The position numbers and the translations under genes were made by a program. From assembly GCF_046105845.1 (NCBI RefSeq), contig NZ_CP151004.1: a stretch of 64,000 nucleotides of DNA, one strand, 5' to 3'. How positions within the stretch are numbered: the first letter of the stretch is position 1; the number at the start of each line of letters is the position of its first letter. The notes beneath the pieces are model-generated. The model worked only from the letters and a program-made list of their open reading frames with translations. It made no database searches and was not told the origin of the DNA. Below, one piece after another: positions 1 through 64,000 of this stretch. Source of the stretch: Escherichia coli (GTDB taxonomy: Bacteria > Pseudomonadota > Gammaproteobacteria > Enterobacterales > Enterobacteriaceae).

Positions 1-972
1 GTTAGCGCGCGGGCTAATAACCCTGAACCTGGTTTCCAGTTGATTAACCAGCGAATCACCCACAGCACGATTAACGACAATATTTGGGCATCGCTACAAA
101 ATGCTCAAATTCAGGCGTTGAAAACGCTCGACCAGCGTCCAGCGGAGAAATTCGCCCAGCAGATGTATGAGACGCGCTATGCTGATGACCGCACGAAATT
201 ACTGCAAGAAAATCAGATTGCACAGTTTACTGCCGCAGATGCGCTGGCTGCCGATCGCCAGTTGTTTTCATCTCCAGCGGATATCACGTTTGTCATTGTC
301 GGTAATGTCGCAGAAGACAAACTCGTGGCGTTAATTACGCGTTACTTAGGGTCAATCAAACACTCTGATTCGCCATTAGCCGCAGGTAAACCATTAACTC
401 GCGCGACGGACAACGCATCGGTTACTGTAAAAGAACAAAATGAACCTGTGGTACAGGTTTCACAGTGGAAGCGTTATGATTCCCGGACACCTGTTAATCT
501 GGCGACGCGTATGGCGCTCGATGCTTTTAACGTCGCACTGGCAAAAGATCTACGCGTTAATATTCGTGAACAGGCCTCTGGGGCATACAGCGTTTCTTCT
601 CGCCTCTCGGTTGATCCTCAGGCCAAAGATATCAGTCATTTGCTGGCTTTTACTTGTCAACCGGAACGACATGATGAACTGTTAACGTTAGCGAATGAAG
701 TGATGGTTAAGCGTCTGGCTAAAGGGATCAGTGAGCAAGAACTGAACGAATACCAGCAAAACGTTCAGCGCAGCCTCGATATCCAACAGCGTAGCGTTCA
801 ACAATTAGCGAACACCATTGTAAATAGTCTTATTCAATATGACGATCCTGCAGCATGGACTGAGCAGGAGCAATTATTGAAACAAATGACGGTAGAGAAT
901 GTTAACACTGCCGTTAAACAATATCTTTCTCATCCGGTGAATACCTATACCGGAGTATTATTGCCAAAATAA
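1..972 (+). CDS. pqqL: Zinc metallopeptidase PqqL (M16 family), C-terminal ~323 codons; 5' end lies outside the window
   Basis: Frame-1 reading frame open from window edge to stop at 970-972 (track ORF 40..972 is its internal-Met portion); translation recognised as PqqL C-terminus; sits upstream of gadB as expected. Confidence 0.85.
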   Translation, partial: VSARANNPEPGFQLINQRITHSTINDNIWASLQNAQIQALKTLDQRPAEKFAQQMYETRYADDRTKLLQENQIAQFTAADALAADRQLFSSPADITFVIVGNVAEDKLVALITRYLGSIKHSDSPLAAGKPLTRATDNASVTVKEQNEPVVQVSQWKRYDSRTPVNLATRMALDAFNVALAKDLRVNIREQASGAYSVSSRLSVDPQAKDISHLLAFTCQPERHDELLTLANEVMVKRLAKGISEQELNEYQQNVQRSLDIQQRSVQQLANTIVNSLIQYDDPAAWTEQEQLLKQMTVENVNTAVKQYLSHPVNTYTGVLLPK

Positions 973-978
973 TAACAG

Positions 979-1008
979 CCCCGTCAACACCTCGTTGGCG
1001 GGGATTTT
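979..1008 (+). terminator. Rho-independent terminator-like hairpin after pqqL (CCCCGTCAAC / GTTGGCGGGG stem, then ATTTT)
   Basis: 10-bp stem with one G-U pair and short loop followed by T-rich tract, read from sequence. Confidence 0.5.
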
Positions 1009-1234
1009 AGCAATATTCGCTATTTTTATGTAATAATTTTATAAATGCGTTCAAAATAATAACCAAGTACTAATAGTGATATTTTAAGGTCTGATTTTTA
1101 CGTGATAATTCAGGAGGCGTAGAAAGTGCATAAAAATAACAGCATAAAACACCTTGCCATCACCCAAGAATTCAATAATGTATTGATTTTCAATGATAAA
1201 ATATTATTCGCATAATATCTCACGATAAATAACA

Positions 1235-1254
1235 TTAGGATTTTGTTATTTAAA
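1235..1254 (+). promoter_or_regulatory. GAD box (GadX/GadW/GadE-binding element) upstream of gadB
   Basis: Sequence TTAGGATTTTGTTATTTAAA about 80 bp upstream of gadB start; matches the conserved 20-bp gad box as I remember it. Confidence 0.65.
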
Positions 1255-1333
1255 CACGAGTCCTTTGCACTTGCTTACTTTATCGATAAATCCTACTTTT
1301 TTAATGCGATCCAATCATTTTAAGGAGTTTAAA

Positions 1334-2734
1334 ATGGATAAGAAGCTAGTAACGGATTTAAGGTCGGAACTACTCGATTCACGTTTTGGTGCGAAGTCTA
1401 TTTCCACTATCGCAGAATCAAAACGTTTTCCGCTGCACGAAATGCGCGACGATGTCGCATTTCAGATTATCAATGACGAATTATATCTTGATGGCAACGC
1501 TCGTCAGAACCTGGCCACTTTCTGCCAGACCTGGGACGACGAAAATGTCCACAAGTTGATGGATTTATCCATTAACAAAAACTGGATCGACAAAGAAGAA
1601 TATCCGCAATCTGCAGCCATCGACCTGCGTTGCGTAAACATGGTTGCCGATCTGTGGCATGCGCCTGCGCCGAAAAATGGTCAGGCCGTTGGCACCAACA
1701 CCATTGGTTCTTCCGAGGCCTGTATGCTCGGCGGGATGGCGATGAAATGGCGTTGGCGCAAGCGTATGGAAGCCGCAGGTAAGCCGACCAACAAACCAAA
1801 CCTGGTGTGCGGTCCGGTACAAATCTGCTGGCATAAATTCGCCCGCTACTGGGATGTGGAGCTGCGTGAGATCCCTATGCGCCCCGGTCAGTTGTTTATG
1901 GACCCGAAACGCATGATTGAAGCCTGCGACGAAAACACCATCGGCGTGGTGCCGACTTTTGGCGTGACCTACACCGGTAACTATGAGTTCCCGCAGCCGC
2001 TGCACGATGCGCTGGATAAATTCCAGGCCGACACCGGTATCGACATCGACATGCACATCGACGCCGCCAGCGGTGGCTTCCTGGCACCGTTCGTCGCCCC
2101 GGATATCGTCTGGGACTTCCGCCTGCCGCGTGTGAAATCGATCAGTGCTTCAGGCCATAAATTCGGTCTGGCTCCGCTGGGCTGCGGCTGGGTTATCTGG
2201 CGTGATGAAGAAGCGCTGCCGCAGGAACTGGTGTTCAACGTTGACTATCTCGGTGGTCAGATTGGGACTTTCGCCATCAACTTCTCCCGCCCGGCGGGTC
2301 AGGTGATTGCACAGTACTATGAATTCCTGCGCCTTGGTCGTGAAGGCTATACCAAAGTACAGAACGCTTCCTACCAGGTCGCTGCCTATCTGGCGGATGA
2401 AATCGCCAAACTGGGGCCGTATGAGTTCATCTGTACTGGTCGCCCGGACGAAGGCATTCCGGCGGTTTGCTTCAAACTGAAAGATGGTGAAGATCCGGGA
2501 TACACCCTCTACGACCTCTCTGAACGTCTGCGTCTGCGCGGCTGGCAGGTTCCGGCCTTCACTCTCGGCGGTGAAGCCACCGACATCGTGGTGATGCGCA
2601 TTATGTGTCGTCGCGGCTTCGAAATGGACTTTGCTGAACTGTTGCTGGAAGACTACAAAGCCTCCCTGAAATATCTCAGCGATCACCCGAAACTGCAGGG
2701 TATTGCCCAGCAGAACAGCTTTAAACATACCTGA
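1334..2734 (+). CDS. gadB: Glutamate decarboxylase beta (PLP-dependent), 466 aa
   Basis: Track ORF 1265..2734; internal Met ([19 protein letters not shown]...) preceded by TAAGGAG RBS; full-length recognisable GadB sequence. Confidence 0.97.
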
Positions 2735-2754
2735 TAACGTTTAACGGTAACGGT

Positions 2755-2780
2755 GTCCCGAAACCCACCCGTTTCGGGAC
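2755..2780 (+). other. Intercistronic hairpin between gadB and gadC (GTCCCGAAAC / GTTTCGGGAC, 10-bp perfect stem)
   Basis: Perfect inverted repeat just after gadB stop; no following T-run, so likely an mRNA structural element rather than a strong terminator. Confidence 0.35.
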
Positions 2781-2889
2781 AATTTCCAAAGTCTGTTCAC
2801 TGGCATTAGCAACGGAAAATATTGTTCTGAATACGCTACAGAACAAAACAGGTGCGGTTCCGACAGGAATACCGTTTTAGGGGGATAAT

Positions 2890-4425
2890 ATGGCTACATC
2901 AGTACAGACAGGTAAAGCTAAGCAGCTCACATTACTCGGATTTTTTGCCATAACGGCATCGATGGTAATGGCTGTTTATGAATACCCTACCTTCGCAACA
3001 TCGGGCTTTTCATTAGTCTTCTTCCTGCTATTAGGCGGGATTTTATGGTTTATTCCCGTGGGACTTTGTGCTGCGGAAATGGCCACCGTCGACGGCTGGG
3101 AAGAAGGTGGTGTCTTCGCCTGGGTATCAAATACTCTGGGGCCGAGATGGGGATTTGCAGCGATCTCATTTGGCTATCTGCAAATCGCCATTGGTTTTAT
3201 TCCGATGCTCTATTTCGTGTTAGGGGCACTCTCCTACATCCTGAAATGGCCAGCGCTGAATGAAGACCCTATTACCAAAACTATTGCAGCACTCATCATT
3301 CTTTGGGCGCTGGCATTAACGCAGTTTGGTGGCACAAAATACACGGCGCGAATTGCTAAAGTTGGCTTCTTCGCCGGTATCCTGTTACCTGCATTTATTT
3401 TGATCGCATTAGCGGCTATTTATCTGCACTCCGGTGCCCCCGTTGCTATCGAAATGGATTCGAAGACCTTCTTCCCTGACTTCTCTAAAGTGGGCACCCT
3501 GGTTGTATTTGTTGCCTTCATTTTGAGTTATATGGGCGTTGAAGCTTCCGCAACCCACGTCAATGAAATGAGCAATCCAGGGCGTGACTATCCACTGGCT
3601 ATGTTACTGCTGATGGTGGCGGCAATCTGCTTAAGCTCTGTTGGCGGTTTGTCTATTGCGATGGTCATTCCGGGTAATGAAATCAACCTCTCCGCAGGGG
3701 TAATGCAAACCTTTACCGTTCTGATGTCCCATGTGGCACCGGAAATTGAGTGGACGGTTCGCGTGATCTCCGCACTGCTGTTACTGGGTGTTCTGGCGGA
3801 AATCGCCTCCTGGATTGTTGGTCCTTCTCGCGGGATGTATGTCACAGCGCAGAAAAACCTGCTGCCAGCGGCATTCGCTAAAATGAACAAAAATGGCGTA
3901 CCGGTAACGCTGGTCATTTCGCAGCTGGTGATTACTTCTATCGCGTTGATCATCCTCACCAATACCGGTGGCGGTAACAACATGTCCTTCCTGATCGCAC
4001 TGGCGCTGACGGTGGTGATTTATCTGTGTGCTTATTTCATGCTGTTTATTGGCTACATTGTGTTGGTTCTTAAACATCCTGACTTAAAACGCACATTTAA
4101 TATCCCTGGTGGTAAAGGGGTGAAACTGGTCGTGGCTGTTGTCGGTCTGCTGACTTCAATTATGGCGTTTATTGTTTCCTTCCTGCCGCCGGATAACATC
4201 CAGGGTGACTCTACCGATATGTATGTTGAATTACTGGTCGTTAGTTTCCTGGTGGTACTTGCCCTGCCCTTTATTCTCTATGCTGTTCATGATCGTAAAG
4301 GCAAAGGGAATACCGGCGTCACTCTGGAGCCAATCAACAGTCAGAACGCACCAAAAGGTCACTTCTTCCTGCACCCGCGTGCACGTTCACCACACTATAT
4401 TGTGATGAATGACAAGAAACACTAA
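2890..4425 (+). CDS. gadC: Glutamate:GABA antiporter (APC family), 511 aa
   Basis: Track ORF; ATG start; multi-pass membrane protein recognised as GadC; operonic with gadB. Confidence 0.97.
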
Positions 4426-4555
4426 CCATGTCTGAATGGTTATAAGATAAGGGAGCGATAATTCATCGCTCCCTTTTTCGTGCTTGCTGTCGTATTGACT
4501 TAACCGGGATAAGTACGAGAATGAGCGCACATCTGTTTACCGGAAACCAGCACAT

Positions 4556-5875
4556 ATGGATATCTGCTCCCGAAACGAGAAATTAGCGATTAGAAGACCA
4601 GCGGTACTGGTTGCACTGGCACTTTTACTGTGTAGTTGCAAAAGCACGCCTCCAGAGTCAATGGTGACACCACCAACAGGTTCGAAGCCACCAGCTACGA
4701 CGCAACAATCGTCACAACCGATGCGTGGCATCTGGCTGGCCACAGTGTCTCGCCTCGACTGGCCACCGGTTTCCTCGGTTAACATTAGTAACCCCACCAG
4801 CCGGGCCCGTGTACAACAACAGGCGATGATCGACAAACTGGATCATCTGCAACGTCTCGGCATAAACACGGTCTTTTTCCAGGTCAAGCCAGACGGTACC
4901 GCCCTGTGGCCATCGAAAATTTTGCCGTGGTCCGATCTTATGACCGGTAAGATTGGTGAAAATCCGGGTTACGATCCGCTGCAATTTATGCTCGACGAAG
5001 CCCACAAGCGTGGGATGAAAGTACACGCCTGGTTTAACCCCTATCGCGTATCGGTTAATACGAAGCCCGGTACTATCAGGGAACTGAATAGCACTCTGTC
5101 TCAACAACCAGCGAGCGTCTATGTGCAACACCGCGACTGGATCAGAACGTCCGGCGATCGCTTTGTCCTCGACCCGGGCATCCCTGAGGTTCAGGACTGG
5201 ATCACATCAATAGTCGCAGAAGTGGTTTCCCGCTATCCGGTAGATGGCGTGCAGTTTGACGACTATTTCTATACTGAGTCACCAGCTTCACGGCTAAATG
5301 ATAACGAAACGTACCGCAAATACGGAGGCGCATTTGCGTCAAAAGCAGACTGGCGGCGCAACAATACTCAGCAGTTAATTGCGAAGGTATCGCACACCAT
5401 TAAAAGCATTAAGCCGGAAGTCGAATTTGGCGTTAGCCCGGCAGGCGTGTGGCGTAACCGATCACACGATCCGCTCGGTTCCGATACCCGAGGCGCGGCA
5501 GCCTATGACGAATCATACGCTGACACCCGTCGATGGGTGGAACAAGGATTGCTGGATTACATTGCTCCCCAAATTTACTGGCCGTTCTCACGGAGTGCCG
5601 CACGTTATGACGTTTTGGCAAAATGGTGGGCGGATGTCGTTAAACCGACCAGGACCCGCCTGTATATCGGTATCGCCTTCTATAAAGTGGGTGAACCTTC
5701 AAAGATAGAGCCAGACTGGATGATTAACGGCGGCGTACCGGAACTGAAAAAGCAGCTCGATCTTAACGATGCCGTGCCAGAAATTAGCGGCACAATCTTG
5801 TTCCGTGAGGACTATCTGAATAAACCGCAGACTCAACAAGCGGTTAGCTATCTGCAAAGTCGTTGGGGCAGTTAA
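4556..5875 (+). CDS. yddW: Putative lipoprotein YddW (glycoside hydrolase-like family), 439 aa
   Basis: Track ORF; N-terminal signal with LLCSC lipobox-like motif; position between gadC and dosC. Confidence 0.85.
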   Translation: MDICSRNEKLAIRRPAVLVALALLLCSCKSTPPESMVTPPTGSKPPATTQQSSQPMRGIWLATVSRLDWPPVSSVNISNPTSRARVQQQAMIDKLDHLQRLGINTVFFQVKPDGTALWPSKILPWSDLMTGKIGENPGYDPLQFMLDEAHKRGMKVHAWFNPYRVSVNTKPGTIRELNSTLSQQPASVYVQHRDWIRTSGDRFVLDPGIPEVQDWITSIVAEVVSRYPVDGVQFDDYFYTESPASRLNDNETYRKYGGAFASKADWRRNNTQQLIAKVSHTIKSIKPEVEFGVSPAGVWRNRSHDPLGSDTRGAAAYDESYADTRRWVEQGLLDYIAPQIYWPFSRSAARYDVLAKWWADVVKPTRTRLYIGIAFYKVGEPSKIEPDWMINGGVPELKKQLDLNDAVPEISGTILFREDYLNKPQTQQAVSYLQSRWGS

Positions 5876-5892
5876 ACTCCCATTCTTACTTT

Positions 5893-5927
5893 GTAACAAG
5901 CCGGTGCTTTCCCCCCCGGCTTGTTAC
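5893..5927 (+). terminator. Terminator-like hairpin after yddW (12-bp perfect stem GTAACAAGCCGG / CCGGCTTGTTAC)
   Basis: Perfect 12-bp inverted repeat with 11-nt loop immediately 3' of yddW; weak T-tract. Confidence 0.45.
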
Positions 5928-6251
5928 CCTCTTGAAATATCCCACTAGTAATCATGCTTACTTAAGTCAAATTAACTACGCAATTAACCACACTTAGTTA
6001 AACAGTCATAAACCCCCTAATAAAAATGTATGAATATGAAAAAACATACGATATTCGCTGTCACCGAAAAATAATTACGATGGGCTATACTCTTCTGAAG
6101 AACAGTAGCGTAGATTGAAACTGTCCTAAGTCGCTTATTTGTTTTCAGTATATCTTCATATTTCAGGAGAATATGGTGCAGTTAGTCGATCTCGCACGTT
6201 GCGTTTCGTTTTGATTCCGTCTGCTTTCCCAGCCTTATAAGGGTGTGAATT

Positions 6252-7634
6252 ATGGAGATGTATTTTAAAAGAATGAAAGATGAGTGGACCGGGCTTGTCG
6301 AACAAGCAGATCCGCTCATTCGTGCTAAAGCCGCGGAAATTGCCGTTGCGCATGCCCATTATCTGAGTATTGAGTTTTACCGAATTGTCCGTATCGACCC
6401 GCATGCCGAAGAATTCTTGAGTAATGAACAAGTTGAGCGGCAGTTGAAAAGTGCGATGGAACGCTGGATTATTAACGTGCTTTCTGCCCAGGTTGACGAT
6501 GTCGAAAGGCTAATACAAATCCAGCATACCGTCGCGGAAGTGCATGCCCGCATAGGAATTCCGGTAGAAATTGTCGAGATGGGGTTTCGGGTGCTGAAAA
6601 AAATCCTCTATCCGGTAATCTTCTCTTCGGATTATTCCGCCGCAGAAAAACTTCAGGTCTACCATTTCTCTATTAACAGTATTGATATCGCTATGGAAGT
6701 GATGACCCGCGCGTTTACCTTTAGTGACAGTAGTGCCTCAAAGGAAGATGAAAACTATCGTATCTTCTCGTTACTGGAAAATGCCGAAGAAGAAAAAGAA
6801 CGGCAAATAGCCTCATTACTTTCATGGGAAATAGATATTATCTATAAAGTCCTACTGGATTCTGATTTAGGCAGTAGTTTGCCTTTAAGCCAGGCTGATT
6901 TTGGCCTGTGGTTTAACCATAAAGGTCGACATTATTTTAGCGGCATAGCCGAAGTGGGCCATATCTCCCGTCTGATTCAGGATTTCGACGGTATTTTCAA
7001 TCAAACCATGCGTAACACCAGGAATTTGAATAACAGAAGTTTGCGGGTGAAATTTTTATTACAGATAAGAAATACCGTATCGCAAATTATTACCTTGCTG
7101 CGTGAATTGTTTGAAGAAGTATCGCGCCACGAAGTCGGTATGGATGTACTGACGAAATTACTTAACCGCCGTTTCCTGCCGACGATCTTCAAACGCGAAA
7201 TTGCCCATGCCAACCGGACCGGTACACCGCTGTCAGTGCTGATTATTGACGTTGATAAATTCAAAGAGATTAACGATACGTGGGGCCATAACACTGGCGA
7301 TGAAATTCTGCGTAAAGTCTCTCAGGCCTTTTATGACAACGTCCGCAGTAGTGATTATGTTTTCCGCTACGGGGGCGATGAATTTATCATTGTTTTGACT
7401 GAAGCTTCGGAAAACGAAACGTTACGTACCGCAGAACGTATTCGCAGTCGGGTGGAGAAAACCAAACTGAAAGCCGCGAACGGCGAAGATATTGCCCTCT
7501 CACTTTCCATCGGTGCCGCCATGTTTAATGGTCATCCTGACTATGAGCGCCTCATTCAAATAGCCGATGAAGCTCTGTATATCGCCAAAAGACGAGGTAG
7601 AAACCGTGTTGAACTCTGGAAAGCCAGTCTTTAG
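6252..7634 (+). CDS. dosC: Oxygen-sensing diguanylate cyclase DosC (globin sensor + GGDEF), 460 aa
   Basis: Track ORF; GGDEF-domain C-terminus (RYGGDEF motif visible); recognised as DosC/YddV. Confidence 0.95.
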   Translation: MEMYFKRMKDEWTGLVEQADPLIRAKAAEIAVAHAHYLSIEFYRIVRIDPHAEEFLSNEQVERQLKSAMERWIINVLSAQVDDVERLIQIQHTVAEVHARIGIPVEIVEMGFRVLKKILYPVIFSSDYSAAEKLQVYHFSINSIDIAMEVMTRAFTFSDSSASKEDENYRIFSLLENAEEEKERQIASLLSWEIDIIYKVLLDSDLGSSLPLSQADFGLWFNHKGRHYFSGIAEVGHISRLIQDFDGIFNQTMRNTRNLNNRSLRVKFLLQIRNTVSQIITLLRELFEEVSRHEVGMDVLTKLLNRRFLPTIFKREIAHANRTGTPLSVLIIDVDKFKEINDTWGHNTGDEILRKVSQAFYDNVRSSDYVFRYGGDEFIIVLTEASENETLRTAERIRSRVEKTKLKAANGEDIALSLSIGAAMFNGHPDYERLIQIADEALYIAKRRGRNRVELWKASL

Positions 7635-7658
7635 ATGCGCCAGGATGCAGAGGTAATC

Positions 7659-10058
7659 ATGAAGCTAACCGATGCGGATAATGCCGCCGATGGCATTTTT
7701 TTCCCCGCCCTTGAGCAAAATATGATGGGCGCGGTGTTAATTAACGAAAATGATGAAGTGATGTTTTTCAACCCCGCCGCAGAGAAGCTCTGGGGGTACA
7801 AACGTGAAGAAGTTATTGGCAATAACATTGATATGCTGATTCCGCGGGATTTGCGTCCCGCGCATCCTGAATACATCCGTCACAACCGTGAAGGCGGTAA
7901 AGCGCGCGTCGAGGGGATGAGTCGGGAGCTGCAGCTGGAGAAAAAAGACGGCAGTAAAATCTGGACCCGTTTTGCGCTATCGAAAGTGAGCGCCGAGGGT
8001 AAAATTTATTACCTGGCGCTGGTACGAGATGCCAGCGTAGAAATGGCGCAAAAAGAACAGACCCGACAATTGATTATTGCCGTTGACCATCTCGACCGAC
8101 CGGTGATTGTCCTCGATCCGGAACGCCATATTGTGCAGTGCAATCGCGCATTTACCGAAATGTTTGGTTACTGCATTAGCGAAGCCAGCGGTATGCAGCC
8201 CGATACACTCCTGAACATTCCAGAATTCCCTGCTGATAACCGCATTCGTTTACAACAGTTGCTATGGAAAACCGCCCGCGATCAGGACGAATTTCTGCTG
8301 TTGACGCGCACCGGTGAAAAAATCTGGATTAAAGCCTCTATCAGCCCGGTCTATGATGTGCTCGCGCATCTGCAGAACCTGGTAATGACTTTCTCGGATA
8401 TCACCGAAGAACGGCAAATCCGCCAGCTTGAAGGCAATATTCTCGCCGCCATGTGCAGCAGCCCGCCATTTCATGAAATGGGGGAAATCATTTGTCGTAA
8501 CATCGAATCTGTTCTCAACGAATCGCATGTTTCGCTGTTCGCGCTGCGCAACGGGATGCCGATACACTGGGCGTCATCTTCGCACGGTACAGAAGTTCAA
8601 AATGCGCAAAGCTGGTCAGCGACCATTCGTCAGCGTGATGGCGCGCCGGCGGGGATCCTGCAAATTAAAACCTCGTCAGGAGCAGAAACCAGCGCCTTTA
8701 TCGAACGCGTGGCAGATATCAGCCAGCATATGGCCGCGCTGGCGCTGGAACAGGAAAAAAGCCGTCAGCATATTGAACAACTCATCCAATTTGATCCGAT
8801 GACCGGTCTGCCAAATCGCAATAACCTGCACAATTACCTCGATGACCTGGTCGACAAAGCCGTCTCTCCGGTGGTGTATCTCATCGGTGTTGACCATATT
8901 CAGGATGTGATTGATAGCCTTGGCTATGCGTGGGCCGATCAGGCATTGCTGGAAGTGGTCAATCGCTTTCGTGAAAAACTCAAACCGGATCAGTATCTCT
9001 GTCGTATCGAAGGTACGCAGTTTGTCCTCGTGAGCCTGGAAAACGACGTCAGTAACATTACCCAGATCGCCGATGAGCTACGGAATGTGGTCAGCAAGCC
9101 GATAATGATTGACGATAAACCATTCCCGCTTACCTTGAGTATTGGCATCAGCTACGACGTGGGTAAAAACCGCGATTACCTGCTCTCCACTGCTCACAAT
9201 GCAATGGATTATATTCGCAAGAATGGCGGTAACGGCTGGCAGTTCTTCAGCCCGGCGATGAACGAAATGGTAAAAGAGCGTTTGGTTTTAGGCGCAGCGC
9301 TGAAAGAAGCGATTAGCAATAACCAACTGAAACTGGTTTACCAGCCACAAATCTTCGCAGAAACGGGTGAACTCTACGGCATCGAAGCCCTTGCTCGCTG
9401 GCACGATCCCCTGCATGGTCATGTGCCCCCTTCACGGTTTATTCCTCTCGCAGAAGAGATTGGTGAAATCGAAAATATTGGGCGCTGGGTCATCGCGGAA
9501 GCTTGCCGTCAGTTAGCAGAATGGCGTAGCCAGAATATTCATATCCCGGCGTTATCCGTTAACTTGTCGGCGCTGCACTTTCGCAGTAATCAACTGCCTA
9601 ATCAGGTGTCTGATGCAATGCACGCCTGGGGTATTGACGGCCACCAGCTGACGGTGGAAATCACGGAAAGCATGATGATGGAACACGATACCGAAATCTT
9701 TAAGCGCATTCAGATCCTGCGCGATATGGGCGTGGGTTTATCGGTAGATGATTTTGGCACGGGCTTTTCCGGATTATCCCGCTTAGTCAGTCTTCCGGTA
9801 ACGGAAATCAAAATTGACAAAAGTTTTGTCGATCGTTGTCTGACCGAAAAACGCATCCTTGCCTTACTTGAAGCCATTACCAGCATTGGGCAAAGCCTTA
9901 ATTTAACCGTCGTGGCGGAAGGCGTCGAAACCAAAGAGCAATTTGAGATGCTACGCAAGATCCACTGTCGCGTTATTCAGGGATATTTCTTTTCCCGCCC
10001 CCTGCCCGCCGAAGAAATTCCAGGCTGGATGAGCAGCGTGTTACCGCTGAAAATCTGA
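7659..10058 (+). CDS. dosP: Oxygen-sensing c-di-GMP phosphodiesterase DosP (PAS-PAS-GGDEF-EAL), 799 aa
   Basis: Track ORF 7635..10058; start placed at internal Met MKLTDADNA...; EAL motif region present; immediately follows dosC. Confidence 0.93.
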   Translation: MKLTDADNAADGIFFPALEQNMMGAVLINENDEVMFFNPAAEKLWGYKREEVIGNNIDMLIPRDLRPAHPEYIRHNREGGKARVEGMSRELQLEKKDGSKIWTRFALSKVSAEGKIYYLALVRDASVEMAQKEQTRQLIIAVDHLDRPVIVLDPERHIVQCNRAFTEMFGYCISEASGMQPDTLLNIPEFPADNRIRLQQLLWKTARDQDEFLLLTRTGEKIWIKASISPVYDVLAHLQNLVMTFSDITEERQIRQLEGNILAAMCSSPPFHEMGEIICRNIESVLNESHVSLFALRNGMPIHWASSSHGTEVQNAQSWSATIRQRDGAPAGILQIKTSSGAETSAFIERVADISQHMAALALEQEKSRQHIEQLIQFDPMTGLPNRNNLHNYLDDLVDKAVSPVVYLIGVDHIQDVIDSLGYAWADQALLEVVNRFREKLKPDQYLCRIEGTQFVLVSLENDVSNITQIADELRNVVSKPIMIDDKPFPLTLSIGISYDVGKNRDYLLSTAHNAMDYIRKNGGNGWQFFSPAMNEMVKERLVLGAALKEAISNNQLKLVYQPQIFAETGELYGIEALARWHDPLHGHVPPSRFIPLAEEIGEIENIGRWVIAEACRQLAEWRSQNIHIPALSVNLSALHFRSNQLPNQVSDAMHAWGIDGHQLTVEITESMMMEHDTEIFKRIQILRDMGVGLSVDDFGTGFSGLSRLVSLPVTEIKIDKSFVDRCLTEKRILALLEAITSIGQSLNLTVVAEGVETKEQFEMLRKIHCRVIQGYFFSRPLPAEEIPGWMSSVLPLKI

Positions 10059-10071
10059 CAAATTCCTCTCG

Positions 10072-10094
10072 CCCGCACTCGCGGGTTTTCCTTT
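10072..10094 (+). terminator. Rho-independent terminator after dosP (CCCGC-ACTC-GCGGG then TTTTCCTTT)
   Basis: GC stem plus T-tract 14 bp after dosP stop. Confidence 0.5.
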
Positions 10095-10315
10095 AAAGTG
10101 ACACTGTCACTTAAATACTGTGATTTCAGCTACGATTCCGGGAGATTCCTTCCTTAACTTCCCCTCTTGCACCAAAACTGCACTACGCTGCACAAATGTT
10201 GATCAAAAGTTAAAAAATATAACTTTAAGCCAGCATTCTGGCGCTTATCCCGGCATGGCATGAGATCTGCATAAGCGGAAAGCGCAGCAATTTTTGTCTT
10301 ATACAGGAACCGTTT

Positions 10316-10897
10316 ATGTCGGATACCACCGAACTGGTTGATTTAGCCGTGATCTTCCCTGATCTGGAGATCGAATTGAAATACGCCTGCGCTGATAACA
10401 TCACAGGTAAAGCTATTTATCAGCAAGCGCGTTGTCTGTTACACAAGGATGCGATTACCGCGCTGGCGAAAAGTATCAGTATCGCCCAGCTGTCAGGCTT
10501 ACAACTGGTGATTTACGATGCGTATCGCCCACAACAAGCACAGGCGATGTTGTGGCAAACCTGCCCAGACCCGCAATATGTTGTTGATGTGGCGGTCGGT
10601 TCTAATCACAGCCGTGGCACGGCGATCGACCTGACGCTTCGTGATGAGCACGGGAACATCCTGGATATGGGTGCAGAGTTCGATGAAATGCACGAACGTT
10701 CCCATGCTTATCACCCTTCCGTCCCGCCCGCTGCTCAGCGCAATCGGCTGTTGCTGAATGCGATTATGACTGGCGGTGGCTTTGTCGGTATCCCGAGCGA
10801 ATGGTGGCACTTCGAATTACCCCTGGCAGCGAGTTACCCACTACTCGCTGATCAATTCACCTGTTTTATATCCCCTGGCACACAGCACGCCAGTTAA
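10316..10897 (+). CDS. ddpX: D-alanyl-D-alanine dipeptidase (VanX homolog), 193 aa
   Basis: Track ORF; ATG start; first gene of ddp operon. Confidence 0.93.
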   Translation: MSDTTELVDLAVIFPDLEIELKYACADNITGKAIYQQARCLLHKDAITALAKSISIAQLSGLQLVIYDAYRPQQAQAMLWQTCPDPQYVVDVAVGSNHSRGTAIDLTLRDEHGNILDMGAEFDEMHERSHAYHPSVPPAAQRNRLLLNAIMTGGGFVGIPSEWWHFELPLAASYPLLADQFTCFISPGTQHAS

Positions 10898-10910
10898 TCA
10901 GGAAACTGTC

Positions 10911-12461
10911 ATGAAGAGATCGATATCGTTTCGTCCTACATTGCTCGCGATCGTCCTTGCCACAACAATGCCGGTTGCGCACGCCGCCGTACCGAAAGAT
11001 ATGCTGGTGATCGGTAAAGCTGCCGACCCACAAACCCTCGACCCAGCGGTGACAATTGATAATAACGACTGGACAGTGACCTACCCGTCTTATCAGCGAC
11101 TGGTTCAGTACAAAACGGACGGTGATAAAGGCTCAACCGACGTTGAAGGCGATCTGGCGAGTAGCTGGAAAGCGTCTGACGATCAAAAAGAGTGGACGTT
11201 CACCCTGAAGGACAATGCTAAATTTGCCGATGGCACACCTGTCACTGCCGAAGCAGTAAAACTCTCTTTTGAGCGGTTACTAAAAATCGGCCAGGGGCCA
11301 GCAGAAGCATTTCCCAAAGATTTAAAGATTGATGCTCCCGACGAACATACGGTGAAGTTTACCCTTAGCCAACCATTCGCACCGTTCCTCTACACGCTGG
11401 CGAATGACGGTGCATCCATTATCAATCCGGCGGTCTTAAAGGAACATGCAGCGGATGATGCCCGTGGTTTCCTCGCGCAAAATACCGCTGGCTCCGGACC
11501 GTTTATGCTGAAAAGCTGGCAAAAAGGTCAGCAATTAGTTCTGGTGCCAAATCCGCATTACCCCGGTAATAAACCGAATTTCAAACGGGTATCGGTAAAA
11601 ATTATCGGTGAAAGTGCTTCCCGTCGCCTGCAGCTCTCCCGTGGCGACATTGACATTGCCGATGCGCTGCCGGTGGATCAACTCAACGCACTGAAGCAGG
11701 AAAACAAAGTCAATGTGGCAGAGTATCCGTCACTGCGCGTCACCTATCTGTATCTGAATAACAGCAAAGCGCCACTTAATCAGGCGGATCTGCGTCGGGC
11801 CATTTCCTGGTCTACCGATTATCAGGGTATGGTTAACGGCATTCTGAGTGGTAACGGAAAACAAATGCGCGGCCCGATTCCGGAAGGCATGTGGGGATAC
11901 GATGCGACGGCAATGCAATACAACCATGACGAAACGAAAGCCAAAGCCGAATGGGATAAAGTGACGAGCAAACCCACCAGCCTGACGTTTCTCTATTCTG
12001 ATAATGATCCGAACTGGGAGCCTATTGCTCTGGCGACACAATCCAGTCTCAACAAGCTGGGCATCAATGTGAAGCTGGAAAAGCTGGCGAACGCCACCAT
12101 GCGCGACAGAGTGGGTAAAGGTGATTACGACATTGCGATTGGCAACTGGAGCCCGGATTTTGCCGACCCGTATATGTTTATGAATTACTGGTTTGAGTCA
12201 GACAAAAAAGGTCTGCCGGGTAACCGCTCGTTCTATGAAAACAGTGAGGTCGATAAGCTACTGCGCAATGCGCTAGCGACCACCGACCAGACGCAGCGTA
12301 CCCGGGACTACCAGCAGGCACAGAAAATCGTCATTGATGACGCTGCTTATGTGTACCTGTTCCAGAAAAACTACCAACTGGCGATGAACAAAGAGGTGAA
12401 AGGTTTTGTGTTCAATCCCATGCTGGAACAGGTCTTCAATATCAATACCATGAGTAAATAA
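10911..12461 (+). CDS. ddpA: D,D-dipeptide ABC transporter periplasmic binding protein
   Basis: Track ORF 10776..12461; start at internal Met MKRSISFRPTLLAIVLATTMPVAHA (signal peptide). Confidence 0.92.
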   Translation: MKRSISFRPTLLAIVLATTMPVAHAAVPKDMLVIGKAADPQTLDPAVTIDNNDWTVTYPSYQRLVQYKTDGDKGSTDVEGDLASSWKASDDQKEWTFTLKDNAKFADGTPVTAEAVKLSFERLLKIGQGPAEAFPKDLKIDAPDEHTVKFTLSQPFAPFLYTLANDGASIINPAVLKEHAADDARGFLAQNTAGSGPFMLKSWQKGQQLVLVPNPHYPGNKPNFKRVSVKIIGESASRRLQLSRGDIDIADALPVDQLNALKQENKVNVAEYPSLRVTYLYLNNSKAPLNQADLRRAISWSTDYQGMVNGILSGNGKQMRGPIPEGMWGYDATAMQYNHDETKAKAEWDKVTSKPTSLTFLYSDNDPNWEPIALATQSSLNKLGINVKLEKLANATMRDRVGKGDYDIAIGNWSPDFADPYMFMNYWFESDKKGLPGNRSFYENSEVDKLLRNALATTDQTQRTRDYQQAQKIVIDDAAYVYLFQKNYQLAMNKEVKGFVFNPMLEQVFNINTMSK

Positions 12462-12462
12462 C

Positions 12463-13485
12463 GTGACCTTCTGGAGTATTTTACGCCAACGCTGCTGGGG
12501 GCTGGTGCTCGTGGTGGCGGGCGTCTGTGTGATTACGTTTATTATCTCGCATCTTATCCCCGGCGATCCGGCGCGGTTACTGGCGGGTGACCGCGCCAGC
12601 GATGCTATCGTGGATAATATTCGCCAGCAACTGGGACTGGACCAGCCACTGTACGTACAGTTTTACCGCTACGTCAGCGACCTGTTTCAGGGTGACCTGG
12701 GAACATCCATTCGTACCGGGCGTCCGGTGCTGGAAGAGTTGCGCATATTTTTCCCGGCGACGCTGGAACTGGCTTTTTGTGCCCTGCTGCTGGCACTCCT
12801 GATTGGCATCCCGCTGGGCATACTCTCTGCAGTCTGGCGAAATCGCTGGCTGGATCATCTGGTGCGAATAATGGCCATTACCGGAATCTCCACACCTGCG
12901 TTCTGGCTTGGGCTGGGCGTCATTGTGCTGTTTTATGGTCATCTGCAAATTCTTCCCGGCGGCGGAAGGCTTGATGACTGGCTGGATCCACCAACGCACG
13001 TTACCGGCTTTTATCTGCTCGATGCGCTGCTTGAAGGCAACGGTGAAGTCTTCTTCAATGCGCTGCAACATCTCATCTTACCGGCATTAACGCTGGCGTT
13101 CGTTCACCTGGGAATTGTCGCTCGCCAGATCCGCTCAGCGATGCTGGAACAATTGAGTGAAGACTACATTCGTACCGCCCGGGCCAGCGGCTTGCCCGGC
13201 TGGTATATCGTTTTATGTTATGCGCTACCCAATGCGTTGATCCCCTCGATTACCGTATTGGGGCTGGCGCTGGGCGATTTGTTGTATGGCGCAGTGCTCA
13301 CCGAAACCGTTTTTGCCTGGCCCGGAATGGGGGCATGGGTAGTGACATCAATACAGGCGCTCGACTTCCCTGCGGTGATGGGATTTGCCGTCGTGGTTTC
13401 GTTTGCTTATGTGCTGGTGAACCTGGTGGTGGATTTGCTCTATTTGTGGATTGATCCGCGTATCGGACGTGGAGGTGGTGAATGA
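12463..13485 (+). CDS. ddpB: D,D-dipeptide ABC transporter permease
   Basis: Track ORF (GTG start), DppB-like membrane protein. Confidence 0.92.
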   Translation: MTFWSILRQRCWGLVLVVAGVCVITFIISHLIPGDPARLLAGDRASDAIVDNIRQQLGLDQPLYVQFYRYVSDLFQGDLGTSIRTGRPVLEELRIFFPATLELAFCALLLALLIGIPLGILSAVWRNRWLDHLVRIMAITGISTPAFWLGLGVIVLFYGHLQILPGGGRLDDWLDPPTHVTGFYLLDALLEGNGEVFFNALQHLILPALTLAFVHLGIVARQIRSAMLEQLSEDYIRTARASGLPGWYIVLCYALPNALIPSITVLGLALGDLLYGAVLTETVFAWPGMGAWVVTSIQALDFPAVMGFAVVVSFAYVLVNLVVDLLYLWIDPRIGRGGGE

Positions 13486-14378
13486 TGCTAAGCGAGGAAA
13501 CGTCAGCCGTGCGCCCACCAAAACAAACGCGATTTAACGGTGCAAAACTGGTATGGATGCTGAAAGGCAGCCCGCTTACCGTGACCGGCGCAGTCATCAT
13601 TGTATTAATGCTACTGATGATGATTTTTTCACCGTGGCTGGCGACGCATGATCCCAACGCCATTGATTTAACCGCCCGCCTTTTGCCGCCTTCTGCGGCG
13701 CACTGGTTTGGCACCGATGAAGTGGGACGCGATCTGTTTAGCCGCGTACTGGTCGGCAGTCAGCAATCAATTCTCGCCGGATTAGTGGTAGTCGCCATTG
13801 CAGGTATGATGGGGTCGCTACTCGGGTGTCTATCCGGTGTGCTTGGCGGACGCGCAGACGCGATTATCATGCGCATCATGGACATTATGCTGTCGATTCC
13901 TTCGCTGGTGCTGACAATGGCACTGGCAGCCGCTCTCGGTCCGAGTTTGTTTAACGCCATGCTGGCGATTGCTATTGTGCGAATTCCCTTTTATGTGCGC
14001 CTGGCGCGGGGGCAAACATTAGTTGTTCGCCAGTACACTTACGTTCAGGCGGCGAAAACCTTTGGTGCGTCACGCTGGCATCTGATCAACTGGCATATTT
14101 TACGTAACTCCCTGCCGCCGCTGATTGTGCAGGCATCGCTGGATATCGGTAGCGCGATTTTAATGGCCGCCACGTTGGGATTTATTGGCCTGGGTGCTCA
14201 ACAACCGAGTGCTGAATGGGGGGCGATGGTGGCGAATGGTCGCAACTATGTGCTCGATCAATGGTGGTATTGCGCATTTCCGGGGGCAGCGATTTTGCTT
14301 ACCGCCGTCGGGTTTAATCTCTTTGGCGATGGTATTCGCGATCTGCTTGACCCGAAAGCAGGAGGAAAGCAGTCATGA
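13482..14378 (+). CDS. ddpC: D,D-dipeptide ABC transporter permease
   Basis: Track ORF; start overlaps ddpB stop by 4 nt. Confidence 0.92.
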   Translation: MMLSEETSAVRPPKQTRFNGAKLVWMLKGSPLTVTGAVIIVLMLLMMIFSPWLATHDPNAIDLTARLLPPSAAHWFGTDEVGRDLFSRVLVGSQQSILAGLVVVAIAGMMGSLLGCLSGVLGGRADAIIMRIMDIMLSIPSLVLTMALAAALGPSLFNAMLAIAIVRIPFYVRLARGQTLVVRQYTYVQAAKTFGASRWHLINWHILRNSLPPLIVQASLDIGSAILMAATLGFIGLGAQQPSAEWGAMVANGRNYVLDQWWYCAFPGAAILLTAVGFNLFGDGIRDLLDPKAGGKQS

Positions 14379-15361
14379 CCCAACCCGTTCTGGACATTCA
14401 ACAGCTGCATTTGAGTTTCCCCGGTTTTAACGGCGACGTTCACGCGCTCAACAATGTGTCATTGAAAATCAACCGCGGTGAAATTGTCGGTCTGGTGGGA
14501 GAATCCGGCTCGGGTAAATCAGTCACTGCAATGTTGATTATGCGTCTGCTACCGACGGGCAGTTATTGCGTACATCGGGGGCAGATTTCACTGCTGGGAG
14601 AAGATGCTCTTAACGCTCGGGAAAAGCAGCTTCGTCAGTGGCGCGGCGCACGAGTGGCGATGATCTTTCAGGAACCGATGACCGCCCTTAATCCGACACG
14701 TCGAATAGGTCTTCAGATGATGGACGTGATCCGCCATCATCAGCCAATAAGTCGTCGGGAAGCCAGAGCTAAAGCGATTGCCCTGCTGGAAGAGATGCAA
14801 ATCCCGGATGCCGTGGAAGTTATGTCGCGCTATCCGTTTGAGCTTTCAGGTGGTATGCGCCAGCGGGTAATGATTGCGCTGGCATTCTCCTGCGAGCCGC
14901 AATTGATTATTGCCGACGAACCGACTACGGCGCTGGACGTCACGGTACAGTTGCAGGTACTGCGTCTGCTTAAACATAAAGCCCGCGCCAGTGGAACTGC
15001 GGTACTGTTCATCAGCCATGATATGGCCGTGGTGTCGCAACTGTGCGATAGCGTTTACGTGATGTATGCCGGAAGCGTGATTGAGAGCGGCGTGACGGCA
15101 GACGTTATCCATCATCCCCGGCATCCGTATACCATTGGTTTGCTGCAATGCGCACCGGAACATGGAATACCGCGCCAGCCATTACCCGCCATTCCAGGGA
15201 CGGTACCAAACCTCACCCATTTGCCTGACGGCTGCGCTTTTCGCGATCGTTGCTATGCGGCAGGTGCACAGTGTGAAAACGTCCCGGCGCTGACAGCGTG
15301 TGGTGACAACAACCACCGCTGCGCCTGTTGGTATCCTCAGCAGGAGGTCATTAGTGTCTGA
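14375..15361 (+). CDS. ddpD: D,D-dipeptide ABC transporter ATP-binding protein
   Basis: Track ORF; Walker A GESGSGKS; overlaps ddpC stop by 4 nt. Confidence 0.92.
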   Translation: MTQPVLDIQQLHLSFPGFNGDVHALNNVSLKINRGEIVGLVGESGSGKSVTAMLIMRLLPTGSYCVHRGQISLLGEDALNAREKQLRQWRGARVAMIFQEPMTALNPTRRIGLQMMDVIRHHQPISRREARAKAIALLEEMQIPDAVEVMSRYPFELSGGMRQRVMIALAFSCEPQLIIADEPTTALDVTVQLQVLRLLKHKARASGTAVLFISHDMAVVSQLCDSVYVMYAGSVIESGVTADVIHHPRHPYTIGLLQCAPEHGIPRQPLPAIPGTVPNLTHLPDGCAFRDRCYAAGAQCENVPALTACGDNNHRCACWYPQQEVISV

Positions 15362-16280
15362 CACGTTATTAACGTTACGCGACGTCCATATCAATTTCCC
15401 TGCCCGAAAAAACTGGCTTGGTAAAACTACGGAACATGTTCATGCCATCAATGGTATTGATTTACAGATCCGTCGTGGTGAAACCTTAGGGATCGTCGGT
15501 GAGTCAGGCTGCGGCAAAAGCACCCTCGCACAGCTTTTAATGGGTATGCTGCAACCGAGCCACGGGCAGTACATCCGTTCAGGATCACAACGCATTATGC
15601 AGATGGTGTTTCAGGACCCGCTCTCTTCGCTTAATCCGCGCTTACCGGTGTGGCGCATCATCACGGAACCGCTCTGGATTGCTAAGCGTAGTAGTGAACA
15701 ACAGCGGCGAGCGTTGGCAGAGGAGCTGGCTGTGCAGGTGGGTATTCGTCCGGAGTATCTCGACCGCTTGCCTCATGCGTTCTCAGGCGGGCAGCGGCAA
15801 CGTATCGCCATTGCCAGAGCACTCTCTTCGCAGCCTGACGTGATTGTGCTTGATGAACCAACCTCGGCGCTGGATATCTCCGTGCAGGCGCAGATCCTCA
15901 ATTTACTGGTAACGCTACAGGAAAATCGCGAGCTGACTTATGTGCTGATTTCACACAATGTCTCGGTGATACGTCATATGAGCGATCGGGTGGCGGTGAT
16001 GTATCTCGGACAGATTGTGGAACTAGGAGACGCGCAACAGGTGCTGACAGCTCCGGCACATCCATACACCCGATTATTGCTGGATTCCCTCCCCGCCATT
16101 GATAAACCGCTGGAGGAAGAATGGGCATTACGTAAAACGGATCTGCCGGGAAACCGCACGTTGCCACAAGGCTGTTTTTTCCGCGAACGCTGCCCTCTGG
16201 CAACCCACGGATGTGAAGTCCGGCAATCATTAACAATAAGGGAGGACGGACGTGAGATCCGGTGCTGGCGGGCGCTGTAG
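15354..16280 (+). CDS. ddpF: D,D-dipeptide ABC transporter ATP-binding protein
   Basis: Track ORF 15300..16280; start placed at in-frame Val codon (VSDTLLTL...) overlapping ddpD stop, giving ~308 aa; Walker A GESGCGKS; exact start uncertain. Confidence 0.88.
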   Translation: MSDTLLTLRDVHINFPARKNWLGKTTEHVHAINGIDLQIRRGETLGIVGESGCGKSTLAQLLMGMLQPSHGQYIRSGSQRIMQMVFQDPLSSLNPRLPVWRIITEPLWIAKRSSEQQRRALAEELAVQVGIRPEYLDRLPHAFSGGQRQRIAIARALSSQPDVIVLDEPTSALDISVQAQILNLLVTLQENRELTYVLISHNVSVIRHMSDRVAVMYLGQIVELGDAQQVLTAPAHPYTRLLLDSLPAIDKPLEEEWALRKTDLPGNRTLPQGCFFRERCPLATHGCEVRQSLTIREDGREIRCWRAL

Positions 16281-16281
16281 A

Positions 16282-16334
16282 GACGCTAACAACGCATCAG
16301 GCAATCACGCGCCTGACGCGTCATCCGGCAACGC
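16282..16334. repeat. REP-like palindromic element between convergent ddpF and osmC
   Basis: CGCATCAGGC ... GCGCCTGACGCGTCATCCGGC motifs resembling REP consensus. Confidence 0.45.
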
Positions 16335-16335
16335 T

Positions 16336-16767
16336 TTATGATTTCAACTGGTAATCAAGCGTAATTTCAGCTTTCAGTACCTGAGAAACCGGGCATCCTG
16401 CTTTTGCTTTCTGGATAATGCCGTCAAAGGTGGCTGCATCAATACCCGGCACCGCAACTTCGCTCTTCAGTGCGATTTTAGTAATCGCAAAACCGGCATC
16501 CACTTTATCCAGCGACACATCGGCGGTGGTATCAATCGATGTTGGCGTGAATCCCGCTTCCCCCAGCATTAATGAAAGCGCCATTGAGAAACATGCGGCA
16601 TGCGCTGCGCCAATCAGTTCTTCAGGGTTGGTTCCTTTTTCGCCTTCAAAACGCGTGTTAAATCCATACGGCTGTTGGTTCAGCACGCCGCTCTCGGTGG
16701 ATACTGTTCCCTTCCCGCGTTTGATATCGCCTTCCCAGTGTGCCTGACCTTTCTTATGGATTGTCAT
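16336..16767 (-). CDS. osmC: Osmotically inducible peroxiredoxin OsmC, 143 aa
   Basis: Track ORF; recognisable OsmC sequence. Confidence 0.96.
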   Translation of the reverse strand: MTIHKKGQAHWEGDIKRGKGTVSTESGVLNQQPYGFNTRFEGEKGTNPEELIGAAHAACFSMALSLMLGEAGFTPTSIDTTADVSLDKVDAGFAITKIALKSEVAVPGIDAATFDGIIQKAKAGCPVSQVLKAEITLDYQLKS

Positions 16768-17111
16768 TGTTGCTCTCCTGTGGGTTTAAAAAGGAAATTA
16801 TAGACTACGTGAGAAACAGCACGAGGATAAGCAGGATATTCCGAATGAAATCCGGCGAAAACATTATTTCTGTACTTAAATTAAATTCCCACAATAGATA
16901 ACGGGGAATATATAATCCAAAAGATATTGTATCAATATTAATCGGATCACCCCAATTACAATCCCTATGAATATCATGGTGTTAAAATATAAAAATTATC
17001 AACCAGGACTAATCTTAACAACGAAGCGGCAAATATTTGCCATGCTGAATGTGCTTTATAAATCTGCGATCCGTAGCAGACACCATAAATACACAGACAC
17101 GGAGAATCACT

Positions 17112-17327
17112 ATGTTTACTTATTATCAGGCAGAAAATTCAACAGCAGAACCCGCTCTGGTTAATGCCATTGAGCAAGGCCTTCGGGCAGAGCACGGTGT
17201 TGTCACTGAAGATGACATTCTCATGGAGCTGACCAAATGGGTGGAAGCTTCTGATAACGACATCCTCAGTGATATCTACCAGCAAACGATCAATTATGTG
17301 GTCAGTGGCCAGCACCCTACGCTTTAA
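17112..17327 (+). CDS. bdm: Biofilm-dependent modulation protein, 71 aa
   Basis: Track ORF 17049..17327; start at internal Met MFTYYQAENSTAEPALV... Confidence 0.88.
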   Translation: MFTYYQAENSTAEPALVNAIEQGLRAEHGVVTEDDILMELTKWVEASDNDILSDIYQQTINYVVSGQHPTL

Positions 17328-17428
17328 GGTGCTATGCTTGATCGGCAACCTAATTTAGGGGTTTAGCACGTGTTTCTTCGCTACGGCGATGTTGTCCTTA
17401 AAACTAGCAACAGGATTGAGGAGTTAAA

Positions 17429-17566
17429 ATGAAATCGAACCGTCAGGCACGTCATATTCTTGGACTGGACCATAAAATTTCTAACCAGCGCAAAATAGTT
17501 ACCGAAGGTGACAAATCCAGCGTGGTAAATAACCCAACCGGCAGAAAACGCCCCGCTGAAAAGTAA
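17429..17566 (+). CDS. sra: Stationary-phase-induced ribosome-associated protein (S22), 45 aa
   Basis: Short ORF read from sequence ([45 protein letters not shown]) with GAGG-type RBS; too short for the ORF track; between bdm and maeA. Confidence 0.82.
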
Positions 17567-17722
17567 TTCATAACCATCAGTCCTCAATGACGATTAAACA
17601 CCATTGCCTGCGCAATGGTGTTTTTGTTTTTATCTGCTTTATACTTGGGGCCGACGCCCTGGCGGTAAAGCAAAGACGATAAAAGCGTGCCAGGGATGGA
17701 TATTCAAAAAAGAGTGAGTGAC

Positions 17723-19420
17723 ATGGAACCAAAAACAAAAAAACAGCGTTCGCTTTATATCCCTTACGCTGGCCCTGTACTGCTGGAATTTCCGTTGTTG
17801 AATAAAGGCAGCGCCTTCAGCATGGAAGAACGCCGTAACTTCAACCTGCTGGGGTTACTGCCGGAAGTGGTCGAAACCATCGAAGAGCAAGCGGAACGAG
17901 CATGGATCCAGTATCAGGGATTCAAAACCGAAATCGACAAACACATCTACCTGCGTAACATCCAGGACACTAACGAAACCCTCTTCTACCGTCTGGTAAA
18001 CAATCATCTTGATGAGATGATGCCTGTTATTTATACCCCAACCGTCGGCGCAGCCTGTGAGCGTTTTTCTGAGATCTACCGCCGTTCACGCGGCGTGTTT
18101 ATCTCTTACCAGAACCGCCACAATATGGACGATATTCTGCAAAACGTGCCGAACCATAATATTAAAGTGATTGTGGTGACTGACGGTGAACGTATTCTGG
18201 GGCTTGGTGACCAGGGCATCGGCGGGATGGGCATTCCGATCGGTAAACTGTCACTCTATACCGCCTGTGGCGGCATCAGCCCGGCGTATACCCTTCCGGT
18301 GGTGCTGGATGTCGGGACGAACAACCAACAGCTGCTTAACGATCCGCTGTATATGGGCTGGCGTAATCCGCGTATCACTGACGACGAATACTATGAATTC
18401 GTTGATGAATTTATCCAGGCTGTGAAACAACGCTGGCCGGACGTGCTGTTGCAGTTTGAAGACTTCGCACAAAAAAATGCGATGCCGTTACTTAACCGCT
18501 ATCGCAATGAAATTTGTTCCTTTAACGATGACATTCAGGGCACTGCGGCGGTAACAGTCGGCACCCTGATCGCAGCCAGCCGCGCGGCAGGTGGTCAGTT
18601 AAGCGAGAAAAAAATCGTCTTCCTTGGCGCAGGTTCAGCGGGATGCGGCATTGCCGAAATGATCATCGCCCAGACCCAGCGCGAAGGATTAAGCGAGGAA
18701 GCGGCGCGGCAGAAAGTCTTTATGGTCGATCGCTTTGGCCTGCTGACCGACAAGATGCCGAACCTGCTGCCTTTCCAGACCAAACTGGTGCAGAAGCGCG
18801 AAAACCTCAGTGACTGGGATACCAACAGCGATGTGCTGTCACTGCTGGATGTGGTGCGCAATGTAAAACCAGATATTCTGATTGGCGTCTCAGGACAGAC
18901 CGGGCTGTTTACGGAAGAGATCATCCGTGAGATGCATAAACACTGTCCGCGTCCGATCGTGATGCCGCTGTCTAACCCGACTTCACGCGTGGAAGCCACA
19001 CCGCAGGACATTATCGCCTGGACTGAAGGTAACGCGCTGGTCGCCACTGGCAGTCCGTTTAACCCAGTGGTATGGAAAGATAAAATCTACCCTATCGCCC
19101 AGTGTAACAACGCCTTTATTTTCCCGGGCATCGGGCTGGGCGTTATTGCTTCCGGTGCGTCACGTATCACCGATGAGATGCTGATGTCGGCAAGTGAAAC
19201 GCTTGCTCAGTATTCGCCGCTGGTGCTGAACGGCGAAGGTCTGGTACTACCGGAACTGAAAGATATTCAGAAAGTCTCCCGCGCAATTGCGTTTGCGGTT
19301 GGCAAAATGGCGCAGCAGCAAGGCGTGGCGGTGAAAACCTCCGCCGAAGCTCTGCAACAGGCCATTGATGATAATTTCTGGCAAGCCGAATACCGCGACT
19401 ACCGCCGTACCTCCATCTAA
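17723..19420 (+). CDS. maeA: NAD-dependent malic enzyme, 565 aa
   Basis: Track ORF 17687..19420; start at internal Met [18 protein letters not shown]...; an earlier in-frame Met gives a slightly longer form. Confidence 0.94.
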
Positions 19421-19427
19421 GCCTGCG

Positions 19428-19455
19428 CCCGGTAGTGAAGGCTACCGGGCAATTT
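19428..19455 (+). terminator. Terminator-like hairpin after maeA (CCCGGTAG / CTACCGGG stem)
   Basis: 8-bp stem, 6-nt loop, followed by T/C-rich tract. Confidence 0.45.
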
Positions 19456-19553
19456 CCCTCTCCCTTTTTCAGATCTCATCCATACTGGGTAGTGGCGAAT
19501 AAATCTCATTTGCCTCACCTGCTATGCAGAACATCATCCGAAAAGGAGGAACT

Positions 19554-20564
19554 ATGAAGGCTGCAGTTGTTACGAAGGATCATCATGTTGACGTTACGGA
19601 TAAAACACTGCGCTCACTGAAACATGGCGAAGCCCTGCTGAAAATGGAGTGTTGTGGTGTATGTCATACCGATCTTCATGTTAAGAATGGCGATTTTGGT
19701 GACAAAACCGGCGTAATTCTGGGCCATGAAGGCATCGGTGTGGTGGCAGAAGTTGGCCCAGGTGTCACCTCATTAAAACCAGGCGATCGTGCCAGCGTGG
19801 CGTGGTTTTACGAAGGATGCGGTCATTGCGAATACTGTAACAGTGGTAACGAAACGCTCTGCCGTTCAGTTAAAAATGCCGGATACAGCGTTGATGGCGG
19901 GATGGCGGAAGAGTGCATCGTGGTCGCTGATTACGCGGTAAAAGTGCCAGATGGTCTGGACTCGGCGGCGGCCAGCAGCATTACCTGTGCGGGGGTCACC
20001 ACCTACAAAGCCGTTAAGCTGTCAAAAATTCGTCCAGGGCAGTGGATTGCTATCTACGGTCTTGGCGGTCTGGGTAACCTCGCCCTGCAATACGCGAAGA
20101 ATGTCTTTAACGCCAAAGTGATCGCCATTGATGTCAATGATGAGCAGTTAAAACTGGCAACCGAAATGGGCGCTGATTTAGCGATTAACTCACGCACTGA
20201 AGACGCCGCCAAAATTGTGCAGGAAAAAACCGGTGGCGCTCACGCCGCGGTGGTGACAGCAGTAGCTAAAGCTGCGTTTAACTCGGCGGTTGATGCTGTA
20301 CGAGCAGGCGGTCGTGTTGTGGCTGTCGGTCTGCCGCCGGAGTCAATGAGCCTGGACATCCCACGCCTTGTGCTGGATGGTATTGAAGTGGTCGGTTCGC
20401 TGGTCGGCACGCGCCAGGATCTAACCGAAGCCTTCCAGTTTGCCGCCGAAGGCAAAGTGGTGCCGAAAGTCGCCCTGCGTCCGTTAGCGGACATCAACAC
20501 CATCTTTACTGAGATGGAAGAAGGCAAAATCCGTGGCCGTATGGTGATTGATTTCCGCCGCTAA
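19554..20564 (+). CDS. adhP: Zinc-dependent ethanol-active alcohol dehydrogenase, 336 aa
   Basis: Track ORF 19524..20564; start at Met [12 protein letters not shown] after AAGGAGG RBS; GHEGIG and Zn-ligand Cys motifs. Confidence 0.95.
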
Positions 20565-20680
20565 GAGGCCTTTGCTGCGACTGCCATGTTCGGGTCGCAG
20601 CATCGCACACTCTCCAACATGAAATGGCTAAATGGATTATTGTTGCGTAGGAAGGAACGCTACTGAGAGTAAAGACACTA

Positions 20681-20965
20681 ATGAAAATGGCCAATCATCC
20701 CCGCCCGGGGGACATTATTCAGGAATCACTGGACGAACTTAATGTCAGCCTGCGCGAGTTTGCCAGAGCAATGGAAATTGCGCCCTCAACGGCAAGCCGA
20801 TTGCTGACCGGAAAAGCAGCTTTGACACCAGAAATGGCGATTAAACTTTCCGTGGTGATCGGCAGTTCGCCGCAAATGTGGCTGAATCTGCAAAACGCCT
20901 GGAGTCTGGCAGAGGCAGAAAAAACGGTGGATGTGTCGCGATTACGCCGTCTGGTTACGCAATAA
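20681..20965 (+). CDS. yddM: HigA/VapI-family (XRE-type HTH) putative transcriptional regulator, 94 aa
   Basis: Track ORF; HTH-like segment; position between adhP and fdnI. Confidence 0.8.
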
Positions 20966-20996
20966 AAAAAATGGCGCTTCTTAAAGCGCCATTTTC
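20964..20996. terminator. Bidirectional rho-independent terminator shared by yddM (+) and fdnI (-)
   Basis: A-run, ATGGCGCTT / AAGCGCCAT perfect stem, T-run; lies between convergent genes. Confidence 0.6.
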
Positions 20997-21016
20997 AGCT
21001 TAAAGTTCAAAAGAGA

Positions 21017-31138: not shown

Positions 31139-32527
31139 ATGGCACTGCAAAATGAGAAAACTAGTCGTTATCTTTTGCGCGACTGGAAACCAGAAAATCC
31201 GGCCTTCTGGGAAAATAAAGGAAAACACATTGCACGAAGAAACCTCTGGATATCAGTCAGTTGTCTACTTCTTGCCTTCTGTGTCTGGATGCTATTTAGC
31301 GCAGTTACTGTTAATCTCAATAAAATCGGTTTTAATTTCACTACCGATCAACTCTTTTTATTAACCGCATTACCCTCCGTTTCTGGCGCATTATTGCGTG
31401 TCCCCTACTCCTTTATGGTGCCTATATTTGGTGGACGCCGATGGACGGTTTTTAGTACTGCAATCCTGATTATTCCTTGCGTCTGGCTCGGAATTGCCGT
31501 GCAGAATCCGAATACTCCTTTTGGGATATTTATCGTTATCGCTTTGCTATGCGGTTTTGCAGGTGCGAACTTTGCTTCGAGCATGGGCAATATCAGTTTC
31601 TTCTTCCCAAAAGCCAAACAAGGGAGCGCACTTGGGATTAATGGCGGATTAGGAAACTTAGGTGTAAGTGTGATGCAGCTGGTTGCACCGCTGGTCATTT
31701 TTGTACCCGTATTTGCCTTTCTCGGCGTCAATGGCGTACCGCAGGCCGACGGTTCGGTGATGTCGCTGGCGAATGCCGCATGGATTTGGGTGCCATTACT
31801 GGCGATTGCCACGATCGCCGCCTGGTCAGGGATGAATGATATCGCCAGTTCACGCGCGTCAATTGCCGACCAGCTGCCAGTGTTACAACGCCTGCATCTC
31901 TGGCTGCTGAGCCTGCTTTACCTTGCCACCTTCGGTTCGTTTATCGGTTTTTCTGCGGGTTTTGCCATGCTGGCGAAAACTCAGTTCCCTGATGTGAATA
32001 TTCTGCGCCTGGCGTTCTTTGGCCCATTTATTGGTGCCATCGCGCGGTCGGTTGGTGGTGCTATTTCCGATAAATTCGGCGGAGTGCGGGTGACGTTGAT
32101 CAACTTCATTTTTATGGCGATTTTCAGCGCCCTGCTGTTCCTTACCTTACCGGGCACAGGCTCCGGTAATTTCATCGCATTTTACGCCGTATTTATGGGG
32201 TTGTTTCTGACCGCAGGTCTGGGAAGTGGTTCTACTTTCCAGATGATCGCCGTCATCTTTCGCCAGATAACCATTTATCGGGTGAAGATGAAAGGCGGTA
32301 GTGATGAGCAAGCTCAGAGAGAAGCCGTCACCGAAACGGCGGCGGCTCTGGGCTTTATCTCAGCCATTGGCGCAGTGGGCGGCTTTTTCATTCCGCAGGC
32401 GTTTGGCATGTCGCTCAATATGACCGGCTCTCCGGTAGGCGCGATGAAAGTGTTTTTAATCTTCTACATCGTTTGTGTGCTGCTGACCTGGCTGGTTTAT
32501 GGTCGGCGGAAGTTCAGCCAAAAATAA
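31139..32527 (+). CDS. narU: Nitrate/nitrite transporter NarU (MFS), 462 aa
   Basis: Track ORF 31097..32527; start at Met MALQNEKTSRYLLRDW... Confidence 0.94.
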   Translation: MALQNEKTSRYLLRDWKPENPAFWENKGKHIARRNLWISVSCLLLAFCVWMLFSAVTVNLNKIGFNFTTDQLFLLTALPSVSGALLRVPYSFMVPIFGGRRWTVFSTAILIIPCVWLGIAVQNPNTPFGIFIVIALLCGFAGANFASSMGNISFFFPKAKQGSALGINGGLGNLGVSVMQLVAPLVIFVPVFAFLGVNGVPQADGSVMSLANAAWIWVPLLAIATIAAWSGMNDIASSRASIADQLPVLQRLHLWLLSLLYLATFGSFIGFSAGFAMLAKTQFPDVNILRLAFFGPFIGAIARSVGGAISDKFGGVRVTLINFIFMAIFSALLFLTLPGTGSGNFIAFYAVFMGLFLTAGLGSGSTFQMIAVIFRQITIYRVKMKGGSDEQAQREAVTETAAALGFISAIGAVGGFFIPQAFGMSLNMTGSPVGAMKVFLIFYIVCVLLTWLVYGRRKFSQK

Positions 32528-32534
32528 GAGATCG

Positions 32535-32605
32535 ATGCCTGACACGTCTTATCAGGCTACAACCGTGTCGCACCCGACAAGGCATCAGATCCCAATTCAT
32601 TCCTG
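32535..32605. repeat. REP-like nested palindromes in narU-narZ intergenic region
   Basis: GCCTGACACGTCTTATCAGGC and flanking GATGCCT...AGGCATC inverted repeats. Confidence 0.35.
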
Positions 32606-32621
32606 GAGCAGGAGTTATGTC

Positions 32622-35600
32622 ATGAGTAAACTTTTGGATCGCTTTCGCTATTTCAAACAAAAGGGCGAAACCTTTGCCGATGGTCACGGACAGGTGATGC
32701 ATAGCAACCGCGACTGGGAGGACAGCTATCGCCAGCGTTGGCAATTCGACAAAATCGTGCGTTCCACCCACGGTGTTAACTGTACAGGCTCCTGTAGCTG
32801 GAAAATCTACGTTAAAAATGGTCTGGTGACCTGGGAAATCCAACAGACCGACTACCCGCGCACTCGCCCTGACCTGCCCAATCATGAACCTCGCGGCTGC
32901 CCGCGTGGCGCAAGTTACTCCTGGTATCTTTACAGCGCTAACCGCCTGAAATACCCGCTCATTCGCAAACGACTGATTGAACTGTGGCGCGAAGCCCTCA
33001 AACAACACAGCGATCCGGTACTGGCGTGGGCATCGATTATGAACGATCCGCAAAAGTGCCTGAGCTACAAACAAGTGCGTGGGCGCGGCGGGTTTATCCG
33101 CTCCAACTGGCAGGAACTAAACCAGCTGATTGCCGCCGCTAACGTCTGGACCATCAAAACCTACGGCCCGGATCGCGTTGCCGGTTTCTCGCCGATCCCG
33201 GCGATGTCGATGGTTTCTTACGCCGCCGGAACACGTTATCTTTCACTATTAGGTGGCACCTGTTTAAGCTTCTACGACTGGTATTGCGACCTGCCGCCCG
33301 CCTCGCCGATGACCTGGGGCGAGCAAACCGACGTGCCAGAATCTGCCGACTGGTATAACTCCAGCTACATCATCGCCTGGGGGTCTAACGTACCGCAGAC
33401 ACGTACGCCGGACGCCCACTTCTTTACCGAAGTACGCTACAAAGGCACTAAAACCATCGCCATTACCCCTGACTACTCTGAAGTGGCCAAATTGTGCGAC
33501 CAGTGGCTGGCACCAAAACAAGGCACTGATAGCGCCTTGGCGATGGCAATGGGCCATGTGATTTTAAAAGAGTTTCATCTCGATAATCCCAGCGACTACT
33601 TTATCAACTACTGCCGCCGCTACAGCGACATGCCGATGCTGGTAATGCTGGAACCTCGCGACGATGGCAGCTACGTACCCGGGCGCATGATCCGCGCGTC
33701 TGACCTGGTAGATGGACTGGGCGAAAGCAACAATCCGCAGTGGAAAACCGTGGCGGTTAATACCGCAGGTGAACTGGTGGTGCCGAACGGTTCGATTGGT
33801 TTTCGCTGGGGAGAAAAAGGCAAATGGAATCTGGAATCTATTGCCGCCGGTACGGAAACCGAATTGTCATTAACCCTGCTTGGTCAACATGACGCCGTTG
33901 CAGGCGTGGCCTTCCCCTACTTTGGCGGCATTGAAAATCCGCATTTTCGTAGCGTAAAACATGATCCTGTCCTGGTGCGTCAATTACCCGTTAAAAACCT
34001 GACATTAGCCGATGGCAGCACCTGTCCGGTGGTTAGCGTTTATGATTTGGTACTGGCGAATTATGGCCTCGATCGCGGGCTGGAAGATGAAAACAGCGCG
34101 AAAGATTACGCTGAAATCAAACCGTACACCCCAGCCTGGGGTGAGCAAATTACCGGCGTGCCGCGCCAGTATATTGAAACCATCGCCCGTGAATTTGCCG
34201 ATACCGCCCATAAAACGCATGGGCGCTCGATGATTATCCTCGGTGCTGGCGTCAACCATTGGTATCACATGGACATGAACTACCGTGGGATGATCAACAT
34301 GCTGATCTTCTGCGGTTGTGTCGGGCAAAGCGGTGGCGGCTGGGCACACTATGTCGGTCAGGAAAAACTGCGCCCGCAAACCGGCTGGTTGCCACTGGCC
34401 TTTGCGCTCGACTGGAACCGACCACCGCGCCAGATGAACAGCACCTCGTTTTTCTACAATCATTCCAGCCAATGGCGCTATGAAAAAGTCTCTGCTCAGG
34501 AGTTACTTTCACCGATCGCCGATGCCAGTAAGTACAGCGGTCATCTGATTGATTTCAACGTTCGCGCCGAACGTATGGGCTGGCTACCTTCTGCGCCGCA
34601 GCTGGGGCGTAACCCGCTCGGGATTAAAGCTGAAGCCGACAAGGCCGGATTATCCCCCACAGAATTTACCGCCCAGGCGCTGAAATCGGGCGATTTACGC
34701 ATGGCCTGCGAACAACCAGATAGCGGCAGCAATCATCCGCGTAATTTGTTTGTCTGGCGTTCTAACCTGCTTGGCTCCTCCGGCAAAGGCCACGAGTATA
34801 TGCAGAAGTATCTGCTGGGGACCGAAAGCGGGATTCAGGGCGAGGAACTCGGTGCCAGCGACGGGATCAAACCGGAAGAAGTCGAGTGGCAAACTGCGGC
34901 GATTGAAGGCAAGCTCGACCTGCTGGTGACGCTCGACTTCCGTATGTCCAGTACCTGCCTGTTCTCCGATATCGTTCTGCCCACCGCCACCTGGTACGAA
35001 AAAGACGATATGAACACCTCGGATATGCATCCGTTTATTCATCCGCTTTCTGCGGCGGTCGATCCGGCGTGGGAATCACGCAGCGACTGGGAAATCTACA
35101 AAGGTATCGCCAAAGCCTTTTCGCAAGTGTGCGTGGGCCATCTTGGCAAAGAAACCGACGTGGTATTACAACCACTGCTGCATGACTCTCCGGCAGAACT
35201 CTCACAGCCGTGTGAAGTGCTCGACTGGCGCAAAGGCGAATGCGATCTGATTCCAGGTAAAACTGCGCCCAATATTGTGGCGGTGGAACGCGACTACCCT
35301 GCTACCTATGAACGCTTTACCTCGCTCGGGCCATTGATGGACAAACTTGGCAACGGCGGTAAAGGGATTTCGTGGAATACCCAGGATGAAATCGATTTCC
35401 TCGGCAAACTCAACTACACCAAGCGTGAAGGCCCGGCACAGGGGCGTCCGCTGATTGACACCGCCATTGACGCATCAGAAGTGATTCTGGCGCTGGCACC
35501 GGAAACCAACGGTCATGTTGCAGTCAAAGCGTGGCAGGCGCTGGGCGAGATAACCGGACGCGAACATACCCATCTGGCGCTGCACAAAGAGGACGAGAAG

Positions 35601-36362
35601 ATTCGCTTTCGCGATATTCAGGCGCAGCCACGTAAAATCATCTCCAGCCCCACATGGTCTGGTCTGGAAAGCGATCACGTCTCCTACAACGCCGGATATA
35701 CCAACGTTCATGAGTTAATTCCGTGGCGCACGCTGTCGGGACGCCAGCAGCTCTATCAGGATCATCCGTGGATGCGTGCTTTTGGTGAAAGCCTGGTGGC
35801 TTATCGCCCGCCTATCGACACCCGTAGCGTCAGTGAAATGCGCCAGATACCGCCAAACGGCTTCCCGGAAAAAGCACTTAACTTCCTGACGCCGCATCAG
35901 AAATGGGGCATTCACTCAACCTACAGTGAAAACCTGCTAATGCTGACCCTCTCTCGCGGTGGACCGATTGTCTGGATCAGCGAAACCGATGCCCGTGAAC
36001 TGACCATTGTCGATAACGACTGGGTGGAAGTGTTTAACGCCAACGGCGCGCTGACTGCCCGCGCGGTGGTCAGCCAACGTGTACCGCCGGGTATGACCAT
36101 GATGTATCACGCTCAGGAACGCATTATGAATATTCCTGGTTCGGAAGTAACTGGCATGCGCGGCGGCATTCATAACTCGGTCACCCGCGTTTGTCCGAAA
36201 CCAACGCATATGATTGGCGGTTACGCGCAGCTGGCCTGGGGCTTTAATTACTACGGCACCGTCGGCTCGAACCGTGACGAATTCATCATGATCCGCAAGA
36301 TGAAGAACGTTAACTGGCTGGATGATGAAGGTCGCGATCAGGTACAGGAGGCGAAAAAATGA
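32622..36362 (+). CDS. narZ: Respiratory nitrate reductase Z alpha subunit (Mo-bisMGD), 1246 aa
   Basis: Track ORF 32499..36362; start at Met MSKLLDRFRYFKQKGETFADGHGQ after GGAG RBS. Confidence 0.96.
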   Translation: MSKLLDRFRYFKQKGETFADGHGQVMHSNRDWEDSYRQRWQFDKIVRSTHGVNCTGSCSWKIYVKNGLVTWEIQQTDYPRTRPDLPNHEPRGCPRGASYSWYLYSANRLKYPLIRKRLIELWREALKQHSDPVLAWASIMNDPQKCLSYKQVRGRGGFIRSNWQELNQLIAAANVWTIKTYGPDRVAGFSPIPAMSMVSYAAGTRYLSLLGGTCLSFYDWYCDLPPASPMTWGEQTDVPESADWYNSSYIIAWGSNVPQTRTPDAHFFTEVRYKGTKTIAITPDYSEVAKLCDQWLAPKQGTDSALAMAMGHVILKEFHLDNPSDYFINYCRRYSDMPMLVMLEPRDDGSYVPGRMIRASDLVDGLGESNNPQWKTVAVNTAGELVVPNGSIGFRWGEKGKWNLESIAAGTETELSLTLLGQHDAVAGVAFPYFGGIENPHFRSVKHDPVLVRQLPVKNLTLADGSTCPVVSVYDLVLANYGLDRGLEDENSAKDYAEIKPYTPAWGEQITGVPRQYIETIAREFADTAHKTHGRSMIILGAGVNHWYHMDMNYRGMINMLIFCGCVGQSGGGWAHYVGQEKLRPQTGWLPLAFALDWNRPPRQMNSTSFFYNHSSQWRYEKVSAQELLSPIADASKYSGHLIDFNVRAERMGWLPSAPQLGRNPLGIKAEADKAGLSPTEFTAQALKSGDLRMACEQPDSGSNHPRNLFVWRSNLLGSSGKGHEYMQKYLLGTESGIQGEELGASDGIKPEEVEWQTAAIEGKLDLLVTLDFRMSSTCLFSDIVLPTATWYEKDDMNTSDMHPFIHPLSAAVDPAWESRSDWEIYKGIAKAFSQVCVGHLGKETDVVLQPLLHDSPAELSQPCEVLDWRKGECDLIPGKTAPNIVAVERDYPATYERFTSLGPLMDKLGNGGKGISWNTQDEIDFLGKLNYTKREGPAQGRPLIDTAIDASEVILALAPETNGHVAVKAWQALGEITGREHTHLALHKEDEKIRFRDIQAQPRKIISSPTWSGLESDHVSYNAGYTNVHELIPWRTLSGRQQLYQDHPWMRAFGESLVAYRPPIDTRSVSEMRQIPPNGFPEKALNFLTPHQKWGIHSTYSENLLMLTLSRGGPIVWISETDARELTIVDNDWVEVFNANGALTARAVVSQRVPPGMTMMYHAQERIMNIPGSEVTGMRGGIHNSVTRVCPKPTHMIGGYAQLAWGFNYYGTVGSNRDEFIMIRKMKNVNWLDDEGRDQVQEAKK

Positions 36363-37903
36363 AAATACGTTCGCAAGTCGGCATGGTGCTTAACCTCGAT
36401 AAATGTATCGGCTGCCATACCTGTTCGGTGACCTGTAAAAACGTCTGGACCGGACGCGAAGGCATGGAGTACGCATGGTTTAACAACGTCGAAACCAAAC
36501 CGGGCATTGGTTATCCGAAAAACTGGGAAGATCAGGAAGAGTGGCAAGGCGGCTGGGTGCGTGATGTGAATGGCAAGATCCGCCCGCGTCTGGGCAGCAA
36601 GATGGGCGTAATAACCAAAATCTTCGCCAACCCGGTGGTGCCGCAGATTGATGATTACTACGAACCTTTCACCTTCGACTACGAACATTTGCATAGCGCA
36701 CCGGAAGGCAAACATATCCCTACTGCTCGCCCGCGTTCACTGATTGACGGCAAACGGATGGACAAAGTGATCTGGGGGCCAAACTGGGAAGAACTGCTGG
36801 GCGGCGAATTTGAAAAACGCGCCCGCGACCGCAACTTCGAGGCCATGCAAAAGGAGATGTACGGGCAGTTTGAAAACACCTTCATGATGTACCTGCCGCG
36901 CTTGTGCGAACACTGCCTCAATCCCAGTTGCGTGGCGACCTGCCCAAGCGGCGCTATCTACAAACGCGAAGAAGACGGCATTGTGCTGATCGATCAGGAT
37001 AAATGCCGTGGCTGGCGTTTGTGCATTAGCGGTTGTCCGTACAAAAAAATCTACTTCAACTGGAAAAGCGGCAAGTCAGAAAAATGTATCTTCTGTTACC
37101 CACGAATTGAGTCAGGCCAACCCACCGTGTGCTCAGAAACCTGCGTGGGTCGCATCCGGTATCTGGGCGTGCTGCTTTACGACGCCGACCGCATCGAGGA
37201 AGCGGCGAGCACCGAGCGCGAAGTTGACCTCTATGAACGCCAGTGCGAAGTGTTCCTCGATCCGCACGATCCCTCAGTGATCGAAGAAGCCCTGAAACAA
37301 GGTATTCCACAAAACGTGATTGAAGCTGCCCAGCGTTCGCCAGTCTACAAAATGGCGATGGACTGGAAACTGGCGTTACCGCTGCACCCTGAATACCGCA
37401 CCCTGCCGATGGTCTGGTACGTTCCTCCGCTGTCACCGATTCAGTCTTACGCTGATGCGGGCGGTTTGCCGAAAAGCGAAGGCGTGCTCCCAGCCATCGA
37501 GAGCCTGCGTATTCCTGTGCAATATCTCGCCAATATGTTAAGTGCTGGCGATACCGGTCCGGTACTGCGGGCGCTAAAACGGATGATGGCGATGCGCCAC
37601 TATATGCGTTCACAAACCGTGGAAGGCGTTACCGATACCCGCGCCATTGACGAAGTAGGCCTGAGCGTCGCCCAGGTCGAAGAGATGTATCGCTACCTCG
37701 CCATTGCCAACTATGAAGACCGTTTTGTCATTCCAACCAGTCATCGGGAAATGGCGGGCGATGCCTTCGCAGAACGCAATGGCTGCGGTTTTACCTTTGG
37801 CGACGGTTGCCACGGCTCGGACAGCAAATTCAACCTGTTCAACAGTAGCCGTATCGATGCCATCAACATCACCGAAGTGCGCGACAAAGCGGAGGGCGAA
37901 TAA
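36359..37903 (+). CDS. narY: Respiratory nitrate reductase Z beta subunit (Fe-S), 514 aa
   Basis: Track ORF; Cys-cluster motifs; overlaps narZ stop. Confidence 0.96.
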   Translation: MKIRSQVGMVLNLDKCIGCHTCSVTCKNVWTGREGMEYAWFNNVETKPGIGYPKNWEDQEEWQGGWVRDVNGKIRPRLGSKMGVITKIFANPVVPQIDDYYEPFTFDYEHLHSAPEGKHIPTARPRSLIDGKRMDKVIWGPNWEELLGGEFEKRARDRNFEAMQKEMYGQFENTFMMYLPRLCEHCLNPSCVATCPSGAIYKREEDGIVLIDQDKCRGWRLCISGCPYKKIYFNWKSGKSEKCIFCYPRIESGQPTVCSETCVGRIRYLGVLLYDADRIEEAASTEREVDLYERQCEVFLDPHDPSVIEEALKQGIPQNVIEAAQRSPVYKMAMDWKLALPLHPEYRTLPMVWYVPPLSPIQSYADAGGLPKSEGVLPAIESLRIPVQYLANMLSAGDTGPVLRALKRMMAMRHYMRSQTVEGVTDTRAIDEVGLSVAQVEEMYRYLAIANYEDRFVIPTSHREMAGDAFAERNGCGFTFGDGCHGSDSKFNLFNSSRIDAINITEVRDKAEGE

Positions 37904-38598
37904 TGCAGATCCTCAAAGTGATCGGCCTGTTGATGGAGTATCCGGACGAGCTGTTGTGGGAATGTAAGGAGGACGCGCTGGCGTTGATCCGCCGCGACGC
38001 ACCGATGCTTACGGATTTTACCCGCAACCTGCTTAACGCGCCGCTGCTGGATAAACAGGCCGAATGGTGCGAAGTGTTTGACCGTGGACGTACCACATCG
38101 CTGCTGCTGTTCGAACATGTTCATGCCGAGTCCCGCGATCGCGGCCAGGCAATGGTGGACCTGCTGGCGGAGTATGAAAAGGTCGGCCTGCAGTTGGATT
38201 GTCGAGAACTGCCCGATTATCTGCCGCTGTATCTGGAGTACTTAAGCGTACTGCCGGACGATCAGGCGAAAGAAGGCTTGCTCAACGTTGCGCCGATCCT
38301 CGCCCTGCTTGGCGGACGCTTAAAACAACGCGAGGCTCCGTGGTATTCGTTGTTTGACGCCCTGCTGCATCTGGCGGGAAGTACACTTTCAAGTGACAGT
38401 GTCACAAAACAAGTAAACAACGAGGAGCGCGATGACACCCGCCAGGCGCTTGATGCAGTGTGGGAAGAGGAGCAGGTGAAGTTTATTGAAGATAACGCCA
38501 CGGCGTGTGACAGCTCGCCGCTTAATCAATATCAGCGACGCTTTAGCCAGGATGTCGCGCCGCAATATGTCGACATCAGTGCGGGAGGTGGGAAATGA
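37903..38598 (+). CDS. narW: Nitrate reductase Z assembly chaperone (delta), 231 aa
   Basis: Track ORF; start overlaps narY stop by 1 nt (TAATG). Confidence 0.94.
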
Positions 38599-39275
38599 TT
38601 CAGTATCTGAACGTCTTTTTTTATGATATCTACCCGTACATTTGTGCGACAGTGTTTTTCCTCGGCAGCTGGCTGCGCTACGACTACGGGCAGTATACCT
38701 GGCGCGCCTCCTCGAGTCAGATGCTCGATAAACGCGGGATGGTGATATGGTCGAATCTGTTCCATATCGGCATTTTGGGGATTTTCTTCGGGCACCTGTT
38801 CGGCATGTTAACGCCGCACTGGATGTACGCGTGGTTTTTGCCAGTGGCAGCGAAACAACTAATGGCGATGGTGCTCGGCGGTATTTGCGGTGTGTTGACG
38901 TTGATTGGCAGCGCAGGACTGCTGTGGCGCAGGCTGACTAATCAGCGTGTGCGTGCCACTTCCACTACGCCGGATATTATCATCATGAGCATTTTGCTGA
39001 TCCAGTGTCTGCTGGGGCTAAGTACCATACCGTTTTCAGCACAGTATCCTGATGGTAGCGAAATGATGAAGCTGGTGGGTTGGGCGCAAAGCATTGTCAC
39101 TTTCCGTGGTGGATCGTCAGAGATGCTCAACGGCGTAGCGTTCGTCTTCCGCTTGCATCTGGTGTTGGGAATGACCATCTTCCTGCTCTTCCCGTTCACC
39201 AGACTGGTGCATGTGTGGAGCGCGCCGTTTGAGTACTTTACTCGTCGGTATCAGATTGTGCGTTCGCGGCGATAA
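38595..39275 (+). CDS. narV: Respiratory nitrate reductase Z gamma subunit (cytochrome b), 226 aa
   Basis: Track ORF; overlaps narW stop by 4 nt. Confidence 0.95.
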
Positions 39276-39354
39276 TTTTCACCCTGGCCGGATAGCCCTT
39301 CGCTCTCCGGCCACTTGCAGGCTATGATAGTTCTCCAGCCACAGGAGAACGTTA

Positions 39355-40248
39355 ATGAAACCGCAGGTTTACCACGTCGATGCTTTTACCTCACAACCGT
39401 TTCGCGGCAATTCTGCCGGTGTTGTTTTCCCCGCCGATAATCTCAGTGAAGCGCAAATGCAGCTTATCGCCCGCGAATTAGGTCATTCCGAAACTGCTTT
39501 TCTGCTGCACAGCGACGACAGCGATGTGCGCATCCGCTACTTTACGCCAACAGTTGAAGTGCCGATTTGTGGTCACGCGACAGTAGCTGCGCACTATGTA
39601 CGTGCGAAGGTGTTAGGTTTAGGAAATTGCACGGTCTGGCAAACGTCACTGGCAGGAAAACATCGCGTGACTATCGAAAATCACAATGATGATTATCGTA
39701 TTTCACTGGAACAAGGTCCGCCGGGCTTTGAACCGCCGCTGGAGGATGAAGTACGCGCGGCGATTATCAACGCATTGCATCTTACTGAAGACGATATTCT
39801 GCCGGGTTTGCCGATCCAGGTCGCGACGACCGGGCATTCTAAAGTGATGATCCCGTTGAAGCCGGAAGTGGATATCGACGCTCTTTCGCCTGACCTTAAT
39901 GCGCTGACCGCTATCAGTAAACAGATTGGCTGCAATGGTTTCTTCCCGTTCCAGATCCGCCCAGGCAAAAACGAAACCGACGGTCGTATGTTCTCGCCTG
40001 CGATTGGTATTGTGGAAGATCCGGTGACTGGCAATGCCAATGGCCCGATGGGTGCATGGTTGGTACATCACAACGTATTGCCCCACGATGGCAACGTGTT
40101 GTGTGTTAAAGGCCATCAGGGGCGCGCATTGGGGCGTGACGGCGTGATTGAAGTAACGGTGACAATTCGCGATAACCAACCGGAGAAAGTCACCATTTCT
40201 GGCACAGCGGTGATTTTGTTTCATGCCGAATGGGCAATTGAATTCTGA
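39355..40248 (+). CDS. yddE: PhzF-family isomerase-like protein, 297 aa
   Basis: Track ORF; ATG start. Confidence 0.92.
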   Translation: MKPQVYHVDAFTSQPFRGNSAGVVFPADNLSEAQMQLIARELGHSETAFLLHSDDSDVRIRYFTPTVEVPICGHATVAAHYVRAKVLGLGNCTVWQTSLAGKHRVTIENHNDDYRISLEQGPPGFEPPLEDEVRAAIINALHLTEDDILPGLPIQVATTGHSKVMIPLKPEVDIDALSPDLNALTAISKQIGCNGFFPFQIRPGKNETDGRMFSPAIGIVEDPVTGNANGPMGAWLVHHNVLPHDGNVLCVKGHQGRALGRDGVIEVTVTIRDNQPEKVTISGTAVILFHAEWAIEF

Positions 40249-40255
40249 AACCGTT

Positions 40256-40320
40256 GCCTGATGCGCTTCGCTTATCAGGTCTATGTATGCCGGATAAGGC
40301 GTTTACGCCGCATCCGGCAA
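40256..40320. repeat. REP/BIME element (two palindromic units) between convergent yddE and nhoA
   Basis: GCCTGATGCGCTTCGCTTATCAGG and GCCGGATAAGGCGTTTACGCCGCATCCGGC, classic REP sequences. Confidence 0.75.
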
Positions 40321-40331
40321 CCTGACATAAA

Positions 40332-41177
40332 TTATTTTCCCGCCTCCGGGTGCGTATCAAACGCCGCCATCACCAGCGCTAACTCATCCACGGTAAAGCC
40401 ATGTTTCGCATCATCCACCCCCAGACCAAACTGTTCCTGCATCACGGCATATAACGACGCCACATCTGGTAGATTTCGCTGTTCCACCGCGTGCCCATTT
40501 TCATAATGGGTAAAATGAAAATTGGTCAGTGTCAGCTTGCCGCCGTCCGGCAAATGGCGGCACATCAGCAAATGATGGCGAAAATGCGACTGCGGCCAGT
40601 GCGCAGACCAGAAATTGCCCATTACATAATCGCTTTGTTGCTGCTCGCAGAGATCAAAACGGTACATCGACTGCCAGTGCTGATGATGATTAAACTGCAA
40701 CACCCAATCATCACCCTCCTGTAACAACCGATACTCTCCGTGTGGCGTGATCTGCACGAGATCGGGAACTAAACGAATCGGCGCGGTTAGCGTCTGTCCA
40801 CCGAAACCGACATCAGCAATCCATTTTTCCCCTTCCAGTTCCACCAACAGCAAACGATGGGTGCGCGGCGGTAATGCTGGCGGATTTGATAACACTACGC
40901 GCCCTAACAAGCTGCGAACGTTAAACCCCAGCTCGCGTAACACCCGCTCAAACACGCCATTCTGCTCAAAACAGTAACCGCCACGACGGGCTATCACCAG
41001 TTTCTCTTCCAGCGATTGATCATCAAGCTGTATTTCCCTCGGCAGCAAAACGTCGAGGTTTTCAAATGGAATGGTGCAATTGTGTTTCAGGTGCAATGCA
41101 CGAAGCGTATCAATATTGACCGCAGCAGCTCCCGACCAGTTAATACGGGCAAAATAGTGATTCAGAATGGGCGTCAT
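40332..41177 (-). CDS. nhoA: Arylamine N-acetyltransferase (N-hydroxyarylamine O-acetyltransferase), 281 aa
   Basis: Track ORF; recognisable NAT family sequence with catalytic Cys (RRGGYCFEQN). Confidence 0.95.
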   Translation of the reverse strand: MTPILNHYFARINWSGAAAVNIDTLRALHLKHNCTIPFENLDVLLPREIQLDDQSLEEKLVIARRGGYCFEQNGVFERVLRELGFNVRSLLGRVVLSNPPALPPRTHRLLLVELEGEKWIADVGFGGQTLTAPIRLVPDLVQITPHGEYRLLQEGDDWVLQFNHHQHWQSMYRFDLCEQQQSDYVMGNFWSAHWPQSHFRHHLLMCRHLPDGGKLTLTNFHFTHYENGHAVEQRNLPDVASLYAVMQEQFGLGVDDAKHGFTVDELALVMAAFDTHPEAGK

Positions 41178-41349
41178 CAGGCGTTTCCCTTAGTGGTTTT
41201 CTCAACTTATAACCTGGAATAGACGCCGCACCGGCTATTTTGTGCGATCGCGGACATGCATCACGTTTGCAAATCGCCAATCCCGTTAATTTCGTTACTT
41301 ATTGCGTTACGGACTACGCTTAAAAAAACCTTCTTCGCGAGGCGATACC

Positions 41350-41919
41350 ATGAGCCGATTTATCCCCGTCGAATTACACCATGCCAGCCGTCTGTTAAAT
41401 CATGGCGCAACTGTCATGATCACCAGTTTCGATGAGCAATCCCAGCGGCGTAACATTATGGCAGCAGCCTGGTCAATGCCGGTGGAGTTTGAACCGCCAC
41501 GTGTGGCGATTGTGGTAGATAAATCGACATGGACCAGGGAGTTGATTGAACGTAATGGTAAGTTTGGCATCGTTATCCCGGGTGTTGCAGCAACTAACTG
41601 GACGTGGGCGGTGGGAAGTGTGTCGGGGCGTGATGAAGATAAGTTTAATTGCTATGGTATTCCGGTTGTGAAAGGTCCGGTGCTTGGTTTGCCGCTGGTC
41701 GAGGAAAAATGTCTGGCGTGGATGGAGTGTCGCCTGCTACCTGCGACTTCTGCGCAAGAAAAATACGACACACTGTTTGGCGAGGTAGTATCAGCAGCGG
41801 CAGACGCACGGGTATTTGTCGAAGGCCGCTGGCAGTTTGATGATGATAAACTCAATACACTACATCATTTAGGTGCTGGCACGTTTGTTACCAGCGGCAA
41901 GCGTATTACCGCTGGCTAA
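41350..41919 (+). CDS. yddH: Flavin reductase-like domain protein, ~189 aa
   Basis: Track ORF 41302..41919; start at internal Met MSRFIPVELHHASRLL... Confidence 0.88.
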   Translation: MSRFIPVELHHASRLLNHGATVMITSFDEQSQRRNIMAAAWSMPVEFEPPRVAIVVDKSTWTRELIERNGKFGIVIPGVAATNWTWAVGSVSGRDEDKFNCYGIPVVKGPVLGLPLVEEKCLAWMECRLLPATSAQEKYDTLFGEVVSAAADARVFVEGRWQFDDDKLNTLHHLGAGTFVTSGKRITAG

Positions 41920-41987
41920 AGAATCATATGCAGCGACCGGTTTTTTAAGCAATGTTTCCATATGAGTTAAAAGCACATTTTATTTCA

Positions 41988-42185
41988 CGATTGTATATTC
42001 TTAGTGAAGATTAATTTATCCTCACCAACATCATAGTAATTGCGTATTATAGCTTCATTGATAAAGCCCTGTTTTGTATAAAATGCGCGGGCGGCACTAA
42101 AATCGATATGGCTGGAGGTCTCTACTAAAAGTAGTCTTGCGTGATTGGGACAGGTCAAGAAAAAGCAGTTTTGCAGTTTTTTATT
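41988..42185 (-). pseudogene. GNAT-family acetyltransferase C-terminal fragment (no start codon, ~60 codons)
   Basis: Minus-strand stop-to-stop frame translates ...HARLLLVETSSHIDFSAARAFYTKQGFINEAIIRNYYDVGEDKLIFTKNIQS with the A..FY.K.GF GNAT motif; no Met and no upstream acetyl-CoA-binding motifs. Confidence 0.4.
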
Positions 42186-42531
42186 TCAGGGCACAGTTGC
42201 GAAAATTGAATCCCTTATGGACTAATGTGAGAAAATTCCGAGGTATGACTGTTTTGATATAGTGGACAATCAAGCGTCTCGAATTAACAATGAATTTCAG
42301 GTGCCAAGCCTTACAATTTGTAGCATGACGGATATAGGACAACATTAGGAAATCGGACAGAAAATTCATCATAATAAAATGACAACTTATCTCTTTCTCT
42401 CACTTTCTGAGAAATTTCACAAAAGTATAAACTAAGCCAATATGCCTTTATATATAAAAAATACTCATGCTTATTTTTATCGGAAAAATCCAAAATTTTG
42501 TCAAGACCATCAAAAATATCTTTATCATGAT

Positions 42532-43448
42532 CTATATGTACTCTTGATGATGGATCGCTGTGGCGAACTTTTCTGCGGTTAAATCAGCAGAACTGATATA
42601 ATATCTGACCGTCATTTCTGGCTCTTTCTTTTGTTCTGCTATTATGGACCGAAAGGAGACTGCAACGCATAATTTCTTCAGTCCTTTCCATTCAAACGTG
42701 AAATCAATAAGTTCATCAGGGACATCGCAAACAATATGAAGACGGATTTCTTCTCTGCCGTGACTCTTTTCACTAATGGCGTAACTGTCATGTTCTGGAT
42801 TATTTAATTCTTTCAGTGGAAATTTTTCCTCAAAGGCTTTATTAAGCCGCCCCTGATTTCCTTTTACAGCGAATAAATAATCACCGCCCTGTTTTGTATC
42901 TTCTCTGCAATATCTTTCTGGCAACCCATCGCATCAGTTGTGATGATTTTTCCTTTAATATCCAGCATGTTAAGAAGTTCAGGGATAGCTGTAATTTCAT
43001 TGGATTTCTCATCCGTCCTGATCTGTCCGATGACCAGACTGTGCATTGTTGAGAACGCACTAATGACATGAATCGCTCCCTTGCGGCGACTCTTGTCATA
43101 AGAATGCCGGAGTGTTTTTCCATCAATTGCGATGACGTCTTTATCATCTGAAGAATGGCAGTCACGCATCCAGTTAATAAAGCACTCGTGAAATTTTGCA
43201 GGACTGATACAGGATACAACTCTGGCAATGGTATCGTGAACAGGAATACCATTATCAAAATTACCATATTGCTTCAAAAAATCGAGATGTGTTTCCCCAA
43301 AATCCTCTATATCTTCCCAGCCTTCTGCACCCGAAATAACGGCACAAATAGTCAACAGTAGAATATCCGATAATTTATGTTCCACTTTCCAGGCTTGTCT
43401 GTAATCGGGGATAATAGAAATATGTCCCATCAATTTTTTAAGTTCCAT
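42532..43448 (-). mobile_element. ISAs1-family (H-repeat-associated, YdcC-like) transposase, inactivated: frameshift after ~codon 187 and 3'-truncated
   Basis: Two overlapping minus-strand track ORFs (42864..43448, 42532..42924) in different frames; together match an H-repeat transposase up to ...TAEKFATAI, then diverge/stop; frame change maps to a short T-run near 42892-42895. Confidence 0.8.
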
Positions 43449-43836
43449 TTTGTTCTCCTTAATTATGTAAGGAGTATTTGATCATGTATAAGCAATAAAA
43501 ACAGCTTCAGGAAATAAGGAATATCGCAATTTTTAAACATAAAATGCGAATCGTTCAATACAAAAAAGCAGCGTTGCGTAATCTTTCCCTGATTAAATAC
43601 GCTACCGCCCTACCCTGATGACATGATCTGCACTGCACTATCATATCGACATGTTTCTCTACATGCGAAAAGATGTTTTATTTTTGGATTATATTAAATT
43701 GATATTTCATATAAAAAACGAAATTACATCAATCATATAAATAGTTGTACCAACTTTAATTACTATTCATAGCAAACAAATGGATATCCAGTTAACTACG
43801 CCAGTGATTCATTAACATTAACCTCCGGCATTATTG

Positions 43837-44454
43837 TTAAATAATTTCATTCCTTTTTAATACTTCTTGTAATTTCGGTAACTGACATACAGCATCAGCA
43901 ATCGCACTGATATTCGTAGCATTATCCTGAAACCATTCATGCCCCGGCCCCCATGTGCGCATGGTGCAGAGATAACAGTCCACCAGCGTTAGTTGCTCAC
44001 CAAAGGCATAAGGTTCAGCGGTCAATTGTGAATTCAGCCAGATATAAAGCGATTTGCGATATTCAATTACATTCCTCTTTAACTGTTCAGGCGCGTCAGG
44101 AGCCCAACGCTCAGGGTAATCGGCGAAAGTGAATGTTGGATAGACATTAGCAACCAGCCAGACCAATAGCCGTTGAAACTGCTGACGTTCGGCGCGCCCA
44201 AGCGGTGGCGCAAGGTCCGGGCGACGATCGAGAACCATCAATGCAATCGCCGCTGTCTCCGTCATAATCTCGTCATTTTCCAGCGCCAGTGTCGGAATCT
44301 GACACAACGGGTTCAGGGTTTTCAATAACTCGCGTGAAGTTCCCTCGTGGTCAAAACCACTGACATCAACGAACTGATAAGGAATATCAGCCAGTGTTAG
44401 CATCAGCTCACTGATTGTAGAGCCCCATCCGGGTACGCCATACACCTTAATCAT
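43837..44454 (-). CDS. yncG: Glutathione S-transferase family protein, 205 aa
   Basis: Track ORF; GST-fold N-terminus (MIKVYGVPGWGST...). Confidence 0.88.
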   Translation of the reverse strand: MIKVYGVPGWGSTISELMLTLADIPYQFVDVSGFDHEGTSRELLKTLNPLCQIPTLALENDEIMTETAAIALMVLDRRPDLAPPLGRAERQQFQRLLVWLVANVYPTFTFADYPERWAPDAPEQLKRNVIEYRKSLYIWLNSQLTAEPYAFGEQLTLVDCYLCTMRTWGPGHEWFQDNATNISAIADAVCQLPKLQEVLKRNEII

Positions 44455-44720
44455 ATGTCCCTCACAATCTTTTAAAGATTAAGTGTAGGACAGTACACAG
44501 GTTAACCAGCAAAAGGATTTGTCATTTTTTCGTCAGTTGTATTATTCCCCTTCAGGATTGTAAGGGGATGTTTTGCATCGTTTATCGATAACGGGTAGGA
44601 TGCTGCGCCGATAGTTTTATACCCATAAAGAATAATGGTGATAACTATCATCGCCAGGATGAATAAACATTGTTCATGGCAACTTATATGACTTTTTCAT
44701 TAAAGCAATCAGGGAGAGCA

Positions 44721-46220
44721 ATGAGTAAACACGACACCGACACTTCAGATCAACACGCCGCGAAACGCCGCTGGCTTAATGCCCACGAAGAGGGGTATCA
44801 CAAAGCGATGGGCAATCGCCAGGTGCAGATGATCGCCATTGGCGGCGCGATTGGCACCGGCTTGTTTTTAGGTGCAGGAGCCCGACTGCAAATGGCGGGG
44901 CCAGCACTGGCACTGGTCTATTTAATCTGCGGCCTGTTTTCATTTTTTATTCTGCGTGCATTGGGTGAGCTGGTGTTACACCGCCCTTCCAGTGGCAGTT
45001 TTGTCTCTTATGCCCGTGAGTTTTTAGGAGAGAAAGCCGCTTACGTTGCAGGCTGGATGTACTTCATCAACTGGGCGATGACGGGGATTGTCGATATTAC
45101 CGCCGTTGCACTGTATATGCATTACTGGGGTGCGTTTGGCGGCGTGCCGCAGTGGGTCTTTGCGCTCGCTGCGCTGACCATCGTTGGCACCATGAATATG
45201 ATTGGTGTGAAATGGTTTGCCGAGATGGAGTTCTGGTTTGCGCTTATTAAAGTGCTCGCCATTGTGACCTTTTTGGTCGTGGGTACAGTGTTCCTCGGTA
45301 GTGGTCAGCCGCTGGATGGCAACACCACTGGCTTTCATTTAATTACCGATAACGGCGGCTTCTTCCCCCACGGTTTGCTACCTGCGCTGGTGTTGATTCA
45401 GGGCGTAGTGTTTGCTTTTGCCTCCATTGAAATGGTGGGTACAGCTGCCGGAGAATGTAAAGATCCGCAGACCATGGTGCCTAAAGCGATTAACAGTGTG
45501 ATTTGGCGTATTGGCCTGTTTTACGTCGGCTCCGTGGTGTTGCTGGTTATGTTATTGCCGTGGAGCGCGTATCAGGCGGGGCAAAGTCCGTTCGTGACGT
45601 TTTTCTCTAAACTGGGTGTGCCGTACATCGGCAGCATTATGAACATTGTGGTGCTGACCGCTGCCCTCTCCAGCCTGAACTCAGGTCTGTACTGCACCGG
45701 ACGTATTCTGCGCTCGATGGCGATGGGCGGTTCCGCACCGAGTTTTATGGCGAAAATGAGTCGTCAGCATGTGCCGTATGCCGGGATTCTGGCGACACTG
45801 GTTGTGTATGTCGTCGGCGTATTCCTCAACTATCTGGTGCCGTCGCGCGTATTTGAGATTGTGTTGAACTTCGCGTCGCTGGGAATCATCGCTTCATGGG
45901 CGTTTATCATCGTGTGCCAGATGCGCCTGCGTAAAGCGATTAAAGAAGGCAAAGCAGCGGATGTCAGTTTTAAACTGCCTGGCGCGCCCTTCACTTCCTG
46001 GCTGACATTACTGTTTTTGCTGAGCGTCCTGGTGCTGATGGCGTTCGATTACCCGAACGGGACTTATACCATCGCGGCGCTGCCGATTATCGGTATTCTG
46101 CTGGTTATAGGCTGGTTTGGTGTGCGCAAACGCGTTGCTGAAATTCACAGCACTGCGCCAGTCGTCGAGGAAGATGAAGAACAACAGGAAATTGTGTTTA
46201 AACCTGAAACGGCGAGTTAA
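44721..46220 (+). CDS. ansP: L-asparagine permease (APC family), 499 aa
   Basis: Track ORF 44670..46220; start at Met MSKHDTDTSDQHAAKRRWLN... Confidence 0.94.
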   Translation: MSKHDTDTSDQHAAKRRWLNAHEEGYHKAMGNRQVQMIAIGGAIGTGLFLGAGARLQMAGPALALVYLICGLFSFFILRALGELVLHRPSSGSFVSYAREFLGEKAAYVAGWMYFINWAMTGIVDITAVALYMHYWGAFGGVPQWVFALAALTIVGTMNMIGVKWFAEMEFWFALIKVLAIVTFLVVGTVFLGSGQPLDGNTTGFHLITDNGGFFPHGLLPALVLIQGVVFAFASIEMVGTAAGECKDPQTMVPKAINSVIWRIGLFYVGSVVLLVMLLPWSAYQAGQSPFVTFFSKLGVPYIGSIMNIVVLTAALSSLNSGLYCTGRILRSMAMGGSAPSFMAKMSRQHVPYAGILATLVVYVVGVFLNYLVPSRVFEIVLNFASLGIIASWAFIIVCQMRLRKAIKEGKAADVSFKLPGAPFTSWLTLLFLLSVLVLMAFDYPNGTYTIAALPIIGILLVIGWFGVRKRVAEIHSTAPVVEEDEEQQEIVFKPETAS

Positions 46221-46228
46221 TTGCAAAA

Positions 46229-46251
46229 TTGCCCGGCTACGTGCCGGGCAA
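46229..46251 (+). terminator. Terminator-like hairpin after ansP (TTGCCCGGC / GCCGGGCAA)
   Basis: 9-bp stem directly after stop; weak T-tract. Confidence 0.45.
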
Positions 46252-46333
46252 ATTCAAATTACTGACGAAGGTGCCGGATACGGCGTGATAAAAGTCAGGC
46301 AAGTCTCTCCGTTTTCACCCTCGCCCATGTCGT

Positions 46334-47395
46334 TTATAGCGCAATACGAATCACATCGTCCGGCTGGGTTGCTTCCTGCTGTTTAGTGGATTTTTGTTTC
46401 ACACTGACATACAGCGTTTTACCATCGGCAGACAGCGCCAGGCTGTTCGGATGAGTCGGCGTATCGAACGTTTTCACCACTTTATAGCTTTTCGCGTCAA
46501 TCACACTGACTTTACCTGCCTGACGATGCGTTACGTAGGCTTCATTACGCGCGGGGTTAAACAGCACAGCCAGTGATTCCGGTGCCGCAACCTTCGCCAG
46601 AATATTGCCATTGCGGGTATCGACCACTAACACTTCTGCCGCTTTAGAATCGGTGATAAATGCACGCTGCCTGGCGGTATCAAGGCTGATGTTGATAAAG
46701 AAGTGCTCTTTGCCATCATCCAGCAGCTTTTTACGGCTGAGGATTTTATTGTCGGCGGTGTCGATGGTAATCAATTCGCCGTCAGCGTTAGTGGTGTAAA
46801 GACGTTTGCCTTTGCTATCCAGCGCTAAACCGGTACTCATTTTACCGGTGTTCTGGATGGCGGTTTTCAGTTTGATATTCTCGCCATCAACGACCCAAAT
46901 CACGCTATCTTTACCAATACCACTGATGTAAACGGTGTTCGTGGCATCATCAGCTACCAGCTCACGCGGTTGCAGCGGGCGCACCTCTTCCGTGCGCTTA
47001 CGATCATCCAGCACCAGACGGCCTTTCACTTCGCCCGTTTTGGCATCTATCGCCGTGACCGCGCTGTTTACGGTGTTACCAAACCACAACGTCTGAGTCG
47101 TGTTATTGATGGTGGCACCAAACGGCTTGAGATCGTTATGGATCGCCTGCGTCACTTCCAGAGTGACCGGATCAAGACGATAAACCACGCCACCTTTATC
47201 CAGTTTGCGGCTTTGCGAAGTGGCGAGCCACAGCGCGTTTTCTTGCTGGCTATAAGCCATTTCGTAGGCACCTTTACCTACCGCTTTACGCAGCATTTCT
47301 TCTGCGGCCTGCGTACTGAATGATGAAGCAACAAGCAATGAACCTAACAGTAATGAACCACGCAGGCGCGATGAAAACAGATGACGTAAATGCAT
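46334..47395 (-). CDS. yncE: PQQ-like/YVTN beta-propeller repeat protein with signal peptide, 353 aa
   Basis: Track ORF; signal peptide; recognised as YncE. Confidence 0.92.
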   Translation of the reverse strand: MHLRHLFSSRLRGSLLLGSLLVASSFSTQAAEEMLRKAVGKGAYEMAYSQQENALWLATSQSRKLDKGGVVYRLDPVTLEVTQAIHNDLKPFGATINNTTQTLWFGNTVNSAVTAIDAKTGEVKGRLVLDDRKRTEEVRPLQPRELVADDATNTVYISGIGKDSVIWVVDGENIKLKTAIQNTGKMSTGLALDSKGKRLYTTNADGELITIDTADNKILSRKKLLDDGKEHFFINISLDTARQRAFITDSKAAEVLVVDTRNGNILAKVAAPESLAVLFNPARNEAYVTHRQAGKVSVIDAKSYKVVKTFDTPTHPNSLALSADGKTLYVSVKQKSTKQQEATQPDDVIRIAL

Positions 47396-47636
47396 GACGA
47401 CTCCCTTTGATGAACCGATATTTTTGCTGCTTCACAATGCTTCGCTAAGCGTAATCATCGTTACGCTCTTGTTATAAATGGGAATGGTAATCATTATTTT
47501 CTCAAATGTGGAGCATTTCTTGCCGTTACGACTACAATTTTCTCAATTACTTAACGTATCGTGCCGTTTCGTTTTCCATAAATTTACAATTTTATTACCA
47601 TGGCGGCGTTTTCCCATTCTTAACCTGGCTTTTTTC

Positions 47637-49739
47637 ATGAAGATTTTTTCCGTCCGACAGACCGTTTTGCCCGCACTGCTTGTCCTTTCCCCCGTTGTTT
47701 TTGCCGCTGATGAACAGACCATGATTGTCAGTGCCGCACCGCAGGTGGTTTCAGAACTGGATACCCCAGCAGCCGTGAGCGTGGTGGATGGCGAGGAGAT
47801 GCGCCTGGCAACACCGCGCATTAACTTGTCCGAATCACTGACCAGCGTGCCTGGTTTGCAGGTACAAAACCGGCAGAACTATGCGCAAGATTTACAGCTG
47901 TCGATTCGCGGATTTGGCTCCCGCTCCACTTACGGAATTCGCGGTATTCGCCTGTATGTGGACGGTATTCCCGCCACCATGCCCGACGGACAAGGGCAAA
48001 CATCCAACATCGATTTAAGCAGTGTACAAAATGTGGAAGTGCTGCGCGGCCCCTTCTCTGCCCTGTATGGCAACGCCTCCGGCGGGGTGATGAATGTCAC
48101 TACGCAAACCGGACAGCAACCGCCAACCATTGAAGCCAGTAGTTACTACGGCAGTTTTGGCAGCTGGCGCTATGGGCTGAAAGCAACGGGCGCAACGGGC
48201 GACGGCACACAGCCTGGCGATGTCGATTACACCGTCTCAACCACGCGCTTTACGACCCACGGCTATCGTGACCATAGCGGCGCACAGAAAAATTTGGCCA
48301 ATGCCAAACTGGGCGTACGCATTGATGAAGCCAGTAAATTAAGCCTGATTTTCAATAGTGTGGATATCAAAGCAGATGATCCTGGTGGATTAACCGAAGC
48401 AGAATGGAAGGCGAATCCGCAACAAGCGCCACGCGCTGAACAGTACGACACGCGAAAAAGCATCAAGCAAACTCAGGCTGGGTTGCGCTATGAACGTAGC
48501 CTGAGCGCACAAGATGATATGAGTGTAATGATGTATGCCGGAGAGCGAGAAACGACCCAGTACCAGTCAATACCCATGGCACCACAACTTAACCCGTCGC
48601 ATGCGGGCGGCGTGATTACTCTGCAACGCCATTATCAGGGGATAGACAGCCGCTGGACACACCGTGGCGAGCTGGGCGTTCCGGTCACGTTCACTACTGG
48701 CCTGAACTACGAAAACATGAGTGAAAACCGCAAGGGCTACAATAACTTCCGCCTGTATAGCGGCGTGCCGGAATACGGGCAAAAAGGTGAGTTGCGCCGC
48801 GACGAACGCAATCTGATGTGGAACGTCGATCCCTATTTACAGACACAGTGGCAGCTGAGTGAAAAACTGTCGCTGGATGCTGGCGTGCGCTACAGTTCCG
48901 TGTGGTTTGATTCCAACGACCATTACGTTACTCCGGGTAACGGCGATGACAGCGGTGATGCCAGTTATCACAAATGGCTACCTGCCGGATCGTTAAAATA
49001 TGCAATGACCGATGCCTGGAATATCTATCTGGCAGCCGGGCGTGGTTTTGAAACGCCGACGATTAATGAGCTGTCTTATCGTGCTGACGGTCAAAGCGGT
49101 ATGAACTTTGGTTTAAAACCATCCACCAACGATACAATTGAGATCGGCAGTAAAACGCGTATTGGTGATGGGCTGCTTAGTCTCGCATTGTTCCAGACCG
49201 ACACCGATGATGAAATTGTTGTTGATAGCAGTAGCGGTGGGCGTACGACTTACAAAAATGCCGGAAAGACCCGTCGTCAAGGCGCTGAACTGGCATGGGA
49301 TCAACGTTTCGCGGGAGATTTTCGCGTAAACGCGTCCTGGACCTGGCTCGATGCGACCTATCGCAGCAATGTGTGCAATGAACAGGATTGTAACGGTAAC
49401 CGGATGCCAGGGATCGCCCGTAATATGGGCTTTGCGTCGATAGGTTATGTACCGGAAGATGGCTGGTATGCAGGTACGGAAGCGCGTTACATGGGCGATA
49501 TTATGGCAGATGATGAAAATACGGCCAAAGCGCCGTCTTATACTCTCGTCGGCTTATTCACCGGGTATAAATACAATTACCACAATTTAACTGTGGATTT
49601 ATTTGGTTGTGTCGATAATTTATTCGATAAAGGATACGTTGGTTCTGTCATTGTCAATGAGTCAAACGGGCGATATTACGAACCTGCGCCCGGGCGAAAT
49701 TATGGTGTCGGCATGAATATTGCGTGGCGATTTGAGTAA
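47637..49739 (+). CDS. yncD: TonB-dependent outer membrane receptor, 700 aa
   Basis: Track ORF 47478..49739; start at Met MKIFSVRQTVLPALLVLSPVVFA (signal peptide); C-terminal ...AWRFE barrel terminus. Confidence 0.92.
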   Translation: MKIFSVRQTVLPALLVLSPVVFAADEQTMIVSAAPQVVSELDTPAAVSVVDGEEMRLATPRINLSESLTSVPGLQVQNRQNYAQDLQLSIRGFGSRSTYGIRGIRLYVDGIPATMPDGQGQTSNIDLSSVQNVEVLRGPFSALYGNASGGVMNVTTQTGQQPPTIEASSYYGSFGSWRYGLKATGATGDGTQPGDVDYTVSTTRFTTHGYRDHSGAQKNLANAKLGVRIDEASKLSLIFNSVDIKADDPGGLTEAEWKANPQQAPRAEQYDTRKSIKQTQAGLRYERSLSAQDDMSVMMYAGERETTQYQSIPMAPQLNPSHAGGVITLQRHYQGIDSRWTHRGELGVPVTFTTGLNYENMSENRKGYNNFRLYSGVPEYGQKGELRRDERNLMWNVDPYLQTQWQLSEKLSLDAGVRYSSVWFDSNDHYVTPGNGDDSGDASYHKWLPAGSLKYAMTDAWNIYLAAGRGFETPTINELSYRADGQSGMNFGLKPSTNDTIEIGSKTRIGDGLLSLALFQTDTDDEIVVDSSSGGRTTYKNAGKTRRQGAELAWDQRFAGDFRVNASWTWLDATYRSNVCNEQDCNGNRMPGIARNMGFASIGYVPEDGWYAGTEARYMGDIMADDENTAKAPSYTLVGLFTGYKYNYHNLTVDLFGCVDNLFDKGYVGSVIVNESNGRYYEPAPGRNYGVGMNIAWRFE

Positions 49740-49747
49740 TTACCTTG

Positions 49748-49769
49748 ATGCCCGGTATTTGCCGGGCAT
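49748..49769. terminator. Bidirectional terminator between yncD (+) and mcbR (-) (ATGCCCGG-TATTTG-CCGGGCAT)
   Basis: 8-bp perfect stem flanked by T/A runs between convergent genes. Confidence 0.55.
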
Positions 49770-49774
49770 TTAAT

Positions 49775-50440
49775 TTAACGATTGTATTGCTGGTATAAAA
49801 TAGCAATATTTTGTTGCATAATTTCAGCAAGAAAATGTCTGCATCCCTCTTTGTCTTTTGCTTTTAACGCGGCGAGTAATAGACGATAGTTTTCTATACG
49901 CTCCCGTAATTCCGCTGGATTAATCGCTTCATAGAGATAATGTAAACCAGGTCCCATCCTGACCCACAGTTGCTCAATCATCTCACACAAGATGGGCATA
50001 TTTGAACGATAATAAATCGCTAAGCGAAATAGCCTGTTCGCATTAATGATTTGTTCCATTTCGCCCTTTTCTTGCGCCTGCTGTAATTTCTCGAGCAATT
50101 CCTCGAGTTCCGCCAGGTCTTGCGGGGTGAGGTTTTCAACAGCCAGAGCAACTGCCATTAATTCCAGTTCGTAGCGGATCCGATTGATTTCGTCTAATTG
50201 ACGTTTCCCCACTTCCGGAACTGTAAATGCTTGCGCTGGTGCGACAGAAAGCGCATTCACCGAAACCAGACGTAATAATGCTTCACGCACAGGTGTAATA
50301 CTCATACCTAATTGCTCCGCCAGATTTTTAGTAATCAGGCGTGCGCCAGGTTTTAGTGCTCCAATACTAAGCTGATGTTTCAGGTCGTTCTCAACCTTCA
50401 TAGTTAAACTGATATGCGGTATTTTTTCCGTTCCAGGCAT
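49775..50440 (-). CDS. mcbR: GntR/FadR-family transcriptional regulator McbR (YncC), 221 aa
   Basis: Track ORF; N-terminal winged HTH. Confidence 0.92.
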   Translation of the reverse strand: MPGTEKIPHISLTMKVENDLKHQLSIGALKPGARLITKNLAEQLGMSITPVREALLRLVSVNALSVAPAQAFTVPEVGKRQLDEINRIRYELELMAVALAVENLTPQDLAELEELLEKLQQAQEKGEMEQIINANRLFRLAIYYRSNMPILCEMIEQLWVRMGPGLHYLYEAINPAELRERIENYRLLLAALKAKDKEGCRHFLAEIMQQNIAILYQQYNR

Positions 50441-50638
50441 GTTATTTCCTTCAGGTGTTTTCGTTCCAACTCTGCCAGCACAGCAGAAGTCGTTTACCTG
50501 GCGTATGAAGCTGAATAATCATTATCCACTCACCTTTATTGTTATTAGCTACAGAACAGAGAAGTGGTAAGTTAATTAAAGCTGGAAATAAGCTTTTTGT
50601 CTGGATTTTTATGGCGACTTTACGCCGCCGTCGTATCT

Positions 50639-51676
50639 TTAATCATCACCCGCCACGCGGATCACCACTTTGCCGAAGTTTTTACCCTTCAGCAGGCCGA
50701 TAAATGTCTGTGGCGCATTCTCTAAACCGTCAGTAATTTCTTCGCGGTAGTGGATTTTATCCTCTTTCACCCATTGCCCCATCTCCTTCTGAAACTCATG
50801 GATGCGGTGACCATAATCCTGAGCGATAATAAATCCTTGCAAGCGAATACGTTTTTTCAGCACTGTAGCCATCAACAGAGGTAAACGATCCGGACCGGGT
50901 GGTAGCTCTGTAGCGTTATAGCTGCTCACTAAGCCACAAACGGGAATGCGCGCAGATGTATTAAGTAAAGGTAGCACTGCATCAAATACCTTACCGCCCA
51001 CGTTTTCATAATAGATATCAATACCTTTTGGGCACGCTTTCGCCAGTTGTTCGGCAAAATCATCCGCATGGTGATCAAGGCATACATCGAAGCCTAACAC
51101 CTCGGTAGCATGGCGGCATTTTTCCGCGCCACCGGCTATCCCCACCACCCTGCAACCTTTAAGTTTGCCGATTTGACCCACCGTCGCCCCCACTGGTCCT
51201 GTCGCCGCAGCTACCACCAGCGTTTCGCCCTCTTTGGGCTGACCGATATCCAGCAGCCCCATATAAGCGGTAAAGCCTGGCATCCCCAGCACACCCAGCG
51301 ACCACGATGGATTTTGCGGATGATCGCCAAGTTTCACCAGTTCATCACCACTGGATATGTCATAGTCCTGCCATCCACTGTAGCCCAGTACCCAGTCGCC
51401 AGGCTGATAATCAGGATGATTCGACTCCACGACACGGCTCACCGTGCCGCCGACCATCACGCCGCCAATATCAACAGGCGGTGAATAAGATGGCTCATCG
51501 CTCATACGTCCACGCATATACGGGTCCAGGGACAAATAAACTGTGCGCAGTAACACCTGTCCTTCACCCGGTGTGGCGACATCATCTTCTTCAAGACGGA
51601 AATTCTCCGGAACCGGTGCGCCATGCGGACGCGAGGCCAGAACCCAACGGCGGTTACGCTGCTTTTGTTGCCCCAT
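50639..51676 (-). CDS. curA: NADPH-dependent curcumin/dihydrocurcumin reductase (MDR superfamily), 345 aa
   Basis: Track ORF 50639..51769; start at internal Met MGQQKQRNRRWVLASRPHG... Confidence 0.92.
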   Translation of the reverse strand: MGQQKQRNRRWVLASRPHGAPVPENFRLEEDDVATPGEGQVLLRTVYLSLDPYMRGRMSDEPSYSPPVDIGGVMVGGTVSRVVESNHPDYQPGDWVLGYSGWQDYDISSGDELVKLGDHPQNPSWSLGVLGMPGFTAYMGLLDIGQPKEGETLVVAAATGPVGATVGQIGKLKGCRVVGIAGGAEKCRHATEVLGFDVCLDHHADDFAEQLAKACPKGIDIYYENVGGKVFDAVLPLLNTSARIPVCGLVSSYNATELPPGPDRLPLLMATVLKKRIRLQGFIIAQDYGHRIHEFQKEMGQWVKEDKIHYREEITDGLENAPQTFIGLLKGKNFGKVVIRVAGDD

Positions 51677-51856
51677 AATGCTCTCCTGTGCTTTTAGCAT
51701 GAATCCATCAATAGTAGCAGGCTCACGGGATTGGTTTTGTTTGCAGCCGTCACATCCCCTCTGCAACACGCAATAATTTCATCGAGGAATCCGTTGCTTC
51801 GGGCTGTTTTCGATAGTATTGATAACATCATCATCATTATTTTATCGAGGCCAGAC

Positions 51857-52375
51857 ATGTCCATCCGTTTTGCCCGCAAAGCCGACTGTGCTGCCATTGC
51901 GGAAATTTATAACCACGCCGTGTTGTATACGGCGGCTATCTGGAATGACCAAACGGTGGATGCAGATAACCGCATTGCCTGGTTCGAAGCGCGGACTTTA
52001 GCAGGTTATCCGGTGCTGGTGAGTGAAGAAGATGGCGTCGTTACAGGATATGCCTCGTTTGGCGACTGGCGTAGTTTCGATGGTTTTCGCCATACCGTGG
52101 AACATTCGGTTTATGTCCATCCCGATCATCAGGGCAAAGGTCTTGGGCGTAAATTGTTAAGCCGATTGATTGATGAAGCGCGGGATTGCGGGAAGCATGT
52201 CATGGTCGCCGGGATCGAATCGCAAAATCAGGCGTCTTTGCATCTGCACCAGTCGTTGGGATTTGTCGTCACCGCACAAATGCCGCAGGTAGGCACTAAA
52301 TTTGGGCGCTGGCTGGATCTGACATTTATGCAGTTGCAACTCGACGAGCGCACTGAACCGGACGCGATTGGATGA
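51857..52375 (+). CDS. mnaT: GNAT-family L-amino acid N-acyltransferase MnaT (YncA), 172 aa
   Basis: Track ORF 51731..52375; start at internal Met MSIRFARKADCAAIAEIYNHAV... Confidence 0.9.
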   Translation: MSIRFARKADCAAIAEIYNHAVLYTAAIWNDQTVDADNRIAWFEARTLAGYPVLVSEEDGVVTGYASFGDWRSFDGFRHTVEHSVYVHPDHQGKGLGRKLLSRLIDEARDCGKHVMVAGIESQNQASLHLHQSLGFVVTAQMPQVGTKFGRWLDLTFMQLQLDERTEPDAIG

Positions 52376-52821
52376 ATCAGTCGCTTACCCTTGCTTTTTT
52401 GATTGCCGCCGGAATTGGTCTGGTAGTCCAGAACACGTTGATGGTGCGCATCACCCAGACCTCCTCTACCATTCTCATCGCCATGTTGCTGAACTCTTTG
52501 GTAGGAATTGTGCTGTTCGTTTCTATTTTATGGTTTAAACAAGGCATGGCGGGGTTTGGCGAACTGGTGTCCAGCGTGCGCTGGTGGACACTTATACCTG
52601 GCTTGCTGGGATCGTTTTTTGTCTTCGCCAGTATCAGCGGATATCAGAATGTGGGAGCGGCGACAACTATTGCGGTACTGGTCGCCAGCCAGCTGATTGG
52701 CGGTCTGGTGCTGGATATCTTCCGCAGCCATGGCGTACCACTACGGGCGTTGATCGGCCCAATTTGTGGCGCAATTTTACTTGTGGTTGGTGCCTGGCTG
52801 GTGGCCAGGCGCACATTTTAA
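52372..52821 (+). CDS. ydcZ: Inner membrane protein YdcZ (DMT-like), 149 aa
   Basis: Track ORF; overlaps mnaT stop by 4 nt. Confidence 0.9.
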   Translation: MNQSLTLAFLIAAGIGLVVQNTLMVRITQTSSTILIAMLLNSLVGIVLFVSILWFKQGMAGFGELVSSVRWWTLIPGLLGSFFVFASISGYQNVGAATTIAVLVASQLIGGLVLDIFRSHGVPLRALIGPICGAILLVVGAWLVARRTF

Positions 52822-53055
52822 TCAGAGGATGGTGCCACCTTTGGTTAACTGTTCGTGGCGCGCTTCCATATCTTCTTTATGCTTGCGACCGTGATGGGCG
52901 ATCGCTGTGCGCAGACGCTGCTGCTGGGTGTAGCGATCTTCCCGACTTAACTCCGCGTCATCGCTCAGGGCGATTAATAATTCGTTCATATGGGCAATGA
53001 CGCTCTCTTCAATCGCGGCATCCACGCGCGCGATGACTTCATCCAGATGCGACAT
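52822..53055 (-). CDS. ydcY: Uncharacterised protein YdcY, 77 aa
   Basis: Track ORF; conserved position. Confidence 0.85.
   Translation of the reverse strand: MSHLDEVIARVDAAIEESVIAHMNELLIALSDDAELSREDRYTQQQRLRTAIAHHGRKHKEDMEARHEQLTKGGTIL

Positions 53056-64000: not shown

Follow-up and report, generated by a model that had tools for sequence, protein, structure and literature searches.

The promoters of gadA and gadBC in Escherichia coli K-12 are the closest described systems to the locus analysed here. Both carry the GAD box, a 20-bp consensus whose centre is at -63 relative to the gadA and gadBC transcription starts; 16 bp separate it from the -35 element downstream, a spacing that also holds for gadA (PMC2887963). 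The K-12 gadBC copy lies in the intergenic region between pqqL and gadB (Castanie-Cornet & Foster 2001; Ma et al. 2003; Castanie-Cornet et al. 2010). The proteins that occupy the box were studied at gadA by EMSA, DNase I footprinting, in vitro transcription and lacZ fusions (PMC2887963). MBP-GadE alone gave no protection and no binding; RcsB and GadE together protected -50 to -76, box included. The RcsB/GadE complex had the behaviour of a heterodimer, and its apparent Kd was ~10 nM. Neither binding nor GadE-dependent activation survived a G-to-C change in the left half of the box, which is conserved; the G hit by the M1 mutation is a conserved left-half residue that is critical for RcsB/GadE binding. 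RcsB and GadE also stimulated in vitro transcription of gadA with purified RNA polymerase. These heterodimer experiments concern gadA; they are extended to gadBC because the box there is identical and because of genetic evidence that PMC2887963 cites.

Further binding data are given in PMC4918353. There, the asymmetric GadE-binding site, characterised earlier, is given as TTAGGAttTTgTTATTTAAa, and Supplementary Table 1 lists a K-12 GadE ChIP-exo peak at gadBC (1570144-1570175, activator, -62.5 from the start). Deletion of gadE changed the expression of gadB by log2 -6.4 and that of gadC by log2 -5.9. The GadX/W motif of the same study is AKGKCTGWTWTTWWYMYVAK, which is unlike the GAD box; GadX peaks at K-12 gadBC are centred at +66, -184 and -225, with one further upstream, and a GadW peak at gadBC is not listed in the ChIP-exo tables. 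Repression goes through a separate RcsB box, which directly precedes the -10 and in gadB has C for G at its left end (PMC2887963). The left half of the GAD box itself, TTAGGA, is similar to a half-site for RcsB, one of the two subunits that bind there. Unlike the RcsAB/RcsB box, however, the GAD box is asymmetric and requires GadE as a partner.

In the window, i.e. the whole 64-kb stretch of DNA analysed here, positions 1235-1254 (+) read TTAGGATTTTGTTATTTAAA. These are the letters quoted in the earlier sequence-only reading of this DNA, and they are the same 20 letters as TTAGGAttTTgTTATTTAAa. Both G residues of the left-half TTAGGA are present (1238-1239). When both strands were searched with up to 3 mismatches tolerated, the element was found to be single-copy in the 64-kb window, and a second box of the gadA kind was absent from it. 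Dinucleotide-preserving shuffles of the window gave a mean of 0.03 chance matches at ≤3 mismatches, with any match at all in only 3 of 100 shuffles. Since the sequence is exact and unique, with gadB and gadC downstream and pqqL upstream, both the sequence and its gadBC context are real and far beyond chance. Alignment with the reference gadA and gadBC promoters showed the box to be identical in both K-12 copies, with no mismatch to the published element. With ≤1 mismatch allowed, the 15-mer GadE ChIP-exo consensus TTARGAWWWWAAATA is not found anywhere in the window. The box agrees with it over the left 10 bases only, and this consensus is therefore a poor detector of the canonical GAD box.

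The arrangement around the box is that of K-12 gadBC. Both have the same 20 bases in the same pqqL-gadB intergenic locus, and in both the box is 79 bp from the gadB ATG, 16 bp from the -35 and equally far from the mapped start. Window positions 1213-1346 (134 bp) equal K-12 base for base in a gap-free alignment, and they span the box, the 16-bp spacer, the -35, the RcsB box, the -10, the 5' UTR, the Shine-Dalgarno sequence and the first four gadB codons; the core promoter is without any difference. In the K-12 gadA promoter, which belongs to the acid fitness island, the 20-mer is identical and the ATG is likewise 79 bp away. The CTTGC core of the -35, the GATAAATCCTACTTTTTT block of RcsB box and -10, and the Shine-Dalgarno sequence are also shared with gadBC of the window, whereas the sequence on either side of the box differs, and GadX/W-type sequence is found ~45 bp upstream of the box in gadA as against ~130 bp in gadBC.

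Upstream of the intergenic region, the 3' part of pqqL (M16 metallopeptidase; 1-972, +) was recognised from an ORF that ends at 972 and from the pqqL annotation at the matching place in E. coli genomes. It is followed at 979-1008 (+) by a terminator-like hairpin, predicted by RNA folding, with a 10-bp G+C-rich stem (979-1003) and then AUUUU. The fold is strong (-18.6 kcal/mol, z = -5.2, with equally good folds in 0 of 200 shuffles) and is conserved among E. coli alleles, but it was not flagged by a simple terminator scan because the T-run is short. Its function as the pqqL terminator is probable, and it probably insulates gadBC against read-through from pqqL.

Downstream of the box, the putative -35 hexamer TTGCTT is located at 1271-1276 (+), so that the gap between them is exactly 16 bp (1255-1270). 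Its CTTGC portion is invariant when gadA and gadB promoters from five Escherichia lineages are aligned. The -10 was assigned to TACTTT at 1294-1299 (+), from the sequence and the 17-bp spacer, and CCTACTTTTTT is invariant across all aligned gadA and gadB promoters. Abutting the -10 is the repressing RcsB site, CGATAAATCCTA, at 1284-1295 (+), which was placed by alignment to gadA and whose exact borders are tentative; the gadA counterpart is GGATAAATCCTA. The combination TTGCTT-17-TACTTT scores only 8/12 on the sigma-70 consensus, and this weak match explains why the gadB promoter was missed when 960-1400 was scanned with that consensus. Such a weak match fits an activator- and RpoS-dependent promoter. 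The sites that the scan did report, 1187-1216 (+) and 1108-1081 (-), were not taken as promoters, as 2 were found and 2.2 were expected.

Transcription probably starts at 1306-1307 (+), 27-28 nt before the ATG, as judged by K-12 homology from the -63 position of the box centre and the -62.5 position of the ChIP-exo peak. A Shine-Dalgarno sequence, AAGGAG, is found at 1322-1327 (+), 6 nt before the ATG, and none of the aligned gad promoters departs from TTAAGGAGTT. The intact gadB gene (1334-2734, +) encodes a glutamate decarboxylase of 466 aa that is identical to K-12 GadB at 464 of 466 positions, the differences being Q5L and D153N, and that scores 691.6 bits on the glutamate decarboxylase equivalog TIGR01788 (cut-off 380). 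The start was set at the ATG at 1334, the TTG at 1265 being merely the first possible start in frame. The gene for the glutamate/GABA antiporter, gadC (2890-4425, +), is likewise intact, and its 511-aa product matches K-12 GadC at 509 of 511 residues and TIGR00910 with 1027 bits (cut-off 673). Rfam and tRNA scans of the window returned nothing near the GAD box.

Taken together, the exact 20-mer, the published geometry and the intact gadB-gadC pair downstream bear out the view that 1235-1254 is a conserved GAD box upstream of gadBC. In our judgement it is very likely that this is the canonical GAD box of the gadBC promoter, in its usual setting on an E. coli-type chromosome, and that RcsB/GadE switches on gadB and gadC from it. 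The sequence identity, the position, the conservation and the intact downstream genes are drawn from the window; the binding proteins and their effects are drawn from the K-12 literature, and we infer the same events in this strain. A GAD box at gadBC has already been described, and its presence here is ordinary.

Conservation of the box was examined across E. coli. The 441-bp pqqL-gadB junction (960-1400) was matched in 5,405 of 5,426 complete E. coli genomes. The 121-bp core promoter was matched in 5,404 genomes, with 3,756 records at ≥99% identity. A 30-nt query ending at the last box base gave an exact match of 28-30 nt in 5,364 of the 5,426 genomes; because the search requires only an exact 28-mer, at least the first 18 box positions are guaranteed in these. 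Six alleles (window, K-12, NRZ14408, SA186, DSM 101139 and O157:H7), picked by overall similarity across the identity range and blind to the box, were then compared column by column. None of the 20 box columns varies, versus 27 of 106 columns immediately upstream, and columns 1257-1346 are invariant in the same six alleles. In two more alleles with changes in the 121-bp core the box is exact, the changes falling at 1219, at 1255-1257 and in the -10 region. By these comparisons, the GAD box is under purifying selection relative to its flanks. In E. coli OkiPb01695, CCTATTTTTTT replaces CCTACTTTTTT, a C-to-T change in the -10 region, and the box is exact.

In a set of one genome per species, the exact 20-mer with gad context was found in Escherichia records only, namely E. 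albertii, E. whittamii, Escherichia sp. E1V33 and two records titled E. coli; a typical E. coli representative was not found among the exact 20-mer matches in this set. In every one of these Escherichia records the 20-mer is followed after 79-80 bp by a start of the gadA type (MDQKLL/MEQKLL) or of the gadB type (MDKKQV), and both flanks have diverged. As these loci were retrieved by exact box match, the invariance of the 20 columns between species is by construction, and the loci count as evidence for constant position and flank divergence only. In the records titled E. coli SCPM-O-B-8794 and E69, the divergence upstream of gadB far exceeds that of any sampled E. coli allele, and the T-run after the -10 has an additional T; these records probably represent separate species-level lineages of Escherichia.

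The sequence-only reading had also treated the match to the box as confirmation that the gadBC promoter is intact. The promoter is intact at the level of sequence: all known cis elements, from the GadX/W-type site in the invariant block 1085-1116 to the ATG, equal K-12, and gadB and gadC are full-length. It is the full alignment that shows this; the box by itself does not prove it. A 20-bp match is insufficient, because E. coli MSI001 keeps the exact box and yet has its promoter split by an IS5 element. In that strain (locus L019, 774-2072), an IS5-family element (ISKpn26-like) separates the exact GAD box from the -35. In E. coli 4/4 (locus L018, 788-1510), an IS1 replaces everything upstream of the Shine-Dalgarno sequence, and the next gene upstream is hipA. 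The methodological point is that an exact box does not guarantee an intact promoter, since IS insertions can split it.

The function of the gadBC promoter also needs gadE, rcsB and rpoS. All three genes are located outside the 64-kb window, and intactness is therefore a statement at the cis level only; in K-12, gadE is ~2 Mb distant from gadBC, and rcsB is likewise distant. Within this scope, the chromosome carries the complete cis-regulatory unit and the intact genes of the main glutamate-dependent acid-resistance operon. Such a unit is expected in nearly any E. coli, in line with its occurrence in ~99% of complete genomes.

The evidence for the activator at this box is as follows. Through the gap-free K-12 alignment, the 32-bp GadE ChIP-exo peak maps to 1228-1259 (unstranded) and encloses the box. 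An offset of 1976 between two K-12 genome versions, with a possible error of 1 nt, was used in mapping the peak. By analogy with K-12, GadE (LuxR family) would be made in acid or in stationary phase and would bind the box as a heterodimer with the response regulator RcsB. The box is asymmetric and 20 bp long; its centre lies ~62-63 bp before the probable start, and a weak -35 follows it after 16 bp. Acting from there as an activator, the heterodimer may switch on an otherwise poor, RpoS-associated promoter (-10 TACTTT). Activation would drive the decarboxylase GadB and the antiporter GadC, and hence glutamate-dependent acid resistance. At high RcsB, repression through the second RcsB box at 1284-1295 would be expected.

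GadX, GadW and GadE had all been named as proteins that bind the box. GadE is upheld, as one subunit of the RcsB/GadE heterodimer (PMC2887963); GadX and GadW are not, since their motif and the GadX peaks lie elsewhere, and the attribution should read RcsB/GadE rather than GadX/GadW/GadE. The older attribution amounts to a rival explanation, in which the box is primarily or also a site for the AraC-family regulators GadX/GadW, with activation from the box or competition with GadE there. This attribution has a basis in the literature, as PMC6128205 cites older work for GadX/GadW competition at the gad box, although the main model is now a different one. The gadBC control region is bound by GadX in vivo, and gadB and gadC fall modestly (log2 about -0.6) in a regulator-deletion table that is presumed to be that for gadX.

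Within the control region, however, the GadX/GadW-type sequence is a different one in a different place. The sole match to AKGKCTGWTWTTWWYMYVAK in the window at ≤2 mismatches is AGGTCTGATTTTTACGTGAT at 1087-1106 (+), with 1 mismatch, ~200-220 bp upstream of the start; the box at 1235-1254 has no match to the motif at this threshold. The GadX/GadW binding site and the GAD box thus share a control region and a regulon, and differ in sequence and in location. The block that contains 1087-1106, at 1085-1116, is invariant in the six E. coli alleles. Mapped to the window by gap-free alignment, the K-12 GadX peaks would fall at 1352-1392, 1102-1142, 1061-1101 and ~1018-1058, and none of them overlaps 1235-1254; those at 1061-1101 and 1102-1142 support the site at 1087-1106. 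Footprints of GadX/GadW in gadBC are reportedly ~220 bp upstream, and the sites described by Tramonti et al. in 2006/2008 are said to be 42 bp long; the placement given here uses the ChIP-exo tables and the motif. In addition, the model figure of PMC2887963 draws a GadXW box separate from the GAD box, and activation is <2-fold by GadX versus >50-fold by GadE. Against these observations, together with the missing entry for a GadW peak, we regard a GadX/GadW site at the box as unlikely, and prefer RcsB/GadE as its occupant; the site at 1087-1106 may contribute a smaller modulation.

The sequence between this site and the core promoter is unusual. Intergenic positions 973-1212 contain 15 substitutions relative to K-12, of which 13 are in 1117-1212 and two more nearer pqqL. 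Among 5,407 matching E. coli records, only 7 are ≥99% identical over the 441-bp query (960-1400), the closest being NRZ14408 (99.3%). The rare-allele stretch 1117-1212 partly overlaps the mapped GadX peak at 1102-1142. In GadB, Q5L results from CAA to CTA at 1346-1348, and D153N is encoded at 1790-1792. Leu5 was found in none of 8 other gadB-type sequences compared; GadA also has Leu at position 5, with the codon CTG. The idea that the 1117-1212 allele together with Q5L retunes GadX- or H-NS-dependent control, or the behaviour of GadB, in this lineage is speculative, and we give it little credence.

A further explanation holds that the 20-mer is kept mainly as an A+T-rich architectural element, for H-NS nucleation or curvature, and that GadE only counter-silences, without direct recruitment of RNA polymerase. 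The region is strongly A+T-rich, and gadA and gadBC are known targets of H-NS repression (PMC2887963). Yet architecture would not demand 20 identical letters of 20 across gadA, gadB and species while equally A+T-rich flanks drift. Moreover, it is a single G-to-C change that removes RcsB/GadE binding and activation at gadA, and the in vitro stimulation of gadA by RcsB and GadE took place with H-NS absent (PMC2887963). A mainly architectural role is accordingly very improbable. Finally, that the 20-mer is a functionless A+T-rich sequence present by chance has next to no probability: it does occur exactly in three unrelated metagenome-assembled genomes (Lentisphaeria and two Bacteroidales), judged to be chance matches with no gad gene in the inspected 140 nt downstream, but with 0.03 matches expected per window at ≤3 mismatches, the fixed position before gadB, the identity to K-12 and the near-universal occurrence in E. 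coli, position and conservation refute it.

Beyond the gad locus, collinearity with K-12 (1,573,378 down to 1,506,258) extends over the whole window. In all 5,426 complete E. coli genomes, identity to each third of the window stays below 99%; the highest values for the thirds are 98.8%, 97.9-98.0% and 98.2%, with different strains in each case, and K-12 is at 96.2-98.1%. It seems that the source lineage is poorly represented in the genome collection or that the region is a recombination mosaic.

Several local differences from K-12 were observed. At 41919-43839, ~1.9 kb of the window corresponds to ~6.4 kb of K-12 with rhsE-ydcD-yncI-ydcC (1,526,862-1,533,282), with one 1-kb match; the E. coli genomes that match best are 7-8 kb longer across this stretch, where they have genes for Rhs core and T6SS VgrG proteins. 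In the yddL/yddK/yddJ region (27262-29769), ~2.2 kb has no megablast match in the compared K-12 segment, save a 326-bp piece. At 61017, K-12 positions 1,509,241-1,509,686 (the hicA toxin gene and the start of hicB) are missing and the flanking alignments meet at one base, while ~330 bp of the K-12 fdnI-yddM interval is absent near 20,970-20,994. A selenocysteine insertion sequence (Rfam SECIS_3, 84 bits) is present at 24967-25025 (-), collinear with K-12 fdnG, and is the expected element for formate dehydrogenase-N.

What the first reader, a model, noticed from the sequence alone, without database searches (positions are those of the whole stretch)
2755..2780. Perfect 10-bp hairpin in the gadB-gadC intercistronic spacer
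GTCCCGAAAC-CCACCC-GTTTCGGGAC lies ~20 bp after the gadB stop but lacks a T-tract, so it probably does not terminate but could stabilise the upstream gadB mRNA segment, consistent with differential gadB/gadC levels.
Basis: seen in the sequence. Interest (0 to 1): 0.2.

Follow-up and report, generated by a model that had tools for sequence, protein, structure and literature searches.

The report
Hairpin ending gadB-only mRNA
The hairpin is real and conserved between the E. coli acid-resistance genes gadB and gadC, and published RNA-end maps show gadB transcripts ending just after it, so it is an ordinary but functional device that probably lets the cell keep more enzyme message than transporter message.

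Summary
The stem is slightly longer than reported: a perfect 11-bp stem (T2754-A2781), with loop CCACCC, starting 19-20 nt after the gadB stop. It has no T-run.

It is not chance. It is single-copy and present in 5405 of 5426 complete E. coli genomes. Within E. coli the stem never varies, while the loop carries five alleles. In E. albertii, 15 of 30 hairpin positions differ, yet pairing is kept through three compensatory double changes. The short T-run decays across lineages (AATTTCC, then AAATTCC, then AAACTCC).

Two published K-12 3'-end maps place an RNA 3' end 4-6 nt after the stem. Adams 2021 Term-seq puts it at MG1655 1570594, which is window 2785. The TRS 2023 analysis puts it at 1570592, window 2787, with signal 0.82 against 1.0 for the gadC terminator.

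Best reading (about 0.5): a U-less protective stem-loop that fixes and stabilises the 3' end of a gadB-only mRNA while polymerase reads through to gadC. Main rival (about 0.3): a leaky intrinsic terminator.

This is an ordinary kind of element, a new member of a known class. Interest is low.

The parts
1334..2734 (+). gadB coding sequence (glutamate decarboxylase B); TGA stop at 2732-2734 followed by in-frame TAA at 2735-2737
   Evidence: the translation matches annotated GadB
2754..2764 (+). 5' arm of the hairpin (TGTCCCGAAAC)
   Evidence: invariant in E. coli; covaries with the 3' arm in E. albertii
2765..2770 (+). Loop (CCACCC in this window). Positions 2765, 2766 and 2768 are polymorphic in E. 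coli. In most strains G2765:C2770 forms a 12th pair, leaving a 4-nt loop.
2771..2781 (+). 3' arm of the hairpin (GTTTCGGGACA)
2782..2791 (+). Tail ATTTCCAAAG, where RNA 3' ends map. U2785 is the Adams 2021 Term-seq end (MG1655 1570594). C2787 is the TRS dominant end (MG1655 1570592, called region 1570588-1570598 = window 2781-2791).
   Evidence: coordinate map is window = 1573379 - MG1655 position, checked against the printed sequence strings
2786..2889 (+). gadC leader. Its primary sequence is strongly conserved: the block AAGTCTGTTCACTGGCATTAGCAA (2789-2812) is invariant across Escherichia. It holds a second hairpin, GTTCTGAA/TACAGAAC (2824-2844), and the Shine-Dalgarno AGGGGG (2879-2884).
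2890..4425 (+). gadC coding sequence (glutamate:GABA antiporter)
4449..4480 (+). Canonical intrinsic terminator of the operon (AAGGGAGCGAT-AATTC-ATCGCTCCCTT followed by TTTC). The mapped 3' end is C4479 (MG1655 1568900).

Best explanation
The element is a U-less protective stem-loop in the gadBC mRNA.

Proposed sequence of events:
1. RNA polymerase starting at the gadB promoter transcribes through the stem-loop into gadC, because there is no U-tract to release it.
2. The gadC part of the transcript is lost, either by endonucleolytic cleavage or by ends formed further downstream.
3. 3'-to-5' exonucleases (PNPase, RNase II) then chew back until the 11-12-bp G+C-rich stem stops them, 4-6 nt from its base.
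4. This leaves a gadB-only mRNA with a structured, stable 3' end.
5. The result is more decarboxylase message than antiporter message from a single promoter.

Shown here: the stem; its conservation by covariation; its position clear of the terminating ribosome; and an RNA 3' end just downstream in K-12.

Inferred: that the end is made by trimming rather than release; that it prolongs gadB mRNA life; and that it changes the GadB:GadC ratio.
For: 1. Perfect 11-bp stem, -18.5 kcal/mol, z = -3.8. Perfect hairpins of this size occur 6 times in the window against 0.2 expected.

2. RNA 3' ends lie right after it in two published analyses of K-12. Adams 2021 Term-seq (M63 glucose sheet) gives 1570594(-), 33,817 reads, against 70,553 reads at the gadC terminator. 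TRS Supplementary Data 2 gives a dominant end at 1570592, signal 0.82 against 1.0 at the gadC terminator, p of 1e-17 or smaller in all three replicates, annotated 'alternative primary in TU, gadB'.

3. Structure is conserved but sequence is not. Between E. coli and E. albertii, 15 of 30 hairpin positions differ, yet three pairs change on both sides (U:A to C:G once, A:U to G:C twice). Folding energy is kept (-20.6 vs -17.3). A divergent E. coli lineage (E69) has A:U changed to G:U. 96% of cells pair, against 28-52% when the 3' partner is slid.

4. The G:U pairs make the sense strand fold better than the antisense strand (E69: -18.4 vs -15.2).

5. The T-run is not conserved: AATTTCC, then AAATTCC (E69), then AAACTCC (E. 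albertii).

6. Within E. coli, 5310 of 5406 records carry an exact stem and flanks with one of five loop alleles. The loop sequence is therefore free and the stem is not.

7. Dar & Sorek 2018 (PMC6061677) showed that U-poor stem-loops mark steady-state 3' ends in E. coli and protect against PNPase and RNase II.

8. Unrelated strong T-less hairpins sit in the gadB-antiporter spacer of Hafnia paralvei, Yersinia ruckeri and Mesopusillimonas (z = -8.5, -5.3, -4.5).
Against: No data here separate trimming from termination. The Adams 3' end sits exactly on the last U of AAUUU, as a weak intrinsic terminator would give.

All three compensatory pairs come from one lineage (E. albertii). Template-switch correction of quasi-palindromes could keep arms complementary without selection on RNA.

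The 3' end was listed in only one of three Adams conditions.

No half-life or abundance data for gadB versus gadC were retrieved.

Many other gadB-antiporter operons have short spacers with no significant hairpin, so the arrangement is not required.
Confidence: 0.5

Rival explanations
1. The element is a leaky intrinsic (Rho-independent) terminator or intra-operon attenuator. A fraction of polymerases release at the AAUUUCC tail after the hairpin folds. The rest read through to gadC. The gadB:gadC transcript ratio is thus set at the level of transcription.
For: The hairpin is G+C-rich and terminator-like in size and energy. The Adams Term-seq 3' end falls on the last U of UUU. The TRS dominant end is 6 nt from the stem, and the called region reaches 10 nt. 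This is compatible with release at 7-9 nt followed by slight trimming. Dar & Sorek note that U-poor stem-loops may be inefficient intrinsic terminators.
Against: Only 3 U occur in the 8 nt after the stem, and the two stem-proximal positions are A. The consensus scan did not call it. The U-run shrinks to 2 and then 1 in E69 and E. albertii, while the stem is maintained by compensatory change. There is no A-tract upstream.
Confidence: 0.3
2. Rho-dependent polarity acts in the 155-nt untranslated spacer. Rho loads downstream of the hairpin and terminates diffusely in the leader or early gadC. The hairpin then marks only the trimmed steady-state end.
For: The 108-nt stretch between the hairpin and the gadC start is untranslated. 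The U-less stem-loop with a precise 3' end matches the Dar & Sorek class of Rho-dependent termini.
Against: There is no C-rich, G-poor region downstream: C/G = 0.8 for 2782-2889, with predicted structure throughout. No Rho-termination region is listed near 15704xx-15706xx in Adams supplementary file 2, although that experiment was run in LB at OD 0.4, where gad is poorly expressed. gadC has a strong Shine-Dalgarno sequence.
Confidence: 0.1
3. The hairpin has no dedicated function. It is a self-maintaining quasi-palindrome, or a DNA-level palindrome bound by a protein. On this reading the RNA 3' end is an incidental by-product of any stable stem.
For: Template switching can copy a change from one arm to the other, mimicking compensatory evolution (general knowledge). 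The arms form a perfect DNA palindrome.
Against: The stem is invariant in at least 98% of 5406 E. coli records, next to a freely varying loop. G:U pairs are tolerated only in the sense RNA. The half-site sequence changes between species, which argues against a sequence-specific dimeric protein site. The element is single copy and not a repeat family.
Confidence: 0.1

Closest known systems
U-poor protective 3' stem-loops of E. coli mRNAs (Dar & Sorek 2018, PMC6061677)
   Same: A stable stem-loop of terminator-like size, no uridine tract, and a precise steady-state 3' end a few nucleotides downstream.
   Different: Those were described mainly at the ends of Rho-terminated transcription units, with a C>G region downstream. 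This one lies inside an operon, must allow read-through to gadC, and has no C>G bias downstream. Dependence on PNPase or RNase II is untested here.
Intercistronic stabiliser hairpins giving differential expression within operons (REP elements after malE in malEFG; puf operon hairpins of Rhodobacter capsulatus), recalled from established literature
   Same: A stem-loop just after the upstream, more highly needed cistron. The upstream segment ends at the stem while the distal segment is lost. The pairing of a soluble protein with a membrane component resembles malE versus malFG.
   Different: This is not a REP/BIME element: it is single copy with a unique sequence. Differential decay of gadB versus gadC has not been measured.
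Canonical intrinsic terminators, such as the gadC terminator at 4449-4480 in this window
   Same: A G+C-rich hairpin of similar length and energy, with an RNA 3' end close behind.
   Different: The 7-8-nt U-tract is missing: 3 U in E. coli and 1 in E. albertii. There is no upstream A-tract. The TRS signal is 0.82 against 1.0.
The hairpin after the paralogue gadA (before gadX) in K-12
   Same: A strong hairpin with a 15-bp stem about 17 nt after the stop of the near-identical decarboxylase gene. There is no clean T-run, and a co-oriented gene lies downstream.
   Different: The sequence is unrelated: gadA/gadB homology ends just after the stop codons. No 3' end is listed there in the Adams tables.

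Membership tests
Intrinsic (Rho-independent) terminator | G+C-rich stem-loop | tested here: met
   11-12 bp with 6-7 G:C pairs, -17 to -20 kcal/mol
Intrinsic (Rho-independent) terminator | 7-8-nt uridine-rich tract directly after the stem | tested here: not met
   The tail is AAUUUCCA, with 3 U in 8. The consensus scan did not call it. E69 has 2 U and E. albertii has 1.
Intrinsic (Rho-independent) terminator | Factor-independent release of RNA polymerase at the site | not testable with these tools
   Needs in vitro transcription. The in vivo 3' ends at 2785/2787 fit either release or trimming.
U-less exonuclease-protective 3' stem-loop (Dar & Sorek class) | Stable stem-loop immediately upstream of a precise steady-state RNA 3' end, without a U-tract | tested here: met
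   3' ends lie 4 and 6 nt after the stem in two published analyses. The tail is U-poor.
U-less exonuclease-protective 3' stem-loop (Dar & Sorek class) | Longer 3' extensions accumulate when PNPase or RNase II is removed | not testable with these tools
   The supplementary tables of PMC6061677 are not held.
U-less exonuclease-protective 3' stem-loop (Dar & Sorek class) | C-over-G (rut-like) bias downstream, for the Rho-dependent subset | tested here: not met
   C/G = 0.8 over 2782-2889; 78-nt windows give 0.6-1.0.
REP/BIME or other dispersed palindromic repeat | Many copies per genome sharing a consensus | tested here: not met
   One place per genome in 5405 genomes.
Any Rfam RNA family | Covariance-model match | tested here: not met
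   No hit at or near 2754-2781, even at E-values up to 10.
Conserved structured RNA element (generic) | Base pairs maintained by compensatory substitutions | tested here: met
   3 of 12 pairs change on both sides and 1 changes to G:U. 96% of cells pair, against 28-52% in slid controls. At most 9 of 500 shuffles reach the observed values. All double changes come from one lineage.

The most novel reading that the evidence does not exclude
The hairpin may be one half of a dedicated post-transcriptional module that sets enzyme-to-transporter stoichiometry.

First, a T-less 3' stabiliser for gadB would have arisen independently in several gadB-antiporter operons: Escherichia, Hafnia, Yersinia ruckeri and Mesopusillimonas.

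Second, the 108-nt gadC leader is unusually conserved. It diverges about 10% between E. coli and E. albertii, against 29-40% at four-fold sites. It could be an undescribed cis-regulatory RNA controlling gadC translation or decay, for example through an sRNA, RNase E or a pH-responsive mechanism.
Probability: 0.2. Interest if true: 0.45.

Novelty: new member of a known kind. Interest (0 to 1): 0.2.

Why it matters
GadB and GadC form the main extreme-acid resistance system of E. coli and Shigella. They are always drawn as a simple two-gene operon.

A conserved stem-loop that produces a separate, stable gadB message would explain how one promoter supplies a very abundant cytoplasmic enzyme and a much scarcer membrane antiporter. 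It would also matter for anyone engineering gadBC for GABA production or reading gad transcript levels.

In kind it is a textbook mechanism, so the gain is local annotation rather than a new principle.

Tried and rejected
- Rfam scan of 1-8000 at E-values up to 10: nothing at the hairpin.
- Repeat family: rejected, because the element is single copy.
- Internal gadC promoter: the scan found only one weak site, at 2860-2889 with 9 of 12 matches, overlapping the Shine-Dalgarno sequence. The conserved TTCACT...TATTGT scores 8 of 12, below threshold (and own reading). No transcription-start data could be retrieved, because Thomason 2015 is not held.
- Small ORFs in the spacer: only mechanical TTG or GTG frames.
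- Rut-like composition downstream: absent.
- Metagenome scan for divergent Escherichia spacers (pattern CCTGATAACGTTTAANNNGTAACGG): one contig, identical to the E69 type, so no new variants.
- Sequence homology between the Escherichia spacer and the Hafnia, Y. ruckeri and Mesopusillimonas spacers: none.
- Literature: no paper in the held library discusses this hairpin or a gadB-only transcript. The classic northern-blot papers (Tramonti 2002 and 2006, Waterman & Small 2003) and Li 2014 are not held.
- Supplements: those of Dar & Sorek 2018, Herzel 2022 and the Rend-seq annotation paper are not held. The SMRT-Cappable-seq tables contain no gadB or gadC entry.
- Matching 3' end after gadA in the Adams tables: none listed.

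Full report
**Observation**

The window is E. coli DNA. It carries gadB (1334-2734), a 155-nt spacer, gadC (2890-4425) and digH/yddW downstream, in reverse orientation relative to MG1655.

The arms are GTCCCGAAAC (2755-2764) and GTTTCGGGAC (2771-2780), and the loop is CCACCC (2765-2770). T2754 pairs with A2781, so the perfect stem is 11 bp, not 10.

The stem starts 19-20 nt after the TGA stop (2732-2734), which is followed by an in-frame TAA. The tail is AATTTCCAAA, and the terminator-pattern scan did not call it.

The hairpin folds at -18.5 kcal/mol, with z = -3.8 and none of 200 shuffles as good. Perfect hairpins of at least 11 bp occur 6 times in the 64-kb window, against 0.2 expected. The others include the gadC terminator (4449-4475).

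**Distribution and variation within E. coli**

A 43-nt query around the hairpin finds one place per genome in 5405 of 5426 complete E. coli genomes. It is therefore a single-copy, near-universal feature, not a REP-like repeat. Rfam has nothing here.

In nine aligned strains, the spacer differs at only five positions:
- three loop positions (2765, 2766, 2768);
- one private G/C at 2753;
- a T-to-A change at 2838 found only in this window.

Exact-match counts for the five loop alleles are:

| Loop allele | Records | Note |
|---|---|---|
| GAACCC | 3595 | K-12 and O157 type |
| GAAGCC | 1105 | |
| ACACCC | 362 | |
| GCACCC | 247 | |
| CCACCC | 1 | this window's allele |

Together these are 5310 of 5406 records (98.2%) with stem and flanks intact. 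In about 93% of these, the first and last loop bases (G and C) add a 12th pair, leaving a 4-nt loop. The stem is fixed and the loop is free.

**Variation between species**

A scan of one genome per species with GadB returned three further Escherichia gadB-gadC loci with a homologous spacer:
- a divergent 'E. coli' E69 (L009);
- E. albertii (L010);
- Escherichia sp. E1V33 (L012).

E. albertii reads GCCCCGGGCCGACATCTTGTCCCGGGGC. Fifteen of 30 hairpin columns differ from the window. Three pairs change on both sides: 2756:2779 from U:A to C:G, and 2761:2774 and 2762:2773 from A:U to G:C. One pair is lost, two extra pairs form in an enlarged loop, and folding energy is kept at -20.6 against -17.3 kcal/mol. 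E69 shows the intermediate state, G:U at 2761:2774.

On the nine-sequence alignment, 96% of cells pair, against 28-52% when the 3' partners are slid by 1-3 columns. At most 9 of 500 shuffles reach the observed number of double changes.

The G:U pairs make the sense strand fold better than the antisense strand (E69: -18.4 vs -15.2), which points to an RNA-level role on the gadBC transcript.

The short T-run is not conserved. It reads AATTTCC in E. coli, AAATTCC in E69 and AAACTCC in E. albertii.

For scale, four-fold degenerate sites differ by 29% (gadB) and 40% (gadC) between the window and E. albertii. The spacer outside the hairpin differs by only 13 of 128 positions, about 10%. The hairpin therefore evolves freely in sequence but not in structure, while the rest of the spacer is constrained in sequence.

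One caveat applies. All three double changes come from one lineage, and template-switch repair of quasi-palindromes could produce concerted arm changes without selection.

**Experimental evidence from published tables**

The mapping window = 1573379 - MG1655 coordinate comes and was checked against the printed sequence strings.

Adams et al. 2021 (PMC7815308) list a curated Term-seq 3' end at 1570594(-) in the M63-glucose sheet of supplementary file 1.
- It has 33,817 reads.
- It is labelled 'orphan' because it lies 51 nt from the gadB stop, just outside their 50-nt rule.
- This is U2785, 4 nt after the stem.
- The gadC terminator end (1568900 = C4479) has 70,553 reads in the same sheet.

The TRS paper (PMC10687069, Supplementary Data 2) calls a 3' terminus at 1570588-1570598.
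- The dominant position is 1570592, which is C2787.
- The signal is 0.82, where 1 means no downstream read starts. The gadC terminator scores 1.0.
- It is significant in all three replicates.
- It is annotated 'alternative primary in TU, gadB'.

I found no paper that comments on it.

**Mechanism**

The anatomy and the 3' ends fit the class described by Dar & Sorek 2018 (PMC6061677). That class comprises stem-loops as stable as terminator hairpins but without a U-tract. They mark precise steady-state 3' ends and protect transcripts from PNPase and RNase II.

Here the element sits inside an operon. My best account runs as follows:
1. Polymerase reads through the hairpin to gadC.
2. The distal part of the transcript is lost.
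3. Exonucleases stop at the stem.
4. This leaves a stable gadB-only mRNA.

This is the same logic as the REP-stabilised malE segment of malEFG (established literature, not tested here). I give it about 0.5.

The main rival, at about 0.3, is partial intrinsic termination at AAUUU. The Adams end lies on the last U. However, the stem-proximal bases are A, only 3 of 8 tail bases are U, and the run decays in the very lineages that preserve the stem.

Rho-dependent termination in the untranslated leader followed by trimming is a variant, at about 0.1. The leader is not C-rich or G-poor (C/G = 0.8). No Rho region is listed there, although the bicyclomycin experiment was done where gad is hardly expressed.

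A non-functional or DNA-level palindrome, at about 0.1, is disfavoured by the invariant stem next to a variable loop, by the strand asymmetry, and by the change of half-site sequence between species.

**Wider comparison**

Outside Escherichia, the antiporter downstream of gadB is only about 31% identical to GadC, and the spacers are not homologous.

Even so, strong hairpins without T-runs sit in the spacer of Hafnia paralvei (-27.6 kcal/mol, z = -8.5), Yersinia ruckeri (-30.6, z = -5.3) and Mesopusillimonas faecipullorum (-31.9, z = -4.5). Most other Yersinia and many metagenome-assembled loci have short spacers with nothing significant. The arrangement is recurrent but not universal.

The paralogue gadA in K-12 has its own unrelated 15-bp hairpin about 17 nt after the stop, also without a clean T-run.

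**Verdict**

The element is real, conserved and associated with an RNA 3' end.

It is a new, so far undiscussed member of a well-known kind of element. Its interest is low.

Noticed in passing
window 2765-2770: The hairpin loop is the polymorphism hot spot of the spacer. Five alleles at three of six positions occur in 5406 E. coli records, with minor-allele frequencies of about 7%, 11% and 21%. Position 2765 is tri-allelic (G, A or C). The other 37 bases of the 43-mer differ in under 2% of records. The window's own allele, CCACCC, occurs in only one other complete genome. This could reflect relaxed constraint or a loop-specific mutation hot spot.
   Followed up: partly
window 2786-2889: The gadC leader downstream of the hairpin is about 3-4 times more conserved than four-fold sites between E. 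coli and E. albertii (11 of 108 positions differ, against 29-40%). It holds an invariant block, AAGTCTGTTCACTGGCATTAGCAA (2789-2812), and a second hairpin (2824-2844; the window's private T2838A breaks one pair). This suggests an unrecognised regulatory function for gadC expression.
   Followed up: partly
window 53510-53661: A 13-bp perfect T-less hairpin (53627-53661) lies 21 nt after a 31-codon ORF (53510-53605, MNVSSRTVVLINVFAAVGLFTLISMRFGWFI). From memory this ORF is the small membrane protein YncL. The Adams 2021 M63 sheet lists a very strong 3' end here (MG1655 1517039(-), 433,399 reads), labelled only 'antisense to patD'. This is another U-less hairpin with an abundant RNA end.
   Followed up: partly
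L089 1363-1321 (- strand; MG1655 gadA-gadX spacer): gadA, 97-98% identical to gadB, loses homology right after the stop codons. It carries its own 15-bp hairpin, AACCGAATGCCCAGC/GCTGGGCATTCGGTT, with tail GCTTATTAAT. No 3' end is listed there in the Adams tables.
   Followed up: partly
L013-L046, L084 (genome-contig loci): GadB and the downstream antiporter have discordant histories. In Hafnia and Yersinia, GadB is 82-89% identical to E. coli GadB but the antiporter is only about 31% identical to GadC. In Mesopusillimonas, GadC is 71% identical but GadB only 60%. E. fergusonii and Salmonella did not appear among the best 80 loci.
   Followed up: no
window 1226-1252: A 9-bp inverted repeat, TAAATAACA/TGTTATTTA, flanks and overlaps the sequence TTAGGATTTTGTTATTTAAA upstream of gadB. 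From memory this is the GAD box bound by GadE.
   Followed up: no
E. coli genome search: Five of the 5406 matching places for the gadB-gadC hairpin are on records typed as plasmids.
   Followed up: no
window 29517-29542 and 20968-20995: There are further perfect hairpins of at least 11 bp. CTGATTTATCA-AGGG-TGATAAATCAG has tail AAAAACATTG. AAAATGGCGCTT-CTTA-AAGCGCCATTTT has tail CAGCTTAAAG. Neither was examined.
   Followed up: no

What the first reader, a model, noticed from the sequence alone, without database searches (positions are those of the whole stretch)
10096..10112. Perfect 17-bp palindrome AAGTGACA-C-TGTCACTT between dosP and ddpX
An exact dyad (8-bp arms around a central base) lies just after the dosP terminator and ~200 bp upstream of ddpX. 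Perfect palindromes of this length are uncommon by chance and usually mark a dimeric regulator site; I cannot assign it to a known regulator.
Basis: seen in the sequence. Interest (0 to 1): 0.3.

Follow-up and report, generated by a model that had tools for sequence, protein, structure and literature searches.

The report
A matS site for MatP

Summary
The 17-bp dyad AAGTGACA-C-TGTCACTT is really at 10096-10112, 5 bp after the T-run of the dosP terminator and 204 bp upstream of ddpX. Its core, 10098-10110 (GTGACACTGTCAC), matches exactly the published matS consensus GTGACRNYGTCAC, the site bound by MatP in the Ter macrodomain. The same 13-mer occurs twice more in the window, inside narW and ydcV. 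In K-12 the site lies 27.5 kb from dif and is one of 19 exact consensus sites in 799 kb of Ter (0.19 expected), against none in 200 kb of control DNA. The identical 13-mer is the 'matS19' oligo and the EMSA substrate used in MatP papers. matP is present in 5,425 of 5,426 E. coli genomes. The core is kept in genomes that lack the whole ddp operon and in two divergent Escherichia lineages whose flanks have diverged. The one core variant seen (T to C) falls on the degenerate Y position. The two extra outer base pairs that make the palindrome 17 bp long are a rare allele (at most 38 of 5,298 genomes; K-12 reads AACGTGAC). ddpX already has a documented sigma54/NtrC promoter downstream of the dyad. 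I could not retrieve direct ChIP occupancy for this individual site.

The parts
10098..10110 (.). matS site (13-bp core GTGACACTGTCAC) in the dosP-ddpX intergenic region. It corresponds to K-12 MG1655 1,563,282-1,563,294, 27.5 kb from dif.
   Evidence: Exact match to GTGACRNYGTCAC. K-12 coordinates and dif position. It is one of 19 exact sites in 799 kb of Ter. The core is invariant, or varies only at the degenerate Y position, across 10 Escherichia sequences.
10096..10112 (.). The 17-bp perfect palindrome as reported: the matS core plus two extra complementary base pairs on each side. The A at 10097 that completes it is a rare allele.
   Evidence: K-12 and 8 other sequences have C at the position of 10097. 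The exact allele is in at most 38 of 5,298 genomes.
38393..38405 (.). Second matS copy (GTGACAGTGTCAC, the reverse complement of the same 13-mer), inside the 231-aa ORF 37903-38598. Its K-12 counterpart lies in narW at 1,536,807.
55737..55749 (.). Third matS copy (GTGACAGTGTCAC), inside the 264-aa ORF 55147-55941 on the minus strand. Its K-12 counterpart lies in ydcV at 1,514,954.

Best explanation
The dyad is a matS site. Its 13-bp core, GTGACACTGTCAC, is the recognition sequence of MatP, the Ter-macrodomain protein of E. coli and related gamma-proteobacteria. According to the cited literature, a MatP dimer binds each matS. The array of roughly 23-28 matS sites spread over about 0.8-1 Mb around dif marks the terminus region. 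Bound MatP excludes or unloads the MukBEF condensin from Ter, links Ter to the divisome through ZapB, and keeps sister termini together at mid-cell until division. This site is one unit of that array, 27.5 kb from dif where matS density is highest. Its position between dosP and ddpX is incidental, since other copies lie inside genes. The two extra outer base pairs that make a 17-bp palindrome in this strain are a rare polymorphism outside the recognised core. Shown here: the consensus match, the local recurrence, the restriction to Ter, the conservation pattern, and the presence of matP in the species. Taken from the literature: MatP binding to this 13-mer and what bound MatP does. Inferred: that this individual site is occupied in vivo.
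For: (1) The core matches the published consensus GTGACRNYGTCAC exactly (consensus in PMC6907758). (2) There are three exact copies in the 64-kb window, and none of 100 shuffles reached 3. (3) In K-12 the site is at 1,563,282-294, 27.5 kb from dif at 1,590,750. (4) 799 kb of K-12 Ter (1,145,001-1,944,000) holds 19 exact sites against 0.19 expected, spanning 760 kb. Density is 4.0 per 100 kb within 100 kb of dif and 1.8 elsewhere. This fits the published '23 matS in 800 kb' (PMC3330122 abstract; PMC7394560) and 'density doubles near dif' (PMC10945525). (5) 200 kb of control DNA at oriC, 0.1, 0.7 and 2.8 Mb holds no exact site, and one-mismatch sites are at background in both sets. (6) The identical 13-mer is the matS19 oligo AAAGTGACACTGTCACCTT (PMC6538776), which I located at K-12 1,745,151. 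It is also the matS used for MatP EMSA (PMC7394560). (7) MatP ChIP-seq peaks are centred on matS sites: 21 of the 26 top peaks were matS sites (PMC4738335). (8) matP is in 5,425 of 5,426 E. coli genomes and has the MatP and MatP_C Pfam domains. MatP structures have been solved (4d8j, 3vea/3veb, 7nyw and related entries). (9) Conservation follows the consensus rather than the palindrome. The core is unchanged in ddp-less E. coli, in Escherichia sp. E1V33 and in a divergent lineage, all with altered flanks. The only core change seen is T to C at the Y position.
Against: I could not retrieve a site-by-site list or ChIP track that names this individual site. The lists are in figures or in papers not held, so in vivo occupancy here is inferred. 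One of the originally listed sites, matS5, showed no enrichment, so a consensus match does not guarantee binding. The site is missing at this position in E. whittamii, E. albertii and strain E69, so it is individually dispensable. My count of 19 exact sites is lower than the published 23-28, so the published sets include non-exact sites that I did not identify.
Confidence: 0.95

Rival explanations
1. It is an operator for an unidentified dimeric transcription factor that controls ddpX or the ddp operon.
For: It is intergenic, 204 bp upstream of ddpX and about 150 bp upstream of the sigma54 element. It is palindromic, as many operators are.
Against: The identical 13-mer lies inside narW and ydcV coding sequence. 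The core is kept in about 1,175 E. coli genomes that lack ddpXABCDF, where the next gene is the convergent osmC. ddpX expression is already accounted for by a sigma54/NtrC promoter, with 104-fold induction on nitrogen depletion (PMC8743547). That element and the TGCAC repeats lie downstream of the dyad. The outer arms of the palindrome are not conserved. No sigma70-like promoter is found nearby.
Confidence: 0.02
2. It is an RNA element: a second stem-loop of the dosP 3' end, such as a stabilising hairpin or part of the terminator.
For: As RNA the dyad folds into a 7-bp stem with a 3-nt loop at -7 kcal/mol, z-score about -3.
Against: It lies downstream of the dosP terminator stem (10071-10086) and its T-run, so most transcripts should end before it. 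It has no T-tail on either strand. It matches no Rfam family. In K-12 and most strains the A to C change removes one of the 7 stem pairs while the DNA consensus stays intact. The same 13-mer recurs in unrelated transcripts and only in Ter, which no RNA role explains.
Confidence: 0.01
3. It is a chance palindrome with no function.
For: Perfect palindromes with 8-bp arms occur at about the chance rate in this window.
Against: This specific core occurs 3 times in 64 kb and 19 times in 799 kb of Ter, against 0.19 expected, and not at all in 200 kb of controls. It is conserved where its flanks diverge.
Confidence: 0.01

Closest known systems
matS sites of the E. coli Ter macrodomain (MatP/matS system; Mercier et al. 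2008, as cited in PMC6907758)
   Same: Exact 13-bp consensus match, location 27.5 kb from dif, membership of a Ter-restricted array, the same 13-mer as the experimentally used matS19, and the cognate matP gene present in the species.
   Different: Nothing of substance. In this strain a rare A allele at 10097 extends the symmetry to 17 bp. The flanks of the other K-12 sites show no such extension, so this is not a feature of the family.
CRP (cAMP receptor protein) sites, consensus TGTGA-N6-TCACA (consensus recalled from memory)
   Same: They contain GTGA ... TCAC half-sites and are palindromic.
   Different: The spacing here is GTGA-N5-TCAC, one base short of the CRP spacing (read). The distribution is confined to Ter and includes coding regions, unlike a promoter-associated regulon.
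SlmA-binding sites (SBS), consensus GTGAGTACTCAC (recalled from memory)
   Same: GTGA...TCAC palindrome bound by a nucleoid-positioning protein.
   Different: That is a 12-bp site with a 4-bp centre, against 13 bp with a 5-bp centre here. From memory, SBS are depleted from Ter, whereas this motif is confined to Ter.

Membership tests
matS (MatP-binding site) | Matches the 13-bp consensus GTGACRNYGTCAC | tested here: met
   Exact match at 10098-10110. The consensus is quoted in PMC6907758.
matS (MatP-binding site) | Lies within the Ter macrodomain, around dif | tested here: met
   K-12 position 1,563,282, with dif at 1,590,750, 27.5 kb away. It lies inside the 760-kb span of exact sites.
matS (MatP-binding site) | [quoted passage not shown] | tested here: met
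   3 copies in the 64-kb window, 19 in 799 kb of Ter against 0.19 expected, and 0 in 200 kb at oriC, 0.1, 0.7 and 2.8 Mb. Only about 1 Mb of the 4.6-Mb genome was sampled.
matS (MatP-binding site) | The cognate protein MatP is encoded by the genome | tested here: met
   matP is not in the window. The K-12 gene matches 5,425 of 5,426 complete E. coli genomes, and its product has the Pfam MatP and MatP_C domains.
matS (MatP-binding site) | MatP binds the sequence in vitro | not testable with these tools
   From the literature only. The identical 13-mer is the matS19 oligo (PMC6538776) and the EMSA substrate (PMC7394560). The native flanks of this site have not been tested.
matS (MatP-binding site) | MatP occupies this very site in vivo (ChIP) | not testable with these tools
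   ChIP-seq peaks centre on matS sites in general (PMC4738335; PMC10945525). The per-site lists are in figures not held as text.
matS (MatP-binding site) | Sequence variation respects the consensus, with selection on the core and not on the flanks | tested here: met
   Ten Escherichia sequences have 12 of 13 core columns invariant. The only change is T to C at the Y position, while both flanks vary. The core is kept in L012 and L014, whose flanks have diverged.
Intrinsic (rho-independent) terminator | G+C-rich stem-loop followed by a T-run | tested here: not met
   The scan finds only the dosP terminator at 10071-10086. The dyad stem is A/T-rich at -7 kcal/mol and has no T-run on either strand.
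Promoter operator of ddpX | Presence is tied to the regulated gene or promoter | tested here: not met
   The core is retained in genomes without the ddp operon. Identical copies lie inside narW and ydcV.

The most novel reading that the evidence does not exclude
Besides being a matS site, this copy might have a local side effect because of where it sits. It is about 5 bp after the dosP terminator T-run and roughly 65 bp upstream of the TGCAC repeats that precede the sigma54 ddpX promoter. MatP bound there could insulate dosP read-through from ddpX or alter the DNA geometry needed for enhancer-dependent activation. The rare A allele at 10097, which lengthens the palindrome, might change MatP affinity. 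Nothing here tests this. Retention of the site in ddp-less genomes and its absence in E. whittamii and E. albertii argue that any such role is not what maintains it.
Probability: 0.04. Interest if true: 0.35.

Novelty: already known. Interest (0 to 1): 0.08.

Why it matters
It does not add new biology, because matS and MatP have been known since 2008 and are well studied. The practical value is for annotation. matS sites are not marked in the RefSeq records examined, so a scan of raw sequence will keep flagging them as unexplained palindromes. Searching for GTGACRNYGTCAC recognises them and also places a window within the Ter macrodomain. The case also shows that the conserved unit is 13 bp and can be shorter than the palindrome that catches the eye, which is 17 bp here only through a rare allele.

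Tried and rejected
(1) Palindrome rarity as evidence. Counting all perfect palindromes with arms of at least 8 bp against Markov shuffles showed no enrichment, so the argument rests on the specific motif.

(2) Known transcription-factor consensus sequences recalled from memory: CRP, FNR, LexA, NorR, TyrR, LacI-family, GntR-family and SlmA. None fits in spacing or sequence. CRP and SlmA are closest but are off by one base in the centre. These were inspections of the sequence, not database searches.

(3) RNA element or terminator. Rejected.

(4) Finding a published per-site list of matS coordinates. Mercier 2008 is not held. The Nolivos 2016 supplement has no coordinates. The Seba 2024 list is in a figure. 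Searches for gene names together with MatP and for site names matS13-19 gave nothing usable apart from the matS19 oligo.

(5) Treating the site as matS19 itself. Rejected, because the matS19 oligo flanks match K-12 1,745,151 and not this site.

(6) The ddp presence/absence junction 24 bp away as a clue to a recombination site. The dyad is present in both forms, and the junction is a replacement of 6.15 kb by 76 bp with no repeat involving the dyad. I dropped it as an explanation of the dyad.

Full report
OBSERVATION. BLAST against complete E. coli genomes, with the annotation of a 100%-identical hit, identifies dosC (6252-7634), dosP (7659-10058), ddpX (10316-10897) and ddpABCDF, followed by the convergent osmC. 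The dosP intrinsic terminator is a stem at 10071-10086 followed by a T-run. The dyad starts about 5 bp after that T-run and ends 204 bp before the ddpX ATG. Perfect palindromes with arms of at least 8 bp number 4 against 2.45 +/- 1.6 expected for spacers 0-1, and 9 against 5.9 +/- 2.5 for spacers 0-4.

THE CLUE FROM OTHER GENOMES. The dosP-ddpX spacer matches 5,390 of 5,426 complete E. coli genomes, but about 1,175 of them match only its first 76-79 bases. In those genomes the entire ddpXABCDF operon is absent and dosP is followed directly by the convergent osmC. They still carry the dyad core, reading AACGTGACACTGTCACTT. So the element is not tied to ddpX. K-12 MG1655, which does have ddp, also reads AACGTGAC....

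IDENTIFICATION. The 13-bp core GTGACACTGTCAC (10098-10110) fits GTGACRNYGTCAC. I recalled this as the matS consensus and then confirmed it in PMC6907758, whose table lists 'MatP GTGACRNYGTCAC' and describes 23 matS sites, on average one every 35 kb, in the Ter macrodomain. A search of the window for this consensus, allowing one mismatch, found three sites. All three are exact and all are the same 13-mer in one or the other orientation: 10098-10110, 38393-38405 and 55737-55749. No shuffle out of 100 reached three. The second and third copies lie inside coding sequence, in ORFs whose K-12 counterparts are narW and ydcV. A full-text search for the 13-mer returned two MatP papers. In one it is the 'matS19' oligonucleotide AAAGTGACACTGTCACCTT (PMC6538776). 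In the other it is the laboratory's matS site used for MatP gel shifts (PMC7394560).

POSITION AND DISTRIBUTION. In MG1655 the site is at 1,563,282-1,563,294 and dif is at 1,590,750-1,590,777, 27.5 kb away. I assembled 799 kb of the K-12 terminus region (1,145,001-1,944,000) and four 50-kb control stretches at oriC, 0.1, 0.7 and 2.8 Mb. The terminus region holds 19 exact consensus sites against 0.19 expected. They span 760 kb, with 4.0 per 100 kb within 100 kb of dif and 1.8 per 100 kb elsewhere. The controls hold none, and one-mismatch sites are at background level in both sets. These numbers agree with the published picture of 23 matS in about 800 kb (PMC3330122 abstract; PMC7394560). They also agree with 28 ChIP-defined sites whose density doubles near dif (PMC10945525). 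The site under review is the eleventh of the 19. The sixteenth, at 1,745,151, has exactly the flanks of the matS19 oligo, so the reviewed site shares its core with matS19 but is a different site.

CONSERVATION. An alignment of ten Escherichia sequences shows 12 of the 13 core columns invariant. The ten are the window, K-12, five ddp-less strains, one ddp-positive strain, Escherichia sp. E1V33 and a divergent lineage. The single change, in strain 317, is T to C at the degenerate Y position, so the site still fits the consensus. Both flanks vary, strongly so in E1V33. Only the window strain has the A at 10097 that completes the 17-bp palindrome. The exact 30-mer around it is in at most 38 of 5,298 genomes that have the site, and 4,335 differ by one base. 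The flanks of the 19 K-12 sites show no palindromic extension. The site is absent at this position in E. whittamii, E. albertii and strain E69, where the DNA after dosP is different. Citrobacter amalonaticus has another consensus site 2.1 kb downstream of its dosP relative. Individual sites therefore turn over while the array persists.

THE PROTEIN. matP is not in the window. The K-12 gene (1,018,485-1,018,937) matches 5,425 of 5,426 genomes. Its product has the Pfam MatP N-terminal and MatP_C ribbon-helix-helix domains, and structures are solved in PDB entries 4d8j, 3vea/3veb and the 7nyw series.

MECHANISM (from the literature, not tested here). MatP binds matS, and ChIP-seq peaks in ter are centred on matS sites (PMC4738335). 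matS-bound MatP displaces or unloads MukBEF from ter (PMC4738335; PMC8669397 abstract; PMC10945525). It interacts with the divisome protein ZapB and keeps sister ter regions paired at mid-cell until division (PMC7394560). The effect on MukBEF grows with the number and density of matS sites (PMC10945525). This fits one site being dispensable while the array is maintained.

RIVALS. A ddpX operator is unlikely. Identical copies lie in coding regions, and the core survives where ddp is absent. ddpX is a documented sigma54/NtrC promoter, induced 104-fold on nitrogen depletion (PMC8743547). The only sigma54-type match in the window, TGGCAT-N5-CTGCA, is at 10256-10271, with three TGCAC repeats at 10168-10194 upstream of it. 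An RNA role is unlikely because the dyad follows the terminator, folds weakly (-7 kcal/mol), has no T-run and matches no Rfam family. Chance is excluded by the enrichment figures.

LIMITS. I could not obtain a per-site list or ChIP track naming this site, so occupancy in vivo is inferred. One listed matS, matS5, shows no enrichment. Only about 1 Mb of the K-12 genome was scanned.

VERDICT. This is a real, functional-looking element that is already known: a matS site. The link to ddpX regulation and the emphasis on 17 bp were not.

Noticed in passing
window 10134-16291, compared with L002 4070-4195 and L003: The whole ddpXABCDF operon is a presence/absence polymorphism. About 1,175 of 5,390 E. 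coli genomes match only the first 76-79 bases after dosP. In the ddp-less form about 6.15 kb (window ~10137-16291) is replaced by 76 bp of unrelated sequence, followed by the shared REP-like DNA downstream of osmC. The left junction is 24 bp from the matS site.
   Followed up: partly
L002 1412-1576, L003 1411-1575: In the two ddp-less genomes whose wider flanks were examined, dosC is also reduced to a 165-bp C-terminal pseudogene fragment next to an intact dosP. These strains would then have the phosphodiesterase without its partner cyclase.
   Followed up: no
window 10168-10271: These are the likely real ddpX control elements. A sigma54-type promoter, TGGCAT-N5-CTGCA, is at 10256-10271 and is the only such match in the window. 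Three TGCAC repeats 11 bp apart are at 10168-10194, and an A/T-rich ATCAAAAGTTA follows at ~10202-10212. All are conserved in Escherichia sp. E1V33 and lineage L014. ddpX is a documented NtrC/sigma54 target (PMC8743547).
   Followed up: partly
window 10111-10116, 38387-38392, 55731-55736: When oriented alike, the three window matS copies share the flank GTGACACTGTCAC-TT(A/G)AA on one side only. This is an asymmetric extension beyond the 13-bp consensus, and I do not know whether it is chance or part of the revised consensus of Seba 2024.
   Followed up: no
window 29517-29542: A perfect palindrome with 11-bp arms, CTGATTTATCA-AGGG-TGATAAATCAG, sits in the 41-bp gap between two ORFs of about 420 aa (28243-29508 and 29550-30827). 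These ORFs were not identified or compared with K-12.
   Followed up: no
L018 (NZ_JAHZMO010000128.1, 519 bp): A 519-bp contig in an assembly labelled Terrisporobacter petrolearius, a Firmicute, encodes a DosP fragment 97% identical to E. coli DosP at coverage 0.76. It is most likely E. coli contamination of that assembly.
   Followed up: no
L016 7491-7503 (Citrobacter amalonaticus): A different exact matS-consensus site, GTGACATTGTCAC, lies 2.1 kb downstream of the dosP relative, which is 77% identical. That region may therefore be in Ter in Citrobacter as well.
   Followed up: no
K-12 NC_000913.3 1,745,151-1,745,163 (L032): This K-12 site has exactly the sequence of the widely used 'matS19' oligonucleotide AAAGTGACACTGTCACCTT. 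That fixes where the reagent comes from. It also suggests that three of the published sites preceding it are not exact consensus matches or lie below 1.145 Mb.
   Followed up: partly

What the first reader, a model, noticed from the sequence alone, without database searches (positions are those of the whole stretch)
10168..10272. Sigma-54-type promoter and NtrC-like TGCAC repeats upstream of ddpX
TGGCATGAGATCTGCAT at ~10256-10272 has the GG-N10-GC spacing of sigma-54 -24/-12 elements, and repeated TGCAC motifs at ~10168-10194 resemble NtrC enhancer half-sites. This fits nitrogen-limitation control of the ddp operon as I remember it, but the site calls are mine.
Basis: partly seen in the sequence, partly recalled or inferred. 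Interest (0 to 1): 0.25.

Follow-up and report, generated by a model that had tools for sequence, protein, structure and literature searches.

The report
Known sigma-54/NtrC promoter of ddpX
This is the already documented nitrogen-starvation promoter of the E. coli ddpXABCDF operon; the TGCAC repeats belong to a deeply conserved, weak-consensus NtrC enhancer about 100 bp upstream of it, so the finding is correct but ordinary.

Summary
Both observations are real and at the stated coordinates. ATGGCATGAGATCTGCA (10255-10271) is the best sigma-54 PWM hit in the 64-kb window. It is letter for letter the sigma-54 ChIP-seq site OS16 published for ddpX, which is also supported by gSELEX, gel shift and rpoN/ntrC-dependent induction. 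This part is already known.

The three TGCAC copies (10168, 10179, 10189) form a cluster unlikely by chance. As canonical 17-bp NtrC dyads they score poorly, at 7.6 and 6.3 bits against 9.3-20.5 for reference sites.

Comparative evidence favours NtrC all the same. A 38-bp block (10168-10205) is 94% identical in 31 promoters from other genera, while its flanks are 41-44% identical. It keeps helical register with the -24 element. In Serratia, Raoultella, Pantoea, Brenneria and Huaxiibacter, canonical NtrC sites of 12-18 bits lie upstream of the orthologous sigma-54 promoter.

I read copies 1 and 3 as the left halves of two degenerate NtrC sites 21 bp apart, centred at -106 and -85. Copy 2 lies in the right half of site A and is TGAAC in most genera.

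In other genera the promoter drives an RpiR-family regulator gene placed before ddpX. Escherichia lacks that gene.

The parts
10068..10095 (+). Intrinsic terminator of dosCP (G+C-rich stem, then a T-rich tail); marks the upstream limit of the ddp control region
   Evidence: Terminator scan. The stem is conserved in L001 and L002.
10168..10184 (+). Proposed NtrC site A, TGCACCAAAACTGCACT, centre -106 from the predicted start. The left half TGCACCA is perfect; the right half is degenerate. It contains TGCAC copies 1 and 2.
   Evidence: 9/14 consensus matches. 7.6 bits in the NtrC PWM. Left half invariant in 33 of 34 aligned promoters. The same position is TGCACCAAAAATGCGCG (14.7 bits) in Mixta.
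10179..10183 (+). Middle TGCAC, lying in the right half of site A; not an independent half-site
   Evidence: It reads TGAAC in most non-Escherichia promoters. The 17-mer register starting here scores -4.9 bits.
10189..10205 (+). Proposed NtrC site B, TGCACAAATGTTGATCA, centre -85, 21 bp (two helical turns) from site A
   Evidence: 10/14 consensus matches. 6.3 bits. Nearly invariant across 34 promoters. It matches Serratia TGCCCAAATGTTGTGCA (13.6 bits) at 14 of 17 positions and Huaxiibacter TGCACAAATGTTGTGCG (14.1 bits) at 14 of 17.
10206..10254 (+). A+T-rich spacer between enhancer and promoter. It holds a conserved GTTAA (10209-10213) and an imperfect inverted repeat. Its sequence is otherwise free, but its length is constrained to helical register.
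   Evidence: 41% identity to other genera, against 94% for the block. Inverted repeat I1. Spacing classes of 66-68, 76-79 and 86-91 bp.
10255..10271 (+). Sigma-54 promoter ATGGCATGAGATCTGCA: -24 GG at 10257-10258, -12 GC at 10269-10270
   Evidence: Top PWM hit in the window, 15.7 bits. Identical to published ChIP-seq site OS16, and its motif centre 10263 maps to U00096.2 1561153. TGGCA and CTGCA are conserved in all 34 aligned promoters.
10282..10282 (+). Predicted transcription start, 34 nt before the ATG; not mapped experimentally in anything I could read
   Evidence: Bonocora et al. place the start 19 nt downstream of the motif centre and give a distance of 34 to ddpX. Coordinate conversion.
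10316..10897 (+). ddpX, D-Ala-D-Ala dipeptidase, first gene of ddpXABCDF
   Evidence: ORF. Pfam Peptidase_M15, E = 2.4e-77. RefSeq annotation of K-12.

Best explanation
This is the sigma-54-dependent, NtrC-activated promoter of ddpXABCDF.

Shown (by published experiments on an identical sequence): RNA polymerase carrying sigma-54 binds the -24/-12 element at 10255-10271, and NtrC binds this promoter region. The published ChIP-seq was done in plain M9 medium, so the polymerase occupies the site without nitrogen starvation.

Inferred from the family: that complex is closed and cannot open DNA by itself.

Inferred: under nitrogen limitation, phosphorylated NtrC binds two adjacent sites, A (10168-10184, centre -106) and B (10189-10205, centre -85). 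The sites are 21 bp apart, so they lie on the same face of the helix. Each has a perfect left half (TGCACCA, TGCACAA) and a degenerate right half. The bound dimers assemble into the active ATPase oligomer. This contacts the polymerase by looping out the short A+T-rich spacer and drives open-complex formation, with a start near 10282.

Inferred: because both sites are far from consensus, occupancy should need high NtrC-phosphate and cooperative binding. That would make ddp a gene of severe nitrogen starvation.

The control region is ancestral in Enterobacterales. In most genera it drives an RpiR-family regulator gene followed by ddpX and the transporter genes. Escherichia lacks that regulator gene, so ddpX sits directly behind the promoter.
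For: Sigma-54 promoter:
- Sequence and PWM.
- The identical published ChIP-seq motif and coordinate, also listed by Zhao et al..
- gSELEX, gel shifts with RpoN holoenzyme and with NtrC on a probe I map to about 9984-10393, and 104-fold induction on nitrogen depletion, which the authors attribute to RpoN plus NtrC.
- No sigma-70-type promoter in 9950-10450 by the consensus scan.

NtrC binding:
- NtrC ChIP-seq peak, 24-fold.
- Within the gel-shift probe, sites A and B are the two best NtrC PWM hits.
- The TGCAC cluster is not a chance feature.

Comparative evidence:
- Block 10168-10205 is 94% identical in 31 non-Escherichia promoters, against 41-44% for its flanks.
- The distance from the block to the -24 element falls into classes about 10.5 bp apart. 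In Huaxiibacter a 10-bp duplication between the sites keeps them in phase.
- 69 of 80 species carry a sigma-54 promoter of at least 12 bits at the operon start. Of these, 26 have an NtrC PWM hit of at least 12 bits at -167 to -63, against 0.9% of background windows.
- Several of those canonical sites are clearly homologous to A or B.

Precedent in my own scans of K-12 promoters: pairs of best hits 20-22 bp apart at astC, rutA and patA, and half-site-only hits at glnAp2 -89 and -68 that score lower than A and B.
Against: - Sites A and B score 7.6 and 6.3 bits. That is below all 13 reference sites (9.3-20.5) and only rank 37 and 58 in the window. About 6-10% of random 120-nt windows reach such scores.
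- No nucleotide-resolution footprint or site mutagenesis for ddpX was found in the papers I could read.
- The reported NtrC ChIP bin (window 10235-10315) lies over the sigma-54 promoter, 30-60 bp from the sites. The same offset is seen at glnK, glnH, nac and astC, so it says little.
- The non-consensus right halves and the 4-nt gap between the sites are conserved more tightly than NtrC recognition alone would seem to need.
- The transcription start is predicted, not mapped.
- My NtrC PWM was built from sites I picked by consensus matching, so it is partly circular.
Confidence: 0.85

Rival explanations
1. The conserved block 10168-10213 is bound by a second protein, such as a nucleoid bender like Fis or IHF or an unidentified regulator. 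This would be in addition to NtrC or, less likely, instead of it, and would explain why the non-NtrC positions are invariant.
For: Spacer and right-half positions that do not match the NtrC consensus are about 95-100% conserved across genera, as is GTTAA at 10209-10213. By inspection, GCACAAATGTTGATC fits the Fis-type pattern GNNYAWWWWWTRNNC, which I recall from memory, and GATCAAAAGTTAA matches about 7 of 9 positions of the IHF core WATCAANNNNTTR. The block remains unchanged in three diverged Escherichia lineages that lack the RpiR regulator.
Against: No PWM or experiment for Fis or IHF was run here, and such degenerate patterns match often by chance. NtrC binding to the region is documented. 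The more distant orthologues replace the same positions with canonical NtrC dyads rather than keeping the Escherichia right halves.
Confidence: 0.15
2. TGCAC copies 1 and 2 form a second, weak sigma-54 binding site (CTTGCACCAAAACTGCA, 10166-10182), not an enhancer.
For: It is the third-best sigma-54 PWM hit in the window at 12.2 bits. Published bound sites such as potF, TATGCACGTTTATTGCA, share the TG-for-GG deviation. RpoN holoenzyme alone gave two or three shifted bands on the ddpX probe.
Against: The -24 GG is missing. The -12-like TGCA is not conserved and reads TGAA in most genera. [quoted passage not shown] The element has no partner enhancer upstream.
Confidence: 0.05
3. ddpX is driven mainly by a separate sigma-S or sigma-70 promoter in this space, and the sigma-54 element is secondary.
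For: ddpXA is listed among RpoS-dependent genes in stationary-phase EDL933. ddpX is down in a cya mutant. I recall stationary-phase, RpoS-dependent expression from Lessard et al. 1998, which I could not read.
Against: No sigma-70-type hexamer pair was found in 9950-10450. The RpoD gSELEX study lists only an internal ddpB/ddpA site. Induction of 104-fold is attributed to RpoN plus NtrC. ddpX rises together with the NtrC-regulated transporters argT, yhdX and yhdY in a pdhR mutant, so RpoS effects may be indirect.
Confidence: 0.08
4. The TGCAC repeats are a chance feature, and NtrC binds elsewhere in the probe.
For: Canonical PWM scores are low.
Against: Cluster statistics. The block is 94% conserved against 41-44% for its flanks. 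It keeps helical phasing with the promoter. No better NtrC candidate exists in 9984-10393, and the next-best hit (10229-10245, 3.1 bits) is not conserved.
Confidence: 0.03

Closest known systems
Published ddpX sigma-54 promoter (Bonocora et al. 2015 site OS16; listed in the RegulonDB sigma-54 set; NtrC target in Zimmer 2000, Brown 2014, Shimada 2021)
   Same: It is the same object. The 17-mer is identical, the genome position is the same (motif centre U00096.2 1561153 = window 10263), the downstream gene is the same, and the intergenic sequence differs from K-12 at 2 nt outside the sites.
   Different: Nothing differs for the promoter. None of the papers I could read assigns NtrC sites at nucleotide resolution or maps the start.
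glnAp2 of E. coli (the archetypal NtrC/sigma-54 promoter)
   Same: A -24/-12 promoter with NtrC sites upstream on one helical face. It also carries half-site-only hits at -89 and -68, where I recall weak NtrC sites being described (my scans).
   Different: glnAp2 has two near-consensus dyads (19-20 bits) at -140 and -108, 32 bp apart. ddpX has only two weak sites (6-8 bits), closer in at -106 and -85, and 21 bp apart.
astC, rutA and patA promoters (NtrC-dependent, sigma-54)
   Same: In my scans their two best NtrC hits lie 20-22 bp apart, as at ddpX.
   Different: Their hits are better dyads (9-16 bits) and lie further upstream (-121 to -253).
glnHp2 (NtrC sites close together, with IHF between enhancer and promoter, as I recall it)
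   Same: Closely packed NtrC sites near -108 to -134 and an A+T-rich spacer.
   Different: The glnH sites are strong (16-20 bits) and 13 bp apart. IHF involvement at ddpX is untested.

Membership tests
Sigma-54 (-24/-12) promoter | GG and GC doublets separated by exactly 10 nt within a TGGCAC-N5-TTGCW frame | tested here: met
   TGGCAT-GAGAT-CTGCA, with GG at 10257-10258 and GC at 10269-10270.
Sigma-54 (-24/-12) promoter | PWM score within the range of experimentally bound sites and above the local background | tested here: met
   15.7 bits, the median of 49 ChIP-seq sites and rank 1 of about 128,000 positions. The second hit in the window is an independent published site, yncD IS18.
Sigma-54 (-24/-12) promoter | Occupied by sigma-54 holoenzyme | tested here: met
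   Not an experiment of mine. The sequence and coordinate are identical to the published ChIP-seq site OS16 (fold above threshold 10), and gSELEX and gel shift agree.
Sigma-54 (-24/-12) promoter | Core elements conserved in orthologous promoters | tested here: met
   TGGCA and CTGCA are invariant or nearly so in 34 aligned promoters. 69 of 80 species have a site of at least 12 bits at the operon start.
Sigma-54 (-24/-12) promoter | Transcription start about 11-12 nt downstream of the -12 GC | not testable with these tools
   Only a predicted start (window 10282) is available. No mapped start was found in the papers held.
Sigma-54 (-24/-12) promoter | Expression requires rpoN and an enhancer-binding ATPase | not testable with these tools
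   Literature only. RT-qPCR shows 104-fold induction on nitrogen depletion, and the authors conclude that activation needs both RpoN and NtrC.
NtrC (GlnG) enhancer | 17-bp dyad TGCACCA-N3-TGGTGCA | tested here: not met
   Only the left halves match: 9/14 and 10/14 consensus positions, 7.6 and 6.3 bits, against 9.3-20.5 for 13 reference sites. The sites are therefore weak or half sites, not canonical dyads.
NtrC (GlnG) enhancer | At least two sites on one face of the helix, an integral number of turns apart | tested here: met
   Centres at 10176 and 10197, 21 bp apart. A 10-bp duplication in Huaxiibacter makes the distance 31 bp.
NtrC (GlnG) enhancer | Located roughly 80-160 bp upstream of a sigma-54 start, with position constrained relative to the promoter | tested here: met
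   Centres at -106 and -85. The block-to-promoter distance falls in classes of 66-68, 76-79 and 86-91 bp across 34 promoters.
NtrC (GlnG) enhancer | Orthologous promoters carry recognisable NtrC sites | tested here: met
   Hits of 12-18 bits at -107 to -164 in 26 of 69 promoters, against 0.9% of background windows. Serratia, Huaxiibacter, Brenneria, Lonsdalea and Mixta sites align with A or B.
NtrC (GlnG) enhancer | NtrC protein binds these bases | tested here: inconclusive
   Published ChIP-seq (an 80-bp bin over the promoter) and a gel shift on a probe of about 410 bp show binding to the region, not to specific bases.

The most novel reading that the evidence does not exclude
In the Escherichia-Citrobacter-Enterobacter clade the enhancer is frozen as a block of about 38-46 bp. 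Its non-consensus right halves, the gap between the sites and a trailing GTTAA are as invariant as the NtrC half-sites. This would mean it is a composite element read by NtrC together with a second, unidentified DNA-binding or DNA-bending protein, or that an unusual asymmetric NtrC binding mode is under selection. In addition, Escherichia converted a locally regulated operon (RpiR-type regulator first) into a purely NtrC-controlled one by deleting the regulator gene.
Probability: 0.2. Interest if true: 0.35.

Novelty: already known. Interest (0 to 1): 0.15.

Why it matters
The promoter and its NtrC/sigma-54 control are textbook-level database knowledge, so nothing changes for ddpX regulation.

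What this analysis adds is modest:
- A nucleotide-level proposal for the NtrC enhancer: two weak sites at -106 and -85.
- Evidence that NtrC/sigma-54 control of the ddp operon is ancestral across Enterobacterales.
- The observation that Escherichia lacks the RpiR-family regulator gene that heads the operon elsewhere.

The weak but highly conserved enhancer is a convenient natural case for studying how low-affinity NtrC sites set activation thresholds.

Tried and rejected
- Canonical NtrC PWM as a positive test: the scores are too low to support the call on their own.
- Footprinting with the DNA directly upstream of ddpX in other genera: this failed because ddpX there follows another gene. Only L001, L002 and L036 have a promoter directly upstream. 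Searching the fetched loci for the site-B motif then found the orthologous promoters about 1 kb upstream.
- Within-E. coli variation: too little to be informative. The intergenic space is 97.7-100% identical wherever present.
- Zimmer 2000 and Reitzer & Schneider 2001, which may list predicted NtrC sites, are not held. A search for ddpXp, ddpX promoter and ddp operon found no mapping paper.
- Sigma-70 promoter scan: none found.
- Rfam scan of 9900-10500: only one sub-threshold chance hit, a nematode snoRNA at 16 bits against a gathering score of 35.
- Brown et al.'s ChIP bin to localise NtrC: rejected as too coarse. At glnK, glnH, nac and astC the bins also lie over the sigma-54 promoter, away from the best NtrC sites.
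- Origin of the E. coli -24/-12 element: pairwise alignment could not decide between the ancestral promoter and a look-alike, CTCGCAGGACGCCTGCA, in the 3' end of the regulator gene. I assume the ancestral promoter, as the simpler deletion.
- Fis and IHF readings rest only on consensus patterns recalled from memory and were not scored.

Full report
**Context.** The window carries the E. coli dosC-dosP-ddpXABCDF region on its + strand. dosP ends at 10058 and ddpX (Pfam Peptidase_M15, E = 2.4e-77) starts at 10316. The 257-bp intergenic space differs from K-12 MG1655 at two positions only, 10091 and 10097, both outside the features discussed here. Experiments published for K-12 therefore apply directly.

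**Observation.** Both parts of the observation are exactly as described.
- TGGCATGAGATCTGCAT lies at 10256-10272, with GG at 10257-10258, GC at 10269-10270 and 10 nt between them.
- TGCAC starts at 10168, 10179 and 10189 on the same strand.

Neither part looks like chance.
- I built a sigma-54 weight matrix from 49 other intergenic ChIP-seq sites in Bonocora et al., leaving ddpX out. It ranks 10255-10271 first in the whole window on both strands. The score is 15.7 bits, the median of the training sites, and 0.65 hits of that quality are expected per random 64 kb.
- The second-best hit, 49708-49724, is the published intragenic yncD site IS18, which was not in the training set. That validates the matrix.
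- A same-strand triple TGCAC within 26 bp is unique in the window, against 0.027 expected.

**The sigma-54 promoter is already known.**
- The 17-mer ATGGCATGAGATCTGCA is site OS16 of the sigma-54 ChIP-seq map, with a fold-above-threshold of 10 and a predicted start 34 nt before ddpX. Its motif centre converts to window 10263, exactly as expected.
- Zhao et al. list the same sequence at -60 to -43.
- ddpX is in the RegulonDB sigma-54 promoter set.
- Shimada et al. recovered it by gSELEX and shifted a probe with RpoN holoenzyme, with NtrC and with both. From their primers I map that probe to about 9984-10393. [quoted passage not shown]
- Brown et al. report a 24-fold NtrC ChIP-seq peak at ddpXABCDF.
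- A consensus scan finds no sigma-70-type promoter between 9950 and 10450. It does find the dosP terminator at 10068-10086.

**NtrC sites scored against the consensus.** I fetched the upstream regions of 12 other NtrC/sigma-54 promoters of K-12 and scored them against the consensus TGCACCA-N3-TGGTGCA quoted by Shimada et al..
- The scan picked out near-consensus dyads (12-13 of 14 positions) at glnA -140 and -108, glnH -108 and -121, and nac -152. The glnA and glnH positions agree with the classical sites as I recall them.
- A symmetric matrix built from 13 such sites scores ddpX 10168-10184 at 7.6 bits and 10189-10205 at 6.3 bits. The register starting at the middle TGCAC scores -4.9 bits. 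The reference sites score 9.3-20.5 bits.
- Two caveats apply. Four other NtrC-bound promoters (gltI, potF, yeaG, argT) also lack good matches. The half-site-only hits at glnAp2 -89 and -68 score even lower, at 0.7 and -2.7 bits.

**Comparative evidence settles the question.** ddpX homologues from 80 species were fetched. Outside Escherichia the gene directly upstream is co-directional, so no promoter sits in front of ddpX. The site-B motif TGCACWWWTGTTGAT, however, recurs in 33 loci about 1 kb upstream. There it lies in front of a 289-residue RpiR-family regulator gene (HTH_6 plus SIS domains; closest NCBIfam model SapR, below its cut-off) that precedes ddpX and ddpA.

I aligned 34 such promoters.
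- Block 10168-10205 is 94% identical to the window in 31 non-Escherichia sequences. The flanks are 44% (upstream) and 41% (spacer) identical.
- The TGGCA and CTGCA elements of the sigma-54 promoter are conserved.
- TGCAC copies 1 and 3 are essentially invariant. Copy 2 is TGAAC in most genera.
- The distance from site B to the -24 element falls into three classes: 66-68, 76-79 and 86-91 bp. These are steps of about one helical turn. Three raw values were offset by a duplicated TGGCAT and were corrected.

**More distant genera carry canonical NtrC sites.** These include Serratia, Raoultella, Pantoea, Brenneria, Lonsdalea, Pluralibacter, Huaxiibacter and Mixta.
- 69 of 80 loci carry a sigma-54 promoter of at least 12 bits at the operon start.
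- 26 of those have an NtrC hit of at least 12 bits (up to 18.3) between -167 and -63. Only 0.9% of background windows reach that score.
- Several of these sites are visibly homologous to A or B:

| Taxon | Sequence | Score | Relation to E. coli |
|---|---|---|---|
| Serratia | TGCCCAAATGTTGTGCA | 13.6 bits | 14 of 17 positions match site B |
| Huaxiibacter | TGCACAAATGTTGTGCG | 14.1 bits | homologous to site B |
| Mixta | TGCACCAAAAATGCGCG | 14.7 bits | at the site-A position |
| Brenneria, Lonsdalea | two sites | 9.8-14.1 bits | exactly 21 bp apart |

- Huaxiibacter also has a 10-bp duplication between A and B, which keeps the two sites in phase.

Sites A and B are therefore degenerate orthologues of genuine NtrC dyads.

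**Mechanism.**
- Shown by others on an identical sequence: sigma-54 polymerase occupies 10255-10271, NtrC binds the region, and expression rises about 100-fold under nitrogen limitation.
- Inferred here: NtrC dimers bind A (-106) and B (-85) on one face of the helix, oligomerise, and reach the closed complex by looping out the short A+T-rich spacer. The low site quality would make activation depend on high NtrC-phosphate and on cooperativity.
- The start near 10282 is a prediction.

**Rivals.**
- *A second protein on the block (about 0.15).* This would explain why the right halves, the gap between the sites and GTTAA (10209-10213) are so invariant. Fis-like and IHF-like patterns can be read into site B, but I did not score them, and the distant orthologues put NtrC dyads there instead.
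- *A second sigma-54 site at 10166-10182 (about 0.05).* It scores 12.2 bits. It lacks the GG, its -12-like part is not conserved, and the ChIP peak is centred on the main motif.
- *A separate sigma-S or sigma-70 promoter (about 0.08).* RpoS and cAMP effects are reported. No such promoter was detected, and the effects may be indirect.
- *Chance (about 0.03).*

**Novelty.** The finding is a correct rediscovery of a known promoter. My additions are the site-level enhancer model, the breadth of its conservation, and the absence of the regulator gene in Escherichia. The last 34 nt or so before the E. coli ATG still align with the 3' end of that gene and the short intergenic stretch behind it.

**Limits.**
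- The start site and the NtrC contacts are not mapped at base resolution in anything I could read.
- The two papers most likely to list predicted NtrC sites were not available.
- My NtrC matrix is partly circular, because its sites were chosen by consensus matching.

Noticed in passing
L003:2117-2986 (and the equivalent position in about 65 other loci), compared with window 10272-10315: In Citrobacter, Enterobacter, Serratia, Pantoea and other genera the sigma-54 promoter drives a 289-residue RpiR-family regulator gene (HTH_6 + SIS, SapR-like) placed before ddpX-ddpA. Escherichia lacks this gene. The last 34 nt or so before the E. coli ddpX ATG still align with its 3' end and the short intergenic stretch behind it, which suggests a deletion.
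   Followed up: partly
L003 about 2060-2115 and the same region in other non-Escherichia loci (alignment): Directly downstream of the -12 element the non-Escherichia promoters share TGTTAAT-N4-6-TAACAG, TGACAG and TAACAGCGAG repeats. These may be an operator for the RpiR-type regulator (autoregulation). They are absent from E. coli.
   Followed up: no
L094 (E. coli O2:H1 HM670) 3411-6619; counts: About 1,175 of 5,390 complete E. coli genomes match only the first ~79 nt of the intergenic space. In the example inspected, the whole ddp operon with its promoter is absent, dosP is followed directly by osmC, and dosC is reduced to a pseudogene fragment.
   Followed up: partly
window 10093-10115: A near-perfect palindrome, TTAAAGTGACA-C-TGTCACTTAAA, lies just after the dosP terminator. 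Its core is unchanged in two diverged Escherichia lineages, although the surrounding sequence varies. It is retained in the inspected genome that lacks ddp (L094). No function assigned.
   Followed up: no
window 49708-49724 (+) and 37370-37386 (+): TCGGCATGAATATTGCG (15.2 bits) is the published intragenic sigma-54 site IS18 in yncD. CTGGCGTTACCGCTGCA resembles the published narY site IS19 (CTGGCACTACCGTTGCA) with 3 differences; I did not check whether it is the same position.
   Followed up: partly
window 39195-39211 and 39590-39606: These are the two best NtrC-PWM hits of the window: TTCACCAGACTGGTGCA at 14.6 bits and CGCACTATGTACGTGCG at 12.7 bits. They lie inside coding sequence (a narI-type nitrate reductase gamma subunit gene and yddE) with no sigma-54 motif nearby, so they are probably chance.
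   Followed up: partly
window 10251-10261; L001 and L017: The -24 element is preceded by a 5-nt-offset partial duplicate (GGCATGGCAT; a full TGGCATGGCAT in L001 and L017). This gives two overlapping TGGCA motifs, only one of which has a correctly spaced -12 partner.
   Followed up: no
Literature: PMC11508082: Deleting pdhR in EHEC raises ddpX more than 205-fold, together with ddpA, argT, yhdX and yhdY. argT and the yhdW operon are NtrC-regulated, which hints that loss of PdhR triggers the nitrogen-starvation response rather than acting directly on this promoter.
   Followed up: no

Follow-up and report, generated by a model that had tools for sequence, protein, structure and literature searches.

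Two polycistronic operons whose stop and start codons overlap lie in the window, by which we mean the whole 64,000-nucleotide stretch of Escherichia coli DNA that was analysed. The first is ddpXABCDF, whose gene order and identity match the annotated E. coli ddp genes (RefSeq, K-12 annotation). The second is narZYWV, where the order narU-narZ-narY-narW-narV is present as in annotated E. coli, and the window is 98.4% identical to strain AST215 over an aligned stretch of 35.3 kb that includes narZYWV. Both operons encode multi-subunit machines, namely the ABC importer DdpBCDF, and nitrate reductase Z (NarZ, NarY and NarV) together with the chaperone NarW. The genes, their starts and Shine-Dalgarno (SD) sequences, and the bases read at each junction are collected in Table 1.

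Table 1. Genes, start sites and junctions of the ddp and narZYWV operons in the window.
Feature	Coordinates	Strand	Start	SD sequence	SD dG (kcal/mol)	Junction with preceding gene	Remarks
ddpB	12463..13485	+					permease; stop TGA 13483-13485 within the ATGA junction; ORF list, RefSeq/K-12 annotation
ddpC	13482..14378	+	ATG 13482	GGAGG 13471-13475	-10.6	ATGA 13482-13485 (-4)	
ddpD	14375..15361	+	ATG 14375	AGGAGG 14360-14365	-10.3	ATGA 14375-14378 (-4)	
ddpF	15354..16280	+	GTG 15354	AGGAGG 15342-15347	-11.0	GTGTCTGA 15354-15361 (-8)	ddpD stop at 15359-15361
ddpF longest-ORF extension (spurious)	15300..15353	+					18 codons; inside the ddpD 3' end, other frame
narZ	32622..36362	+	ATG 32622	AGGAG 32610-32614			RefSeq/K-12 annotation
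narZ longest-ORF extension (spurious)	32499..32621	+					41 codons; covers the final 29 nt of narU plus the narU-narZ spacer (94 nt)
narY	36359..37903	+	ATG 36359	AGGAGG 36346-36351	-10.3	ATGA 36359-36362 (-4)	
narW	37903..38598	+	ATG 37903	GGAGG 37891-37895	-10.0	TAATG 37901-37905 (-1)	base 37903 common to stop TAA (37901-37903) and start
narV	38595..39275	+	ATG 38595	GGAGG 38584-38588	-11.6	ATGA 38595-38598 (-4)	

The initial annotation had reported overlaps of 4-8 nt at ddpB/ddpC, ddpC/ddpD and ddpD/ddpF, of 4 nt at narZ/narY and narW/narV and of 1 nt at narY/narW, and all six were found as described when the junctions were read base by base. Four are ATGA, one is TAATG and one is GTGTCTGA, and all fit the spacing motifs of the "spatially coupled" class of cistron junctions, which are NTGA for -4, TAATG or TGATG for -1, and NTGNNTGA for -8. 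The other features of the class are likewise present: the partners are same-strand neighbours within an operon, the spacings are -4, -1 or -8, an SD sequence lies in the upstream gene, and the spacing is conserved. The description of the layout as expected operon architecture also holds, in that three overlaps, -4, -1 and -8, are enriched in E. coli and form the genome-wide norm, with 707 of 2,987 co-directional pairs spaced between -8 and +6 nt (PMC10666635; PMC12548453).

Each downstream SD lies within the final codons of the preceding gene. The pairing energies at the six downstream starts run from -10.0 to -11.6 kcal/mol. Ranked against every NTG triplet on the plus strand of the window (median -2.4), they fall within the top 0.1-0.5%. 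Junction SDs of this strength would also support independent initiation.

Conservation was assessed in 80 loci of other Enterobacterales for the nar junctions and in Citrobacter for ddp. Among the homologous nar junctions, 217 of 229 are spaced at exactly -4, -1 or -8, and 226 of 229 fall within -8 to +2, which suggests selection on proximity itself. An SD energy of -6 or below accompanies 85-100% of the homologous narY, narW and narV starts, against a background of 7%. NarZ-type operons are nearly fixed at -4/-1/-4 (narZ/Y in 21 of 22 loci, narY/W in 24 of 24, narW/V in 22 of 24) and enterobacterial NarG-type operons at -4/-4/-1, while across lineages the type of a given nar junction shifts among -4, -1, -8 and +2. 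A protein search with DdpF gave no genera other than Escherichia and Citrobacter in its best 120 hits, and the ddp comparison therefore comprises five loci, of which four are intact and from Citrobacter while the fifth (L086) is a degraded, E. coli-like copy. The four intact loci have ddpB/C at -4, ddpC/D at -4 or -1, and ddpD/F at -8, the two forms of ddpC/D differing by one C>G change (TCATGA>TGATGA). To judge from the sequences compared, the conserved trait at the nar junctions is tight stop-start proximity together with an SD, the exact motif being interconverted by single substitutions, and this tight conservation is not due to chance. Conserved proximity with an SD is in keeping with selection for making the subunits of a complex in a coupled or proportional way.

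It is very likely that these are standard spatially coupled junctions in two polycistronic operons, at which termination-reinitiation would operate, and that the short starts of ddpF and narZ are real. From the behaviour of the junction class we infer that translation is coupled at the ddp and nar junctions. A ribosome ending the upstream gene would be held by the SD and would re-initiate a few bases away, so that synthesis of the downstream subunit would be tied to that of the upstream one, and independent initiation at that SD would add to reinitiation to a varying extent. The class behaviour was established on native E. coli -4 pairs, of which four of the five tested were coupled and one, bioBF, was not; removal of the SD lowered reinitiation in four of the five (Huber et al. 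2019, Nat Commun 10:4006; PMC6728339).

The principal alternative, which we regard as unlikely, is that genome compaction and the ease with which ATGA originates account for the overlaps, and that fresh 30S subunits start at a strong internal SD with no dependence on upstream translation. It draws on the rank of all six SDs among the strongest in the window, on the uncoupled bioBF pair, on a review in which the -4 overlap is held to be perhaps abundant through easy evolution (PMC12548453), and on the drift of junction type between lineages. Gene-specific, though indirect, evidence comes from INRI-seq, a cell-free assay on isolated transcripts spanning -30 to +153, with 30 nt of upstream sequence, whose counts per million (CPM) are not scaled to the genome-wide distribution. 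On this scale ddpD gives a strong de novo start (77-120 CPM), and since it initiates strongly alone in vitro at least the ddpC/D junction does not need coupling. The other five of the six isolated starts are weak or silent despite their SDs: ddpC gives 0-9.5, narY 6-13, narW 0-9 and narV 8-14 CPM, and ddpF 0 CPM, though the DdpF N-terminus is detected in vivo; narZ, for comparison, reaches 77-105 CPM. Also weighing against independent initiation are the coupling of most tested E. coli pairs, the confinement of nearly all homologous nar junctions to spacings between -8 and +2, and the 4.5-fold over-representation of subunits from heteromeric complexes among E. coli pairs at -8 to +10 nt (PMC10666635). 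In vivo, Ribo-RET values are 0 for every gene of the ddp and narZ operons (INRI-seq Table S2), which were unexpressed in those conditions.

A second form of dependence on the upstream gene, coupling by mRNA unfolding, is improbable. Here the ribosome translating the upstream gene would open a masked SD or start codon rather than re-initiate, a mechanism documented for other E. coli pairs (PMC6728339). For ddpC, ddpD and narV, fair pairing of the start region is indeed predicted (mean 0.64-0.78 over -15 to +3), but in narY (0.30), narW (0.52) and ddpF (0.56) pairing there does not exceed that of the flanking sequence, and ddpD, one of the paired starts, initiates well on an isolated transcript. 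Folding predictions for the -99 to +30 fragments were heterogeneous: mean pairing probabilities around the starts span 0.30-0.78 against 0.53-0.65 for the whole fragments, with no consistent sequestration of SD or start across the six and no conserved masking helix identified. When the whole window was scanned against Rfam, the fdnG SECIS element was the sole match; the junctions and the narU-narZ spacer had none.

A mechanical ORF list begins ddpF at GTG 15300 and narZ at ATG 32499, whereas the RefSeq and K-12 starts are shorter by 18 and 41 codons, respectively; the initial annotation had preferred the shorter ones, and rightly so. GTG 15354 and ATG 32622 are the right starts, and the longer ORFs are accidental open frame, arising because the window has TTA for TAA before the ddpF GTG and 13 extra nucleotides upstream of narZ. 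In K-12 the TAA stands directly before the GTG, at -3, and amounts to a synonymous ATT>ATA change in ddpD. The narZ long frame is broken in K-12 by the 13-nt indel, the extra bases of the window lying in the narU-narZ spacer, and roughly two in three E. coli records (~3,560 of 5,421) have the short form of that spacer.

For ddpF, GTG 15300 has no SD (dG -1.7, compared with -11.0 for GTG 15354), and Citrobacter has an ATG exactly where E. coli has the GTG. The TRAINSPOTTER tables (Tables S1/S2) contain an N-terminal peptide, MSDTLLTLR, that matches the K-12 GTG start, and the ddpF of the window encodes an identical N-terminus; narZ, narY and narW did not occur among the table entries listed. 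For narZ, ATG 32499 has a weak SD (dG -4.0) at a spacing of 1 nt that is not usable, and the 94-nt narU-narZ spacer carries a REP-like hairpin. The homologous ATG is conserved in position in 70 of 70 loci and is itself the longest-ORF start of the alpha subunit in 46 of them, the extensions in the others varying from 15 to 177 nt. In cell-free INRI-seq, initiation peaks at the annotated narZ ATG in each of the five replicates (77-105 CPM), and residues 1-139 of NarZ align with residues 1-139 of crystallised NarG (1q16_A, E = 7e-87), so that the two proteins are collinear from residue 1. Neither gene shows the ribosome-binding site and open frame conserved in relatives by which N-terminally extended proteoforms are recognised. 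That the true gene products are the extended DdpF and the extended NarZ of the longest ORFs has next to no probability: both frames are open to those codons in the window strain, but neither upstream codon has a usable SD, the K-12 stop and the indel close the frames elsewhere, and the extended NarZ would require reading through the narU stop and the hairpin. Longest-ORF calling over-extends not only ddpF and narZ but also ddpA, dosP and narU in the window strain, and start calling is better based on SD, overlap context and conservation.

The narZ start itself has a -4 configuration with a two-codon mini-ORF, ATG TCA TGA at 32617-32625, whose stop overlaps the narZ ATG. Of 22 NarZ-type loci, which come from several genera, 17 have the mini-ORF ATG and one more has GTG, whereas the ATG occurs in none of 48 NarG-type loci; further upstream, the sequence has diverged among the NarZ-type loci. 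One locus naturally carries ACG in place of this ATG. That the mini-ORF serves as a functional "leader" adjusting narZ initiation, and is not an accident of the conserved SD-to-start spacer, is very improbable. The mini-ORF ATG, at -5 of narZ, was also considered as a used start and rejected: the SD is only ~1-2 nt away, and INRI-seq gives 19 CPM in one of five replicates, under the calling threshold. A related case is ddpA/ddpB, where Citrobacter has a spacer of 44-48 nt with a hairpin, an SD and an ATG; E. coli has lost the spacer and retains the remnant TAAcGTG without an SD. This loss may have made translation of ddpB in E. coli obligatorily dependent on termination of ddpA.

The ddp and nar overlaps are real and already known; they count as ordinary because they have the commonest bacterial gene-junction layout and have already been tabulated. 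For K-12 the listed spacings are +1 for ddpA/B, -4 for ddpB/C, -4 for ddpC/D and -8 for ddpD/F, and -4 for narZ/Y, -1 for narY/W and -4 for narW/V (Huber et al. 2023, Front Microbiol 14:1291523, Supplementary Table S2). The spacings of the K-12 pairs are identical to those of the window, the strains differing only upstream of the ddpF and narZ starts, and beyond correct annotation the significance is slight. A literature search on narZ translation yielded only a study of EF-P and polarity in narY and a review of regulation, and coupling and start sites are addressed in neither.

Among the closest known systems is also narGHJI, which encodes nitrate reductase A and, like narZYWV, has the order alpha-beta-delta-gamma and three stop/start overlaps with SDs. 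The start of its alpha subunit is homologous to that of narZ (ATGAGYAAR..., MSK(F/L)LDRF), whereas the order of the junctions is swapped, at -4/-4/-1 in narGHJI and -4/-1/-4 in narZYWV, each arrangement being stable within its paralogue across the Enterobacteriaceae. The pairs of Huber et al. (2019) resemble those of ddp and nar in being native and co-directional, in overlapping by ATGA and in having the SD within the upstream gene; in that set, which is without ddp or narZ pairs, coupling was measured and a fragment from -99 to +30 was sufficient. The classical pair is trpB/trpA, named as the first coupled example (PMC6728339), for which coupling was shown experimentally in another operon that has no homology to ddp or nar.

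The six junctions of the ddp (transporter) and narZYWV (nitrate reductase Z) operons were read directly from the window, and the overlaps reported in the initial annotation, 4-8 nt in ddp, 4 nt at narZ/Y and narW/V and 1 nt at narY/W, are confirmed (see table). To score Shine-Dalgarno (SD) sites, the 20 nt preceding every candidate start were paired with the 3' end of 16S rRNA. The six overlapped starts have pairing energies (dG) of -10.0 to -11.6 kcal/mol, with pairing that ends 4-8 nt from the start, which places them in the top 0.1-0.5% of the 3,148 NTG triplets on the plus strand of the window (median -2.4). Homologous narY, narW and narV starts have a dG of -6 or lower in 85-100% of cases, against a background of 7%. 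Other short overlaps occur elsewhere in the window, as does one pair of abutting genes, ydcT/ydcU.

Gene junctions and other features of the window (negative spacing, overlap)
Feature	Sequence	Position	Strand	Spacing (nt)
ddpA stop/ddpB start	TAA C GTG	12459-12465		one base between genes
ddpB/C	ATGA	13482-13485		-4
ddpC/D	ATGA	14375-14378		-4
ddpD/F	GTGTCTGA	15354-15361		-8
ddpF codon 7	ACG	15372-15374
fdnH/fdnI	ATGAGTAA	21663-21670	minus	-8
fdnG, mechanical ORFs		25020-25607, 22560-24971	minus
fdnG, SECIS_3 element		24967-25025	minus
Stretch with porin ORF		26979-30827
narU stop		32525-32527
narU-narZ spacer		32528-32621
Mini-ORF, overlapping narZ ATG as ATGA	ATG TCA TGA	32617-32625
narZ/Y	ATGA	36359-36362		-4
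narY/W	TAATG	37901-37905		-1
narW/V	ATGA	38595-38598		-4
Segment downstream of narW (yddE, nhoA, yddH)		38556-42552
mnaT/ydcZ	ATGA	52372-52375	plus	-4
ydcU/ydcV		55931-55941	minus	-11
ydcT/ydcU	TGAATG	56872/56873	minus	0

The automatic longest-ORF list begins ddpF at GTG 15300 (dG -1.7), and RefSeq and the K-12 annotation begin it at the equivalent of GTG 15354. In K-12 a TAA directly precedes this GTG (an ATT>ATA change, synonymous in the overlapping ddpD frame), and the longer ddpF frame is therefore absent from that strain. Four Citrobacter loci have ATG at the exact position of the E. coli GTG and keep the -8 overlap. Deformylation-assisted N-terminomics of K-12 recovered the DdpF peptide MSDTLLTLR at GTG 1558038, the database start (PMC13245402 Tables S1, S2), and the N-terminus of DdpF in the window is identical. 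Annotation, SD, Citrobacter ATG and peptide agree on the shorter start. The same study (TRAINSPOTTER, PMC13245402) also lists a second, minor, non-cognate K-12 start six codons downstream, at an ACG (peptide MLRDVHINFPAR); codon 7 in the window is the same ACG.

For narZ the longest ORF begins at ATG 32499 (dG -4.0, spacing 1 nt), and the RefSeq and K-12 start is the equivalent of ATG 32622 (dG -6.9). The 41-codon extension would cross the narU stop and the 94-nt spacer, and its frame is broken in K-12 by a 13-nt spacer deletion. This indel is polymorphic: a 151-nt query across the spacer assigned ~1,858 records (at least 95% identity) to the long allele, which the window carries, and ~3,563 (80-95% identity, 138-nt span) to the short K-12 allele, a ratio of ~1:2 in complete E. 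coli genomes. An ATG homologous to 32622 is present in all 70 related narZ and narG loci, being itself the longest-ORF start in 46 and preceded by extensions of 15-177 nt in the other 24. NarZ aligns with crystallised NarG over residues 1-139 of both proteins, and N-terminomics, Ribo-RET and INRI-seq (cell-free initiation profiling) all confirm MSKFLDR as the N-terminus of this paralogue. In INRI-seq of isolated K-12 transcripts, each of the five replicates gave 77-105 CPM at the annotated narZ start (PMC9825163 Table S2). Annotation, SD, homologous ATG and INRI-seq peak thus place narZ, like ddpF, at the shorter start favored by the initial annotation; the junction anatomy and both start calls are almost certainly correct. 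The longest-ORF list also over-extends ddpA (10776 vs 10911), dosP (7635 vs 7659) and narU (TTG 31097 without SD, dG +1.5; annotated ATG 31139, dG -6.2).

The narU-narZ spacer contains a REP-like hairpin (GCCTGA...TCAGGC) within a longer predicted stem; an Rfam scan matched no family to it, and the 3' end of the paralogous narK encodes the sRNA NarS in K-12. The ATG of a two-codon mini-ORF overlapping the narZ start is found in 17 of 22 NarZ-type loci, with GTG in its place in another, and in 0 of 48 NarG-type loci; INRI-seq gave it 19 CPM, in one of five replicates only (PMC9825163).

Conservation was followed in 80 loci with narW or narJ homologues (NarW scan, one genome per species), the four genes being placed by tblastn and each start taken as the codon nearest homologous residue 1. 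The spacing is -4, -1 or -8 at 217 of 229 nar junctions; nine lie at +2 and one each at +1, -13 and +19. Operons of the NarZ type, defined by a NarW identity of at least 60%, are almost fixed at -4/-1/-4 (21/22, 24/24 and 22/24 loci). Most enterobacterial operons of the NarG type have -4/-4/-1, like K-12, and other combinations occur in Providencia, Pectobacterium, Serratia, Hafnia and others. In two Citrobacter loci a single C>G (TCATGA to TGATGA) turns ddpC/D from -4 to -1. Because spacings vary but stay tight and the SDs are conserved, tight proximity with an SD is what is kept, while the exact motif drifts.

Such junctions would allow the SD to retain a terminating ribosome, which would re-initiate a few bases away and so link the synthesis of subunits. 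Coupling probably contributes substantially at most of the six, given the behavior of the class: in a dual-reporter assay four of five native E. coli -4 pairs, none from ddp or nar, were coupled, and SD removal reduced reinitiation in four of five (PMC6728339). Indirect backing comes from isolated -30 to +153 transcripts, on which initiation is weak at ddpC (0-9.5 CPM), narY (6-13), narW (0-9) and narV (8-14) and absent at ddpF (0 CPM; PMC9825163), though the DdpF N-terminus is detected in vivo (PMC13245402). The picture is not uniform, however: ddpD initiates strongly by itself (77-120 CPM; PMC9825163), and folding predictions around the start regions gave no consistent masking across junctions. 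The junction most dependent on reinitiation looks to be E. coli ddpA/ddpB, absent from the original six. Its GTG start is virtually without SD (dG -2.2), and a single base separates the genes, whereas Citrobacter has a 44-48-nt spacer with a GC hairpin, SD and ATG.

The window comes from the E. coli chromosome: 20 kb of it find a match in 5,425 of the 5,426 complete genomes of this species, the best of them at 98.7-98.9% identity. Gene order (gadBC, dosCP, ddpXABCDF, osmC, maeA, adhP, fdnGHI on the minus strand, yddG, narU, narZYWV, yddE) is that of RefSeq strain AST215 and K-12. The in-frame TGA that cuts fdnG into two mechanical ORFs lies at an Rfam SECIS_3 element (84 bits); it is a selenocysteine codon, and the gene is no pseudogene. 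In the window strain an OmpC-like porin ORF (366 aa) is intact, and two ORFs (421 and 425 aa) lie between it and narU; the corresponding stretch carries a single leucine-rich-repeat gene plus a fragment of a pseudogene in AST215, and yddL, yddK and yddJ, short or degraded, in K-12. Downstream of narW (yddE, nhoA, yddH), identity to AST215 falls from ~98% to 95% and then 90%, after which collinearity breaks down around transposase genes of the ISAs1 family; this pattern suggests a segment that is variable or has recombined.

Spacings of -8 to +6 nt account for 707 of the 2,987 co-directional gene pairs of E. coli (24%), the three enriched overlaps are -4, -1 and -8, and short spacings are enriched 4.5-fold for subunits of heteromeric complexes (PMC10666635, PMC12548453). 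By our count from annotation tables and window ORFs, ~9 of ~35 co-directional pairs in the window overlap by 1-11 nt, roughly the genome-wide rate. The ddp and narZYWV overlaps are textbook architecture, as the initial annotation expected, unsurprising and already documented: the same K-12 pairs, with the same spacings, are tabulated in the supplement of a 2023 paper (PMC10666635).

What the first reader, a model, noticed from the sequence alone, without database searches (positions are those of the whole stretch)
16282..16334. REP/BIME palindromic elements at three convergent or intercistronic junctions
REP-like units occur after ddpF (16282-16334), in the narU-narZ spacer (32535-32605) and, in classic form, between yddE and nhoA (40256-40320). 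These are ordinary for E. coli but useful as strain markers and mRNA-stability elements; the narU-narZ copy lies inside an operon-like spacer.
Basis: partly seen in the sequence, partly recalled or inferred. Interest (0 to 1): 0.15.

Follow-up and report, generated by a model that had tools for sequence, protein, structure and literature searches.

The report
Known E. coli REP elements, variously decayed
The three sites are ordinary, already catalogued E. coli REP/BIME palindromes in three states of preservation (one canonical pair, one truncated remnant, one chimeric hairpin that no longer passes a REP scan), and they vary between strains as such elements usually do.

Summary
The window is E. 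coli chromosome, the reverse of K-12 1.51-1.57 Mb.

- **Site 3 (40255-40319):** a canonical z1 + y REP pair, tail to tail, equal to K-12 REP118. An independent covariance model gives 24 and 56 bits (E 2e-6 and 3e-18). The query finds a median of 22 places per genome. Both GTAG feet are mutated, partly through a 12-nt linker deletion found in about 8% of records.
- **Site 2 (32536-32579):** a truncated z2-type unit that keeps CTAC/GTAG, plus linker and half a y unit. It scores 12.4 bits (E 0.056) and is 84% identical to the ybcF-purK BIME. K-12-like genomes (about 66% of records) have lost 13 more bases.
- **Site 1 (16281-16335):** fails the scan (7.4 bits, E 4; one copy per genome). It does hold an exact REP head 10-mer and a 12-bp hairpin, which is stronger in the osmC-sense RNA. 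It lies where Citrobacter and Raoultella carry a significant REP. K-12's copy is curated as REPt122, which a published study treats as a model REP-containing, stabilised osmC mRNA.

They also missed that K-12's REP120 BIME array is absent at 20966-21016. Nothing here is novel; interest is low.

The parts
40255..40284 (-). z1-type REP, seen as an inverted REP on the + strand: TGCCTGATGCGCTTCGCTTATCAGGTCTAT. Its foot is ATAG instead of GTAG. It starts 6 nt after the yddE stop.
   Evidence: Consensus score 0.80. Model R1 gives 24.2 bits, E 2.4e-6. Hairpin present in the fold. Orthologous to K-12 REP118.
40285..40319 (+). y-type REP GTATGCCGGATAAGGCGTTTACGCCGCATCCGGCA. Its foot is GTAT instead of GTAG; the AA/GC bulge is kept; the loop TTTA is at 40302-40305. 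It abuts the z1 unit tail to tail with no linker.
   Evidence: Consensus score 0.886. R1 gives 56.4 bits, E 2.7e-18. Median 22 BLAST places per genome. IS1397 is inserted in this loop in strain PKF11.
32536..32560 (-). Truncated z-type REP remnant, + strand TGCCTGACACGTCTTATCAGGCTAC. CTAC/GTAG is kept at 32557-32560. It starts 8 nt after the narU stop.
   Evidence: Consensus score 0.45. R1 gives 12.4 bits, E 0.056. 84% identity over 48 nt to the z2 unit plus linker of the ybcF-purK BIME.
32561..32579 (+). Linker AACC plus the 3' half of a y-type REP (GTGTCGCACCCGACA). It corresponds to AACCGGTGCCGCATCCGGCA of the ybcF-purK BIME.
   Evidence: Alignment A11; sequence of L006.
16291..16322 (-). 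Hairpin of two REP 'head' arms: 16292-16302 ACGCATCAGGC and 16311-16321 GCCTGACGCGT, with loop 16303-16310. It starts about 14 nt after the osmC stop and is the K-12 REP122/REPt122 equivalent.
   Evidence: Inverted repeat. Exact head 10-mer at 16293-16302 on the minus strand. Folds: osmC sense -31.4 kcal/mol, z -3.1; ddpF sense -23.7 kcal/mol, z -1.65. Pairing kept in 96.9% of cells across 7 distinct sequences, with one G.U to C-G double change.
16319..16330 (+). CGTCATCCGGCA, the surviving 3' arm of an older REP at the osmC 3' end.
   Evidence: It aligns with GCCGGATGACGCGTCATCCGGCA of E. coli strain 0-4. It also aligns with GCCGGATAAGACGTAGTCGCATCCGGCA of Citrobacter, which R1 scores at 18-35 bits.
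16277..16303 (+). Possible z2-type REP lacking its 5' arm: GTAG-AGACGC-TAACAA-CGCATCAGGCA. The GTAG contains the ddpF stop codon TAG. Weak evidence.
   Evidence: Consensus scores 0.417 (z1) and 0.392 (z2) ending at 16303. R1 gives 7.4 bits, E 4, not significant.
61434..61467 (-). y-type REP between yncJ and rlhA, the K-12 REP117 equivalent. Not in the finding.
   Evidence: Consensus score 0.643. R1 gives 27.1 bits, E 2e-7. Genes named; K-12 REP117 position.
20966..21016 (.). Empty site. The yddM-fdnI spacer is 51 nt here, holding only a terminator-like hairpin, against 407 nt in K-12, which carries two tandem y + z1 BIME copies (the first is REP120).
   Evidence: Alignment. K-12 REP scan. Record spans of about 220, 398 and 576 nt among genomes.

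Best explanation
All three sites belong to, or descend from, the E. coli REP/BIME family of extragenic palindromes. They are caught at three stages of decay.

Site 3 is an intact z1 + y pair. Its two stable hairpins sit in the 3' UTRs of the convergent genes yddE and nhoA.

Site 2 is a BIME fragment in the narU-narZ intercistronic spacer: a z2-type unit with an internal or 5' deletion, a linker, and half a y unit. It forms only weak alternative stems.

Site 1 is a chimera of REP half-sites. The right arm is left over from an older REP at the osmC 3' end. The left arm is a z-type head. Together they make a 12-bp hairpin about 14 nt after the osmC stop.

The likely function is at the RNA level. 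3'-UTR stem-loops impede 3'-to-5' exonucleases and the degradosome, and cause partial, mostly Rho-assisted termination, which tunes the level of the upstream transcript. This function is shown for the K-12 osmC transcript and for other REPs. It is inferred, not shown, for this strain and for sites 2 and 3.

As DNA, site 3 is probably no longer a substrate of the REP-associated transposase, because both GTAG feet are mutated. Its y loop is still a target for IS1397.
For: Classification: consensus scan with shuffles. An independent covariance model built from 14 REPs of other loci. Copy number per genome of 22, 2 and 1. A paralogous BIME for site 2. Orthologous significant REPs at the osmC 3' end in Citrobacter and Raoultella, and an intermediate perfect palindrome in E. 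coli strain 0-4.

Curated names: REP118; REP122/REPt122.

Structure: folds and z-scores, and the strand asymmetry at site 1. Hairpin conserved across E. coli lineages and in Escherichia sp. MOD1-EC7003.

Function, from the literature: osmC mRNA is treated as REP-containing. Its decay depends on RNase E and the degradosome and slows on ATP depletion. The full-length transcript is about 500 nt, consistent with an end near the hairpin (PMC10100675). REPs act as partial Rho-dependent terminators and stabilisers, and an in vitro Rho-binding site lies 18-51 nt from REP118 (bioRxiv 10.64898/2026.03.23.713779).

GTAG and the stem mismatch are required for TnpA_REP binding and cleavage (PMC3333891; PMC8266576). 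An IS1397 insertion sits in the y loop in strain PKF11.
Against: Site 1 fails both scans (E 4; score below the mean shuffle maximum) and is single-copy even with blastn word size 11 at E <= 10. Its REP ancestry is therefore inferred from position and half-site motifs. Site 2 is only marginal (E 0.056), and no genome carries the postulated full-length ancestor.

Covariation at the site 1 hairpin is one double change, and 66 of 500 shuffles do as well. No U-tract terminator is found at site 1.

No expression or 3'-end data exist for this strain. [quoted passage not shown]
Confidence: 0.85

Rival explanations
1. Site 1 is simply the 3' stem-loop or terminator of osmC and has no REP ancestry. Its resemblance to REP heads (GCCTGATGCG, CATCCGGCA) is convergence or chance in a GC-rich palindrome.
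For: It fails the consensus and covariance-model scans and has one copy per genome. No canonical tail arm or AA/GC bulge is present. The hairpin is conserved and favours the osmC strand.
Against: The exact 10-mer head occurs only four times in 128 kb of both strands, and all four are at REP-type intergenic sites (0.47 expected). The right arm aligns base for base with the 3' arm of REPs that occupy the same spot in Citrobacter, Raoultella and some E. coli. EcoCyc curates the K-12 copy as REPt122. The two readings can both be true: a REP remnant now kept as a 3' hairpin.
Confidence: 0.2
2. Site 2 is not a REP remnant. It is a locus-specific regulatory structure of the narU-narZ junction, for example controlling narZ translation or processing of the operon mRNA.
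For: The model E-value is only 0.056. The predicted fold uses a long-range stem (32530-32540 with 32581-32591) rather than a REP hairpin. A second hairpin covers the narZ Shine-Dalgarno region.
Against: It is 84% identical over 48 nt to a canonical z2 unit + CTAC + AACC + half-y block elsewhere in the genome. About two thirds of E. coli records have lost 13 more bases of it without losing the operon. That argues against a strongly constrained structure.
Confidence: 0.1
3. The elements act mainly at the DNA level, as binding sites for IHF, DNA gyrase or HU, or as chromosome-domain anchors, rather than as RNA hairpins.
For: [quoted passage not shown] REP-HU-naRNA contacts were proposed earlier.
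Against: None of the three sites has the long L linker that carries the IHF site. Site 3 is tail to tail with a 0-nt (window) or 12-nt (K-12) linker. The 2026 study found no REP-REP contacts and no compaction effect for its model REP.
Confidence: 0.05

Closest known systems
E. coli K-12 REP118 (yddE-nhoA, NC_000913 1534884-1534958)
   Same: Same locus, same z1 + y tail-to-tail pair, same y unit with a GTAT foot.
   Different: The window lacks 12 nt (ACAACCGGGCTA) of the linker, which also turns the z1 CTAC into CTAT. Its z1 arms are closer to consensus than K-12's (0.80 against 0.667). ATCC 25922 keeps both GTAG and CTAC.
E. coli K-12 REP122 / REPt122 (osmC 3' end), as named from EcoCyc in PMC10100675
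   Same: The same 55-nt spacer, with 4 base differences between the stop codons (7 over the 115 aligned bases), and the same hairpin. It lies at the 3' end of osmC mRNA.
   Different: None of substance. The K-12 copy scores the same 0.417 and also fails the consensus scan. The prefix 't' appears to mark REPs that double as Rho-independent terminators, but no U-tract is found here.
BIME at ybcF-purK (z2, z2 and y units with an AACCGG-half-y block)
   Same: The order z2 tail - CTAC - AACC - GTGCCGCATCCGGCA is shared with site 2 at 84% identity.
   Different: Site 2 lacks about 12 nt of the z2 unit (either the head or the inner stem) and has several substitutions. It is a single decayed copy inside an operon spacer.
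REPs downstream of osmC in Citrobacter and Raoultella
   Same: Same position in the convergent spacer at the osmC stop, and a shared 3' arm CGCATCCGGCA / CGTCATCCGGCA.
   Different: Those are complete short REPs (R1 18-35 bits) next to a 3-hydroxybutyrate dehydrogenase gene. In the window the left neighbour is ddpF and the left arm has been replaced.

Membership tests
E. coli REP (palindromic unit; y, z1, z2) | Full-length match to the y, z1 or z2 consensus (29-37 nt imperfect palindrome) | tested here: met
   Site 3 only: scores 0.886 and 0.80, against a shuffle maximum of 0.514; R1 56.4 and 24.2 bits. The consensus strings were checked on K-12 REP120 z1 (1.0), purK y (0.943) and purK z2 (0.905).
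E. coli REP (palindromic unit; y, z1, z2) | Full-length match to the consensus: site 2 | tested here: inconclusive
   Score 0.45, close to the mean shuffle maximum of 0.431. R1 gives 12.4 bits, E 0.056. A paralogous BLAST match has E 2e-3.
E. coli REP (palindromic unit; y, z1, z2) | Full-length match to the consensus: site 1 | tested here: not met
   Score 0.417. R1 gives 7.4 bits, E 4. Only half-site motifs are present.
E. coli REP (palindromic unit; y, z1, z2) | Conserved GTAG tetranucleotide 5' of the palindrome foot, required by TnpA_REP (PMC3333891, PMC8266576) | tested here: not met
   Site 3: GTAT (y) and ATAG (z1); ATCC 25922 has both intact. Site 2 keeps GTAG as CTAC at 32557-32560. 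Site 1 has a GTAG at 16277-16280 overlapping the ddpF stop, but the register is uncertain.
E. coli REP (palindromic unit; y, z1, z2) | AA/GC mismatch bulge in the stem | tested here: met
   Both units of site 3 show it (sequence; fold). It is absent at site 1. At site 2 only the AA side remains.
E. coli REP (palindromic unit; y, z1, z2) | Extragenic location, mostly in the 3' UTRs of tandem or convergent genes | tested here: met
   All three lie between annotated coding sequences. Only the doubtful left extension of site 1 overlaps the ddpF stop.
E. coli REP (palindromic unit; y, z1, z2) | Dispersed, high copy number in the genome | tested here: met
   Site 3 query: median 22 places per genome, up to 44. 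This is not met for site 1 (median 1) and barely met for site 2 (median 2).
BIME-1 (y and z1 separated by the long L linker, often with an IHF site) | The long, conserved L linker between the REP and the inverted REP (the head-to-head reading is my inference from the paper's figure legend) | tested here: not met
   At site 3 the z1 and y units face tail to tail, CTAC/GTAG sides together, with a linker of 0 nt (window) or 12 nt (K-12). The definition is from PMC3333891. Site 3 is therefore an atypical or partial BIME.
Rho-independent terminator | GC-rich stem followed by a U-tract | tested here: not met
   No terminator-like site in 16000-16600 on either strand. After the stem in the osmC sense the sequence is UGUUAGCG.
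IS1397 target (loop of a palindromic unit) | Insertion of IS1397 into the REP loop. The specificity itself is from my own knowledge of the literature, not checked here. | tested here: met
   In strain PKF11, which carries the window's allele, an IS1397-family element interrupts the y loop GGCGTT|..|TTACGCC at the position equal to 40304.

The most novel reading that the evidence does not exclude
The site 1 hairpin (REPt122) may be more than a decayed REP. It could be a recurrent recombination junction at which whole gene blocks next to osmC have been exchanged. The left neighbour is ddpXABCDF in the window and K-12, dosP with a 65-nt filler in about 1350 genomes, and a 3-hydroxybutyrate dehydrogenase/GntP block in others. 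The breakpoints fall at 16292 and 16314, inside the palindrome. This would fit REP- or RAYT-mediated or hairpin-stimulated rearrangement.
Probability: 0.12. Interest if true: 0.4.

Novelty: already known. Interest (0 to 1): 0.08.

Why it matters
It matters little. REP/BIME elements have been catalogued in E. coli since the 1980s. Two of the three loci carry curated K-12 names, REP118 and REP122. Site 2 may be REP119, judging by the numbering, but I could not confirm that.

The practical value is modest. Four indel markers in this window separate lineages:
- the 13-nt narU-narZ indel;
- the 12-nt yddE-nhoA linker deletion;
- zero, one or two BIME copies at yddM-fdnI;
- the presence or absence of ddp, with its boundary at the osmC hairpin.

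The comparison also gives a clean illustration of how REPs decay, through loss of an arm or of the GTAG foot, while a 3' hairpin is retained.

Tried and rejected
1. The Rfam gathering scan of the whole window found only the fdnG SECIS and no REP family hit, so it gave no help in classification.
2. The K-12 RefSeq table in this collection carries no REP repeat_region features. The K-12 names had to come from papers.
3. The terminator scan at site 1 was negative.
4. I tested whether the 12-nt deletion at site 3 is a TnpA_REP excision between the two C|T sites (GTC|TAC ... GGC|TAA). That would remove 11 nt and leave GGTCTAATG. The window has GGTCTATG, so I rejected it (sequence; cleavage rule).
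5. I tested whether both site 2 alleles derive from a full z2 unit by clean deletions. K-12's TGCCTGATG|TAC fits a clean 26-nt deletion, and the window fits a 12-nt deletion plus two changes. A synthetic full-length query found no genome carrying the ancestor, so this stays an inference.
6. Covariation at the site 1 hairpin has too little variation to be informative: one double change, and 66 of 500 shuffles do as well.
7. Liang, Rudd and Deutscher 2015 reported that a REP within about 15 nt of a stop codon reduces translation through ribosome stalling and tmRNA. It is not in the searchable library, so I recall it from memory only and did not use it as evidence.
8. Several fetched loci were not visible to the Python sandbox. 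The outgroup analysis was done with the alignment and model tools instead.

Full report
**Context.** The window is E. coli chromosome, in reverse orientation relative to K-12 MG1655 around 1.51-1.57 Mb.
- ddpF and osmC;
- narU and narZ;
- yddE and nhoA.

ORF ends give three spacers:
- a 55-nt convergent spacer at 16281-16335;
- a 95-nt intercistronic spacer at 32528-32622;
- an 83-nt convergent spacer at 40249-40331.

The best matches over 801 bases at the ddpF-osmC junction are 99.5% identical, so the exact strain is not in the collection.

**What defines a REP.** The definitions come from PMC3333891 and PMC8266576. E. coli REPs come in three types:
- y, 35 nt;
- z1, 29 nt;
- z2, 37 nt.

Each is an imperfect palindrome preceded by GTAG, with a conserved AA/GC mismatch in the stem. 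Most are paired in opposite orientation as BIMEs. GTAG and the mismatch are required for binding and cleavage by the REP-associated transposase.

**Consensus scan.** I aligned the three consensus sequences, end to end, to every position of both strands. I then compared the scores with 60 dinucleotide-preserving shuffles of the window.
- The best score in a shuffled window is 0.431 +/- 0.037, maximum 0.514.
- Site 3 scores 0.886 (y, 40285-40319, + strand) and 0.80 (z1, 40255-40284, - strand).
- A fourth element at 61434-61467 scores 0.643.
- Site 2 scores 0.45.
- Site 1 scores 0.417.

The consensus strings, which I wrote from memory, were validated on other loci. K-12 REP120 z1 scores 1.0, and the ybcF-purK y and z2 units score 0.943 and 0.905.

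**Independent model.** I built a covariance model (R1) from 14 canonical REPs. They came from the gmhA, rayT and fdnI-yddM loci of K-12 and the ybcF-purK locus of another strain, and excluded the homologues of the three sites. Every position of the window was scored with filters off:

| Element | Coordinates | Bits | E-value |
|---|---|---|---|
| Site 3, y | 40285-40319 | 56.4 | 2.7e-18 |
| REP117 homologue | 61434-61467 | 27.1 | 2e-7 |
| Site 3, z1 | 40255-40284 | 24.2 | 2.4e-6 |
| Site 2 | 32536-32560 | 12.4 | 0.056 |
| Site 1, best | 16277-16296 | 7.4 | 4 |

**Repetitiveness.**
- The site 3 query finds a median of 22 places per genome, up to 44.
- The site 1 core finds one place per genome, even with 11-base words and E up to 10.
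- The site 2 core finds a median of two.

**Site 3 in detail.** It is an inverted z1 unit followed directly by a y unit, tail to tail. Both hairpins are predicted on both strands (-34.5 and -34.6 kcal/mol; z -5.2 and -4.2). It is K-12 REP118, NC_000913 1534884-1534958.
- Against K-12, the window lacks 12 nt (ACAACCGGGCTA) of the linker.
- ATCC 25922 has both feet intact (CTAC and GTAG). K-12 has CTAC and GTAT. The window has CTAT and GTAT.
- Given the published requirement for GTAG, the window's copy should no longer be a transposase substrate. That is an inference.
- The window-like allele is the minority: about 432 records at 95% identity or more, against about 5039 with longer alleles.
- In strain PKF11, which has the window's allele, an IS1397-family element sits in the y loop.
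- The K-12 element has an in vitro Rho-binding site 18-51 nt away on the yddE-sense strand.

**Site 2 in detail.** The sequence TGCCTGACACGTCTTATCAGGCTAC-AACC-GTGTCGCACCCGACA aligns at 84% over 48 nt with the ybcF-purK block. That block is z2 tail, CTAC, AACCGG, then half a y unit. Site 2 is therefore a BIME fragment that has lost about 12 nt of its z2 unit.
- K-12 and O157 have instead TGCCTGATG|TACAACC, 13 nt shorter.
- The long allele occurs in about 1858 records, including the B2 strain E2348/69. The short allele occurs in about 3564.
- Both alleles can be derived from a full z2 unit by single deletions. No genome carries that ancestor.
- The fold is unremarkable (z -2.07). It uses a long-range stem rather than a REP hairpin, and a second small hairpin covers the narZ ribosome-binding site.

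**Site 1 in detail.** The spacer differs from K-12 at 4 bases between the stop codons (7 over the 115 aligned bases).
- It holds an exact REP head, GCCTGATGCG, on the minus strand at 16293-16302. This is one of four exact copies in the window, against 0.47 expected.
- It holds a near copy, GCCTGACGCG, on the plus strand at 16311-16320.
- The two heads face each other and pair into an 11/12-bp stem with an 8-nt loop.
- The single A.C mismatch on the + strand becomes a G.U pair in the osmC-sense RNA. That RNA folds at -31.4 kcal/mol (z -3.1), against -23.7 (z -1.65) for the ddpF sense.
- No U-tract follows.

Across E. coli lineages, and in Escherichia sp. MOD1-EC7003, the stem is kept while the loop varies. 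Nissle 1917 converts the G.U pair to C-G by changes on both sides. With so little variation the covariation count is not significant.

**Ancestry of site 1.** A degenerate pattern for the osmC C-terminus retrieved 18 loci from the species-representative genome collection. In Citrobacter and Raoultella the convergent neighbour of osmC is a 3-hydroxybutyrate dehydrogenase. There the spacer holds a complete short REP, for example GCCGGATAAGACGTAGTCGCATCCGGCA. R1 scores these at 18-35 bits, immediately next to the osmC stop.

Some E. coli, such as strains 0-4 and SCPM-O-B-8794, keep that neighbour. They carry a perfect palindrome there: GCCGGATGACGCGTCATCCGGC in strain 0-4, with one base different in SCPM. 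The window retains only the right part, GACGCGTCATCCGGCA.

So the element is best read as a REP remnant whose left arm was replaced by another REP head when the neighbouring genes changed.

**Published work on the K-12 copy of site 1.** It is curated as REP122/REPt122. PMC10100675 uses osmC mRNA as a model REP-containing transcript. The findings there are:
- the full-length transcript is about 500 nt;
- its decay depends on RNase E and the degradosome;
- it is stabilised on ATP depletion.

**Strain variation around site 1.**
- About 1350 of 5404 genomes match the window only from 16292 rightwards. In Nissle 1917 and AZ161, ddpXABCDF is absent. dosP is followed by a 65-nt unrelated filler and then the hairpin.
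- Strain 0-4 matches only from 16314.
- MRSN352231 has a 17-nt tandem duplication across the ddpF stop.
- Strain Ch1 has an IS200/IS605-family element inserted at 16288/16289.

The hairpin therefore sits at a structural-variation boundary. Whether it causes that variation was not tested.

- A y-type REP lies between yncJ and rlhA at 61434-61467, the K-12 REP117 equivalent.
- K-12's fdnI-yddM spacer is 407 nt and holds two tandem y + z1 BIME copies; the first is REP120. The window has 51 nt with only a terminator-like hairpin.
- Among complete genomes, the matched stretch at this junction (which includes about 170 nt of flanking gene sequence) spans about 220, 398 or 576 nt in the record, that is zero, one or two copies.

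**Function.** The best-supported general model is that REPs act locally in 3' UTRs. They are partial, often Rho-assisted terminators and barriers to 3' exonucleases. The effects depend on context and are often small (bioRxiv 10.64898/2026.03.23.713779). That model has direct experimental backing for K-12 osmC. It is extrapolated here to sites 2 and 3 and to this strain.

**Verdict.** These are ordinary, already known elements. Novelty is none and interest is low.

Noticed in passing
window 20966-21016: K-12's REP120 BIME array (two tandem y + z1 copies, about 178 nt each, in a 407-nt spacer) is absent. The window has a 51-nt yddM-fdnI spacer with only a terminator-like hairpin. Among complete genomes, the matched stretch (with about 170 nt of flanking gene sequence) spans about 220, 398 or 576 nt in the record, that is zero, one or two copies.
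   Followed up: partly
window 61434-61467 (- strand): A y-type REP between yncJ and rlhA, equivalent to K-12 REP117 (R1 27.1 bits, E 2e-7). It has no GTAG (GCCT instead). It is not listed in the finding.
   Followed up: partly
window about 10141 to 16292; L003, L009: The whole ddpXABCDF block is absent from about 1350 of 5404 E. coli genomes, for example Nissle 1917. It is replaced by a 65-nt unrelated filler. The right boundary falls exactly at the start of the osmC hairpin (16292). A third arrangement, with a 3-hydroxybutyrate dehydrogenase/GntP block, breaks at 16314.
   Followed up: partly
L011 (strain Ch1), equal to window 16288/16289: An IS200/IS605-family element (tnpA) is inserted 3 nt from the osmC hairpin, between ddpF and osmC.
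   Followed up: partly
L031 (strain PKF11), equal to window 40304: An IS1397-family element is inserted in the loop of the y REP of site 3, in a strain that has the same 12-nt-deleted allele as the window.
   Followed up: partly
L004 (strain MRSN352231), equal to window 16274-16290: A 17-nt tandem duplication (GCTGTAGAGATGCTAAC) spans the ddpF stop codon.
   Followed up: no
window 32599-32615: A small predicted hairpin, UUCCUGG-AGC-AGGAG, covers the narZ Shine-Dalgarno sequence just upstream of the narZ ATG at 32623. The sequence is also present in K-12.
   Followed up: no
window 24967-25025 (- strand): The only Rfam hit at gathering threshold in the window is SECIS_3 (84.3 bits), the selenocysteine insertion element of fdnG.
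   Followed up: no
window 32499-36362: The narZ reading frame stays open upstream of the true start (ATG 32623) through the REP remnant, back to an ATG at 32499 inside narU. An automatic gene caller could therefore over-extend narZ.
   Followed up: no

Follow-up and report, generated by a model that had tools for sequence, protein, structure and literature searches.

The HigB-HigA toxin-antitoxin (TA) module of Proteus vulgaris Rts1 (PDB 4MCT and 4MCX; DNA complexes 6CF1 and 6CHV) belongs to the same family as the higB-yddM pair found in some Escherichia coli strains and has the same gene order. The Rts1 module is plasmid-borne, whereas the E. coli locus is chromosomal, and the antitoxins differ in length, with 104 aa for P. 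vulgaris HigA and 94 aa for YddM. In Rts1, it was shown experimentally that the two operators O1 and O2 overlap the −35 and −10 elements, and HigA alone represses ~211-fold (PMC12266136). The operator half-sites differ, being TGTTCC/GGAACA at the E. coli locus (predicted) and TATTACA/TGTAATA in Rts1. Judging from an IncT-plasmid hig promoter and from the published Rts1 promoter (PMC12266136), the chromosomal hig promoter of E. coli would share the layout of two 19-bp palindromes with a −10 element abutting the second. The locus in the window, i.e., the whole 64-kb stretch of E. coli DNA analyzed here, differs from Rts1 in that it has no toxin gene and only one hybrid operator left.

In E. coli CFT073, the protein YddM, deposited as antitoxin HigA (PDB 2ICP and 2ICT; WP_000781370.1), is identical to the protein encoded in the window (100%, 94 of 94 residues) and is encoded at the same adhP-fdnI site; its gene is presumably also preceded by higB. 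Compared with the toxin-bearing strains THO-008, Z0117EC0117 and Nissle 1917, in which yddM follows higB, the window lacks higB and 29 bp of the promoter/operator region.

Another HigB-HigA system, YgjN-YgjM of K-12, is located at a different locus and likewise includes an annotated HigA-type HTH antitoxin of a RelE-superfamily toxin. A search of PDB sequences with YddM (E ≤ 1e-3) did not bring up YgjM, an antitoxin of 138 aa, which is therefore not a close relative. The hig operators of E. coli and P. vulgaris have likewise been noted to be distinct (PMC12266136). YbaQ (PDB 2EBY) is a small HTH_3 protein of the HigA/VapI type, also without an adjacent toxin gene, which is distantly related to YddM (E = 5.6e-9) and, like YddM, was seen to bind DNA by ChIP-exo (PMC6237786). 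Unlike the case of YbaQ, other strains still show at the orthologous site which toxin YddM has lost.

It is already known that yddM is annotated as a HigA family antitoxin, that the structure of its product is solved and that it is listed as an uncharacterized Xre-type transcription factor; its solitary state in K-12-like strains is also on record. Added here are population counts of the decay states, a conserved double-operator footprint and an allele with a 29-bp promoter deletion, which leave the category of the gene unchanged.

The yddM locus and its neighborhood

The yddM CDS (20681..20965, + strand; ATG start, TAA stop) is intact and encodes a HigA-family XRE-HTH antitoxin of 94 aa plus stop, ending in the residues RRLVTQ. 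The assignment is based on the ORF listing, the TIGR02607 match and the identity to the PDB entries. The order of the region is maeA-adhP-yddM-fdnIHG. On the 5′ side lies adhP (alcohol dehydrogenase; 19554..20564, + strand) and on the 3′ side the convergent fdnI (formate dehydrogenase-N gamma subunit; 21017..21670, − strand), both recognized by tblastn and by RefSeq annotation of homologous loci. The earlier note had described a 94-aa antitoxin-like XRE-HTH protein between adhP and fdnI, and the ORF listing, tblastn, the RefSeq flanks and the HTH_3 and TIGR02607 matches all agree with this description.

The spacer between adhP and yddM measures 116 bp and that between yddM and fdnI 51 bp, the latter being essentially one terminator hairpin. 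This GC-rich hairpin (20967..20996) is common to the convergent genes yddM and fdnI. Its stem measures 13 bp and precedes a T-run on the − strand, and the scan called it an intrinsic terminator in the direction of fdnI; homologous hairpins are present in K-12 and THO-008. Directly after the adhP stop codon, a hairpin with a 10-bp stem and without a T-tract (20573..20602, + strand) was found by RNA folding and alignment. It is kept in toxin-bearing and toxin-less alleles and is possibly a weak barrier to adhP read-through into yddM. As a whole, the adhP-yddM spacer has a fold of ordinary stability (z = 0.28).

An Rfam scan of positions 19400-21800 yielded solely sub-threshold matches on the terminator hairpin, and no RNA gene is proposed. 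These matches (20954-21032) include STnc320 with 29.9 bits (gathering score 50) as well as STnc240, SdsR and TarB, and most likely reflect generic terminator structure only.

Several further observations were made in the neighborhood. The mechanical ORF of adhP begins 10 codons 5′ of the RefSeq start (19524-19553); the RefSeq start is used in all homologous records and results in a protein of 336 aa. The longest ORF of fdnG has 803 aa (22560-24971, − strand), and the annotated fdnG in homologous records has 3,048 nt; the short ORF is consistent with the known in-frame TGA selenocysteine codon of formate dehydrogenase-N. The length of the yddM-fdnI spacer varies strongly, from 51 bp in the window (20966-21016) to ~228 bp in Sanji (locus record 2096-2323) and ~406 bp in K-12 (locus record 2096-2501). 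In K-12, a ~178-bp unit with REP-like palindromes (GCCTGATGCGCTACGCTTATCAGGCCTAC, GCCGGATAAGGCGTTCACGCCGCATCCGGC) occurs twice in this spacer; there is none in the window. In strain 144 (locus record 2174-2632), AR_0015 and one more close relative, a tnpA gene of the IS200/IS605 family is located between yddM and fdnI. These relatives are the closest to the window (99.4-99.8% identity), and the window itself does not contain tnpA.

Assignment of YddM to the HigA family

YddM matches the NCBIfam model TIGR02607 (antidote_HigA) with 93.7 bits (cutoff 47.7; E = 4.5e-27) over profile positions 1-80 of 81. This model is an equivalog model named "HigA family addiction module antitoxin", for which a whole-protein score above the curated cutoff was required. 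In addition, residues 14-65 match Pfam HTH_3 with 39.1 bits (cutoff 23; E = 7.6e-10). YddM thus carries the Cro/C1 (XRE) HTH DNA-binding domain of the HigA family. In THO-008, Z0117EC0117 and most of the 41 species loci described below, its orthologs are encoded directly 3′ of a gene for a HigB (RelE-fold) toxin, the reversed TA order of this family. The next-best solved relatives after 2ICP/2ICT, an entry identified in a review as YddM of E. coli CFT073 (PMC3968373), are the HigA structures of P. vulgaris Rts1 (E ~1e-18, residues 7-87).

The HTH_3 match, the TIGR02607 score and the PDB identity mark yddM as a real gene and not a chance ORF. The profile search against HigA/VapI families that the earlier note had proposed was run, and by its TIGR02607 score YddM is firmly placed in the HigA antitoxin family. 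WP_000781370.1 was found as YddM in all of the 14 E. coli genomes with yddM that were compared, irrespective of the presence of the toxin. Because the protein is unchanged, YddM would still form the HTH dimer of PDB 2ICT and still bind hig-type operators. Its identity to the YddM encoded beside higB in other strains suggests that it would also be able to neutralize a cognate HigB.

Absence of a toxin gene from the window

A tblastn search of the whole 64-kb window with HigB from this locus in other strains revealed no match (E ≤ 1e-3). The only small ORFs in the adhP-yddM and yddM-fdnI gaps comprise 26 and 36 aa, and neither is HigB-like. The view that no small ORF for a HigB/RelE-type toxin exists on either side of yddM was therefore borne out. 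Since no toxin gene, as needed beside the antitoxin for a HigBA module, is present in the window, yddM represents an orphan antitoxin and not a TA system.

As HigA-like antitoxins can pair with unrelated toxins, it was also considered whether YddM retains a partner in the form of a non-homologous or unannotated small toxin ORF close by. The neighbors of yddM are the conserved housekeeping genes adhP and fdnI, the gaps of 116 and 51 bp hold just the two chance ORFs mentioned above, and the HigB search was negative over the whole window. A hidden toxin near yddM was rejected on these grounds and is regarded as extremely improbable.

Distribution and decay of higB in E. coli

The locus was searched by megablast in 5,426 complete E. 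coli genomes and was found in 5,413 of them; yddM is kept in at least 5,360 (~99%). DNA of higB is present at the locus in 1,331 of the 5,426 genomes, including Nissle 1917, NU14 and the type strain ATCC 11775, and in some of the locus matches the annotation places a "RelE/ParE family toxin" between adhP and yddM. THO-008 and Z0117EC0117 contain an intact higB ORF of 92 aa, the stop codon of which overlaps the ATG of yddM (CAC TGA TG). E. coli HigB (WP_000605676.1) matches the Pfam family PF05015 (HigB-like toxin; E = 1.4e-17) and aligns end-to-end with P. vulgaris HigB (4MCT; E = 8e-32). The LHPL histidine and the C-terminal EDYH, catalytic residues in P. vulgaris HigB, are both preserved in it.

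With respect to the toxin gene, ~75% of the complete E. coli genomes have no higB, ~10% have a frameshifted copy and at most ~14% (up to ~786 of 5,426) have a copy that is possibly intact. The frameshift is a 1-nt deletion of the ST131 type, identical to that of strain Eco-15 and present in 545 of the 5,426 genomes. In the Eco-15 locus record (1851-2128), this single-base deletion changes CGCCACCGACT to CGCCACCACT at codon 33 of higB. The exact 60-nt context of the frameshift is common to the 545 complete genomes, which include O25b:H4-ST131, so that the pandemic ST131 lineage has a pseudo-toxin beside an intact YddM.

Two rare alleles were observed in addition. The O157:H7 strain TR01 (locus record 2438-2546; 1 of 5,426 genomes) has a mosaic allele, the 5′ part of which resembles that of toxin-bearing strains and is followed by a K-12-type operator box joined to the last 49 nt of higB. 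This allele arose either by a separate deletion or by recombination between toxin-bearing and toxin-less alleles, and the mosaic indicates that recombination at the yddM locus does occur. In strain GDSC2239PM (locus record 829-2975), the 3′ part of adhP and the whole of yddM have given way to IS3 and IS150, which means that yddM can be lost outright. This case and the existence of a viable Keio yddM mutant (PMC12457515) establish that yddM is dispensable for viability.

Synteny and ancestry of the higB-yddM pair

In a scan of one genome per species, 41 loci encoding relatives of YddM could be identified. A HigB homolog is located directly 5′ of the antitoxin gene in most, indeed almost all, of the 41 loci, and typically ends 2 nt before the antitoxin start. 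This arrangement is found in Escherichia, Cedecea, Buttiauxella, Enterobacter, Pluralibacter, Chimaeribacter and Erwinia, in most of the 13 Citrobacter loci and in distant MAGs. The pair adjoins fdnI, as at the chromosomal site in E. coli, in Citrobacter, Pluralibacter and some Enterobacter; this indicates that the pair is ancestral at this site and that the solitary state of yddM is derived.

The earlier note had regarded yddM as a possible leftover of a lost TA pair and had proposed a synteny comparison. In this comparison, a toxin gene was found to adjoin the yddM ortholog in other E. coli strains and in nearly every other genus, and in E. coli it is the 92-aa higB that lies directly 5′ of an identical YddM; the proposed origin is thereby supported.

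Decay of the toxin gene with retention of the antitoxin gene is recurrent. Citrobacter sp. FP75 has a 27-aa toxin remnant, in C. portucalensis the toxin gene is frameshifted, two Xenorhabdus species contain toxin fragments, and in Chimaeribacter californicus the toxin gene is absent, the antitoxin gene being kept in each case. Judging from these sequences, this type of decay arose independently in these taxa. A 214-bp contig with ~1x coverage in the assembly of Clostridium sp. CMCC3677 encodes the first 36 residues of YddM with 100% identity, and is almost certainly E. coli contamination.

Promoter, operators and deletions

For a phylogenetic footprint, the 70-110 nt 5′ of higB were aligned for 23 toxin-bearing loci. 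The resulting footprint, TGTTGCg-N6-GgAACA-N10-tGTTCC-N5-GA.GGAACa.GGA-(~10 nt)-ATG, contains four boxes (a to d) that are conserved from Escherichia to Erwinia and are retained in K-12-type toxin-less alleles. It can be read as two predicted 19-bp palindromic operators of the type TGTTsC-N7-GGAACA, the first of which would lie over a TTGCG −35-like element, and a −10-like hexamer (GATAGT in E. coli, TATACT in Chimaeribacter) would abut the second. A scan with a simple sigma-70 consensus revealed no promoter at threshold in any allele among the upstream regions of the window, K-12 and the toxin-bearing strains. The putative −35 and −10 assignments are therefore founded on conservation and on the analogy to plasmid hig promoters. 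In the hig promoter of the IncT plasmid (a Providencia plasmid), two 19-bp palindromes were recognized by eye as TATTGCACATCGTGTAATA, then TATAGT, then TATTACACACCATGTAATA; here the −10 hexamer TATAGT abuts the second palindrome, and the half-sites differ from those of E. coli. In the toxin-less alleles of K-12, Sanji, S19-651, AH02, YZ_2_1 and GPT24-02, all four boxes are kept and variation is found mainly in the spacers.

The toxin-less alleles have a common scar, in which CTACTGAGAGTAAAGA followed by CACT[G/A]ATG replaces the Shine-Dalgarno sequence and the ORF of higB. In the window, this higB deletion scar (20660..20680, + strand; alignments) consists of 16 nt of filler, CTACTGAGAGTAAAGA, followed by CACTA. 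The latter is a relic of the His and stop codons of higB overlapping the ATG of yddM, which read CAC TGA TG in toxin-bearing alleles and in the toxin-less allele of S19-651. By local alignment, only CACTGATG is recognizably derived from higB, and the 16-nt filler aligned to the 5′ and 3′ sequences of higB with scores no better than shuffles. A precise in-frame excision of higB between ATGAA repeats was also considered and was withdrawn in view of this alignment result. The common scar points to a single ancestral deletion that would have removed essentially the whole toxin gene. Furthermore, E. coli alleles with and without the toxin have different sequences 5′ of box a; as the filler is also unalignable to any extant higB, the toxin-less allele does not appear to be a simple one-step derivative of a sampled toxin-bearing allele.

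In the window, a further deletion of 29 bp was found by alignment. K-12-type alleles have the arrangement GAAGGAAC-AATAATGATAGTGTTCCCAGT-GAAGGAAC, of which one GAAGGAAC direct repeat remains at the deletion junction (20651..20658, + strand), so that one copy of box b or d, the −10-like GATAGT and box c (TGTTCC) are gone. This deletion is present in the window and in the near-identical strain 144, and a junction-specific 51-nt query was fully covered in 182 of the 5,426 genomes. Based on the footprint of 23 loci, what is left of the putative autoregulated promoter is a residual hybrid predicted operator, TGTTGC-N7-GGAACG (20641..20659, + strand), composed of box a of O1 fused to one surviving copy of boxes b/d. 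It is the sole palindrome-type match in the window, and the search for further operator-type palindromes over the 64 kb revealed none beyond chance. The hexamer TTGCGT inside the hybrid operator is likely the −35 element. The 29-bp deletion would thus have weakened or abolished the native promoter, and yddM in the window would have to be transcribed from a weak TTGCGT-N16-GAGAGT arrangement or by adhP read-through.

Selection on yddM

Comparison of yddM with its Citrobacter orthologs resulted in dN/dS values of 0.04-0.10. Among eight toxin-less E. coli genomes, representing six distinct alleles, all 10 of 10 polymorphic codons are synonymous. The ratio of 10 synonymous to 0 nonsynonymous changes has a probability of ~6e-7 if ~24% of changes are synonymous under neutrality, with each polymorphic codon counted as an independent draw. 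Half of the synonymous polymorphisms also occur in toxin-bearing alleles and could have entered by recombination; these shared polymorphisms and the recombination indicated by the TR01 mosaic weaken the test. Restricted to the five polymorphisms that are private to toxin-less alleles, the probability is ~8e-4. YddM is under purifying selection in the toxin-less alleles.

Origin and retained role of YddM

It is very probable that yddM once belonged to an ancestral chromosomal HigB-HigA type II module and has remained as its orphaned antitoxin and autorepressor. This module would have been of the P. vulgaris Rts1 kind, with the toxin gene first and its stop codon overlapping the antitoxin start, and would have been located beside fdnI before the divergence of Escherichia and Citrobacter. 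In the ancestry of about three quarters of E. coli, the ribosome-binding site of higB and essentially the whole higB ORF were lost in a single deletion, so that yddM came to follow the former hig promoter directly, both predicted operators (TGTTsC-N7-GGAACA) of which stayed intact. In the sub-lineage of the window, a second deletion of 29 bp between the GAAGGAAC direct repeats then removed the −10-like hexamer and one operator half-site, fusing the remains into a single hybrid operator. The resulting YddM would be a dimeric HTH repressor/antitoxin left without a toxin in cis.

A regulatory or immunity role retained by such an orphan is plausible. The suggestion that YddM is a domesticated regulator, made in the earlier note, would mean that it was kept after toxin loss as a transcription factor for other host genes, its antitoxin ancestry now being irrelevant. 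The purifying selection on toxin-less alleles and the retention of yddM in at least 5,360 of 5,426 genomes are in favor of this explanation, and so are several data sets from other studies. ChIP-exo revealed that YddM binds DNA in vivo in K-12, with sites and a motif reported (PMC6237786), CRISPRi against yddM in K-12 changed gene expression in agreement with the putative sites (bioRxiv 10.64898/2025.12.20.695731), and genetic interactions with stress regulators were described (PMC9283627). The Keio yddM deletion mutant is also hypersusceptible to epetraborole, a phenotype that was not complemented (PMC12457515). However, no regulon is defined and no phenotype is confirmed by complementation, and strains with and without the toxin encode the same protein, which hence gives no sign of adaptation to a new role. 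The 64-kb window holds no extra operator-type palindrome beyond chance, and the deleted native −10 region fits poorly with a needed regulator. The suggestion therefore stands as far as selection and DNA binding in K-12 are concerned, but not with regard to a defined regulon or to the damaged promoter of the window; as a full account of yddM it is possible, though rather unlikely.

An anti-addiction or immunity gene, by which YddM would protect the cell against HigB from plasmids, phages or recombined DNA of toxin-bearing E. coli, is a less probable explanation still. It agrees with the identity of YddM to the partner of an apparently active HigB in up to ~786 of 5,426 E. coli genomes, with the recombination suggested by the TR01 mosaic and with the anti-addiction model that reviews propose for orphan antitoxins in general (PMC7354431). 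The closest plasmid-borne toxins, though, are <60% identical and the closest plasmid-borne antitoxins ~43% or less, apart from a handful of chromosome-like records; because of this distance, cross-neutralization of a mobile HigB is doubtful. The 29-bp promoter deletion would moreover suggest a relaxed need for immunity in the lineage of the window. The same deletion, with the loss of the −10-like element, would be expected of a functionless relic that drifts toward loss and has an intact ORF only for lack of time. The disappearance of the toxin, the absence from toxin-less alleles of the GAGGA Shine-Dalgarno sequence formerly inside the 3′ end of higB, the removal of yddM and the 3′ end of adhP by IS elements in GDSC2239PM and the viability of the Keio knockout (PMC12457515) point in the same direction. 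Against drift, the 10 polymorphic codons of the toxin-less alleles are synonymous without exception, the operator boxes in these alleles are conserved while the spacers vary, and yddM is retained in ~99% of the genomes although the toxin-less allele is spread over very different strains (K-12, O157:H7 and others). Pure drift is hence disfavored by the selection signal, yet it fits the promoter damage in the window, and it is considered unlikely overall.

The preferred reading of yddM as an orphaned antitoxin and autorepressor can be taken one step further, albeit with low confidence. The orphan YddM might be selectively maintained throughout toxin-less E. coli as a small stress-linked regulator or as a trans-acting immunity factor against alleles or elements with HigB that circulate within the species, and the 29-bp deletion might then represent regulatory rewiring, by loss of autorepression or dependence on adhP read-through, and not a step toward loss.

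For annotation, yddM should be treated as encoding an orphan HigA antitoxin with a toxin partner that is polymorphic among E. coli strains, and the finding matters little beyond that. The locus as a whole represents a natural decay series of a chromosomal TA module, with the intact pair, the frameshifted toxin, the deleted toxin and the damaged promoter as its states. With this series, it could be examined why purifying selection continues to act on orphan antitoxins.
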